Assembly (NCBI GenBank): GCA_951406725.2
Contig: OX597826.1
Span: forward strand, 73,036,001 to 73,100,000
Reading direction: 5' to 3'
Length of the DNA stretch: 64,000 nucleotides
From: Octopus vulgaris
Taxonomy: Eukaryota
Position numbers and translations under genes: made by a program. The notes beneath the pieces are model-generated. The model ran no database searches, was not told where the DNA came from, and saw only the letters and a list, made by a program, of their open reading frames with translations. Shown here piece after piece: positions 1 to 64,000 of this stretch (positions are counted from its first letter, which is position 1; each line of letters starts with the position of its first letter).

Positions 1-1059
1 AGAAATCATACCACCTAACAAATATGAAGAAGAAGAAGAAGAAGAAGAAGAAGAAGAAGAAGAAGAAGAAGAAGAAGAAGAAGAAGAAGAAGAAGAAGAA
101 GAAGAAGAAGAAGAAGAAGAAACAACAAAAGCTATAAAACAAATGAAATCCAAACTAAAAATAGAACAGCAACGAACCATGATAAAACGATGGCAAGAAA
201 AGCCCCTTCATGGCAAATACTGGACTAAACTAAATGCAAAAGAAATAGACAAAGAAAAAGCCCAGTAATGGTTGAGAAGCTCAGGACTCAAAGCAGAGAC
301 AGAAGGATTTTTAATTGCAGCACAAGACCAAAGCCTCCCCACCAGAAATTACCAAAAGCATGTAATGAAAAGAAATATAACATGTAACTGCAGAATGTGT
401 GGAGATGGACAAGAAACAATAAATCATATTATCTCTGGCTGCCCAGTCCTGGCTAAGAAGGAATATATTTACAGACACGACAAAGTTGGGACCTATATAC
501 ACTGGAAACTATGCCAACATTATGGAATAACAACAGAAAAAAGATGGTATAGGCACACACCAGAAAAGGTCACAGAAAACGATAAAGCAACCATACTCTG
601 GGATATGCCAATACACACAGATAGAGAAATTAAAGCCAACAGACCAGATATAGTTGTCAGAGATCATGAAGAAAAAAAATGTTTTCTAATTGATGTATCA
701 ATACCAGCGGATGACAACGTGTCTCTAAAAGAAATGGAGAAACTTTCAAAATACAAAGACCTGGAAATAGAGGTAACCAGAATGTGGAATCTAAAAACAA
801 ACAATTCCTATCATAATAGGTGCATTAGGCATGATAAAAAAATATTCAGACAAATACATAACAAAAACACCAGGACTTACAAACACATATAACATACAGA
901 AAATTGCACTACTAGGCACTGCACACATCCTACGCAGAACACTTTCCATACAGTAACCATCAGAGCATCACAACAAATCACAGCACATACCCAAGGCCCA
1001 CAGAGCTGCGCTCGGTAGTGAAGTGAAAGCACGATATAAAAAATATAAAAAATATACTA

Positions 1060-1062
<3 letters not shown>
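1..1062 (+). mobile_element. R4/Dong-clade non-LTR retrotransposon, 3' part (zinc knuckle + RLE endonuclease), decayed
   Basis: Frame 2 reads ...WQEKPLHGKY..Q*WLRSSGLKAETEGFLIAAQDQ..CRMC..ETINHIISGC..RHD..LWD..RPDIVV..LIDVSIP..K..KYKDL. There is a premature TAA at 266-268 and a frameshift near 800, after which IPIIIGALG..IQKIALLGTAHILR ends at 956. The 3' UTR runs into (TAA)n at ~1063. Confidence 0.9.
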
Positions 1063-1141
<79 letters not shown>

Positions 1142-1375
1142 TAAACCAGGCATTGTCGTGGTGAAAAACAAAAGAAAGAACAAAACTGGGCATTGTTGTG
1201 ATGAATAAAAATAGATAACCGACATTGTATGTCCTGGTGAAAACAGGATGAAAGAGAAAGAAGAAAAAAATGAACAACTGATGGTTTCTTTGCCCTAGGA
1301 GTCGGGAAGACACTCGGCAAAAATCGAAGCAAATTTGAAAGAAGAAAAAAAAAGATAACAACAATAATAATGATG

Positions 1376-1433
<58 letters not shown>

Positions 1434-1455
1434 GAAGAAGAAGAAGAAGAAGAAG

Positions 1456-2588
1456 AAAACAAGAAAGCATCATACTCAGTCACAAAACAGGCAAAGGAAT
1501 ATCTAAGTGAATTCCGAATACAACCAATTTCGGAATTAGAGATAGATATACAAGAAACAAACACAGAAAAAGCTAGGCGCATGAAAACCCGTGCCAAAAC
1601 TGCGGCCTTAGATATTCTGAATAATAAATGGCAAGAAAAACCTCTCTATGGCAAATACCCAAAGAGAGCGAATAATGCAGATATCGACAAAGCCCTGACC
1701 CATCAATGGCTAATGTCCTCTGGCTTAAAATCTGAAACAGAGGGGTTTATCATAGCAGCTCAAGATCAATGCCTACCAACAAGAAACTATCAGACCAACA
1801 TATTAAAGAACGGCAGTAGCCCAACATGTCGTGTATGCCGACAACAGAATGAAACCATTGACCATGTTGTCTCCAAATGCAGTCTTCTAGCGCCTACAGA
1901 GTACCTCATAGGCATGATAGAGCAGCACAATATATTCACTGGGTAATTTGCAAAAACCTCGATTTGCCCCATGAAAAAAACTGGTGGGAACACAATCCAC
2001 CTCCTGTGCTTGAAAATGACCACATCTCACTCTTCTGGAACTTCACCATTCAAACTGACAGGAAGATAGATGAAAATAGGCCAGACATCATATTGAAAGA
2101 CTTCAGACAAAGAACATGCCTCCTCATTGATATGACTGTCCCAATCGATATAAACGTATCTGTCAAGACCTACCAAAAACTGAGCAAATATAAAGATCTT
2201 GAAATAGAAAAAAGCAAAATGTGGAACCTGAAAACTAAAACAATACCTGTTGTCATAGGAGTCCTGGGAATGATAGCGAAAGGGGCTGATTGCTACCTAA
2301 CTCAGATTCTAGGAAACCCCAAAATGGCAGAAATTCAAAAGATAGTGCTCATGGGAACTGCTCATATCCTACGCAAAATGCTTTCTATGTAATCTCAGGG
2401 TTTAAAACAAACATAATTTTCGTTTTTTTTTTGTGTGGACATTCACAAGTACAATACAAAAAAACCCCCCAAATACATGGCACACTAGGCATAACAACAA
2501 CATGAACTTCCAACCTGTTGTCTCTTGAGGTCTCTGGGTAAGACTTGGAGCCAACTTGTACAAATATAAAGCAAAAGTCAAACATAGA
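1456..2588 (+). mobile_element. R4/Dong-clade LINE 3' fragment (second subfamily), 5'-truncated
   Basis: ORFs 1581-1946 and 1877-2392 (frameshift ~1908) give SGLKSETEGFIIAAQDQ, CRVC..HVVSKC, RHD, RPDII..LLIDMTVP and KYKDL, with the stop at 2390-2392. A ~195-bp 3' UTR and (TAA)n follow. Confidence 0.9.
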
Positions 2589-2603
2589 ATAATAATAATA
2601 ATG

Positions 2604-2640
<37 letters not shown>

Positions 2641-3589
2641 TAATAATATAAACCAGGCATTGTCGTGGTGAAAAACAAAAGAAAGAACAAAACTGGGCAT
2701 TGTTGTGATGAATAAAGATAGATAACCGATATTGTATGTCCTGGTGAAAACAGGATGAAAGAGAAAGAAGAAAAAAATGAACAGCTAAGACGATTTGAAG
2801 TAGAAAATACGATGGTTGTGGTCATGAGGAGAGTAGACGTGATACCAATAGAAATTGGTGCACTTGGAAGTATCAGCACTCAACTACTAACGACGGCAAC
2901 AACAGCAACAACAACAACAATAATTCCTCTTAAAATACATAATAATAATAATGATGATGTTGAGGATAATAATAATAATAATTATAATAATAATAATAAT
3001 GGCCATCTCAAGAGAGACACACCGCAAACTCTTACAGTATATGGAGAACACGGAATCAAGACAGGAGGCCCTATTTGGATGATGATGATGATGGTGATGG
3101 TGATGATGATAATGATGATGGTAATGGTGGTGATAATGATGATAGTGATAATAATGGTGATGATAATAACAATAATAAGCCGACAACGGCTGCTATAATG
3201 GTACGATTATAATTGTAACGGCAATGATGGCCGTCTCCCCACGAGCCAATCAAAGCTCAAAAATGATACGAGAACAAATTAGCAAATGTGAGGAGGGATA
3301 TCCTTAGAAATAACAGACTCACAGACAGTGAAATAAGCGCGATCAAGCACGCAACGGAAAATGAAGAGCATTGTCCATGTGAGAACTGTTGCTGCTCATG
3401 TATTTTAATTTAACTTAAAAAAAAATGAACGAACTATTGAGTTTGGTTTAATGGCCTACCAATGTATACTATGAGTTTCTTTGCCCTAGGAGTCGGGAAG
3501 ACACTCGGCAAGAAATGGAAGCAAATTTGAAAGAAGAAAAAAAAAGTAATAATAATAATAATAATAATAATAAGTTATCATGTACATTG

Positions 3590-4097
3590 TTTTGTTGGAA
3601 GTGTTATCATGTACATTGTTTTGTCTTGGTATAAAAGATGGGCTACAGCAAATATTCTGCTCAATACCACAGATTTGCTTGTCAGTTGTTTGACCTTAAC
3701 CAGTTGAGCATGTCCCTTAGTGGCTGACGATATGTGCATCTCTGATCACGAGCAGAAGTAGTGGGGGAGCATCATAGCCATGTGTTGAGAAGGATTCTTT
3801 GGGATTTGAATAATTCACCTCTGGAAACATGGGTGTTTCGTTCAACATCCTTAAACAATCCTTATTCAGGGACCTTTTGAGCGGAATGGGCTACGCGACC
3901 AGAAGAAAATTCTAACTGGGCCCCACCTGCAGGGTCATGTGCTGTTAATCTTGATATGATATCACTATGTCGCGCGCATATGATTGTGATGCATGTGCTC
4001 GCTGTAATCTTATCAGACGTGTAGTTATGAAGTGTATACTGGGTTTCGTATATTTTACCCCAGTGTCACTTTGATGGCATGCACTGCTCTCTCACTC

Positions 4098-4098
<1 letters not shown>
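3590..4098. repeat. Unclassified ~500-bp non-coding interspersed repeat ending in (AAT)n; also at ~6130-6636 and ~8708-9213
   Basis: Near-identical in all three units, with no meaningful ORF. It ends ...ctgctctctcactc directly at (AAT)n, as expected for a retroelement end. Confidence 0.55.
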
Positions 4099-4135
<37 letters not shown>

Positions 4136-4162
4136 TAATAATGATAATAATAATAATAATAA

Positions 4163-4882
4163 TCATGTTGTCTCCAAGTGCAGTCTTCTAGCGCCTACAG
4201 AGTATCTCAACAGGCATGATAGAGCTGCACAATATATTCACTGGGTAATTTGCAAAAACCTCGATTTGCCCCATGAAAAAAACTGGTGGGAACACAAACC
4301 ACCTCCAGTGCTTGAAAATGACCACATCTCACTCCTCTGGAACTTCACCATTCAAACTGACAGAAAGATAGATGCAAATAGGCTAGACATCGTATTGAAA
4401 GACTTCAGATAAAGAACATGCCTCCTCATTGATATGACTGTCCCAATCGATATAAACGTATCTGTCAAGACCTACCAAAAACTGAGCAAATATAAAGATC
4501 CTGAAATAGAAAAAAGCAAAATGTGGAACCTGAAAACTAAAACAATACCTGTTGTCATAGGAGTCCTGGGAATGATAGCGAAAGGGGCTGATTGCTACCT
4601 AACTCAGATTCTAGGAAACCCCAAAATGGCAGAAATTCAAAAGATAGTGCTCATGGGAACTGCTCATATCCTACGCAAAATGCTTTCTATGTAATCTCAG
4701 GGTTTAAAACAAACATAATTTTCGTTTTTTTTTGTGTGGACATTCACAAGTACAATACAAAAAAACCCCAAATACATGGCACACTAGGCATAACAACATG
4801 AACTTCCAACCTGTTGTCTCTTGAGGTCTCTGGGTAAGACTTGGAGCCAACTTGTACAAATATAAAGCAAAAGTCAAACATA

Positions 4883-4884
<2 letters not shown>
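4163..4884 (+). mobile_element. R4/Dong-clade LINE 3' fragment (unit 2)
   Basis: HVVSKCSLLAPTEYLNRHDRAAQYIHW..DFR* then MTVPIDINVSVKTYQKLSKYKD..LSM*. Flanked on both sides by (TAA)n. Confidence 0.88.
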
Positions 4885-4959
<75 letters not shown>

Positions 4960-5911
4960 TAAACCAGGCATTGTCGTGGTGAAAAACAAAAGAAAGAACA
5001 AAACTGGGCATTGTTGTGATGAATAAAGATAGATGACCGATATTGTATGTCCTGGTGAAAACAGGATGAAAGAGAAAGAAGAAAAAAATGAACAGCTAAG
5101 ACGATTTGAAGTAGAAAATACGATGGTTGTGGTCAATGAGGAGAGTAGACGTGATACCAATAGAAATTGGTGCACTTGGAAGTATCAGCACTCAACTACT
5201 AACGACGGCAACAACAGCAACAACAACAACAATAATTCCTCTTAAAATACATAATAATAATAATGATGATGTTGAGGATAATAATAATAATAATTATAAT
5301 AATAATAATAATGGCCATCTCAAGAGAGACACACCGCAAACTCTTACAGTATATGGAGAACACGGAATCAAGACAGGAGGCCCTATTTGGATGATGATGA
5401 TGATGGTGATGGTGATGATGATAATGATGATGGTAATGGTGGTGATAATGATGATAGTGATAATAATGGTGATGATAATAACAATAATAAGCCGACAACG
5501 GCTGCTATAATGGTACGATTATAATTGTAACGGCAATGATGGCCGTCTCCCCACGAGCCAATCAAAGCTCAAAAATGATACGAGAACAAATTAGCAAATG
5601 TGAGGAGGGATATCCTTAGAAATAACAGACTCACAGACAGTGAAATAAGCGCGATCAAGCACGCAACGGAAAATGAAGAGCATTGTCCATGTGAGAACTG
5701 TTGCTGCTCATGTATTTTAATTTAACTTTAAAAAAAAATGAACGAACTATTGAGTTTGGTTTAATGGCCTACCAATGTATACTATGAGTTTCTTTGCCCT
5801 AGGAGTCGGGAAGACACTCGGCAAGAAATGGAAGCAAATTTGAAAGAAGAAAAAAAAAGTAATAATAATAATAATAATAATAATGATAATAATGATAATA
5901 ATAATAATAAC

Positions 5912-6051
<140 letters not shown>

Positions 6052-6635
6052 TAATAATAATAATAATAATTATAATAATAATAATTATAATAATAATAAT
6101 AATAATAATAAGTTATCATGTACATTGTTTTGTTGGAAGTGTTATCATGTACATTGTTTTGTCTTGGTATAAAAGATGGGCTACAGCAAATATTCTGCTC
6201 AATACCACAGATTTGCTTGTCAGTTGTTTGACCTTAACCAGTTGAGCATGTCCCTTAGTGGCTGACGATATGTGCATCTCTGATCACGAGCAGAAGTAGT
6301 GGGGGAGCATCATAGCCATGTGTTGAGAAGGATTCTTTGGGATTTGAATAATTCACCTCTGGAAACATGGGTGTTTCGTTCAACATCCTTAAACAATCCT
6401 TATTCAGGGACCTTTTGAGCGGAATGGGCTACGCGACCAGAAGAAAATTCTAACTGGGCCCCACCTGCAGGGTCATGTGCTGTTAATCTTGATATGAGAT
6501 CACTATGTCGCGCACATATGGTTGTGATGCATGTGCCTGGTGTACTCTTATCAGACGGGTAGTCATGATGGGTATACTGGGCTTCGTATATTTTACCCCA
6601 GTGTCACTTTGATGGCATGCACTGCTCTCTCACTC

Positions 6636-6670
<35 letters not shown>

Positions 6671-6698
6671 TAATAATGATAATAATAATAATAATAAT

Positions 6699-7419
6699 CA
6701 TGTTGTCTCCAAGTGCAGTCTTCTAGCGCCTACAGAGTATCTCAACAGGCATGATAGAGCTGCACAATATATTCACTGGGTAATTTGCAAAAACCTCGAT
6801 TTGCCCCATGAAAAAAACTGGTGGGAACACAAACCACCTCCAGTGCTTGAAAATGACCGCATCTCACTCCTCTGGAACTTCACCATTCAAACTGACAGAA
6901 AGATAGATGCAAATAGGCTAGACATCGTATTGAAAGACTTCAGATAAAGAACATGCCTCCTCATTGATATGACTGTCCTAATCGATATAAACGTATCTGT
7001 CAAGACCTACCAAAAACTGAGCAAATATAAAGATCTTGAAATAGAAAAAAGCAAAATGTGGAACCTGAAAACTAAAACAATACCTGTTGTCATAGGAGTC
7101 CTGGGAATGATAGCGAAAGGGGCTGATTGCTACCTAACTCAGATTCTAGGAAACCCCAAAATGGCAGAAATTCAAAAGATAGTGCTCATGCGAACTGCTC
7201 ATATCCTACGCAAAATGCTTTCTATGTAATCTCAGGGTTTAAAACAAACATAATTTTCGTTTTTTTTTGTGTGGACATTCACAAGTACAATACAAAAAAA
7301 AACCCCAAATACATGGCACACTAGGCATAACAACATGAACTTCCAACCTGTTGTCTCTTGAGGTCTCTGGGTAAGACTTGGAGCCAACTTGTACAAATAT
7401 AAAGCAAAAGTCAAACATA

Positions 7420-7421
<2 letters not shown>
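6699..7421 (+). mobile_element. R4/Dong-clade LINE 3' fragment (unit 3)
   Basis: Same truncation point and same internal stop as unit 2. Flanked by (TAA)n. Confidence 0.88.
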
Positions 7422-7505
<84 letters not shown>

Positions 7506-8486
7506 TAAACCAGGCATTGTCGTGGTGAAAAACAAAAGAAAGAACAAAACTGGGCATTGTTGTGATGAATAAAGATAGATGACCGATATTGTATGTCCTG
7601 GTGAAAACAGGATGAAAGAGAAAGAAGAAAAAAATGAACAGCTAAGACGATTTGAAGTAGAAAATACGATAGTTGTGGTCAATGAGGAGAGTAGACGTGA
7701 TACCAATAGAAATTGGTGCACTTGGAAGTATCAGCACTCAACTACTAACGACGGCAACAACAGCAACAACAACAACAATAATTCCTCTTAAAATACATAA
7801 TAATAATAATGATGATGTTGAGGATAATAATAATAATAATTATAATAATAATAATGATAATGGCCATCTCAAGAGAGACACACCGCAAACTCTTACAGTA
7901 TATGGAGAACACGGAATCAAGACAGGAGGCCCTATTTGGATGATGATGATGATGGTGATGGTGATGATGATAATGATGATGGTAATGGTGGTGATAATGA
8001 TGATAGTGATAATAATGGTGATGATAATAACAATAATAAGCCGACAACGGCTGCTATAATGGTACGATTATAATTGTAACGGCAATGATGGCCGTCTCCC
8101 CACGAGCCAATCAAAGCTCAAAAATGATACGAGAACGAATTAGCAAATGTGAGGAGGGATATCCTTAGAAATAACAGACTCACAGACAGTGAAATAAGCG
8201 CGATCAAGCACGCAACGGAAAATGAAGAGCATTGTCCATGTGAGAACTGTTGCTGCTCATGTATTTTAATTTAACTTTAAAAAAAAATGAACGAACTATT
8301 GAGTTTGGTTTAATGGCCTACCAATGTATACTATGAGTTTCTTTGCCCTAGGAGTCGGGAAGACACTCGGCAAGAAATGGAAGCAAATTTGAAAGAAGAA
8401 AAAAAGTAATAATAATAATAATAATAATAATGATAATAATGATAATAATAATAATAACAATAATAATAATAATAATAATAATAATG

Positions 8487-8586
<100 letters not shown>

Positions 8587-9212
8587 TAATAATAATAATA
8601 ATGATGATAATAATAATAATAATTATAATAATAATAATTATAATAATAATAATAATAATAATAATAAGTTATCATGTACATTGTTTTGTTTATCATGTAC
8701 ATTGTTTTGTTGGAAGTGTTATCATGTACATTGTTTTGTCTTGGTATAAAAGATGGGCTACAGCAAATATTCTGCTCAATACCACAGATTTGCTTGTCAG
8801 TTGTTTGACCTTAACCAGTTGAGCATGTCCCTTAGTGGCTGACGATATGTGCATCTCTGATCACGAGCAGAAGTAGTGGGGGAGCATCATAGCCATGTGT
8901 TGAGAAGGATTCTTTGGGATTTGAATAATTCACCTCTGGAAACATGGGTGTTTCGTTCAACATCCTTAAACAATCCTTATTCAGGGACCTTTTGAGCGGA
9001 ATGGGCTACGCGACCAGAAGAAAATTCTAACTGGGCCCCACCTGCAGGGTCATGTGCTGTTAATCTTGATATGAGATCACTATGTCGCGCACATATGGTT
9101 GTGATGCATGTGTCTGGTGTACTCTTATCAGACGGGTAGTCATGATGGGTATACTGGGCTTCGTATATTTTACCCCAGTGTCACTTTGATGGCATGCACT
9201 GCTCTCTCACTC

Positions 9213-9245
<33 letters not shown>

Positions 9246-9246
<1 letters not shown>

Positions 9247-11610
9247 TGAGGGAATATTATTCCAAACTTACAGGGAAACATTCAATTTAGAAATACTAAA
9301 TCAAATTTCACAAAATATAATATATATATATATAAATTAGAAAAAAACCCCACCTTTTATCATTTCAATAATGAAAAATTAAATTATACCATTTAGAAAA
9401 ATTACATATCATAGAAAGATTAAATATAAGATAAAACATATAACAATGATTAAGTAATGGGCGAAATAATAAATAAAACGTGTATATTTGGTAGAATAAT
9501 GAAACGTGTTTCGTGGCTATATTTAAGAAATGATAATAGTAAAAATAATAGTAGTAGTAGTAGTAAAATCACTTCAATATATATATAGCCACTCTTCAGG
9601 TTAAAGGTAACAACAATAATAAAATAATTAATTAGATAAATTAGTAAATATACGTAAATCTTGTAAAATACGAAATATCTTAAAATATTCTTGTTTAAAA
9701 AATAAGATACAATTAATTAAAATATTTAAAACAAATATATATATATATAAGATACAAAATATACATTAAGTGAAAGCTAAATACTATAATTTAAACTATA
9801 TACATTAAATTATTAATTATTTAATTAATTAATTTTTAAAAAATCTAAATAAAATCTTATGCTCATTAAGTAAGTTATATTAAAAACCTTAATGTTAAAT
9901 AATATACATAATGTTAGTGCAAGCTATAAATATTGGAATCAAAAATAGGAAATGGTTCAAATATATACACACCTATTAGATAAACTAACTATATTATTAA
10001 TATATATGTAGTATCTATAGATTTAATATTTTACTCAATAATATAGTTGACCAAAATATCAATTAATAGAAGACTAATTTACTTAAATGTAATACTACGT
10101 AATAAATATACCACCTAACTATTAAATAATGTATTGTCTTACATAAACTAATTCTCAAATTAAATTATATGTAATACATTAAATCACATTATAAAAATAA
10201 TAATAAAGGATAATAAATAAATAGATATACATATCATAACTAATAATTATCAAGAAATTATATATAAAATTAATATTTTAACAACAATAATAATAATCAA
10301 ACTTAATACAATTCAAAAGTTAAATAATATTGTTAAATAAAAAAAAGGTTACTTAGGTTGTCGATGAAAATAACATAACTGAATTTTAAACGTAAAAATG
10401 TAGGTCTTATCGTTTATAAGAAATTAAACTCGTGAAGACGTTGTGTAAAAAAATAGAATAAAATTATCAATGAAAATGACGAAAAATATTTATTAATGAA
10501 AAAGACGAAAATTATTTAAGCTTCATGAATTAAAGAAAAATAGAATAACAAAAGAACGATAAATGACTGTTTACTATAAATTAATTTCCAAATAATTATT
10601 ACGTAAAATATACATATAATATTAAATTAATTTATATTGCTATAACTAATAGTCTTAATAAAATTATATATAATCATTTATGTATTAAGAAATATCTAAG
10701 TTGAAAATTGTTCAAATATATTAATATAACATATAATAATATAGTAAATTATACTCTAATACTATTAAATTATATCTACAAGAAATAAATAACATAAAAA
10801 GAAATAAGGTTTTATACATACGGAAAAATAAGTTAAACGCATTATATAGGTAAATAAATTTATGCCAGCATTTAAATTTAAGTGACTATTTACTATAAAT
10901 TTAAACTCTAAATAATAAGTAAGTAAAATATATATATTATATTTAAATTAATTTATATTACTATAATTAATATATCTTAATATATTTATATAATCATTTA
11001 TTTATTAGCTAAACCTATTATATAGGTAATTTAGTTTATGTTTATATTTAATTTTACGTTTCTTCAATGAGTTTACCAACACATAATTGTTATTAAATAA
11101 TATTTCTTTGAATTCATTATTACACAATGAACAATAATTACTCCCTATACAATATGATTTAGCCTTACTTATAATCTCCCAAGTTAATTTATATTTAATA
11201 GATCTAGATTTAAGGTCCCAAATATATTTACTGAGACCTGTTGAATTTATTAAATTTTTATTCCTAAAAGAATACATATGTTGAGATACTCTTGATTTAA
11301 TTTTATTCGAAGTGGACCCTATATAAATAGTGTTTAAATTATGATAATTCAAATTCTTATCATCTATTAAAGTTACCATACACTTATAGACTACATTATC
11401 TAAATTACAATTATTATTAAATATACATGTAGTCTTATCCCTACATGTACAATCAATTAAATCTTGGTCTTTATTATTATTATTGGAATCAATATTTAAT
11501 TTATCTTTATAGTATTTATTTAATTTAAATGTATTAAATGGAGAAATAATATTACCAACATTATTAGTAGTTGAATACCCAACTCCAAAATTATTATTAG
11601 AAAAAGGGTT
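9246..11610 (-). mobile_element. Penelope-like element remnant (GIY-YIG endonuclease + very AT-rich 3' region)
   Basis: The open frame 11610->11005 reads ..GVGYSTTNN..DCTCRDKTTCIFNNNCNLDNVVYKC..IYIGSTSNKIKSRVSQHMYSF..STGLSKYIWDLK..WEIISKA..CSLCNNE..LVN, a PLE-type Cys-linker plus GIY-YIG. No RT is present. The 9246-9375 end recurs at ~49085-49210. Confidence 0.85.
9501..9600 (-). ncRNA. Degenerate hammerhead-like motif with long loop II in the Penelope 3' region
   Basis: The minus strand reads CUGAAGA-guggcuauau-(long AT-rich loop)-auauagccac-GAAAC-acguuuc. Stem II is a perfect 10 bp, but stems I and III are poor. Confidence 0.4.
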
Positions 11611-11854
11611 AATATCATTGTTATATGTTTTATCTTATATTTAATATATACGAGAGGTATTGGTATCCAGAAGACCCAAGTTGGCAGGTAACGTTATATA
11701 AGTGCTATGTAAGGACCGTAGTTAAACTCTCCGTTGGATGATACGAGTGAGGAGTCTAATGCGGGTCTAGTATGAGCATGTATATGTTAAATAAAATGAG
11801 ACAACAAACCGAAGGCTGTGTGTAATTTTCAGGACATTTATAAAGCGGAAGTTA

Positions 11855-11902
11855 GTCTTACAGCTGTTTCTGAGATATTTGGGATATCCCTTCATCAGAG
11901 AC
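11855..11902 (-). ncRNA. Minimal type-I hammerhead ribozyme (Penelope pLTR type)
   Basis: gucu-CUGAUGA-a-gggauau-cccaa-auaucuc-a-GAAA-cagcug-UA-agac. Stem I is gucu/agac, stem II is 7 bp, and stem III is the palindrome acagcugu. Confidence 0.75.
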
Positions 11903-12025
11903 GATGTAAGGTGGTTAATAGAGTGAAATATTAGAGTTCAATATAAAGATTTATTTTTCCTTCCTTTTCCAAAATAACTACTTATATTGATCTCCAATAT
12001 TCCCCTCAATTAACCATCTCACGTC

Positions 12026-12073
12026 GTCTTTGACGAAGGGATAGCCCTAATATCTCAGAAACAGCTGTAAGAC
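12026..12073 (+). ncRNA. Hammerhead ribozyme copy with C3U core change (inverted partner of 11855-11902)
   Basis: gucu-UUGACGA-agggauagcccuaauaucuca-GAAA-cagcug-UA-agac. Confidence 0.55.
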
Positions 12074-12219
12074 TAACTTTCTCTTTATAAATGTCCAGAA
12101 AATTCCACACAGCCGTTGCTTTGTTGTATCATTTTATTTAACATATACATATATGTATGTATGCATATATGTTTACACTCATTCATATATATATCTATAT
12201 ATATATATATATATATATC

Positions 12220-12697
12220 GTGACGTATATTTGCCATTTCAATATGGCTAACCCCTAAGGGTGGATGCTACTGTAGTTTTTAGCCCCAGGAAGACACACT
12301 CCTCCAGCTGGCCATAGACACACTTTCTGTGCCCTATCAGTATTTGCAAAGGGAAGTCATCCTTCCCGTCTTCAACTTATGATACACACGGACTCGAGTT
12401 TCGAGGTATTGACCTCTCGTCAGCGTGTGACAATCATAGTTGTCGGCGAGAATTAGATTTCCTTCACAAATACTTATACTTTTTCCAGCGTCCACTGTCG
12501 CTGATATTGAAAAAGTGAAATCAAACAATGATAAATATCAAAGTGAGTTATATACAGTAGCGGTGACACATTGTGACGTATATTTGCCATTACAATATGG
12601 CTAACCCCTAAGGGTGGATGCTACTGTAGTTTTTAGCCCCAGGAAGACACACTCCTCCAGCTGGCCATAGACACACTTTCTGTGCCCTATCAGTATT
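12220..12697 (-). mobile_element. Retrozyme-like / non-autonomous Penelope-type element, 353-bp unit in 1.35 tandem copies
   Basis: 125-bp direct repeats at 12220-12344 and 12573-12697 (1 mismatch) bracket a canonical hammerhead. The 3' end in ribozyme sense abuts (TA)n. Non-coding. Confidence 0.75.
12385..12429 (-). ncRNA. Canonical type-I hammerhead ribozyme
   Basis: cacacg-CUGACGA-gaggu-caau-accuc-GAAA-cucgag-UC-cgugug. All core nucleotides are present, with a 6-bp stem I, a 5-bp stem II, the palindromic stem III acucgagu and a GUC cleavage triplet. Confidence 0.9.
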
Positions 12698-12926
12698 ACA
12701 TTTATCAGAGTATAGTTTTATAGATCCATTACAGGTGAGAAAAACCGATTATTGTCTAACTGGATGGTTATCCAATGCTCTTCAGAGGTTGCATATACGG
12801 AGGCGAAACTGATCTGTAAACCTGGCTATAATGGACCTGTAATACTTTATACTTTAATTGATATGTTCACTCAACTGACAAACATACGAGTGCCTATTTT
12901 TTCTGACTTATAAATCGTTAGATGAC

Positions 12927-13120
12927 CTACATACATACATACATACACACATACATACATACATACATACATACATACATACATACATACATACATACAT
13001 ACATACATACATACACACACATACACACACACATACATACATACATACATACATACATACATACATACATACATACATACAAACATACATACATACATAC
13101 ATACATACATACACACACAC

Positions 13121-13153
<33 letters not shown>

Positions 13154-13271
13154 CATACATACATACATACATACACACACATACATACATACATACATAC
13201 ATACATACATACAAACATACATACATACATACATACATACACACACATACATACATACATACATACATACA

Positions 13272-13305
<34 letters not shown>

Positions 13306-13331
13306 CATACATACATACATACATTCATACA

Positions 13332-13365
<34 letters not shown>

Positions 13366-13379
13366 CATACATACATACA

Positions 13380-13410
<31 letters not shown>
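12927..13410. repeat. (TACA)n microsatellite
   Basis: Direct reading. Source of the spurious YIHT/MYVC ORFs. Confidence 0.95.
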
Positions 13411-13412
<2 letters not shown>

Positions 13413-13459
13413 CTTTGTATGTACATATCTATGCATGTATGTACCTATGCATGTACATA

Positions 13460-13678
13460 AATCTTTAGTCCTTTATTTGTTCAGTCATTGTGTTACGGCC
13501 ATGCTGGGGCACCGCCTTTAAAGGTTTTAGTCGAGCAAATTGACCCCTTACTTATATTTTTAAAGTCTGGTACTTACTCTATCTGACTCTTAAGCCAAAC
13601 AGTAAAGCCACAAGCGTAAACAGACCAACACCGGTTGTCAAACGATAGTGGACCTACACAAACACCAATACACACACT

Positions 13679-13729
<51 letters not shown>

Positions 13730-13833
13730 GTATGTATGTGTGTATGTATGTATGTATTTATGTATGTATGTAAGTATGTAAGTATGTAGTATGTATGTAT
13801 GTAAGTATGTATGTATGTATGTATGTATGTATG

Positions 13834-13864
<31 letters not shown>

Positions 13865-14178
13865 GTACGTATGTAAGTATGTATGTATGTAAGTATGTAT
13901 GTATGTATGTATGTATGTATGTATATATGTATGTATGTATTTATGTATGTATTTATGTATGTATGTAAGTATGTATGTATGTATGTATGTATGTATGTAT
14001 GTATGTATGTATGTAGTATGTATGTATGTAAGTATGTATGCATGTATGTGTGTGTGTATGTATGTATTTATGTATGTAAGTAAGTAAGTATGTATGTATG
14101 TATGTATGTATGTATGCATGCATGCATGTATGTATGTATGTATGTATGTATGTATGTATGTATGTATGTATGTATGTA

Positions 14179-14211
<33 letters not shown>

Positions 14212-14214
14212 ATG

Positions 14215-14245
<31 letters not shown>

Positions 14246-14430
14246 GTATGTATGTATGTGTACGACGAGCGTTTTCCAGTTTCCGTCTACCAAATCTACT
14301 CACAAGGCTTAGTTGGCCTGGTGCTTTAGTATAAGGCACTTGCACTATAGTATTTTGACAAAGTGCTACGCAGTGGGATTGAACCAGTAACTATGTGGCT
14401 AGGAAGCAAACTTCTTTCCACACAGTCATG
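13460..14430 (-). mobile_element. tRNA-derived SINE family B with hugely expanded internal (TG/TACA)n tract
   Basis: The head (14270-14430) and tail (13460-13660) match the copies at 28121 and 34081 in reverse orientation. Confidence 0.7.
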
Positions 14431-14507
14431 CATTTTCCATTTTTATGCCTGTATGTATGCATGTATGTATAATGTATATATATGCATACATATACATATA
14501 TACGTAC

Positions 14508-14547
<40 letters not shown>

Positions 14548-14550
<3 letters not shown>

Positions 14551-14788
14551 CAATGATAAATCTTATAAACAGTAGCGGTAACACATCGTGACGCATATTT
14601 GCCATTTGAATTTGGCTAACCCTTAAGGGTGGATGCTACTGTAGTTTGTAGCCCCAGTATCTCAGTATCTGAGAGGGCACAGATAGTGTGTCTATAGCCA
14701 GCTGGAGGAGATATCTTCCTGGGGCTACAAACTACAGTAGCATCCACCCTTAGGGGTTAGCCATATTCAAATGGCAAATATGCGTCAC
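14548..14788. mobile_element. Fold-back (inverted) fragments of the 353-bp retrozyme-like family
   Basis: 14588-14658 is the reverse complement of 14717-14788, and both match 12220-12290. Flanked by (TA)n. Confidence 0.8.
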
Positions 14789-15130
14789 TATATATATATA
14801 TATATGTATACTACATGTCCAGGGCAGGCGTGGCTGTTCAATGTTACAACCCCAGGCGGATCTTTCGCCAGCTAGTTATGGGTGCAAGCTGCACATATAA
14901 CCAGCTGGTTATTGCAAGTAGGGGAACGAACCCCTGCCTCTCCCTAGAGGTTTTGAGCTAGTTTGCTCATCCTCAGTTACGAACACCTGACCATTAGAGA
15001 GATAAATATACATACATATTTATATATATATATATATATATATACATATATCTATAATGTGACCACGTGTGTATCGTTGGCGATTCTTTTTCCTCCGCCT
15101 TCCATTCCTTGGATCTTTCCTTTTCCTATG

Positions 15131-15163
15131 TTTCTGACGAAGTGCTCCGCTCGAAACGTTAAA
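15131..15163 (+). ncRNA. Minimal hammerhead motif in a ~200-bp PLE-like fragment (15057-15256)
   Basis: uuu-CUGACGA-a-gugc-ucc-gcuc-GAAA-cg-UU-aaa. Stem III is the palindrome acgu, and stem II has one mismatch. Confidence 0.6.
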
Positions 15164-15252
15164 TCCTCCTTCTTTCTTTCCTTTCTTGAGCGTCCAATAA
15201 CACTATACTTGTTCCATGTCCTCGCGTAGTTGTGTTTTCATGTATGGATTAG

Positions 15253-15340
<88 letters not shown>

Positions 15341-15379
15341 CATCATATACATATATACACATACATATATATGTATATA

Positions 15380-15501
<122 letters not shown>

Positions 15502-15621
15502 TATATATATATATATATATATAACGGGAAGCTTTATGAAAATAGACAAAAGACGAAGGCAGGTGGAGTACAAACAAACAAATGTATTAGTATGGCGCTC
15601 AGGAAATATAAATAAAACAAG

Positions 15622-15659
15622 TCTTTAACGTTTCGAGCCTACGCTCTTCAACAGAAAGA
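15622..15659 (-). ncRNA. Minimal hammerhead variant (CUGUUGA core) in a PLE-like fragment (15522-15718)
   Basis: ucuuu-CUGUUGA-a-gagc-guag-gcuc-GAAA-cg-UU-aaaga. Stem I is 5 bp and stem II is 4 bp. Confidence 0.55.
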
Positions 15660-15763
15660 TACACAGAGAGAAAAAAAACACAGAAAGAAGGAGAGAAAAA
15701 AATGCGTGCAGTAACTACATATATGTATATATATATGTATATATATATATGTATGTATGTATG

Positions 15764-15827
<64 letters not shown>

Positions 15828-17132
15828 CATACACACAAACTTTCCAACATTCAAGGAAATCAGATACTTAAATATTAAAGCACCAAGTTCCGGTCGATGT
15901 AAACAATAATTCAGGACAAATAGTAAAGTAAATTCGGATTTGTACACCGGTTGTGCATACATTCACAGATGGCTGACTGAATACACAATGAGTCATCAAG
16001 GTCACACACAGGTATATATACTCGCTTCACCAACTCTATCAACTCTAAACTCAAAAACAAATTGCAGGTTCTATAAACTTATGTTTGCATACATGCATAT
16101 ATACTTATGCGCAGACACTAAGTATCAAGCTGTCACAAGCAGACGTGGTGACGGTGTGTCACTTCTCACAATACCACACTAGAAAATTTGTCAATGAAAT
16201 TTTTATTGAGTTTGTGACGGACGCATGGAATACATTTTCGTTTCCAGGCCAACGAAACCAAATCACTAGTTTTATCCCTAGCTAGATAATGCTATTGTTT
16301 TTTTTTAGTTAAGAACAAAAAGACCGCAAGTTTTAACAGCTAGAACAATGGCTGGTTAATGTTTCCGCCGCTAGATCTTTGATACCACCAGCATAGACTC
16401 ACCTGAAATAGCAAAACTATAGATTAGATTACCTAGTCACTGTTCTCACATAGATAGTACAATATAGCTCTTTGTATAGCTGATTAATGTTCCTATATAT
16501 ACAAGCCATTTCAGCCTTACCACACAGAGATCGACATGCGATTGACGAAGTCACGTCGCAGCTATGTCACACAAACAGAGATCGACACTAAATGCTCTAA
16601 AACACATTTTGTCTTTGCCACTGCACACATGCAAAATCAGTGGTCAACTACATCCTTCTTTTACCACCAAGAACTACTGCTAGCTGTTATTTTCTACAAC
16701 AGAGTGTTTTCAAGTGGGACAATTAGTCCTGCCACGATAATATCAATTTGTCTGCTTCCTCTATTAAACAATTTCAACCCAGCGATGTCTTAGTTAACCA
16801 AATTGGAGAGTTATAAACAGAAGGTGGTGATGTAGTGCATTTCTATATAATTGTCTGAATACTTTACAGATTGCAAACGTAGATTGTCCTTACATCCATT
16901 TCTCCATCTCATTCTTCCACTCAGACGACTATACATTTTATAAATAAAGTTTTGAAAGAATAAATATATTTTAATTGGATTTATGTAGTGTTGTAATGTT
17001 TATTCGACAATATCACTTAACATCAATCAACTTCACCACTACATGTTGATAGTTGAAACATTAGAAAATCTGCAAGCTCATTTGTGTGTATGTGTGAGTG
17101 AGTGTGCACGCGTGTTTTATGTATATGTGTGT

Positions 17133-17185
<53 letters not shown>

Positions 17186-17209
17186 TGTGTACATATAGCC
17201 ATATGTGTC

Positions 17210-17588
17210 GTGGCACTCCGTCGGTTGCGACGACGAGGGTTCCAGTTGATCCGATCAATGGAAAAGCCTGCTTGTGAAATTAAAGTGCAAGTGGCTGAGC
17301 ACTCCACAGACCCGTGTACCCTTAACGTAGTTTTCGGCGAGATTCAGCGTGACACAGAGTGTGACAGGCTGGCCCTTTGAAATACAGGTACAACAGAAAC
17401 GGGAAGAAAGAATGAGAGAAAGTTGTGGTGAAATATAACAACAGGGTTCACCACCACCCTCTGCCGGAGCCTCGTGGAGCTTTAGGAGTTTTCGCTCATT
17501 AAGCACTCACAACGCCTGGTCTGAGAATCGAAACCGCGATCCTACGATCGCGAGTCCGCTGCCCTAACCACTGAATCATTGCGCCTCC
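17210..17588 (-). mobile_element. tRNA-derived SINE family A
   Basis: Reverse complement of the 22537-22924 copy, with a tRNA-like head carrying A/B boxes. Confidence 0.85.
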
Positions 17589-18085
17589 TCAATATGTGTA
17601 AACACACAGAAACTCATGCACTCACTCACGAAATACGAAATACAGATATGAATATACACACATGCGAATGTATATAGAGACGTAAAGAGACAAACGGTTA
17701 GCGGTGTTAAGGTAGAGACGAGACTTCCCCCCATCCCTCCCACTCCATTTATCTTTCATTTGGTAAACCAGAATTCCTGTTATGCCTCCCCTCTCTTGAG
17801 AGACAAGCACTGAAAGATTGATAAGGTTTCACAACTCGCGAATGGTGATTCCATTTCACTGACAAGAAAAGCTGTCAGCGAACTACCGTGGGAATTTTTA
17901 GCGATTCATGCTAGTGTCGGTGGGTGTAGGGACTTCGTGATGAGAGTGATGGTGGTGTTGGTAATGGCTGTGGAAGGGTGAATAACAGTGGTTATGATAG
18001 TTGTAGTGGTACTGTTGCTGTCGTTGCTGCTGCTGCTGCTGGTTATGGTGGCGGGGCCAAATTAAGACCTCTAGTGATTGAGTAC

Positions 18086-18118
<33 letters not shown>

Positions 18119-18268
18119 CAGCTAAACGAGTTCAGTATGCGGCAAAGTAATTTCTTTTACTAAGCCCTTTTATATAATGTAATAATTTGAATTCGCCTTA
18201 AATGGTCCCTTTGCATACTGAATACTTGGTGAAATTGATTAATTAATTAATTTTACCCTCAATTGTTG

Positions 18269-18299
<31 letters not shown>

Positions 18300-18328
18300 G
18301 AGGATTCGTCGAGGAAGCGGAGGCCTAC

Positions 18329-18374
18329 CACACGCCGACGATAGGCAATACACCTTGAAACCATGGTCCGTGTG
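18329..18374 (+). ncRNA. Type-I hammerhead motif (U4C core variant), copy 1
   Basis: cacacg-CCGACGA-uagg-caauaca-ccuu-GAAA-ccaugg-UC-cgugug. Stem I is 6 bp, stem III is the palindrome accauggu, and the cleavage triplet is GUC. Confidence 0.7.
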
Positions 18375-18688
18375 TGGTTTCCGCTTCATCGGGGAATTAC
18401 CTCCCTTTGCAGGTTAAGGACACCGTGACGGTGTCGGGCCTTTCTGTTGACGTCGATGTTCGCCTGGGGCTAAATGCAACAGTAACACCCCCACCACCCT
18501 GCCCTGTCCCTAGCCATATTCAGATGGCTTTAGTCCCTTATGTTATCGAGCAGTTACTGTCTATATCTCTTTTAGAGAATTATTATTGCTTTCGAACAGA
18601 TTTTCGAAATCAGCAAATGTATTTTGCTTGAAAATCTATATATGAATATCCTGCAGAGTGAGGATTCGTCGAGGAAGCGGAGGCCTAC

Positions 18689-18734
18689 CACACGCCGACG
18701 ATAGGCAATACACCTTGAAACCATGGTCCGTGTG
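18689..18734 (+). ncRNA. Type-I hammerhead motif (U4C core variant), copy 2
   Basis: Identical to 18329-18374, 360 nt downstream. Confidence 0.7.
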
Positions 18735-18902
18735 TGGTTTCCGCTTCATCGGGGAATTACCTCCCTTTGCAGGTTAAGGACACCGTGACGGTGTCGGGCC
18801 TTTCTGTTGACGTCGATGTTCGCCTGGGGCTAAATGCAACAGTAACACCCCCACCACCCTGCCCTGTCCCTAGCCATATTCAGATGGCTTTAGTCCCTTA
18901 TG

Positions 18903-18951
<49 letters not shown>

Positions 18952-19085
18952 CAATTGAGGATAAAATCTTTAAAAATCTTTAAAAGAAATTATCAGTAGT
19001 CAGCGTGAAAAGCCTCGTAAGAGAAAAAAATCCGTAAATTCTTCCTCTTTGAAAATATTCATTTATATTAATATAATATAATATA

Positions 19086-19143
<58 letters not shown>

Positions 19144-19309
19144 TTATTTTAAAATTATAAGTATATGAAACATACAAATTTCCGCACGAAGACACGTAGT
19201 CTATGCCTTAGGGACGTAGCTTCAACCGTGTTCTTTCTGATGTGAATTTGCTACCCAGGTATCGGTTATCTTTCGAATTATCCTTAATAAGATAATTCAT
19301 TCAATTACT

Positions 19310-19353
<44 letters not shown>

Positions 19354-19373
19354 ATTCAAAATATAAGTAATAA

Positions 19374-21758
19374 CACAAGGCAGCATTTTTTTTTGTCTGG
19401 GGCCTGGACGGTTTCAACGAATTCCTAAGTGATTTTTGCCTACTAAATTCAAATATAACTTCAGTTTTTCTCTACCAGGTCTATTTTTCGGACTAGACCT
19501 GACAGAGTAAGTATTTTATTAATACAAGAGGCATATAATATGAATCAATAAAGAGAGCGTAACACAAAACAAAGTGCAAATAAAAATTCAAAATTGAAAA
19601 TGTACTTCGGCAAAGATTTTTGGAAGAAAATTCAAGGAATAAATTTACGCTTCTTTGTGCACCGTGAATGCTGAGCAACAGGAGTATCTGGTTTTAGACA
19701 CCAGCAATAGTCTGTAATCACCACAGCGTCCCAACGCTTGATGTCCTTCATGTCCTGATGGAATCGTTCGCCTTGTTCATCACTAACATCGAGATTTTCA
19801 GGAAAACGATCAAGATGACTAAAAAGATAATGCATTTGGATGCTCATATTCGCACCAATATCACGAAAAGTTAATATCAAGCTGGTAACAAGGTCTTTAT
19901 AGTTTTCATTTTTGTGCTTCCCAAGGAAATTTTGCACTACTTCTACAAAGGCTAGCCGAGCTGATGCTTCGTTTTCGCTCATCGTTTTTACGAAATTTGT
20001 GTCCTTCAAGAGCTTTCGGATCTGTGGTCCATCAAAAATCACTGCTTTAAGCTTTTCAGTCATCAAGTCCGGAAATACACTGCAGATATACTTGAAGCAC
20101 TCGCTATTTTTGTCGAGAGCTCTGTCGAATTGCTTGATCAATCCCAGTCTGATGTGCAAAAGGGTGAAAATGATCTTATTTCGCTCAACTAAAGGTTCTT
20201 CCAATATAATGGCAGCTCTACATGGAGCCATATTTGTCCGAGGCGGCCAGTCTTTCTTAACATAGTGGTTTACTCAGTCTCTACTGTCCCACATGCAAAG
20301 AAAGCATGGGTGTTGGGTATAACCAGATTGCTGTCCCATGAGAAAATTCACCATCTTTAAGTCAACGCAGATGACCCATTTATGATCATGATACACTATC
20401 TTCTCTAAAACCAACTTAATTTCTTCATATTTTTCCTTCAGAATTGTCGAGTGGCCGAGTGGGACAGAGCCATACACATTGTGCAACAATACACAATTTA
20501 AACTGTACTAAGAGCTGTCTATGAAGTGACGCCATTCCTCTGGTTTGTATTCTTCAATGCCAAGTTTATTAAGAAGTGCACTGACTTCCCTGCAGTAAAC
20601 CAGCTCTTCCTCTTTTGTGAAGAAAGAAAAGATCTCTTCATGTTGACTCCGATAAATGGTGATACGGACACCATTTTCCAGAAGATTTTTCTCTTTCAGT
20701 CGGGAAACCAACAGTTCTGCAGAATTTTTGGGGAGGTTCAAGTCACAAACTAGATCATTTAGCTCTATCTGGGAGAATAGCGGAGGTAAAGTCTCTACTG
20801 AAAAGTCTTGATCTCTAGTGTCATCTTCAGGTGATGAAACTTCTTTGGTTGAGGGTAAAGTTATCTGAAGACAGGAACAGGAAGCTCTTCACTGTGTGGA
20901 ACTGGTCTAATGACTGAGGCAAGATTAGGACAGAGAATCGTTTGTCGATTTTTCTGGTTAATACCCGTCAAATTTGAGTTACAAAAATAGCAGTCCTCTA
21001 CGTGATTATAACGCTCCCGTCATACCATTGGTATAGCAAACCTCATACTTTTCCTTGCTCCTTTAGTCGATTGTCATAGATGTTCTGTACATTGTTTGCA
21101 GGCTCTATGCGGTGCTCAATATTTATCTTGGTCCCCAGCTTGACCCCAAAATATGCCATATTCGCTCTTTCAATAAAATCAGTGATGTCTTTACGATCTT
21201 CAGATAATGTGTATTCTCCACAAACAGAACAAAACACATTTGGAGAATTAACGCAACACTTTCTTGAAGAAGACCTCTTGTTCGTTTTCTACTGCGTAGT
21301 TCACCACAACATCTAAAAAATATGAAAAAAGGAAAAAAAAACTTGGAATTAGAATAAGGTAACGAACACTGCATACTGGACGTACAAACATACGTAGTGA
21401 CTACAGCAGTGGTTTTCAACCAGGGTTCCGCGGAACCTTAGGGTTCCGCCAGTACAGTCCAGGGGTTCCGCAAGAAGTTACAAAACTGCTAAAATCGGCA
21501 GTAATTTTTAATTTTCCTGTGCAGATATGTGTGCATAAAACTATTAAATTATTGCACAGGGGTTCCCCGAGCCAGTGGAATGTTTCCTTGGGGTTCCGCT
21601 CCAACAAAAAGTTTGAAAAGCACTGGACTACAGGGATGTTTAATAACTTAAAAACTAGATCTAATTGGTCAAAAAGCTGGCGATATTTGGATTCAGGAGA
21701 CGAGTTGGTACAGGAAAGATGTCTACTTCCTAAACGCCAAAAACCTTTGAGACCAGTG
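19374..21758 (-). mobile_element. Chapaev3-like (CMC superfamily) DNA transposon with pseudogenised transposase
   Basis: Fragmented ORFs 21237->19632 contain FCSVCGEY, IPMV..DCYFC, WVICVDLKMVNFLMGQQSGYT..PCFLCMWDSRD, LHIRLGLIKQF, FDGPQIRKLL, MHYLFSHLD and SDEQGERFHQD. Termini are CAC...GTG with similar subterminal sequences. The family name is from recalled motif similarity. Confidence 0.75.
21407..21625. mobile_element. hAT-type MITE nested in the Chapaev-like element
   Basis: TIRs cagtggttttcaac / gtttgaaaagcactg. Perfect 8-bp TSD gactacag at 21399-21406 and 21626-21633. Internal gggttccgc repeats. Confidence 0.9.
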
Positions 21759-21827
<69 letters not shown>

Positions 21828-21836
21828 GTCTATCTG

Positions 21837-21978
<142 letters not shown>

Positions 21979-22536
21979 ACTGAGAATGCGTGTCTGTCAC
22001 TCTATCTGTCTGTATGTGTGAACCCCTAAAACTCGAGAAGTACCGAACTGATTTCATTCAAATTTTACCCATGAATTTCTTAGGGCCCATGGGGTGTCAT
22101 GGACCAAAACAATTTTTCAACTTCTTACCTAATGCGGGCCCGTAGAAATCTTTTAGACTGGTTCGGTTTTATGTATCAAAAGTGGAAAAATAAGATCTAT
22201 ATATAGATATGATGTAATATTGTTTCACTTTTATTCTTTCACTTTTAATTCTAATGTAATAAGACCAAGATCGTCATATTTCTATTATATTTGAAATAAA
22301 TGACTAATTTATATCCTAATGGGAATAACATTACAAATCGACTACTTTCCGTCCTTACAGCCACGACAGCGGATTGGTGTGTCTGTATATGTGTGTGTGT
22401 TGACTATTTGTTTTGGTATCAGGATTAAGTAATAAACATAAAATTCTGTCAGCTTTTTTAAAAAAATTTGCTTAATTTCATTGAAACAGTTAATTCTAGA
22501 ACACTATGTATGGTGTAGCGTTGTTAGTTGTTGCGT

Positions 22537-22924
22537 GGAGGCGCAATGGCCCAGTAGTTAGGGCAGCGGACTCGCGGTCATAGGATCGCGGTTTCGATTC
22601 CCAGACCGGGCGTTGTGAGTGTTTATTGAGCGAAAACACCTAAAAGCTCCACGAGGCTCCGGCAGGGGATGGTAGTGATCCCTGCTGTACTCTTTCACCA
22701 CAACTTTCTCTCACTCTTACTTCCTGTTTCTGTTGTACCTGTATTTCAAGGGGCTGGCCTTGTCACTCTCCGTGTCACGCTGAATATCCCCGAGAACTAC
22801 GTTATGGGTACACGTGTCTGTGGAGTGCTCAGCCACTTACACGTTAATTTCACGAGCAGGCTGTTCCGTTGATTCGGATCAACCGGAACCCTCATCGTCG
22901 TAACCGACGGAGTGCTTCCATACA
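22537..22924 (+). mobile_element. tRNA-derived SINE family A, full length
   Basis: The head ggaggcgcaatggcccagtagttagggc..ggtttcgattccc carries A/B boxes. 15-bp TSD tgttagttgttgcgt at 22522-22536 and 22925-22939. Confidence 0.9.
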
Positions 22925-23224
22925 TGTTAGTTGTTGCGTTGCTCAAGTAAATATTAAAATCAGAGGTCTTTTCGCTGTAAACATCCAATCTTTCTGTTAA
23001 GCATATTGTATCAAAGAGTATATTTTCCAAAATGCATTTCTCCTTTATAGGCGTGGCTCTGTGGTTGAGAAGCTTACTTTCCAACCATACCGCTTTGGGT
23101 TCAGTCCCACTGTGCGGCACGTTGGGCAGCTCTCTTTCATTACAGCTCCGTGCCGACCAAAGCCTTATGTATTATATAATTCTTTCTACTACAGGCACAA
23201 GGCCTGGATTTTTTGTGGGGAGGG

Positions 23225-23580
23225 GGACAGTCGATCATATCAATCCCAGCACCCAACTGGTACTTATTTAATCGACCCCGAAAGGATGAAAGGCAAAGTC
23301 GACCTCAGCAGAATTTGAACTCAGAACGTAGCGGCAGACGAAATACCTATTTCTTTACTACCCACAAGGAGCTACACACAGAGGGGACAAATAAGGCAGA
23401 CAAACGGATTAAGTCGATTATATCGACCCCAGTGCGTAACTGGTACTTAATTTATCGACCCCGAAAGGATGAAAGGCAAAGTGGACCTCGGGCGGAGTTT
23501 GAACTCAGAACGTAGCGGCAGACGAAATACGGCTACGCATTTCGCCCGTCGCGCTAACGTTTCTGCCAGCTCGTCGCCTT
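23225..23580 (-). mobile_element. tRNA-like SINE family C, head + tandem body
   Basis: Matches 45004-45238 in reverse. The body is repeated with a 184-bp period (junction 23346/23347). Confidence 0.85.
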
Positions 23581-24195
23581 TGTGTGCTATATAATTACTG
23601 AAGCGATATAAAATAACACATACAACTTACTTATTATTGTCATGTGATAAACAAACAGGAGTTCGTGCCTGAAATTGACCTATTTTCTACTTCAATTTAT
23701 ACATGTTTTTCTTTTATAAAACACACACATACAGGAGGAGTAAATTATATATATAACACTTTGAATGTGGCTCCAGAGAAAGAGTAAAATTAATTACCCG
23801 ATTAATGACGAGTATTACTTCTAGTAAACCATGAAATAAATTTTTATTTTTCAAAATGAAATAAAACTAACGGTAAGATGGAAAATAGTGTTTTTAGTTT
23901 TGTGTACTTCTACTCTGAGTTCGGAGTGGAAGTTGACAAGTTTTCTTCCACTATTTTTAATTGCAAAGTCTTCGATCAGATCCTCATCATTAACTTTAAG
24001 TAACAGGAGTGCTTCTATATTTACTACAGAGATAAGACTTCTCGAATGTTAGTTTAGCAAGTTTAAAGTGATTTCTTTTGCACCGTAAACCATTTACTAT
24101 CTCTGTGGTGTGACATCCACCCTCCACCACCACCACTTCCCTGATGCCCTCAACAGGTGCTTATTTTGCTTAATAGTTATTCCAGGTCTGGGTGG

Positions 24196-24450
24196 AAAGT
24201 GATGGCAGCGGCGGCGGTGGCGGCGGCGCTAGAGGCAGCGGTGGTGGCGGTGGCGGCGACGGTGGCGGCAGCGGTGGCGGCGGAGCGGCAATGGCGGCAG
24301 CGGCGGTAGCGACGCCAGCGACGGGAGCGACGGTAGCAGCAACAGCGGCGCAGCGGTGGCGGCAGCGGCGGCGCAGCGGTGGAGCAGCGGTGTCGCAGCG
24401 GTGGCGGCAGCGAGGGCGCAGCGGTGGTGGTGGTGCTGGTGCTGGTGTCG
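24196..24450. repeat. GC-rich degenerate (GGC/GGT/AGC)n low-complexity tract
   Basis: Direct reading. Confidence 0.8.
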
Positions 24451-24626
24451 GTACGTTGCAGTGCTTCGATGAGTGCGGAACCACCTCTTAGCCAATGTTC
24501 CTCGCTTCTACCCTGAACAGTGGCTCTTGTCAGGGTGCCAACTGCGGGTTGATTAGCATAGCAAATAGCAACACTGGCTTAGACCACCACGTCAACCATG
24601 ACCACTCCCCCTTACTGCTTTAACCC

Positions 24627-24837
24627 AGGCGCAGGCATAGCTGTGTGGTAAAACGTTTACTGCCCAACCACACAGTTCTGGGTTCAGTCCCACTGAAGAT
24701 AGCCTCGGACCGACCAAAGCCTTATGAGGGGATTTGGTAGACGGAAGCGGGAAAAAGCCCAGTTGTGTGTCTGTGTGTGTGTGTATGTATGTGTGTGCGT
24801 GTCTGCCAGCGTGCGAATGTGCTTTGCATGTATGTGC

Positions 24838-24884
<47 letters not shown>

Positions 24885-25045
24885 CATGCATGTGTGTGCG
24901 TGCCTGTGTGTGTGTGTGTGTGTGTCATTGTGTCTGTTTTTGTCCGTCACCACCGCTTTACAACTGGTATTGGTGTGTTTATGTCCCCGTAACCTAGCGG
25001 TTCGGCAAAAGACACCGATAAAATAAGTACCAAGTTTTACCAAAA
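24627..25045 (+). mobile_element. SINE family B, partly deleted
   Basis: Head ggcgcaggcatagctgtgtggtaa..gggttcagtcccactg, internal (TG)n, and a partial tail. Confidence 0.75.
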
Positions 25046-25850
25046 AAAAAAATGTAATTAATTCAAGGTGGTTAACGCAACATGTATGTATGTTTCAGGT
25101 GAAATATGAAGTTGCAAGACGCAAACGAAACTTTTAGAACAATAAAAATAAGAAAAACGTGGAAATTTTACCGGTGAGTGTGTTACATATTAAGGCACAA
25201 AAAGAAAATGACTCTCCCCAGACACAAAAGAATATGAAGTTTGAGGTTTTCCTGTGAGATGTGAGGTATTTGGATGAAATCTGTGATCGGAGATGCAGAG
25301 TGTTTGGTGTGAAGTGCGTCAAATTTGGGATAAGCTGTTAAATATTTTTGATGTTAGATCTGAGATATCCGCGGTAAGATGACATGGCATCAGTTGGGAA
25401 GTAAGAGATGCGTCATGTTCTCTTCTTCCTTTTCAATCCTTGTTTGTGTAGTGGTAGGGATAGGCTTGGATGCACCAGTTTTCTGTGCAACACAACTCAA
25501 AAAATCAACGGCAAACGATAGAGTTTTATGAAAACATTATTAATCAAGGTTTGGTGGAAATAGTTTGAGATTATAATTGGGGTAACCTGGAAAGTTTAAA
25601 CATGATAATTCAACCCTTAAGTTGCTTAGTTAAGGAAGGCAGAGAGATAAAAGGGAAGGGCGGAAAGGGATATGAACGAATTCTTATCGTTATTTAACAA
25701 TTATTTGGAGTCCGAAGCCCACAGACACAAATCATTAGACTGATGAACATCCGGCATTTGTTTTGATATGTAATGGTGGAAATCAGTCATTAGACCGTTT
25801 AGAGACAACTAGTATAATTAGCAACATTAATTAATCAATTACACATACAT

Positions 25851-26217
25851 AGCCGCAGGAGTGGCTGCGTGGTAAGAAGATTGTTTCCCAACCACATGTT
25901 TCTGGGTTCAGTCCCACTGAGTGGCACCTTGGGCAAGTGTATTTTTCTATAGCATCGGGATGACAAAAGCCTTGTGAGTGGATTTGAAACTGAATGAAGC
26001 CCGTCATATGTGTGTGTGTGTGTGTGTGTGACTATCATTTGACAACTGATGCTGGTGTGTTTACGTCCCTGTAACTTAGCGGCTCGGTAAAAGAGATCGA
26101 AAGAACAGCTACTAGGCTTGCAAAGAATAAGTCCTAGGGTCGATTTGTTCGACTAAAGGCGGTGCTCCAGTTTGGCCGCAGTCAAATGACTGAAACAAAT
26201 AAAAGAATAAAAGAATA
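25851..26217 (+). mobile_element. SINE family B
   Basis: tRNA head, CORE-like caccttgggcaagt, (TG)n, and a tail ending tgactgaaac..(aaaagaat)n. Confidence 0.85.
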
Positions 26218-26320
26218 TATGCACCCATTCACAGATTCATAAATACACCGTACACTCACGTAGAAAGATGTATGCTAAACATACATACATACATACATAC
26301 ATACATGCATACATGCATGC

Positions 26321-26364
<44 letters not shown>

Positions 26365-26629
26365 GGACATATCATACACATCATAAGCAGTTGTATGAAA
26401 ATATTTTCACTGTGTTATCTACCGATGCGATATAGCAAGGACACTGTATAACGAGATCCGTCAGAAGGATAACCTCGAGGACAAATAAATAACCCAGAGT
26501 ATGGTAGAAGCCATAGCCACTCATAATAAAGAGAGTATTGGTGGAATGTCTCAGTGAAGACCTCAATAAAATGTAAACACGTTCGTACATTCATACATTC
26601 ATGCACCCTGTCACCTAGCTTTCCTCACT

Positions 26630-26926
26630 CGAGAGTTTCTCGCCAAAGCAACATGGTATCGCTTCAGCACCCACCCTGTTCGCCAGGTTTAGCACCTGTG
26701 GACGTCCATCTCTTCACCCAGATGAAAATGCAGCTCAAAGGTCGCCGTTTTAACACCGCGAATGACAAAAGGTTCTTGGTTCGCTTACGGAAAACGACTT
26801 CCAAACTGGATTCCAAAAGTGACAGCAACGCTGGAACCGGTGTATAGTAACGCAAGGCGACTATTTCGAAAAAGATAATATCAAAACTAAGTAAATAAGT
26901 TCCGGGAACTTTTTGACACCACCTCG
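26630..26926 (+). mobile_element. mariner 3' remnant
   Basis: LQHPPCSPGLAPVDVHLFTQMKMQLKGRRF is a degenerate YSPDLAPxD. The TIR-like end is ..ctttttgacaccacctcg|ta. Confidence 0.75.
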
Positions 26927-27035
26927 TACGTACCTACATACAGATATACTTGCATATGTGCATACATAAGTACGTACGAACATTCATACATAGGAATATT
27001 CATACATATATGCATAGATACGAACATACATACAT

Positions 27036-27089
<54 letters not shown>

Positions 27090-27341
27090 GGATGAATGAA
27101 TTATCCTTTGTTTACCGTTAACATGGAAAATTCAATAAACAGTTACCAGGGTAGCAAAATTCACGCAAGTAACAAGGATGTAGCGACCTATTCAAAGGTA
27201 GAAACACCGGGTTAGTGTGCAGTAATTTGTGTAGTATAAGTAAATAAATAGAGTTGGAATAAAACCAATGTTGTCTTCGAAACATATGTCGAAAGTAAAA
27301 GAATTTGAATAGCCTCTGCGTTCGACTCCATTTATTTACTT

Positions 27342-27422
<81 letters not shown>

Positions 27423-27624
27423 GATTTATACATATACATGCATAAGCAAACACCTACGCACACACCCTCATTATCTAACTTATGGTGGTAATAAATTCGA
27501 ACAGAGTCTCCAGGTTTATTCAGCCTATTTCTGATGAACATGTCCATCCCGCTTTATTTTACCGAATATAGAAAAGTATGTACTTGTGTCTTAGACTTCA
27601 GAACATTTGTTTCTTGGACCGCAA

Positions 27625-28020
27625 CAGCGCTGGATTAACCATTACACAAAAAAAGTATATGCTTAGGGCACAAAGGGAAGTGGGGGTCCCACAGAAATGG
27701 TAAATGGTTTACGGCACAAAAGAAATCACTTTGAACTTACAAAAATAAAAGTCTTAAATGTCTTATCTCTGTATTAAGTATAGAAGTAGATGTGTTACAT
27801 AAGATTCATTTTAAACATCTGATCAAAGACTTTGCAATTTAAAAAAAGTAGAAAAATACAAAATTAAACATCATTTTCGATCTCACTGTTAATTTGTTTC
27901 CTTTTGAAAAATGAAAATGTATTTTATGTTTTATTATTGTTCATATTTTGAATTTCACACATACAGAGGCAATACAAATCTGTTAAATACTCTGAGCTTC
28001 CATACGTCTTAATCCGGCAT
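27625..28020. mobile_element. Possible old hAT-like MITE
   Basis: Imperfect TIRs cagcgctggattaa / ttaatccggcat. No clear TSD. Confidence 0.35.
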
Positions 28021-28120
28021 CAGACCCTGTGCAGCAGGAATATGCAGCAAAAGTCGAAACCGGAAATATTTGATCCCAGAAAAGGAACAAAGTTGATATA
28101 ATTACTAATTTATTTGATCA

Positions 28121-28560
28121 GGCGCAGGAGTGGCTGTGTGGTAAGTAGCTTGCTAACCAACCACATGGTTCCGTGTTCAGTCCCACTGCGTGGCATCTTG
28201 GGCAAGTGTCTTCTGCTATAGCCCCGGACCGACCAATGCCTTGTGAGTGGATTTGGTAGACGGAAATTGAAAGAAGCCTGTCGTATATATGTATATATAT
28301 ATATGTATGTGTGTGCGTGTGTGTGTGTGTTTGTGTGTCTGTGTTTGTGTTTGTGTGTCTGTGTTTGTCCCCCTAGCATTGCTTGACAACCGATGCTGGT
28401 GTGTTTACGTCCCCGTCACTTAGCAGTTCGGCAAAAGAGTCCGATAGAATAAGTACTGGGCTTACAAAGAATAAGTCCCGGGGTCGATTTGCTCGACTAA
28501 AGGCGGTGCTCCAGCATGGCCGCAGTCAAATGACTGAAACAAGTAAAAGAGTAAAAGAGA
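28121..28560 (+). mobile_element. SINE family B, full length
   Basis: tRNA head, CORE-like segment, internal (TA)(TG)n, and tail ggcggtgctccagcatggccgcagtcaaatgactgaaac(aagtaaaagag)n. Confidence 0.9.
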
Positions 28561-29136
28561 GAGAGAGTTGAGAGAATATGTTTTGGAGTGTCATAAAAGC
28601 TGTTAAGAGTTACAACAGATATTAAAGGTCAAATCTAGTGTTAAAGATCGCAATAGCAATTTCCAACTCGGTTGTTGAATAATGTAATCGTGACAACGAA
28701 ACGAATCTCAGATAGGAAGCGTCGATACATCCTGTCCTTATTAGTGAGAGTGCTTATACGAGGGTGGGTTGAAAAGTTCATAAGAGTGATTCTAGAGTCG
28801 TGAAACCTTGCGTGCATTAATTTCAACCCGTTCGTTATGTCCAGCGGTGTGTGCCGGCCCCTTGTGAGAAAATAAAGGGTGAAATGTTTGGGTACCATAA
28901 AATAGGAGATCGATAGGCAGTCAGACAAAAGGGGAAGAGAAGGAGGGAGAGATGGTGAAGGAAAGGTGGGAAGGAGAGAGGGGGAGAGAGAGGGGGAGGG
29001 AGGGAGAGATAGACAGACAGACAGACAGAGAAAGAAAGAGAAATACGGACACAGACAGACAGACAAACAGATAGATTGACAGACGGGTAGGCAGGTACAC
29101 AGATAAACGGACGGACGGATAGACAAGTAGATAGAT

Positions 29137-29169
<33 letters not shown>

Positions 29170-29331
29170 TAGATAGATAAATAGATAGATAGATAGATAG
29201 ATTGATAGATAGATAGATTGATAGACAGACAGATAGACAGATAGCTAGCTAGCTAGCGAGATAGATAGATAGATAGATAGATAGCGAGATAGATAGATAG
29301 ACAGATAGATAGATAGGTAGATAGATAGATT

Positions 29332-29374
<43 letters not shown>

Positions 29375-29462
29375 TGATAGACAGACAGATAGACAGATAG
29401 CTAGCTAGCTAGCGAGATAGATAGATAGATAGATAGATAGCGAGATAGATAGACAGATAGAT

Positions 29463-29832
29463 ATGTTTCTTTATTAGCCACACAGGGCTGCACACAGATA
29501 GAACAAATTACAAGGTAGAGCTTTTCTTTTGAAGGTTTAAAAAAAAAAAAGGAAAGGGGGGGAGTCTCGATCAAAAGGGATCGTAAAAGGAGAGAAAGAG
29601 GAAAAAAAAGGGGGTTAAAAAAGGGGGAGAGGAAAAAAAATTGATCAATAGGGATCGTTATCACAGAAATGTCAATATGAAGTGTAAAGGGGAGGACAGG
29701 TGAGGTTTACCCGTGGAAAGAAAAGCCTACGGAAAAGACCACGGTAACCTCGGTCAATGAAGTCACATTTTATATTTCTTTTTTTTTTTTTTTTTTTTTT
29801 GCAAATAAGCAAATCTCTGTTTTCAATTTCTG

Positions 29833-29833
<1 letters not shown>
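29463..29833 (-). mobile_element. Probable LINE 3' UTR fragment inserted in (GATA)n
   Basis: A non-microsatellite block with sharp borders inside (GATA)n. The minus strand is pyrimidine-rich and ends aataaagaaaca. Confidence 0.45.
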
Positions 29834-29907
<74 letters not shown>

Positions 29908-29995
29908 TCATAGATAGACAGATAGATTCATAGATAGACATACATACATACATACATACATACATACATACATACATACAGACAGACAGACAGAC

Positions 29996-30076
<81 letters not shown>

Positions 30077-31353
30077 CGAGGGGCGTTCAATAAGTAATGC
30101 CTCTGACCCACTTGCCGTTGATTGATCTAGTTGAGATTTTTCATGTGTAATTATTTATATCTCTATAGATTAAGTGGCAAATTACAGCTCCGAACTAATA
30201 GTGGTTTCTGATTTACATGTGTTTGAAATGAGTCAAGTGGGAAATGGAGCCTGTTGAGTGTCGAGAAATGATCCGGTTTTTGTATTTGAAAGGACGCACA
30301 CCACAGGAGACTTTTGATGAAATGAAAATAACTTATGGTGATGATGCCCCATCATATGACCTTGTAAAACGCTGGCATCGTGAATTCAAACATGGTGGGA
30401 ACTCTGTGGAAACAGCTCCCAGATCTGGTCGCACCCCTTCTGCCATTGATGAGGCATCTGTCCGTCAAGTTGAGGCTGCCATTTTGGAAGATGGACGCAT
30501 AACTATTCGCCAAATAGCCCATGAGGTCAAGATTAGTACCGGGTCTGTGGAAACTATCATTCATGACCATTTGCATATGCAAAAGGTGTCTGCCAGAGGG
30601 ATTCCCAGGTTGCTCACACTTTTTCTGAAGCAAGAACGCGTCGAGTGCTCGAGGATGAATTTAGGGATGTGCCAAGAAGATGAGTCAAAATTTTTCAAAA
30701 GACTGATTACACATGATGAGACCTGGGTCCTTCACCAATATCCAGAGACCAAAGCCCAGTCAATGCAGTAGAAGCACCATGACTCACCTCCTCCAAAGAA
30801 GGCAAGGGTGCAGCCCTCCGCTGGCAAGGTCATGCTCACAGCCTTCTGGGACCAGGACGGAGTAGTGATGACAGATTTCCTGGCAAAGGGTACCACAATT
30901 ACAGGAGCCTATCATGCTTCACTTTTGAGGAAATTAAGAGAAGCTATCAAAACCAAGAGGCGGGGCAAGATCAGCAAAGGCATCCTCCTCCTGCAGGACA
31001 ACGCTCAGGTCCACAACTCGCGTGTCGCCAGATCAGAAGCACAGGCGTGCGGCTATGAACACTTCCCCCACCCCCCTACTCTCCTGACCTTGCACCCTCT
31101 GATTTTCACCTCTTCCCAGCCATGAAGTTGTTTTTGAAAGATGATGCAGCCTTGATTTCTGAAGTCACGTCGTGGTTGGAGGACCAAGCTGGGGTCTTCT
31201 ATGAAAACGGTCTCCAGAGCTGTATCAAACGATGGGAGAAATGCGTAACTCTGGGTTGTTCCTATGCTGAAAAAGACTAATACCTGTGCCAAGTTTCGTT
31301 GCTCTACTGCTATGGGAAGTGGGTCAGGGGCATTACTTATTGAACGCCCCTCG
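30077..31353 (+). mobile_element. mariner (DD34D) DNA transposon, near full length, pseudogenised transposase 30244-~31280
   Basis: TIRs cgaggggcgttcaataagtaatgcc / ggcattacttattgaacgcccctcg with a TA TSD. Motifs: HTH, (W)IPRLL, HDETWV, LQDNA and YSPDLAPSD. There is a stop at 30769-30771, a frameshift near 31070 and a small deletion. Confidence 0.95.
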
Positions 31354-31434
<81 letters not shown>

Positions 31435-31534
31435 TCATAGATAGGCAGATAGATTCATAGATAGATAGATAGACATACATACATACATACATACATACAT
31501 ACATACATACAGACAGACAGACAGACAGACAGAC

Positions 31535-31594
<60 letters not shown>

Positions 31595-31698
31595 TCATAG
31601 ATAGGCAGATAGATTCATAGATAGATAGATAGACATACATACATTCATACATACATACATACATACATACATACATACAGACAGACAGACAGACAGAC

Positions 31699-31762
<64 letters not shown>

Positions 31763-31840
31763 TCATAGATTCATAGATAGACAGATAGATTCATAGATAG
31801 ATAGATAGACATACATACATACATACATACATACATACAT

Positions 31841-31934
<94 letters not shown>

Positions 31935-31961
31935 TCATAGATAGACAGATAGATTCATAGA

Positions 31962-32484
31962 TACGCACAACATCGTTTTTCGCGGATGAAGATCTGGTTT
32001 CACGCTCAGTGTCGCTTGTTTACCGGGTCTAAGCCATTCCTTAGGCTGCCTCATATTGATGTACAGGCACCATAATTCGTCGCCAGTAACGATTCGATAA
32101 AGAAATCGTTGCTTGTGTCCACGAGTTGAACTGTGATGGGCAAGGAAACGCATTCAAACGCATGGCTGGGAAATGCTGCCACACCTGCCGTACTCTCCTG
32201 TTTTATCACCAACGGATTTCCACCTCTTTCGATCACTTTCAAACCCTATGCGCGGAGTTTCGTTCAATACTGATGCAGAGTTGAGAGCTTGGTTGGATTA
32301 ATTTTTCGAGTCGAAATCGGGTGATTTTCGACCAACGAGATATTGAAAATCTTGTTGAACGTTGGGAAGAAGTTGTAAACAACAAGGGTGAATACATTAT
32401 TGATTAATTAGTTGTTATTTTTTATTAAACCTTTTAAGAAATTAAAATTTTATAAAACGGCGGGAACTTAGTTGCCAACCCAAT
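31962..32484. mobile_element. Rearranged mariner remnant (second subfamily)
   Basis: Minus-strand [21 protein letters not shown] (31962-32153) adjoins plus-strand WEMLPHLPYSPVLSPTDFHLFRSL..LVERWEEVVNNKGEYIID* and the TIR aacttagttgccaacccaa|ta. Confidence 0.8.
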
Positions 32485-32630
32485 ATATGTATATGCACGA
32501 ATGTGTGTGTATGTGTGTATATGGGTGTATATGCATATGAGTGCATGCTTGTATGTATGTGTATGTATGTATGTATGTATGTATGTATGTATGTATGTAT
32601 GTATTTGTGTGTATATATGTATATATATGT

Positions 32631-32928
32631 GGAGGCGCAATGGCCTAGTGGTTAGGGCAGCGGACTCGCGGTCGCAGGATCGCGGTTTCGATTCCCAGAC
32701 CGGGCGTTGTGAGTGTTTATTGAGCGAAAATACCTAAAAAAAAACCTCCACCAGAGGGTGGTGATCCCTGCTGTACTCTTTCACCACTCTTTCTCCCACT
32801 CTTTCTTCTGTTGGCCTGCTCGCTTAGCCAGCGGGGTGGCGTCATTCGAAGGCTAAAACAATGCGAACGCATTGTGACCAGCGATGTGTAACAACATCTG
32901 ATGGTCTGGTCAGTCACGTGATCACGTG
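32631..32928 (+). mobile_element. SINE with family A head and a different 3' tail
   Basis: The first ~160 bp match the 22537 copy. The remainder is unrelated and ends (tcacgtga)2. Confidence 0.75.
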
Positions 32929-34080
32929 ATATGTATATATATAGATATGTATATGTATATATATAGATATGCATATGTATATACGTGTGTGTATATGTAT
33001 ATAAGTGTGTGTATTTTTTATACACACATATAATTGTGTACGTGTATTTATATGTATATATTTTCATATATACCTGTATTTGTTTGTGTATGTAGGTGCA
33101 TGTATGTTTAGTCTGAGTGTATACGTATATTTATGTATATATTTATATATGTATATATATATGTGTGTGTATATGTATGTATATATGTATATGTACGTGT
33201 ATGTATATATGTGCGTATACAGATCTCTTATACACATATATGTTTATGTACCTATGTGTGTATATGTATATGTTTTTGCATATATACATCCATTTGTATC
33301 GCGTGTAGGTGAATGTAAGTAGGTTTGAGTGTATACGCATGTTTTTTGTCTGTGTATATATATGCATGTGTAGATGTATACGTGTGCATTCCCCAAGAAT
33401 AATTTTTTCCCTAAATATACATATAGCATTATCTCCCTTCTACTATAGCTCTCTGACGCGAGAATAAATTTTTTCAACAAATCCCTCTTATTACGGTAGC
33501 AGGTACTTTTCTTTTTTCTCTCTCAATTCTTAATATTAACAACTATACCTTTTTTCTTACAAATAGTATTATATATATATAATACTATCTTACCGTAATA
33601 TTATATCCTGTCACTATAATATTTACCCCAATCTTTCTTTCCTACCTTTCGATTTTCTAGTAACTTATTTTAAACCACACCAATCTGCCTAAACCTCTTG
33701 TCCTACATACTCTTCTTTTAGTAAACTATTTCCTTTTTAATTTTTCTCACCATTTTCATTGCACACCACCCATAACTGTCAATACACAATGAAATTTAAA
33801 TATAGCTATCGTATCCCACAAAACGCTTATTATTATTATTATTTATTTGTATTCAAATGTATATACGGGTAAGTGTAGACACTTTTATGTGCGAGCGTAT
33901 GCATTCATGTGTATTAGATGCGTGTGTGAACTTTTGTTATATTTTTTTGTCTTCGACCTTTCCTACTTATATTTAAAAATATCCGTCGGCCCAAACAGTT
34001 CTCATTCTTACACAGAATATCCGATCGACTTATCCGACACAAACTCTCTGTACTTTCCTTATAAAATTATTTTGTCAACA

Positions 34081-34242
34081 CGCAGGAGTGGCTGTGTGGT
34101 AAGTAGCTTGTTTACCAACCACATGGTTCCGGGTTCAGTCCCACTGCGTGTTTTGGGCAAGTGTCTTCTACTATAGCCTCGGGCCGACCAAAGCCTTGTG
34201 AGTGGATTTGGTAGACGAGAACTGAAAGAAGCCCGTCGTATA

Positions 34243-34308
<66 letters not shown>

Positions 34309-34535
34309 TGTGTGTGTTTGTGCGTCTGTATTTGTCCCTCTAGCATTGCTTGACAACCGATGCTGGTGTGTTTATGTCCCCGTTACTTAGCGGTTCGGCA
34401 AAAGAGACCGATAGAATAAGTACTGGGCTTACATAAAAATAACTCTCGGGGTCGAGTTGCTCGATTAAAGGCGGTGCTCCAGCATGGCCGCAGTCAAATG
34501 ACTGAAACAAGTAAAGGAGTAAAGAGTAAAGAGTA
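34081..34535 (+). mobile_element. SINE family B, full length
   Basis: Colinear with 28121-28560. Confidence 0.9.
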
Positions 34536-34563
34536 TACCTTTTTTGATGTTCTCTTCATCTTT

Positions 34564-34682
34564 TGCACTGAGGAGAATGGTAATACGTAATTAAACTAAT
34601 TTCATTTAATTATTATCATAATCAATTTAATTTTCCCATGTTTCTTACATGTTGGTATTATCATTCGAAACGATCGTATGCA
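34564..34682 (+). ncRNA. Type-I hammerhead ribozyme with extended stem II and long AU-rich loop
   Basis: ugca-CUGAGGA-gaaugguaauac-(~68 nt)-guauuaucauuc-GAAA-cgaucg-UA-ugca. The core is intact, stem II is 12 bp, stem III is the palindrome acgaucgu, and the triplet is GUA. Confidence 0.75.
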
Positions 34683-34811
34683 TGGATTAAAACCTTATAA
34701 AAACTTTTTTAACATCTTCTATTCTCCATTTCTCAACTGTTCTTGAGTTTATATAGGATTACATCCTATAATTGCTCGTAACACATTTTTACTTGTTATA
34801 TATATATACAC

Positions 34812-35190
34812 ACAGGGAGGGGTTGGACAAAATAATGAAAACACCTTAAAATTTCAAACAAATTTATTTTAATATAGGGCAGGACCGACTTTGCCAGTAA
34901 TTACATCTTAAATTCTACGAGATATGGACTCGTACAATGTTTGAATTGTTTCAAAAGGAATTTTTGTCCATTCTACAGCTAAAACTGTCTCCAGTTCTTG
35001 TAGTGATGATGATGGGTGTTATCGAACCCTTACTTGTTTTTTTTTTAAATGCATCATAAATGTTCAATAATTTTGAGATCTGGGGACTGTGGTGGCCAGA
35101 TAAGATGTTCAACTTCACTAGAATGTTCCTCGTGCCATTCAGTAACAACTTTAGCAGTGTGAATTGGTGCATTATCATTCTGAAAATTGT
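34812..35190 (-). mobile_element. Tc1-like transposon 3' remnant
   Basis: FQNDNAPIHTAKVVTEW..LIWPPQSPDLKIIEHL (DD34E C-terminal part), followed by a TIR-like end. Confidence 0.8.
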
Positions 35191-35489
35191 GAAGTAAAAC
35201 ATTTATGCGAATGGAAAAAATTTGAGATATTTGTAAAAATAAAGTAAAATTAGGACTCGAGTTTCGGGTTAAACCTGGTTAACCATATAAGACAGTTGGA
35301 TTGCTGATAATTAAAGATGGTTGCTTCTTTATTACCCACAGGGTGGGGAGAAAATATGGAAGATGTAAGTTATGTACAAAGGAAGCAATCAGTATACTTC
35401 GTACAGACAAGAAATTTTTGATAAAATATTCGACGTTATAATTGCATTGCATCCGTAGTGAGTGAACATTGAGAAATTCAATAAGAAAT

Positions 35490-35865
35490 AAGGTTCACAT
35501 AACGTTATACGTGAACCATTAGTTCTGAGGGAGAAAGTAATTTTGCCTCTATTGCATATCAAATTAGGCTTTAACAAACAGTTTGTTAAGAAGTTAAATC
35601 TAGAAGAGCCACCATTTTTTGTACTTGAAAACTAAGCTTACCAAAGTAAGCCATGCGAAAATCAAAGAAGGAGTGTTTGTCGGTCCTCAAATTCGGCAAC
35701 TTTTGACAGACGATAATTTTGAAAACACCTTAAATGTATTGGAATTGGATGCATGGCAAAGTTTCAGCTAACCATGAAGTACTTATAGAAAAGTTGATTG
35801 ATTTGTACCAATCGTTAGGGTGTAATATGTCGTTAAAAGTTCACTATTTGCATTCGTATCTAGCT
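35490..35865 (+). pseudogene. Second Chapaev3-like transposase remnant
   Basis: NVIREPLVLREKVILPLLHIKLGFNKQFVK / KIKEGVFVGPQIRQLL..AWQSF / LGCNMSLKVHYLHSYL. Confidence 0.75.
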
Positions 35866-35884
35866 AAGTGATTATTATTACCAT

Positions 35885-36950
35885 AGTAATAATCACTTCA
35901 CCTGTGCTTCGAAGAACTTAATCTATATTCTCAAATGTGGAGGGTGTGGTGGAAACTACATAGGTCAAACTAATTTAACCTTGAGGGACAGACTAACGGT
36001 GCACAGGTAAAAAATCCGGGACCCCACGACTAGGAAAATTCCCGTAAGCAAACCCCAATACCAATGGCCCATAAACATAAACCCGAAATACCAAATTTTC
36101 CCTCTCTGTCAATGCACCTGAAACACTTCAGCCCAATTGCGTTTAAATAAGGAAAGCGTACTCATCAAAAATATAGACGACAGTTTAATATCGTTTAGAA
36201 GAGTCAATTTCTCCACACACAAAGAAAACAACAACCAGGAGCAATAGACAATTTTAAAAACTTTAAAACCACTCGGTTTTCGAAACTGCAACTCCAAATC
36301 ACCATACAATAAGACCACATAAGCACAAGTTGCCGCCATCACCGATCTGTAGACCAATGAAATATTACAAACACCAGTTGCTGACGTCACCTAACACTAG
36401 ACAAATGAATTTTTACCTCCGATCAAAACCGACTTCAGCAAATACAACAAAATGACTTCAGCAAATACAACAAAATGACTCATTAAGAGAATCAACTAAC
36501 AGGGAAACCAGCCAGGCAGAACAACAAGACGTCACCAGTACTTTAACAACCCAAAAATGAGATCCGCTCGCGGGAAAAAAATTATAAATACACCAGATTC
36601 CAAGACACACCGTTTCAAGTAAAAATTCTTCCACACGATGGAAAGAGAATCAAAGAAATTGTAAACCAAATCCCTTTTTTTTACTATCTTCATTTCTCCC
36701 TTGTTTTTCTCCCTCTTAACTCACTATCATTGAAACTTTGCTGACATTTATTTCTGGTCGATCACTATTAACACTAATGAACGTTGCACATTTAAATAAG
36801 TTGATGCACAGTTTTTATATTATTCACTGTTATGAACATCGAAACTTTTGAACAGGTTTTTCTAATTCGTAATTCAAAATTTTTACCATTGATAAACAAA
36901 AAATATTGTTCAAACTAGTTTGGTATATAAAGTAAATAAATATATTTTAA
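35885..36950 (+). mobile_element. Penelope-like GIY-YIG remnant plus 3' region
   Basis: FTCASKNLIYILKCGGCGGNYIGQTNLTLRDRLTVHR*KIRD..PKYQIFP..LRLNKESVLI (35885-36190). Not in the ORF track. The 3' boundary is approximate. Confidence 0.75.
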
Positions 36951-37756
36951 ACAATTACAATTTTTTCAAATTTAGGTGCATTTTCAACATGTATGTATAC
37001 GGGTGCGAATTACATCCAGACTGCCACGCAGTACACTTTAAATTTGATTCCATCGAGGTTGACTTGTATTCATTCCGGTATCTGTAAGATAAATACTATT
37101 TCAGAATTAAAGTTGATGTAATTAACTTACCCACTCCCTTGAAACTGCAGACTTTGTGCAAAAATTTGAAACGAAAGTCAAAGAAGGAGTGTAGGATTTT
37201 TTTTTTCCTCGAATCAAGCAACCGGATATGTTCTACTTTATGAAATATTTTCTAATGTCGTAAGCACACAGGAATGTTATCACGTGTATTGCATTTGAAA
37301 AACACATGAACAGCCTACTGTGCATGTGGTTGAGCACTCCACAGACACGTATAGCCTTAAAGTTTCATCCGCATATGACTAACAATTACGAAAAACTGAA
37401 TAGAAAACCGTTTTTTTTGCTCTTAAATACTTCATTTTTGACAGTATTCGACCAGATGACTCAACAATGGTTTAAAACTATTATTGGTTAATATTCTTTA
37501 TTTAACTTGCGACACATCTATGAAATACTGTGAAACATAACCTTTTCGCATTTTTGCAGAGTTACACCTAAGAAAGCTGTTTCAAGGAACACAATTTTTT
37601 TTTTTTGCTTTTGTTGCAAAATTATTTGTTCTTTGTCCCTGTGCATCCGGGTTCTACAGAAAACTGCAAAACATGGACACTCCTCCCCCTCCAAGAGCTT
37701 CGCCTTTTTGAAGAGGGCTATGTCTAGGTCAACCTTCCACTCTCACTCCTTAGTTC

Positions 37757-38244
37757 GCCGAAAGGATGAAAGGCAAAGTCGACCTCGGCGGAATTTGAAC
37801 TCAGAAAGTAGTGACAGACGAAATACCTATTTCTTTACTACCCTCAAGGGGCTAAACACAGAGAGGACAAACAAGGACAGACAAACGGATTAAGTCGATT
37901 ATATCGACCCCAGTGCGTAACTGGTACTTAATTTATCGACCCCGAAAGGATGAAAGGCAAAGTCGACCTCGGCGGAATTTAAACTCGGAACGTAGCGGCA
38001 GACGAAATACTTATTTCTATACTACCCTCAAGGGGCTAAACACAGAGAGGACAAACAAGGAGAGACAAACGGATTAAGTCGATTACATCGACCCCAGTGC
38101 GTAGCTGGTACTTATTTAATCGACCCCGAAAGGATGAAAGGCAAAGTGGACCTCGGCGGAATTTGAACTCAGAACGTATCGGCAGACGAAATACTGCTAA
38201 GCATTTCGCCCCGTGCGCTAACGTTTCTGCCAGCTCGCTGCCTT
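37757..38244 (-). mobile_element. SINE family C, head + ~2.4 tandem 184-bp bodies
   Basis: Junctions at 37826/7 and 38010/1 are identical in position to the one at 23346/7. Confidence 0.88.
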
Positions 38245-38583
38245 GCACACACTAACGTTTCCTCTAATCCACTGAAGCATTTACATCCTTAATGCAAGAA
38301 AAGTAACTCTATATAGTTTCTCCTTATTTAGCTCCCCTATTAAGGCTATTTCCGTAATTTTTTTACTGTTAGTGTATAAACGCTTCTTGCAATAAATTCA
38401 AATTTTGGGAAAATAAAAATAAAATAACAGATTTATTCGTTTGGTATTTACGAGTTATGTCAATAAATAAATAAGTCACACCCAGTTTTGCATTATTTTC
38501 TGGACAACCTTTGTTGCGTGCATATAATGACCCGTCCGTGTTTTTTGTATCGTCTATTTGAATGTTTTGCGTCCTTGTCCCAT

Positions 38584-38628
<45 letters not shown>

Positions 38629-38966
38629 GTGTATGTGTGTGTGTATGTATCTATGTATGTATGTGTGTGTATATATATATATATATAATGTTTTTAAGTG
38701 ATCCGGTTTTCGCAGTACATTTGTTTAGTAGTGTTTATGCACGAGATCAAAGCTGACAAACACATACTCTCTCTCTCTTTCTCTTTCTCTCTATTTCTCT
38801 CTCTCTCTCTCTCTCTTTCTCTTTGTTTTTCACACACTGATAAACAAGCGTGAGAAGGCCACTGTTTGCATTTCTAGCAATCAATCACATTTTAAGGCGT
38901 ATTTCCATAGAAACACTTCGATCGGTGAAACATGTTATAATCTATATAAGAATTATAACCATAATA

Positions 38967-39385
38967 GGCGTAGGAGTGACTGTGTGGTAAGTAGCTTGCT
39001 TACCAACCACTTGGTTCCGGGTTCAGTCCCACTGCGTGGCACCTTGGGCAAGTGTCTTCTACTATAGCCTCGGGCCGACCAAAGCCTTGTGAGTGGATTT
39101 GGTAGACGGAAACTGAAAGAAGCCCATTGTATATATATGTGTGTGTATGTGTATGTGTGTGTGTGTGTGTGTGTGTATGTTTGTTTGTCCCCCCAACATC
39201 GCTTGACAACCGATTGTGGTGTGTTTACGTTCCCGTAACATAGCGGTTAGGCAAAAGACACCAATAGAATACGTACTAGACTAACAAAGAATAAGTCCTG
39301 GGGGGTCGACTTGTTCGACTAAAGGCGGTGCTTCAGCATGGCCGCAGTCAAATGACTGAAACAAGTAAAAAGAGTAAAAGAATAA
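38967..39385 (+). mobile_element. SINE family B, full length
   Basis: Colinear with 28121-28560. Confidence 0.9.
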
Positions 39386-40881
39386 AATAATATTCTAGTT
39401 CCTATATGCATCGAGTCCTTTTCAGAACAATGGACGGTTTTATTGATAAAATATAAACAAAACAGTTTTGTGCCATTGGACACAGCAAACCCACTGAATC
39501 GATACGCCACTCTAGAGTCCTCTGTGTGTGTGCGTGCGTGTGTGTTCGTACGTGCGGTCGTGTGTGTACATATCCTTTTAGTCATTCTTCGTTTGAGTTA
39601 ATGTAAATTTATTGTTATCGTACATATTTCATAAGCAAACTGTCATGGCCGACACCTGCTTCCGATTTCGTGTCAGCGTACAGATATGCACAATGACTAT
39701 AACGTCACTCGTAGGTAAGTCCAGCGATGGTTTAACAGTTTCACTTTCGTTCATCGATTCGCCGGTGACTCTACATTTTCTAAATTTACTCATCTGTTCA
39801 AACCTGCTTGTTGTTGTTGGCTTGCTCGGATGCAATGGCAGCTACACCAGATGGGTCCCTTAGCTACGAGACTAGACCAGATGGGTCTTCAGCTTCAATG
39901 CTCTTCTGCAGTTGTAGATAAATACTCGGTATTCGGACAGGATGCCAAATGCACTTTTGCGAAGGACAAGGAACCGAAGATAAGAAACCAAACGGACATA
40001 AAAACGAACGGACACAATGCCGAACGGACAAAATGCCGAACGGACAAAATGCCGAAAAGACACACGAAAGTTAAATTATAAGATAATCATTTTAGTTCTG
40101 CAATATAACCATTTGACAAACTAAAATGGTCATTAAACAATGTAGGTAGGATTTTTTTTATTGTGTCTGTAAGGAATATGTGATATCTCCGCTTGCACTT
40201 TTGGGGTGCAAGTTGGTGCAATCACTTTCCGTTGCTTTTATATCCAGACTCTACCAGTCAAAGAAACACAAAACGCAGACGTAAAAAATAGACATACTTT
40301 ATTGTTTTATACCGGTGAGAAATCAGTGGTATATCTGATGTCCAAAATGGCGTCCTGAGGAAGAAGATGATTTGACTGCAACAATTCAGGTTAAAAGTCT
40401 TCGGCCAAAGGACTGCTGCTATCAAAACCGGAGAGAGAGCGAATTAAACGTCTGCTTTGGTGAAATGCCTGCCGCTGTCTGTCGGACGCTAATGGTCAAC
40501 CTTTACGCTCCCTTGCCTCTTTGTTAAGGTTCACGCTCCCTTGCCTAAGGCCACGTCAGCAAGGCTGTCAGCTAAGGCCACGTCAGCAAAATTCCCTCTT
40601 TCGGACTTCGTGTATTCGCGAGAGGGCGTTGCGCGCGCGCGCGTTGTTGTATAGGATCACTTCACTACAAAGCTCCCCTCCAGTGCCTAAGCACGAACAA
40701 CAATTCCTTGTAGTGACCATAAAACTCAAGGTGGACACCAGACAACCAAAAATAGCACACAATATAATACATTAAACAGCAAAAAAAAAAAATTCACCTT
40801 AAAGGTAAAAAGAGAAAAAATACTCAAAATGAGCAAAGTTCAATGAGTACTGAACTGTCACTGGGAAGTCAATTGAAAATG

Positions 40882-42969
40882 TCAAATATAAATAGTTTTG
40901 GAAAGTTTTTCCGGCCAGTGAACAGTTCTGCCTGACCTCGTAACATAAGGTCTGTTCGAGGCAGGCTGCGACGACGAAGGTGGTGTTGTCGATGTTGGTG
41001 TTGATAATGGTGCATGTGTAAATAGTGGTGTTGTCAAAGGTGCATGTGAAGGTTCAACGATGGTTGTGGCAGTGGGGTCATTAAAAGATGTGGACACCTC
41101 AAAATATGCCCTTTTAAGACGATCTACGGAGACGGTCTCCGAACGACCGTTAATTTCAAGTTTGAATACCTTCGGCGTGCGAGAAATCACACGAAAAGGT
41201 CCTTTATAAGGAGAAACAAGAGGTCCTTTGACAGAATCATCACGAATAAAAACATGCGTCCAAGAATTAAGGTCTGATGGCACACTAGAAGGAGGATTTT
41301 GGTGTCGAGGGTCCATAGGAGGAAGGGCAGAAAAATATCTGCGTAATCGAGCAACATAAGACTCTAAATTAAGAGACTGTGACTTGTCTGGCACCAACAT
41401 CGTACCAGGCAATGCCAGTGTGGTACCATACAAGAGCTCGGCAGACGAAAAACCAAGGTCTGCTTTAATCGCAGTCCGACATCCAAGCAGGACGATCGGT
41501 AGAAATTCAGTCCATGTCTGTGGATTCGGCGAGGCACGCAAAGCGGCCTTAAGTTGCCTATGGAAACGCTCCACCATCCCATTAGAAGCGGGGTGGTAAC
41601 TTGTGGTGCGTATATGATGCATCCCCAGGATTCGTGATAACTCACGAAACAATGCAGACTCGAATTGTCGACCACGATCTGTGGTTAAACTGTACGGTAC
41701 ACCATACCTCGAAATCCAATTAGATACGAAAGCCCTCGCAACAGTTTCAGCTGAAATGTCTGCTATAGGAATAGCTTCCGGCCAGCGTGAAAAACGATCA
41801 ATACAAGTTAAAATGTATGAGAACCCGCGACTCACAGGCCATGGTCCAACCAAATCAAGGTGGATATGGCGAAAACGGGCTTCAGGAGAGGAAAATTGTC
41901 CAAGTGGAGCACGAACGTGCCTATGGACTTTAGCACTCTGGCACCTCAAACAAGAGCGTGCCCAAGAGGTAATTGATCGTCGCATATTGGGCCAGAAGAA
42001 CCGAGCAGTAACAAGCTTTACTGTGGCATTCCTCAAACCAAAACTCATAAATAAAAATTCAAAACAGCCAAAAGGAGTAGTAATTGCTGTTTTAGGAATA
42101 TCGTCTGAGTTGACCGGTATTTGATGGTAGGCACGTATCAGGTCAACCTTAGAAAAAATAGTACAGCCATGTAAATTTGCCGAAAAATCGTTTAAAATCC
42201 TTATGGGATATTTGTCTGGAATCGTCACCGCATTTAGACGCCGATAATCTCCCACCGGGCGAAAATCTGTATCCCCTTTTCTTACTAAATGAAGGGGAGA
42301 TGCCCATGGACTGGTGGAGGGGCGTATCAGACCGAGCTGGAGCATGTGCTCAAACTCAGCCCTAGCAGTTTTAAGTCGATCAGGTGCAAGACGCCTTGGA
42401 CGTGAAAAAACAGGAGGTCCAGTTGTTGTTATAAAGTGTCGTGTCGAATGCAATGGCTTAGCCACCCTAAAGGTAACATCATATAGCTCTGGAAAAGAAG
42501 CTAAAAGAGAGTGAAAAACATCTCCAGATGTACCGACAAAAAATGTCGGGCTAAGAGCTAAATTGGTAGATTCTCCGGTCGGCGTGGATAGTGTAGTCGA
42601 ACTATCGACCAACCTCCGACGTCTGACATCTACCAACAAATCAAATTTATCCAGAAAATCCGCACCTAAAATAGGATGCGGAATGTCGGCAATGACAAAA
42701 ACCCATCGAAAGTCTCGTCGAAGACCAATATCAAGGCGCAACGACATCTGACCGAATGTGGCTATTGGTGACGAGTCAATAGCGTGCAAGATGACGTTAG
42801 ATCGCTTTGGCCTGTCGGTTGTGCAACGCAGAGGCCAAATACTGCAACAAGAACCAGTGTCTACCATGAAGTTTTTCTTCGACACTAGATCTTTAACAAA
42901 GAATGCACGATAACCAGAAAATGTTGTGGAGGAAGTTGACGTGCTCAAATTCTCCGAATCTAGTTTAAA
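40882..42969 (-). CDS. Gypsy pol (protease - truncated RT fused in frame to integrase)
   Basis: FMVDTGS protease, [37 protein letters not shown] and FGLRNA, then directly [35 protein letters not shown] and GPF. YxDD and RNase H are absent. Confidence 0.92.
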
Positions 42970-43687
42970 GACTTATAAGTGCATGGCTGTGTGCACCTAT
43001 GTGCATTCTCTCCATACTTGGAGTGGTACCAACACAGTCCAGACTTAGACTGTGTTGATCTCGAGGATGAACGACTGCGACTTCGCGATTTTGAAGATCG
43101 CTTACCATCGCGACACATCGCGTCCATCCTTTTAGTGAGGGTTTCTATTAGTTTAGAAAGCCCCTCAATTGAGGCCGAAGAGGTCTGTGAACAGGCACAA
43201 GCAGACCGTGACGATGGTTGAACGGCAAATTCAACCATCTTATCAGCCATCGTTGCTATTTGGTCCACTGTATTTGTCTCTAAGCCGGTTGCCAAAACGG
43301 TCTGTATATAGGCGGGCAACCTCGAGAAAAAGATCTTCCGAAGGAGGGGGCATCTGATGCATTACCACTTAACTCCCTCAGTCTTCGTAAAAACTCTGAC
43401 GGAGTTCTGTCCCCTAGTTGCTCATCTGCCATTAACTCATTGAAACGACTTTCCTCGCTTCGTGTATTTCTTTTTTCAACCTCTAATCTAACAGACGCAT
43501 AAGTAGCGCCTGGACTAGGGTCTGTAATAAGGTCCCTTGCTGAAGATGCCAGTTGCGGCAGCATGCAACCATAAAGGATTTCCAACTGCTGCTCGGGAGT
43601 AATACTTTGTGCACGAAATTGTGCCTCTAACTGTGAAAACCACAGTGTGGCATCACCTGTAAAAGTAGGTAACGAACCCATAAACAT
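42960..43687 (-). CDS. Gypsy gag (1-bp frameshift at ~43345-43350)
   Basis: [35 protein letters not shown] / [32 protein letters not shown], the typical Gag with a CWYH knuckle. Confidence 0.85.
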
Positions 43688-45003
43688 TTTGTAGCCTTTT
43701 ATTCACTAGATGACTCTGTCAAATGGAAAAAAGAAAACTGACAACGAACCAACGCTGAACAGACGCAACAAGGAAAAACAAAGGGAAAAAAGAAAGGAAG
43801 AAAGAAAGAAAGACCAACAATTGAACCAATAAATTTTGAATGTGCAATTTACAAAAAAATGGGTTTTTTTTTGTTTTTTTTTTGTTTGTACTGTGTGCAC
43901 AGAGAATAGAAAAAAATTCTTTTCTTTTTTTTTGTTTTTACCAACCTTCGTCGCGTTTTAATCGAGAAAAAAATTTCTTCTCTTTTTTTTTTTTTTTCTT
44001 CCGTGCGTGAGTGCAGATGAAGAAACAAACTGTTGAAAGGGACTGGAAAACAGGTTGGTCGTGTTTCAGACTTGGCAGAAAACTGGATTTTTCTTTTTGT
44101 TGAGTGTTCTCTGGAACTTTGGGGTCACCACTGTAAGGAATATGTGATATCTCCGCTTGCACTTTTGGGGTGCAAGTTGGTGCAATCACTTTCCGTTGCT
44201 TTTATATCCAGACTCTACCAGTCAAAGAAACACAAAACGCAGACGTAAAAAATAGACATACTTTATTGTTTTATACCGGTGAGAAATCAGTGGTATATCT
44301 GATGTCCAAAATGGCGTCCTGAGGAAGAAGATGATTTGACTGCAACAATTCAGGTTAAAAGTCTTCGGCCAAAGGACTGCTGCTATCAAAACCGGAGAGA
44401 GAGCGAATTAAACGTCTGCTTTGGTGAAATGCCTGCCGCTGTCTGTCGGACGCTAATGGTCAACCTTTACGCTCCCTTGCCTCTTTGTTAAGGCTCACGC
44501 TCCCTTGCCTAAGGCCACGTCAGCAAGGCTGTCAGCTAAGGCCACGTCAGCAAAATTCCCTCTTTCGGACTTCGTGTATTCGCGAGAGGGCGTTGCGCGC
44601 GCGCGCGCTGTTGTATAGGATCACTTCACTACATGTCCGTTCGGCTTCTTGGCTTCGGAAAAAGTGCATTAGACATCCTACCGCGCTCGAAATAGTCGAC
44701 TCTTTTCGAAAGTCCTTATCGCGACTGCGCCGTCCATCTAATGAACGTTTCACTCCTTCTCTACAAACGCGCAATAGAAAAGACATTTCAGAAGTCGCCA
44801 TTCATCTATTCTGGAAATGCGACTAGGGTAACGCATCTTAGATACATGTTAATTAATAAATTCATTACTGCGTTTGATTAGTATTACTAAACTTCCTCAA
44901 GGTGGTGCCCCAGCATGGCCGCAGTCTAATGAGTGAAACAAATAAAAGAACAAGGTCATCAATACCGGAGCGACCCCAATACTCAACGGTACTTATTCTA
45001 TCG

Positions 45004-45238
45004 AAGGCGGCGAGCTGGCAGAAACGTTAGCGCGCCGGGCGAAATGCTTAGCGGTATTTCGTCTGCCGTTACGTTCTGAGTTCAAATTCCGCCGAGGTCG
45101 ACTTTGCCTTTCATCCTTTCGGGGTCGATTAAATAAGTACAGTTACGCACTGGGGTCGATATACTCGATTTAATCCGTCTGTCTGTCCTTGTTCGTCCTC
45201 TCTGTGTTTAGCCCCTTGTGGCTAGTAAAGAAATAGGT
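45004..45238 (+). mobile_element. SINE family C monomer (followed by an inverted older fragment at 45245-45375)
   Basis: A-box-like tggcagaaacgttag, B-box-like gagttcaaattcc, and a body ending gtaaagaaataggt. Confidence 0.85.
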
Positions 45239-46644
45239 CCTAATCTATCGACCCCGAAAGAATGAAAGGCAAGGTCTACCCTGGCGGAATTTGAACTCAA
45301 AGTGTCGTACCGACAGATGAAATGCTATCAAGGAATTTCTCCGACGTGCTAACGATTCTACCATCTCACCGCCTTGGTTTGATTGTATTAATATTAATTA
45401 ATTATTCAGGGTGGCTATATGCTTAACGGCATCACTTCTGATTCTTTACGTTCTCAGTTCAAATCTCAGTGAGGTCAGCTTTAACTTTCTTCCTTTCGGG
45501 GTCGATAAAATAAATCGTGGGTGAGCACTGGGATGAGGTGGGGGGGTGTCAATGTGATTGACTTTCCCCTTCCCTAAGATCGCGGTATCGATTCTTCCTG
45601 ACTGAACGGTGCCTTGTTTTAGTGAACCAAACGCTCCATATCACGTTACTCCAGTCTGCTCAGCTGGTAATGATGAGTAATCCTACAACGGACTGGCGTC
45701 CCGTCCAGGGAGGAAAATATACGCCAGAGACACTGGAGAGCCGGTCCTATGCTCCTTACGGAGTAATGTGGACTAACCCCACTTCTATGAGTCCTAAAAC
45801 TCTAGACAGAAATATCCAGGGAACTCACAATGCGTTTTCTTCCTTATCGATCTTCGGGAGATGTAAGACGAATCTTAGCACGTCTTTGTTTCAATATAAA
45901 TTATTTAATGGCTTCAGAGTAAGTCCTTTTTACTCAGTGGTTTTTCAAAAACTTTACAATACCAATGCCTGTCTACAAATACTCGGAGTTTTTTGTTTGT
46001 GATTTTATATTTTTTTCCTGCTTTCTACTCCATTTCAATGAAAAGCCTGGTCAGAGTTTGTATCTAGGTTTAAACGTTTAAAAGATAAATGTGAATTTTT
46101 ATAAGTGACAATTTGTTCGTCCTCTCACCTTTTTCAATCATCACAGTCCTACATTCACAGTGAGTAATATTGATTCTAGTGTACCTGTCCGCTGAGTCAC
46201 AATGTTTCCATTGATTGTTGCAGGTAGAAGAAAATAACAACAAAAAGAAACATTAAGATAGCTTTCGCTATCATGATCAATTGCTTAATAAATAAGTAAT
46301 TCATCATCATCATCGTTAATATCGTATATTGTATATATATATTTATAGATATCCGAAGGCTATTAATCATTTCTTTCATGAGGTTCCATTCACAACTCAA
46401 ACCGGTTTAAAACCAGTTCTGTCTTGTTTGGACTTGCTTAACCTGGTTGATAACAATGGTGTGAAAACTTCATTTGGATTATTTCCACGTTTACTCGAAT
46501 ATCCCGAAAAAGTTTGTTTATTATGCCCCTTCTTACATAAGTTATTTACCGAATATATAAATCAGAAGAATGTGATTCAGTGACGTTCATGCCTTTATCA
46601 AGCGCACCTGTCTATCTAATCATACATATATACACACATACATC

Positions 46645-47200
46645 CTCTCGGAGGATACAGAACGCTGGAAATATTGTGCACCTGAAACAGGAGTTGGATG
46701 CAGTATACAGGTGGGCTGAGGACAAAAACATGCAGTTTAATGCTGGAAAATTCCACACAAAGCTGAACGAAATGCTGAAAGAAAACACTGGCCCGAGAGG
46801 AATTGCAATCTCTGAATGAAAACCATTGCACGACCTAGCAATTGGCATGAGTAATGGTACATCTTTCCAGGTGTATATTAATAATTTGGCAATAAGATGC
46901 AGATGGATAGCCGGATAGATCCTTCAAACTTTCAGAACGAGAGAACAGGAAACGATGGTGGTCCTTTGAGGGAACATATGTCCTCTTCCGCTTAGGCTAC
47001 TGTTCCCAACTGTGGTCATCACACGGTATAAAATTAACGGCGGAAATTGAAGCAATTCAGCGAAGCTACACAAAGAAAATCAACTCGATGCAACGTGTCA
47101 GCTACTGGGAAAGGTTGAGAAAATTAATGCCATGCTCCCTAAAACGAAGAGGGGGGGAAGATATGCTGTGATATAGATCTGGAAGATCCTGGAAGAACTT
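46645..47200 (+). mobile_element. CR1-like LINE RT C-terminal fragment
   Basis: LKQELDAVYRWAEDKNMQFNAGKF..HDLAI..LGYCSQLWS..IQRSYTKKI..SYWERLRKL, with stops and frameshifts. Confidence 0.8.
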
Positions 47201-47205
47201 GTACA

Positions 47206-47275
<70 letters not shown>

Positions 47276-47451
47276 CACAACGGGCTTCTATCAGTTTCCG
47301 TCTACCAAATCTACTAACAAGGCTTTGGTTGACCTGAGGTTAAAGTAGCAGTCACTTACCCAAGGTGCCATGTAGTGGGACTGAACCCTGAACCATGTGC
47401 TTGGGAAGTAAACTTATTATGGAAAAAAGAAATGTGTGTGTGAGTGTGTAC

Positions 47452-47905
47452 AGGCATGTCTGTGTGGTAAGAAATGTGCTTCCCAAACACATGGTTCTGG
47501 GTTCATTCCCATTGTGTGGCACCTTCAGCAAGTGTCCTCCCCTATAGCCACAGAGTGATTAAACTCTTGTTTGGATTTGGTAAAGGGAAACTAAAAGAAG
47601 CCCACCTTATATATGTGTGCATGTATACAAATTGATATGTGTATGTGTGTGCAAGTGAGTGTGCATCTGTGTGTGCATCTGCCTGTGAGTGTGTATCTGT
47701 GTCTATGTATGTTCCCCATCTCACTGCTTGGCAACCGGTGAGTGTGTGTTTATGTCCCCATAAGTTAACGGTTTGGTAAAAGATACCCTTTGAATAAGCC
47801 CCAAGCTTTAAAATATCAAGTTCTTAGGTTGATAAATTTAACAAAATCTTCTTGAAAGCAGTGCCCCAGCATGACCACAGTCTTAAACAAGTAAAGAATA
47901 AAAGA
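47452..47905 (+). mobile_element. Diverged SINE family B (inverted head fragment at 47280-47418)
   Basis: Recognisable head, CORE-like segment and tail. Confidence 0.7.
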
Positions 47906-48247
47906 TATACATAATTGAGGTTGTTTTGTTAGAAGAATGAATGTGTGTCGGTGGGTGTGTGTTTGGAAATCCCAAAACTCGAACAAATACATACAAGGAA
48001 TAGATTTTGTGTCTGAGTGCGAAGAAAAAGTTGCTAATTGTTGTTATTTTTACACTTGGATAAACATTCACATAAAAACATTTTCTTAGAAAGCTTTTGT
48101 TGGATTAAACATTTTCAACAAATAGCCTGGGAAAAAAATTTCAATCTAAAAACATTTTCTCGGTACTACTGTGTGTATATATATATAACTGTGAGTGTGA
48201 ACATGTATGTATTTATGTATATATATGAATATATAAAGGTGTATATT

Positions 48248-48333
<86 letters not shown>

Positions 48334-48348
48334 CATATATATATATAC

Positions 48349-48442
<94 letters not shown>

Positions 48443-48700
48443 GTATGTATACATGTGTAGGTGTGTCTGCATGTGAGTGTGGATGCATGTCTTTCTTAAG
48501 ATCGAAGTTTCTATTACTGGATTGGGTGATAGATTACTTTCGTGGGCAAAACCATTAATTCCACTTACCCCAAACTATTCAGCTGATAAAAATGAGCAAT
48601 TCAGCTATGGCCCACTTTCCTATTCTGTGGGGAAATATATACACTACAGAATCCGGTAAACCATCTTTTTAAGTTGACGCCTTGAGAAAGCTTTAATTTC

Positions 48701-48731
<31 letters not shown>

Positions 48732-48734
<3 letters not shown>

Positions 48735-49028
48735 TTATATATAAAATTGAAGTTGTGTGTCTGTCTCCACCGATTTAGATTCCTAACTACTCCCACATTT
48801 TGCGGTGCAGTTTAACCAAAACCGGGTATCTTATAGTCGTGATTCATATCGAGCCCTTCTGGGTATTAGCGCGCGTCCACGATGAGTCTACGATTTAAAA
48901 AAAATCTACCATCATTTTTCACATTTTTAATGCATTTTTGCTCGGTTTATATAAGGGAAATAATTCTCTAAAAATGCTTATATAGTTATTTCTCTTACAA
49001 ACCCGAGCAACGCCGGGCGATACTGCTA

Positions 49029-49029
<1 letters not shown>
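48732..49029 (+). mobile_element. Non-autonomous Helitron
   Basis: 5' TC, 3' hairpin cccgagcaacgccggg then CTAG. Inserted between A and T in (TA)n, with no TSD. Confidence 0.85.
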
Positions 49030-49083
<54 letters not shown>

Positions 49084-49402
49084 CATTAGGGAATATGATT
49101 CCGAATTTACAGGGAGAATTTCAATTTAGTAATACTAAATCAAATTTCACAATATATAATATGTGTATATAAATTAGAGAAGAACTACCATGTAGCAATT
49201 CAACAATGATATACTTAAATCATACCATATAGAAAAAAATTAAAGATACGATTAAACATTTACGTAGAACTAAATAAAATACGAAATAATAAATAAATAG
49301 TATATAATTAGTAATTATATACTCATTATATACAATTTTAGATAGATATGCATATACATATATATACATAAACATGTATATGTATATATACATATATATA
49401 TG

Positions 49403-49462
<60 letters not shown>

Positions 49463-49589
49463 CTTAGATATGTTTCGACCACAGATTTGACCAGGCCATG
49501 TATATATACATATTTATATATAAGTATATATGTATGTATGTATATAAGCATGTACTTATGTATGTATTTATGTACATGTGTGTATATTT

Positions 49590-49985
49590 CAATCTTTTAC
49601 TTGATTCACTCATTAAATTGAGGCCATACTGGAGCACTGCCTTGGGGTATTCTGTGCTTATCAAATCGATTGACCCTACACTTATTTTCTTTGTCAGCGT
49701 AGTACTTATTCTGTTGGTCTCTTTTGACAAACCACTCAGTTTCGGGAACATGAACACACTGCCATGGATTGTCAAGCAGTGGCAAGGGACAAATACAGAA
49801 ATTAGGGTTAGGGTTAGGGTTGGTCTTCTTTCAGTTCTGTCTACCAAATCCACTCACAAGTATTTAATCAGCCCAGTGCTATTGTAGAAAACACTTGCCC
49901 AAGGTACCAAGCAATGGGACTGAACCTAGAATTATGTGGTTGAGAAGCAACGACATTCAAGTTTCTTACTACAGAGCCACTTCTG
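49590..49985 (-). mobile_element. Diverged SINE family B
   Basis: Reverse match to head and tail. The internal microsatellite is replaced by (TTAGGG)3. Confidence 0.7.
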
Positions 49986-50005
49986 CATATATATATATAT
50001 ATATA

Positions 50006-50506
50006 CCGTAAATCCTGGAGTATAATCCGCATTGTTTTCCCAAAATTTAAAGGTCAAAATCCCTAGTGCGTACTATATACGAGGTTAAAAATGAAGAATA
50101 TTTTCTAAGCAGTGTTAGGGTCTCTATTTGTTGTCCAGCAATGTTATTCAGACACAAAATACGTCAAACTAAGCCTGAAAGCAATGAAGTCATAAAAGAA
50201 TCATCCATAACTTGCAGTAAGCAACATTTATTAATATAAAAGTATTCAGAACACAGAATAACCAGTAACAAAAACAATTTGCAAACATATTTACATTCCA
50301 ATATAACAGTTAAGAACATCACCATTATTGTATTACGCATGCGCGGAAGTGTTTGTTCGACTAGGTGGTGCTGGCTTAATTATGCACGACTGAAGTTAGA
50401 GAAGGGGTGCGTATTATACACAAGGTTTAGGTTTTTCAGAGGTACAGCCCACTAGAAATCCCCTGCGTATTATACTCAAGGGCGGACTATACTCGAAGAT
50501 TTAAGG
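50006..50506. mobile_element. Tc1/mariner-superfamily (pogo/Tc2-like) MITE
   Basis: TIRs ccgtaaatcctggagtataatccgc / gcggactatactcgaagatttaagg, with TA flanks. Confidence 0.8.
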
Positions 50507-50532
50507 TATATATACATACATACATACATACA

Positions 50533-50640
<108 letters not shown>

Positions 50641-50711
50641 TATAAATGTGTGTGTGTATATATATATTAACACACATATTTCTGCATGTATATATATATA
50701 TGTATGCATAC

Positions 50712-50798
<87 letters not shown>

Positions 50799-50865
50799 GC
50801 ATATATATATATATATATACACACATATATATATATATATACACACACATATATATATATATATA

Positions 50866-50919
<54 letters not shown>

Positions 50920-50986
50920 CAGTTGTGCATATATTTCGTTTTTGGATTTGGTTTGCAAGATTCTTTATATGAGTTCGTGTGTTGAA

Positions 50987-51648
50987 GCATATTCTGTTGT
51001 GTCTGGGGTGGGTCATTCTCTTTTAGTGCCTTATTATTTAACACACTCACCGGTAAAATTTCCACTCATTTCTTATTTCTATTTTCCTAAAATTTTCGTT
51101 GCATCTTCCAACCTTTTCAATAGTTTTGACTCTGTCCCTTATTTACACTGCGTTCCCTTTTGTTTGCTTGTGCGCATGTGTGTGGGTCAGTGTGTGTGTG
51201 TGTGTTTGTGCCTATACATGCATGCATGTACGCATGTATGTGTGTGTGTGTTTGCATGTGTATGTATATATGTGTGTGTGTTTGCATGTGTATGTATGTA
51301 TGTGTGTGTGTTTGCATGTGTATGTATGTATGTGTGTGTGTTTGCATATGTATGTATATATGTGTGTGTGTTTGCATGTGTATGTATGTATGTGTGTGTG
51401 TTTGCATATGTATGTATGTGTGTGTGTTTGCATGTGTATGTATATATGTGTGTGTGTTTGCATGTGTATGTATGTATATATGTGTGTGTATGCATATGTA
51501 TGTATGTATGTGTGTGCATCTGTACGTACGTATCCTGCATATTTATGTGCTTGCCTGTTTGTGTTTGTGTATTTTCTATGTATGTGTGTGTGTGAGCATG
51601 TGTTTGTATATATATATATATGCACCTCTGTCTCCTTGTGTGTGCATA

Positions 51649-51684
<36 letters not shown>

Positions 51685-51919
51685 GTAACTATGTACCATG
51701 TTTGTATGTATGGATGTGCATCTTTATATGTGTGGATCCGTGTCTCCATATGTGTCTGTTCATATAGTCTATATACCTATCCGTCTGTATATTGATCTGT
51801 TTATTTAAATATCTAAATGCTTACATACAGAAATTAAAAAAAAATGTAAAAAATATAAAAATTAAAAATTAAAAAAATATAAAAAATATATAAAAATACG
51901 TACATGCATGCATGTATAG

Positions 51920-51987
<68 letters not shown>

Positions 51988-52184
51988 ACCCCCTCATATG
52001 CGTACAAACAAACAAAAGGGAACGCAGTGTAAATAACGGACTGAGTCAAAACTATTGAAAAGGTTGGAAGATGCAACGAAAATTTTAGAAAAAAAAATAA
52101 AGAAATAAGTGGAAATTTTACCTGTGAATATGTTATATTATAAGGCACAAAAAGAAAATTACTCTCCCCAGACACAACAGTAAA

Positions 52185-52187
<3 letters not shown>
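50987..52187. repeat. Inverted repeat, arms ~50987-51232 and ~51898-52187
   Basis: The arms are reverse-complementary across both a repeat-family fragment (also at 25100-25235) and its flanking sequence. Confidence 0.85.
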
Positions 52188-52240
<53 letters not shown>

Positions 52241-52333
52241 TATATATATATACATATATATATACATATATATATGCATATATATATACATATATAGATA
52301 CATATATATATGCATATATATATACATATATGC

Positions 52334-52425
<92 letters not shown>

Positions 52426-52426
52426 G

Positions 52427-52928
52427 GTCTCACTTGGCTCGCTGGGTTTTCTCAAGCACAGTATATTTCCAAAAGTCTCGGTCACTGGTCATTGCCTCGG
52501 TGAGGCCTAATGTGCGAAGGTCGTGCTTCACCACTTAATCCCATGTCTTCCTGGGTCTACCTCTTCCACAGGTTCCCTCAACAGCTAGGGTGTGACACTT
52601 TTTCACACAGCTATCCTCATCCATTCTTGCCACATGACCATACCAGCGCAGTTGTCTCTCTTGCACACTACATCTGGTGCTTCTTAGGTCCAACTTTTCT
52701 CTCAAGGCACTTACACTCTGTCAAGTATGCGCACTGACATTACACATCCATCGGATCAAACTGGCTTCATTCCTCACGAGCTTACGCATGTCCTCAGCAG
52801 TTACGGCCCATGTTTCACTGCCATGTAGCATGGCTGTTCGTACACATGCGTCATACAGTCTACCTTTTACTCTGAGTGAGAGGCCCTTTGTCACCAGCAG
52901 AGGTAAGAGCTCTCTGAACTTTGCCCAT
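52427..52928 (-). mobile_element. RTE-clade LINE 3' ORF fragment
   Basis: WAKFRELLPLL..VKGRLYDACVRTAMLHGSETW..LRWYGHVARM..GRGRPRKTW, with stops. Confidence 0.88.
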
Positions 52929-53000
52929 ATATACTATTGTTTTATTGTTTTATTCTTTTACTCATTTCAGCCATGCAGCTATGGTCATGCTACGGCACCA

Positions 53001-53042
<42 letters not shown>

Positions 53043-53076
53043 ACACACACATATATATATATATTTATACATTGAC

Positions 53077-53146
<70 letters not shown>

Positions 53147-54126
53147 ATAGACAGACTAAGTTTCTTACTTAAAAGCAATTTCCAAAGTGTTCTCCTTTCT
53201 TTGGTTGGGTGGAGGGTGTATCAGATTTATTTTCGTGCAGTCTTGATGGGTGTGTCACTTACCTACACACACAAACATACATGCACACGTATGTATTTGC
53301 ACACACTCATACATATATGCACACACATACACATGAATAGAAATTGCAAGAGGTCAAAATAAAAAGCAAACAAAATTCGTGACAAGGAGAAAAAAACCCC
53401 GGTTATTGTGCATTATTGAATGAAATAATTAATACTTGTTGAATAGAAGAAACATCATGTGAGTTTTTATTTGAAATTATTGGTTTTGGGTCAGGCCACG
53501 ATGATGTCTGTGTGTATGTCTAAGTCAAAACATACATATGAGTGAGTGTGTGTGTGTGCAGATGTGCTTGCGTACGCATTTACTAATACATAAATACAGA
53601 CGTCATTGTGACCTAACCCGAAAACAATTGTTTGAAATAAAACTCACCTGATGTTTTCTCTCTTCAAGAAGATTTAGTCATTTCACTCAATAAAGCACAA
53701 CCTATTTTTTATATTTATATGTTTATTTTTGTAAGATTCATGTTTCTGCCCCAGTCAACCGAAAATAGGTAGACACCCTACCACTACCTCCATCGCCAAG
53801 AATACTCTTATGGACAGATGGAAAGGGTGGATCAGAGGCATAAGGACCTCCGAAAAATATGACCAGGTGAAAAAATGTCACCTGATAGTTGCAAGTACCA
53901 AAGTTACTCTAAAGAGTCAAATGTTTAAGTTCAAATAAAAAAATATATGCCCAGGAAGAGGGGGCAACCATCGGTGTCAGTATTGCTGGCCATATGGCCA
54001 ACCTCTTTATAGTATAGTGGGATAAGAGATCCAAAGAACGCTCTGCAGAGAACTCCATAACCCTAACCATGTACTCTTGCTATGTTAATGATTTCAAGAA
54101 AGTAGTAAAAACACTCCCACATTTCC

Positions 54127-54925
54127 CGGGAGGAATTGCAATCTCTGAATCAAAACCAGTGCACGACTTAGCAATTGGCATGAGTAATGGCACATCTTTC
54201 CAGGTGCATATTAATAATTTGGCAATAAGATGCAGATGGATAGCCGGATAGATCCTTCAAACTTTCAGAACGAGAGAACAGGAAACGATGGTGGTCCTTT
54301 GGAGAACATATGTCCTCATCCGCTTAGGCTACTGTTCCCAACTGTGGTCATCACACAGTATAAAATTTACGGCGGAAATTGTAGCAATTCAGCGAAGCTA
54401 CACAAAGAAAATCAACTCGATGCAACTTGTCAGCTACTGGGAAAGTTTGAGAAAATTAATGCCATGCTCCCTAAAACGAAGGCGGGAAAGATATGCTGTG
54501 ATATAGATCTGGAAGATCCTGGAAGAACTTGTACCAAATTTTGGCATTGAAACTTACATAGACAGCAGAACGGGGCGCCGCTGCATAGTACCAAGGGCCT
54601 CAACATCGCCATCAAAATACAGGACCAGATACTGCAACAGCTTGGGTTTCAAAGGTCCACAGCTCTTCAATATCCTTCCAAAATTACTGAGAGACCTGCA
54701 TGGTTTGAATGTAGATGTCTTCAAAACAAAACTGGATTTCCTTCTGTCAAGGGTTTCGGATGTGCCTACATCAAGGTAGGAAACAGAGATGAGGACAGCA
54801 GCATCAAACTCCATCATTCACTAAATGCCACATATCATATGAGGTCTCAAATAATGAAGGTGCAGCAAAACCAACAGTGGTGCCTCAACATGACCGCAGC
54901 TTCCGAGATTAAACTACTTAATATA
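54127..54925 (+). mobile_element. CR1-like LINE 3' end
   Basis: ..RLGYCSQLWS..SLKRRRERYAVI*IWKIL..GPQLFNILP..FKTKLDFLL..SNSI, then a 3' tail gtggtgcctcaacatgaccgcagc. Confidence 0.85.
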
Positions 54926-54930
54926 CAAGA

Positions 54931-54986
<56 letters not shown>

Positions 54987-54997
54987 AAACACACACG

Positions 54998-55055
<58 letters not shown>

Positions 55056-58000
55056 GGTATGTTTCACTCAAAGGGCATTACCCAAAGTACTGTACAGTGT
55101 AACTGAATCACGTGGTTGTGAAATTAACTTCTTAAGCACACAGCCAGACATGTACGTTTGTGTGTGCGTGTGTGTATGTGTGTGTGTGTGTGTGCATGTG
55201 TGTGTGAGTTTGTGTGTGTAACCACCACGACTTGACAACCGGCGTTGGTTTGTTTACGTTCTCATAACTTAACGCTTCGACATGAAAGACCGATAGAATA
55301 AGTTCCAGGGTTTAAGAAAAATATTCTGGGGTCGATTCGTTTGATTAAAGATTCTTCAAAGTATTAATTAACTAATGCAGCTTACTAATTAATTCCTTAA
55401 ACTGTTTTCTTATTTTTCAGATTTAGTTAACTGCCGACACCAGTGTGAATCGGTACAGAGTGTCGTCTAAAATTAATCCGGTATATTTATCCAGCGCGTA
55501 ATCCCGTAACAAAACCGGCATCCAATAATCATAATACATAATAATTCGACTATTTTACATTCTGCCAAAGAACTTCAGAGATTTGTGACGTGCAGACGTG
55601 GGGATCTTCGAAGAAGAGCCGGACAAATTTTTATCTGAGATACCAGATGAACCCACGAGGAAGAGCAGCTCCGTTCAACTTCCTGTTTCACCAGAAACAA
55701 TAGAAAAAACAATGTTTTATTTACATAAAGTCTGAATTACAATTTAATTTATAAGGAAACAAAGAAACAGAAAAGGGGGTAGAATTAAGCAGCAGAAGAT
55801 GGGGATAGAAGGAGTACACGCCAGAACAAATAGCGTGTTCATCTGCTCCCTGCAGATATTCCCACGGTTTCGTTGCCGAGCAGAATGGACAGCGATACTC
55901 GCTACAGCAGCCACTTCGCCTCGCAGGGCTTGTTTCCTCAATGCGGCGATACAGAAAAGAAACCAAATCGTACTGAAAGGCGGTGCTCCAGCATGGCTGA
56001 AGCCATTACAAGAGAAGATAATGGTTGATGAGTTGTGCAACGTGAAATGCTTGGTGTGAGTATAACGGGAACTGCTTATGAAGAGTGAAACGAAAGATGT
56101 TTGTGAAGGAGGGGTTAAAGTGAAACGGTCGGAAAGCGGTGGAGGCTGTGACATGGATTGTTTGGAGAGATGTTTAACTAGAAATATTTTTTAGGAACGT
56201 TAGAGATATTTGCACAATTTCAATAAAATAAATTTATTAGTTTTCAATGTCGGAATTTGAAAGCAGAGTCGTCATCGTCGTCGTCGTCGTCGTCGTTGTG
56301 TTGCCACCGAAACTTCCGGTTAGATCCCGGCTATATTCTGCTTGCTTCTTCACAATCAGTTCTTCTAGACTCTCAACTATATTCTACAGAATAAAGAAAT
56401 ACAAAACATCTAGATTTAAGTGTTTCGGGAATCATATCTATTCCAAGAGTACACGGGAGAATGTATGTATGTATGTATGTATGTATGTATGTATGTATGT
56501 ATGTATGTATGTATGTATGTATGTATGCATGTATGTATGTTTGTATGTATAAGCGGGGACATAGAAATAATCGGACTGAATACCCGATCGCGCGGTTAAA
56601 CCATTGGGAGTGAAGGACTCCTAACCTTTGTTAGGACATCCTTCTAGGAAAGGTAACTCAGGTAACTGGGATAACTCCGACATAAAACCTTCGGCTCAGT
56701 GGTTACCGATGATGTTGACTTTTCTTCTTTTCGGATTATGGCTGATGTTGCTTAGTGAGTGGGATTGACTCAGTGCACAGCCTTTCCTCACTTTAAAAAA
56801 ATCTTCTTGCACAGGCATTGCACGATAATAACATTGATTAAGCTTCGTGCAATAGCCATACTCGATAATGAGGGGGCAGCCACCATGTATGTATGTATGT
56901 GTGTATGTATGTATATATGTATGTACGTACGTATGTATGTATGTATGCATTATATATGTGTGTGAGTGTGTGTTTCTGTATGTATGTATGTATGTATGTA
57001 TGTATGTATGTATGTATGTATGTATGTATGTATGTTTGTGTGTGTGTATGTATGCATGTACGTATGCGTGCGTGTGTGAGTGTATGTGTGTTTGTGTATT
57101 TATGTATGTATGCATTATGTATGTGTGAGAGTGTGTGTATCTGTATGTAAGTTTGTGTGTGTGTATGTATGCATGTACGTGTGTATGGGTGTATGAGTGT
57201 ATGTGTTTGTTCATTTATGTATGTATGTATGTTTGCATTATGCATGCATGCATGTATGTATGTATGTATGTATGTATGTATGTATGTATGTATGTATGTA
57301 TGTATGTATGTACGTACGTATGTATGTATGTATGTATGTATGCATGTATGCATGCATGCATGCATGCATCCATGCATGTATGTATGTATGTATGTATGTA
57401 TGTATGTATGTATGTATGTATGTATGTACGTACGTACGTACGTATGTATGTATGCATGTATGTTATTATTCAGCTCTGTTTCAAGATTCCTTGCCAATAC
57501 AGAAAGAGCCGGTTTCTAACCCAGCCCCAAATCTCCTTCATTGAAAATTCAACAACATCAACAGGGTATTTGCACGTGTTCGTGTGTATGTATGCTTTAT
57601 TTGAAGTCTGCATATGCATATTTGTAGGTTTGTTTTATGTATGTATTCTCATACGGGGACTTAAACAAACTAGTACCGGTTGCCAAGCGCGGCGATTGGG
57701 GTCAAACTCAAACACAAAGATGCACACACACATACATACATACATACATACATACATACATACATACATACATACATACATACATACATACATACATACA
57801 TACATACATACATACATACACACACAGACGCACACATACGCACAGATACATATATACATACGTGTGTGTATGTATGTACGTATGTATGTATGTATGTATG
57901 TATGTATGTATGTATGTACGTATGTATGTATGTATGAATGTATGTATGTATGTATGTATGCGTGTATGTATGTATGTATATATGTATGTATGTGTGTGTG

Positions 58001-58879
58001 TATTTGTATGTATGTATGTGTGTATGTATGTGTGTGAGTGTGACTTTGCGTTCGTGTTTGTCCCCAACCACTGCGCTTGGCAACCGGTATTGGTTTGTTT
58101 AAGTCCCCGTAACTTAGCAGTTTCGAGAAAGAAGAACGATAGTATAAGTACCAGGCTCTAAAGGAACATAAGCACTGGGACCCAATTTGTTCGACTAAAT
58201 TTCTTCAAAGCGTTGCCCCAGCATGGACGCGGTCCAATGACTGAAACAAGTAAAAGAAGATAAAAGATATTTAGATCCGTGTTATTACATTACTGCCAAT
58301 TCTTATGGAACTTTCTACCATATATCTTTTCTACAATAGGCACAAAGCATGAAATTTAGGCGGGAAGGAGCTAGTCGATTGCATCGACCCCTGTGCTCAA
58401 CTGGGACTTAATTCATCGTTCCCGAAAGGATGAAAGGCAAAGTCGACCTCGGAGGAACTGGAACATTGAACATAAAGACAGACGTGAAACTGCTAAGAAT
58501 ATTTTTCGGCGTGCTAACGAGTCTGGTAGCTCGCCACCTTAGAAATTTCGGCCATATATACGAACGAACTAAACACTTCATTTACACTAAACTGTTGTTT
58601 ATTAAACTTTAATCCATCTTTACAACGCAACTTTTAGATTAGATTTATTACCTCAACTTTATTTCAACTTTTCCACCAGTTAGACTTTCACACCAGATGT
58701 TACTTAACCGCTCTTCTTGCTTTGTAACAATTATACCAGTACCAGACTCTTAGACAGGATTTTATTAAAATGCTTACGACTGAAAAAAATTTAGATTTCA
58801 AGTCGAAAGACTGAATCATTTTGCCAGCCATAACCGAGATTTTACTAATCTTAACAATAAAGAATTTGTAGCAGGTATG

Positions 58880-59370
58880 ATCAAGATTAGTTCATATTTA
58901 CGTTCACATATTTGGAGAGAACAACAAGCCAAATATTGGAGTCATTAATGAAATATTAGACATGTCAGTAAGATATTGGACACATGGATTATATATGGAA
59001 CATGTGAATATATGAGGTACATCAGTAAGATATGAGACACATCGACAAGGTATGAGTAGTATCAGTCAAACATGAAACACGTTAGTCAGAAATGGCACAC
59101 ATCAATCAGTTGTTGGAAACATCAGTCAAATGCGAGGCACGTAAGTCAGTTATGAGACACATCAGACAGTTAATGGAGGTTCAATCAGATATGAAGCACA
59201 TAAATCAGATATGAGACATATGAGTCAGCTATGGGTGACATCGATCAGTTATTGAATACAACAGTCTTTTAATAGACAGGACACATCAGTCAGTATGGGG
59301 CGCATGCATCAGATATGGGACATTTCAATCAGATGAAGACACATTACTTAGACATGGGGCATATTAGTCT
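58880..59370. repeat. Degenerate ~20-bp minisatellite
   Basis: Recurring acacatcagtcagatatgag-like units. Confidence 0.7.
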
Positions 59371-60199
59371 TCATCAGTCCATCGGTGTTTCATGCCTCGG
59401 CTCCTTACACCGGGCATGATATCCCAAGATTTACAACTTAGGGAGACTATCCTTGTTTCAAAGATCTAGGACGTTTCTTGAGGGAGATTATGCAGCAATA
59501 TCGAGGTTCTTTTCCTTATTATTTCATCCTGATTAAAGTAAAGCGGTTAGTCTCGAACAATTTCATTGACAAGAATGCATTTGATCGAATGTACCATTTA
59601 CATATTATTTGTTCGAATGTGACTGTCCAACTTGATGTAGTCGTGTGCTTATACCTTGGAGGCTGTCAGTTGGTTACATAATGCCAATGAAAATGAATTG
59701 CTCTTAATTCATTCAAATTTCTTCATGAAACTTGCCAGAACAATTCAAATAAAGTCTTAATCATGCAAGAGTTGTCTTCACTTTTCATCCTTCACTCTTC
59801 ACACAGTGTTAGCTTAAGTTATAAAGATTTGTGTTTAAGCTGAAGAAAGACTGGTCATTAAATAAAAGCTGTAGATGTTGCGGAGAGAGTTTTCCCATCT
59901 CCTGCGGATTGTCGAGTGCAGATAATAATTTTATTCGGTTATAAATATATTGAAAGGAAAAATCAATCTATCAAAAAAAAAAAAAAAAGGAAAAAGGAAA
60001 AAGATATCGATTTAAGTGTTATGTGATTGTATTTCCATCTGAAGGCTCTACCGACTCCTTTGTCATGTGACTTCAATGCATGTTGCGACGTTGTATATAG
60101 TTGTGACCGCATCCATTTTGAATTCGTATTTGTCTATTTCATATTTGTAACCTGCCGCTGGGACAGTGTTACAGCTGTGAATGAAGTTGAAATTGTGTT

Positions 60200-60415
60200 A
60201 CAATTGTCGCCTTGAGATGTGACTATAGTATCTGTGACTCTGTTACACTGTGATTGTTAGATATGATTCTCTTACCGGTGTGACTTTTAGTTGGAGTACT
60301 GCTACAGCTGTAACTAATTTAGATGAGATTCTGTCACATCTGTAAATTTTAGATGTGATTCTATCGTAAATGTGGGCCTTAAATGTGATTTTGTTGCAGC
60401 TGTTAACTTTAGATT
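60200..60415. repeat. Degenerate 30-bp minisatellite (related array at 63625-63812)
   Basis: gatgtgattctgttacagctgtgactttta-like units. Confidence 0.65.
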
Positions 60416-60629
60416 TTTCAATCAAACTTAGTATTTTATCGAACATCATATCATAGCTTACACGTATCATTTATATTTCTTGATTCAAGATGAATCAGGA
60501 AGAATACTGAAAAAAGGATGGATTATTCATCTTGATCCATAATTTTTTCAGCATATATATATATAAATCCATTAAGAATCGATAAGTAGCTCAAATCATG
60601 CAACTTTGATCCACTGTTGTATGCTGCAC

Positions 60630-61240
60630 AATATACACCAAAATAAGAGAACATTTGAGCAGTATATGATTCAGGATTAGCCTATCAAAACCAGGGTCCA
60701 TTTTTCCTGAATCCAATCCGTAGTAAGCCCACCAAAATCTATGTGCATTGGTTCAGTAAACAGTTCATAACTAACACACTAAAATCGGGGCACATTATCC
60801 ATGTAAGAGCCACAGTTCGTCCATCAGGGTAAAAATGCGTTGGTTCAATGTGTAATACATAGTTAACCCACCAAGTATGATTGATTATTAACACATCAAA
60901 ATAAGAGTATGTTCGTTTCGTTCATAAATCCATACCATGTAATCCAAACCAGAGTACACTTGTCCGTAACTGGGTCCATTCTTAACCTACGAAAACCATG
61001 ACACAGATGTCCAGTGGGTGATACATACATAATCCACTAAAATCATGGCACATTGGTTTAGGATATAATCTATAGTTGGCTTCTTAAGGTCGAAATGCGC
61101 GGGGTTCAGTATGTACTCCATATTTAACCCCTAAACACCGGAGTATATCTGTTTCCTAGCGAGCCATAATAAAGCCGCTAAAATTAGGGTACATTAGTTC
61201 TGTGTGTAATCTACATTTAACCCAAGTCAGGCTACATTCA
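60630..61240. repeat. Degenerate ~47-bp minisatellite
   Basis: Recurring aacccactaaaatcagggtacattggttcagtatgtaatccata-like units. Confidence 0.6.
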
Positions 61241-61328
61241 AGTTGTTGTTGCTGTTACTGCAGATGTTGCTATTGATGTTCTTATGGTTATTGTATTTAG
61301 TGGCATCGTTATTATGCTTGCGTTATCA

Positions 61329-61707
61329 TCTCTCTATATATAACCGGCAAAATGTGTGTGTGTGTGTATGTGTGTGTGTGTTCTTTATACAAATCCACAA
61401 TTTTTCAGTCAGAGGGCTCACACTTTATATGGTCATTCAAAACCGTCCAAGGGTGGTCTTGCACATCTTTACATTTCCCCGGTCACCTCGCAAAGCCATT
61501 AAAAAATCAATAGAAATGACTTTTTTTGTGAATTTTCTATCCAAAACCCAATCAAAATGCCCGAAACTTGATACGCCAATTGAATGCCAGCTAGCTGTAT
61601 GTGATTGGTCGGAGATTTGGACAGTACTCGCGTGTATGTGCGCATGCACGCAGCTGTATATGCATGCACTAGCACTATGACTCGGCAACGCCGGGTCACA
61701 GTGCTAG
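61329..61707 (+). mobile_element. Non-autonomous Helitron
   Basis: a|TC start, 3' hairpin tgactcggcaacgccgggtca, and CTAG|t end. Confidence 0.85.
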
Positions 61708-62264
61708 TTGTTGTTGTTAAAATTGTGATATTTATTGGTGTAGTTGTTTTTATTGTTTTTAGTTTTTTATGTTGCTGCAACAGTTGTAGTGGTTGTTGCT
61801 AATGCTGTTTTGGTTGTTGTTGTTGTTGTTGTTGTTGTTGATGTAGTTGCACTTGTGGTTGTTATGGTAACAGTGTTTGTGTTCATTTGTTGTTACTTTT
61901 GTAGTTGCTACTCCCGCTATGCTGCTGCTGCTGCTGCTGATGACGTTGCTTTATCTGTTCAGTGGTATTATTGTTGATTCTTTTTTCTTTTTTTTTTATC
62001 ATAATTACTTTCCTATTTTGTGTCGCCAAAGAAATAATCGGTAACCTAGTAAACATACAATTTCTGTTTCTGTTTACTCTTCCTCTTTCTATTCCCCATA
62101 CCTCTCCCTCACACTTTCTCTTTATTTATGTGTGTGTGTGTGTGTGTATGTATGTATCTGCATGTGTGTGTGTATGTAGGTATGTACTTATGTATTTACG
62201 TATAAATGCATGTATGCATGTACGTGTGTATGTATGCATGTATGCACGTATGTATGCACGTATG

Positions 62265-62295
<31 letters not shown>

Positions 62296-62530
62296 GTATG
62301 TATCTATGTATATATATGTATGCATGTATGCGTGAGTGTGTGTGTATATGCGTCTCTGTGTGTATGTGTATGCACGTACATACTTATGTATTTATGTATA
62401 TATGCGTGAATATATGTGTATGTATGTATGTATGTATGTACGTATGTATGTATGTATGTATGTATGTATATAGACATACGTATGTATGTATGTATGTATG
62501 TATGTATGTATGTATGTATGTATGTATGTA

Positions 62531-62620
<90 letters not shown>

Positions 62621-63302
62621 CGTCTTTCTAGCTTTCACCCATCTCATATTCTGTAAACTGTTGGTAGGTTGCTTGCCAGACTACCGACCCATTGTGCCGC
62701 GGTTTTGCGTCCCCCTTACTGACGCAGAGACTTTCATCTCATCGTCCTTGCCCGTGGCTGTCATTCCAGTCTTTGCTAGTTCTAAGTAGGCACCATGCAC
62801 AGGCACAGTCTCAATTCACCGCTGCAAGCAGCGGGAGCGTCGTATAATCGACGACGGTTTCGTCGACACGCGGTGCCCAGCCCGATTCCTAATAAAAGGT
62901 GAAGCCGGGAGAGAGACTCCCTATGGAGTCTGCTCAGATAATCACCCATTGGTTGATATATTGGATTTTAGAATAACGTTAAACAGTTGATTCTGTGTAT
63001 CATACATGTATGAGATAAATACTAACCAAGTGATAGATAGTCTGAGATGTTGGGCATGACTGATAGATCAGATGTGATTGATATGATTGATTGATTGATT
63101 GATTAATTGATTGATTAATTTAATTGATCGATTAATTGACTGAGTGATTGTTTGAATAATTCCGTGTATTAACTGGGTGAGTTAGTAGTTGATTAAACTG
63201 AGTGATTTATACGACACAGACAAGCCCTGAGTAAATATGGAATACCAACTCTGTAAAACTACCCTTTTACTTTCGCGCCAAACAATTTAATGGCGTCACC
63301 AT

Positions 63303-63536
63303 TTAAGATATTGTCGCTCTTAAAGTGTTCTCGTTTTTCATATTGTTGTTGCAAATCCTGTGCTGCGCTTTACGGTTACTGTTGCGGTCCATCTTTTCAT
63401 CCGATTCGTTGACATTATTCAAATGGTCAATGTTTATTGAACTGCCACAGTCGGTCGATGTTCTTTTGATCAGGCCGTTGATTGTTAGGATGCCTTCTGG
63501 GGACAGACTGGAAGTCAGAGTATCTGGATCAATATC
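63303..63536 (-). CDS. Terminal exon of a small heat-shock protein (alpha-crystallin/HSP20 family)
   Basis: The acceptor ttttttctattgcag|GAT is phase 0. DIDPDTLTSSLSPEGILTING matches alpha-crystallin beta8-beta9 (SxLSxxGxLTI), followed by an IxI motif (INI) and stop TAA at 63303-63305. Upstream exons were not found in the window. Confidence 0.8.
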   Translation of the reverse strand, partial: DIDPDTLTSSLSPEGILTINGLIKRTSTDCGSSINIDHLNNVNESDEKMDRNSNRKAQHRICNNNMKNENTLRATIS

Positions 63537-64000
63537 CTGCAATAGAAAAAAGGTTATATAACATCAAAGATCCATAAAGAAAGTCAGGTAATTATTAAAT
63601 CAACATTATAAATAATCTCATAGTTAGATGGAGGTGTCTACGGGACACTTGTGACCGTCAGACGTACCATGGAAACCGTTGTGACCTTTAGACGTGGAAA
63701 TGATACAGCTGTGAACTTTAATGCAACTGTACGATACGTTGTGGCCCTTAAATATGTCTACGATCGTTGATATCTTTAGACAGGCTAATGATACACTTAT
63801 AACCTTTGATGAAAGCGCGTTGCTAGGTGATAAGGGTATTCGGCGCGTTGCTAAGTGATAAGGGTATTCGGCTCACGATCACATTCGGTTCCTCATTTTA
63901 CTTTTTCTTTCTCCCTTTCATAATTTTTACAGTCACTTCTATTACACGTGCTTGCTCTTTCACGTGCTTCACAAATTCTCTTCCCTCATAAAACTAAGAA

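Follow-up and report, generated by a model that had tools for sequence, protein, structure and literature searches.

How two copies of a 248-nt repeat come to carry the same departures from the canonical hammerhead ribozyme core is the question raised by this locus of Octopus vulgaris, analysed here within a stretch of 64,000 nt (hereafter the window). An earlier note on this DNA had taken the shared non-canonical bases to fit rolling-circle copying, in which a single template is copied more than once round, or else a natural variant of the core, with a later local duplication as the alternative explanation.

Architecture of the insertion and of its 360-nt unit

The whole insertion comprises 608 bases, equal to 1.69 units (about 1.7) placed head-to-tail between two (TA)n runs (Table 1). 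Its two 248-nt repeats are identical at a spacing of 360 nt, just as the earlier note had described, and the match can be extended at neither side. Cuts predicted after 18368 and 18728 would release an exact 360-nt monomer, an expectation borne out by GAAACCATGGTC, which ends at both positions.

Table 1. Features of the family A insertion and of its sister family B, in coordinates of the window.
Feature	Position	Strand	Remarks
(TA)n microsatellite, left side of likely target	18273..18299	.	1 T in common with the 5' end of the element
Upstream 5'-truncated unit	18299..18546	+	248 nt, 0.69 period; equivalent to a pseudo-LTR
Hammerhead copy 1, type I	18314..18387	+	predicted outer helix 18314-18325/18376-18387; stem I 18329-18334/18369-18374
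Hammerhead copy 1, core CCGACGA	18335-18341	+	U4C at 18336; predicted cut after C17 = 18368
Hammerhead copy 1, stem II	18342-18356	+	contains U10.1·U11.1; followed by GAAAC-CAUG-GUC
Predicted cut-to-cut monomer	18369..18728	+	360 nt
Segment occurring once at the locus	18547..18658	+	112 nt; joins the repeat head-to-tail, junction 18906->18547
Downstream 248-nt repeat copy	18659..18906	+	holds the 3' end of the insertion
Hammerhead copy 2	18674..18747	+	core 18695-18701, U4C at 18696, N7 at 18699; predicted cut after 18728
Stem III palindrome of hammerhead copy 2	18720-18727	+	ACCAUGGU
Motifs kept in the sister family, just 5' of the insertion 3' end	18823..18888	+	CCTGGGGCTAAA at 18823; GCCAT/ATGGC hairpin 18873-18888
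(TA)n microsatellite, right side of likely target	18904..18948	.	TAT at 18904-18906 compatible with element or target
Family B partial tandem, 1.36 units	12217..12697	-	128-nt repeats, spacing 353, 98% alike
Family B canonical type I hammerhead	12423-12391	-	descriptor scan; CUGACGA, G10.1-C11.1, C17 = 12391
Inverted pair of 5'-truncated family B copies	14550..14788	.	between two (TA)n runs

The monomer has a GC content of 47%, a longest stop-free frame of 90 codons and a longest Met-started frame of 50 codons. Its circular minimum free energy (MFE) was computed as -118.8 kcal/mol (z -4.8 against 60 shuffles), with 65% paired in the predicted fold. Comparison with the sister family B described below, a matter of 2 sequences only, revealed that 13 of the 68 predicted pairs change on both sides, and a predicted hairpin inside the 112-nt segment covaries likewise. 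The element is thus most likely a non-LTR retrozyme, given a multi-copy head-to-tail unit within the 150-450-bp range, one type I hammerhead per unit, a non-coding sequence of GC <50% and a circle predicted to be compact and self-paired. A plant LTR retrozyme, which has a type III hammerhead in its LTRs, was ruled out since the motif here is of type I with stem I open.

The surroundings of the locus show a symmetry of their own. Just beyond both TA runs lies an 18-bp inverted pair with 1 mismatch (18250-18267 / 18950-18967), so that the site before insertion would form a hairpin whose loop is (TA)n, and this pair probably predates the insertion. The segment 18228-18257 is by itself an 87% palindrome.

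Hammerhead motif and its variant core

Both hammerhead motifs consist of a stem I of 6 bp (CACACG/CGUGUG), a stem II of U·U followed by 3 bp and a stem III of 2 bp closed by a CAUG loop. The canonical hammerhead is given as C3 U4 G5 A6 N7 G8 A9 G12 A13 A14 A15 U16 H17 with a paired 10.1-11.1 (PMC3088659), and the present motifs depart from this consensus at two places, namely the C at position 4 and the U·U at 10.1-11.1, while all remaining positions match; the U4C change and the U-U at the base of stem II were accordingly recovered in both copies, as the earlier note had reported. Within the window, CCGACGA occurs at 18335 and 18695 only. The pattern CCGAYGA-N12-18-GAAAC-N4-GTC had 2 matches in the window, against none in any of 100 dinucleotide-shuffled versions, and a relaxed U4C descriptor returned 2 window matches against a mean of 0.03 over 30 shuffles, both patterns having been drawn up after the motif had been seen. 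In Rfam, none of the 11 matches for the region 18250-18960 at E values of up to 10 is a hammerhead, nor is any of the 150 listed out of 215 matches for the whole window.

Folding with C4 or U4 in silico yielded identical energies, hence U4C leaves the predicted fold unaltered. For the 608-mer, joining the two motifs in a double hammerhead is predicted to be 5.5 kcal/mol more favourable than folding each singly, and these active folds lie 12.4 and 17.8 kcal/mol, respectively, above the predicted minimum, tertiary terms left out.

The variant core as family consensus

At least half of the words of the monomer were found in 20 of the 24 listed public runs (11 studies, 5 organism labels), and no run among these 20 is recorded as RNA. 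Four of the matching runs were compared as contigs over a single period (18547-18906), with likeness set at 80% and the threshold for listing at 3%, which serves as a proxy for a genome-wide test of identity within and between loci. In the DNA run X1, 1392 contigs fall on the 360-nt unit and the coverage of the bin that holds 18696, 18702 and 18716 is deep; summed depth was dropped as a measure of copy number. No alternative letter at these three positions (position 4 and the U·U pair) was seen in any of the four runs, which bear three organism labels. Three complete monomers were retrieved (X2 record 9, X4 record 17 and X20 record 16; organism labels A, B and E), and every listed difference in them is explained by positions other than these. 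The sole core position that varies is N7 (18699), which the canonical consensus leaves free, read as C or T, with T in 76,988 of 130,874 depth of X1. The check proposed in the earlier note, whether CCGACGA is the family consensus, therefore returns CCGAYGA with U·U as the consensus of family A in these four runs, with N7 polymorphic. As U4C and U·U belong to the consensus and were unvarying across the four runs, their occurrence in both copies is uninformative on rolling-circle copying: the argument from identical non-canonical bases fails, and it is the natural core variant that proved to be the right reading. The head-to-tail junction 18906->18547 was found in all four runs.

Among the side observations on these runs, an A allele at 18682, which converts a G·U into an A-U in the predicted outer stem I, accounts for ~9% of X1 depth and is the allele of X20 as well as of both monomers from runs guessed to be RNA (X2 and X4); the minor subfamily with this allele may be the expressed one. 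A metagenome scan with the family pattern gave 0 matches. With a looser U4C pattern 120 metagenome loci were obtained, none of them like family A or B by BLAST, and 1 (L010) had a stem I of at least 4 bp. The latter is a solo type I hammerhead motif (L010:793-843) with a CCGACGA core, a paired stem II and the palindrome ACAUAUGU, located on an AT-rich metagenome contig and bearing no relation to family A by BLAST.

A canonical sister family and the insertion footprints

A second family in the same window, family B, has a 353-nt unit that aligns full-length with the 360-mer (219 of 340 columns identical, 64%; z 14.4 against 300 shuffles). Stem I is the same in both families, and family B is canonical at U4 and at G10.1-C11.1. 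The 8-nt stem III palindrome is retained with changed letters, being ACUCGAGU in family B and ACCAUGGU in family A, and it is likewise kept with differing letters in a third motif. The 3' end of family B lies 174 nt past C17 and runs into (AT)n, that of the family A insertion lies 178 nt past the predicted C17, and both fall at the same aligned position, directly after the conserved GCCAT/ATGGC hairpin. The region of CCTGGGGCTAAA and this hairpin could therefore be regarded as a candidate signal for the start of reverse transcription. Of the inverted family B pair, one copy ends at the common site and the other 38 nt farther, which resembles the tail of Penelope-like elements (PLEs). The 3' ends sampled number four in total, one of them from family A.

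The footprints described for PLEs include tandems of incomplete units, truncated copies in inverted orientation, a tail of 30-40 bp and insertion into microsatellites (Craig et al. 2021, PMC8557442). At the family A locus, the PLE-type features are the partial tandem with 5' truncation, the microsatellite target and the internal 3' end, while the 38-nt tail and the inverted truncated pair occur in the sister family B only. In the PLE of Anolis (PAc), reverse transcription was measured to begin internally, at a constant position 3' of the hammerhead (Frangieh et al. 2024, PMC11167929), and the common internal 3' end of families A and B fits such an internal start. It is thus likely that the retrozyme family was moved by a PLE. 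Among the PLE relics inside the window, none with sequence similarity to the 360-nt unit was found, so the link to PLEs is one of insertion footprints and not of homology.

Origin of the tandem arrangement

Within the 248-nt repeat, the copies at the locus show 0 differences from one another, as against 5, 6 and 5 relative to the three complete monomers; at a rate of 5/248, 0 differences would be expected with P ~0.006. The letters 18780A, 18797G and 18807T are present in both copies and missing from all three complete monomers, and their shares of X1 depth are ~8%, ~4% and 0% (G in 579,074 of 579,074), respectively. Since the window and the compared runs may differ in species or individual, these letters are not necessarily private to the locus, and 18663G was dropped as a locus-private allele because X20 has the same letter. 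The proposal of a single template copied more than once hence retains the support of 18780A, 18797G and 18807T and loses that of the shared U4C and U·U, which are family consensus. Runs X2 and X4, RNA by guess only, contain one 390-nt wrap-around contig each (360+30; depth 13 and 8). The DNA run X20 also yields a wrap-around contig, of 407 nt, for which reason the 390-nt contigs were dropped as proof of circles.

Complete identity over 248 nt would equally be expected if a shorter insertion had been locally duplicated in recent times or if the second copy were an assembly artefact, as an assembler going twice through one path would also force 0/248 differences. We consider this improbable. The junction 18906->18547 occurs in four of four runs with three organism labels, so the tandem joint is a feature of the family and was not created by a local duplication, which disfavours the alternative named in the earlier note. 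In addition, family B (12217-12697) repeats the layout of a truncated unit upstream and the family 3' end downstream, flanked by TA at either end, and unequal crossing-over would itself have to start from more than one period. We take the insertion to be real and probably young. Still less credit is given to the notion that the repeats are pseudo-LTRs of a truncated autonomous PLE and not parts of a closed non-coding unit. Hammerheads do occur in PLE pseudo-LTRs (PMC4209133), 24 of 57 Xenopus retrozyme families match known transposable elements, nearly all of them PLEs (bioRxiv 10.64898/2026.07.22.740005), and PLE relics are close by in the window; against this, the unit closes on itself in all four runs, none of the X1 contigs continues into unlike sequence, in a test limited by their shortness, and the hammerhead has canonical helices of 6 bp and 4 bp instead of the minimal PLE form. 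An intact autonomous PLE, with a telomerase-like reverse transcriptase and GIY-YIG frame between pseudo-LTRs, was ruled out by the 112 nt between the repeats and the lack of a long frame there.

As two cleavage sites lie uncut within the insertion and its 3' end is 178 nt beyond the second of them, reading a cut linear monomer once could not have produced it; a circular template, a multimer left uncut or a jump between templates would be required. By a modest margin over even chance, we favour the view that the locus is a 1.69-unit copy of a 360-nt non-coding family whose RNA is self-cleaved, circularised and copied in trans by a PLE. Under such a scheme, multimeric transcripts are predicted to self-cleave at the U4C hammerhead, where cleavage may be slow or may depend chiefly on a double hammerhead formed via the palindrome ACCAUGGU. 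By analogy with axolotl and mussel retrozymes in vitro, a host ligase of RtcB type could then close the 360-nt monomer into a circle, a (TA)n tract would be nicked by the GIY-YIG nuclease of a PLE, and the reverse transcriptase would initiate internally, at a constant position immediately 3' of the GCCAU/AUGGC hairpin, pass the ligated junction and halt after 1.69 rounds, 70 nt upstream of the first cut. Copying of 1.69 rounds through the ligated junction would render the two 248-nt copies identical. The circle is favoured on two grounds: copying from it makes successive units identical again, and both circles and ligation by RtcB have been reported for animal retrozymes of 330-390 nt (PMC7229834); the same circle model was put forward for PLEs (PMC4209133).

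An appreciable, though lesser, probability is accorded to the same element and PLE helper acting on uncut multimers, or with the reverse transcriptase jumping between linear monomers, for which a circle is unnecessary. Internal initiation 178 nt past a hammerhead would then give rise to the partial tandem, and either route would leave the same footprint as a circle. The PLE of Anolis speaks for it, as it initiates internally, has unprocessed RNA as its main substrate and was unaffected by ribozyme mutations (PMC11167929), and so do the two activity-lowering deviations of the core, the mis-pairing of the core in the predicted MFE structure and the finding that, of 9 retrozyme dimers from Xenopus assayed in vitro, only 1 cleaved (bioRxiv 10.64898/2026.07.22.740005). 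What argues against it is the identity of the two copies together with their common minority alleles, since copying of a linear multimer keeps the differences between units, and either a recently homogenised donor or a jump would be needed. Moreover, families A and B have kept every remaining core position along with the palindrome of stem III, and this conservation suggests selection for cleavage. Copying from a circle remains, by that modest margin, our preferred reading of the locus.

Other elements in the window

Several further elements were noticed in the window. A 180-nt inverted repeat of 87% identity (11778-12150) has a minimal PLE-type hammerhead in each arm, namely a canonical one with C3 = 11898 (-) and a C3U variant at 12030 (+), with the palindrome ACAGCUGU. 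The decayed 3' end of a PLE with C-terminal endonuclease lies at 11005-11634 (-), with an AT-rich tail to ~9240. This relic has 3073 homologs at E <=0.001 (phmmer), the long ones showing RT-like motifs by eye, and among 8 scanned homologs there was one weak GIY-YIG Pfam match. The relic itself gave no Pfam match and no word-index homologs, and was identified by the full phmmer search alone. As an active partner it was ruled out, having no nucleotide similarity to the retrozyme unit. Inspection by eye points to the remains of a hammerhead-like motif, long in stem II, near 9600-9500, and 9242-9493 resembles 49081-49313.

An LTR retrotransposon occupies 39991-44600 (-); Pfam matches to RT and integrase fall within its frame 40882-42972, and its ends, near 40.2-40.6 kb and 44.1-44.6 kb, are repeats. 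The frames of a DNA transposon relic at 19632-20888 (-), which have no Pfam support, resemble Chapaev3-type transposases, and another DNA transposon relic at 30232-30771 (+) contains a mariner-type HTH_48 domain. The region 269-8950 begins with the 3' part of a non-LTR retroelement with a weak zf-RVT match and continues into a block of ~2.5 kb that is present three times with (AAT)n tracts. Lastly, a 184-nt repeat is found at 37758-38195, which together with the abundance of microsatellites is reminiscent of Octopus genomes.

Implications

The literature already contains this class of element, the circle model and either core deviation by itself; what is new is the family-wide fixation of U4C together with U·U, and the conserved internal 3' end that is common to a sister with a canonical core. 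Whether the hammerhead in PLEs and animal retrozymes serves circle processing or is a passenger is under discussion (PMC8557442, PMC11167929), and a high-copy variant-core family beside a canonical sister with the same insertion footprint provides a ready comparison for that role, while the common internal 3' end connects retrozymes to the PLE initiation mechanism by footprint. It may be speculated, although we regard it as rather doubtful, that the doubly weakened core became fixed in this mobile family because slow or dimer-only cleavage was favoured, with the sister staying canonical and both starting reverse transcription 174-178 nt past the cut. If true, the pair of families would constitute a natural experiment on the role of the cleavage rate in PLE-driven spread, and with CCGA-core families invisible to Rfam and to CUGANGA descriptors, counts of animal retrozymes may miss a whole layer.

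Comparison with known systems

In our literature search on octopus and cephalopod hammerheads, Penelope ribozymes, U4C and octopus repeats, mostly judged from titles, no such family was found; the PLE hammerhead variants of Lunse et al., Ambros & Flores 1998 and the supplement of PMC7229834 may already show an animal family with U4C. The main text of the 2026 repeat annotation of O. vulgaris contains 0 mentions of hammerhead, ribozyme or retrozyme, and the same annotation names recently active Penelope-like families (PMC13282606). As for the core, no mismatch at positions 10.1 and 11.1 is tolerated as well as U10.1·U11.1 (Perreault et al. 2011, PMC3088659), and U4C in a viroid considerably lowered activity in vitro while infectivity was retained (PMC3088659, citing Ambros & Flores 1998). 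The single changes are thus the same as in the natural variants of Perreault et al. (PMC3088659), but here they are combined and, far from being rare, form the consensus of a high-copy animal family.

Li, Clavereau & Pollet 2026, whose sample comprises vertebrates, three insects and a coral, use a dimer with two complete hammerheads as the criterion for a putatively active element, and the present locus resembles their PLE pseudo-LTR derivatives in having such a dimer with PLE relics nearby (bioRxiv 10.64898/2026.07.22.740005). With PAc of Anolis and the PLEs with C-terminal endonuclease it shares the upstream 5'-truncated copy, the AT-rich or (TA)n targets and the internal 3' end past the cut (PMC11167929, PMC8557442), to which the sister family B adds the inverted pair and the tail extension of such PLEs. 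Unlike PAc, the unit has no ORF and its hammerhead is of canonical size and not minimal; reverse transcription would start 174-178 nt past the cut here, against ~85-92 nt in PAc (site +111 to +118, cut +26; PMC11167929).

The closest known systems are the metazoan non-LTR retrozymes (Cervera & de la Pena 2020, PMC7229834), such as the 350-390-bp units of mussel and Rtz_353/HHR_Amex2 of axolotl. A tandem non-coding unit of 150-450 bp with GC <50%, one type I hammerhead per unit and a 2-bp helix III with a tetraloop are common to both, and in HHR_Amex2 helix II likewise has a U·U at its base, with cleavage more efficient in the dimer (PMC7229834). The octopus family differs from them in the fixed internal 3' end in (TA)n targets, set against the retrozymes as described there, and in carrying U4C family-wide on top of the U·U, no U4C family having been encountered in the consulted text of PMC7229834.
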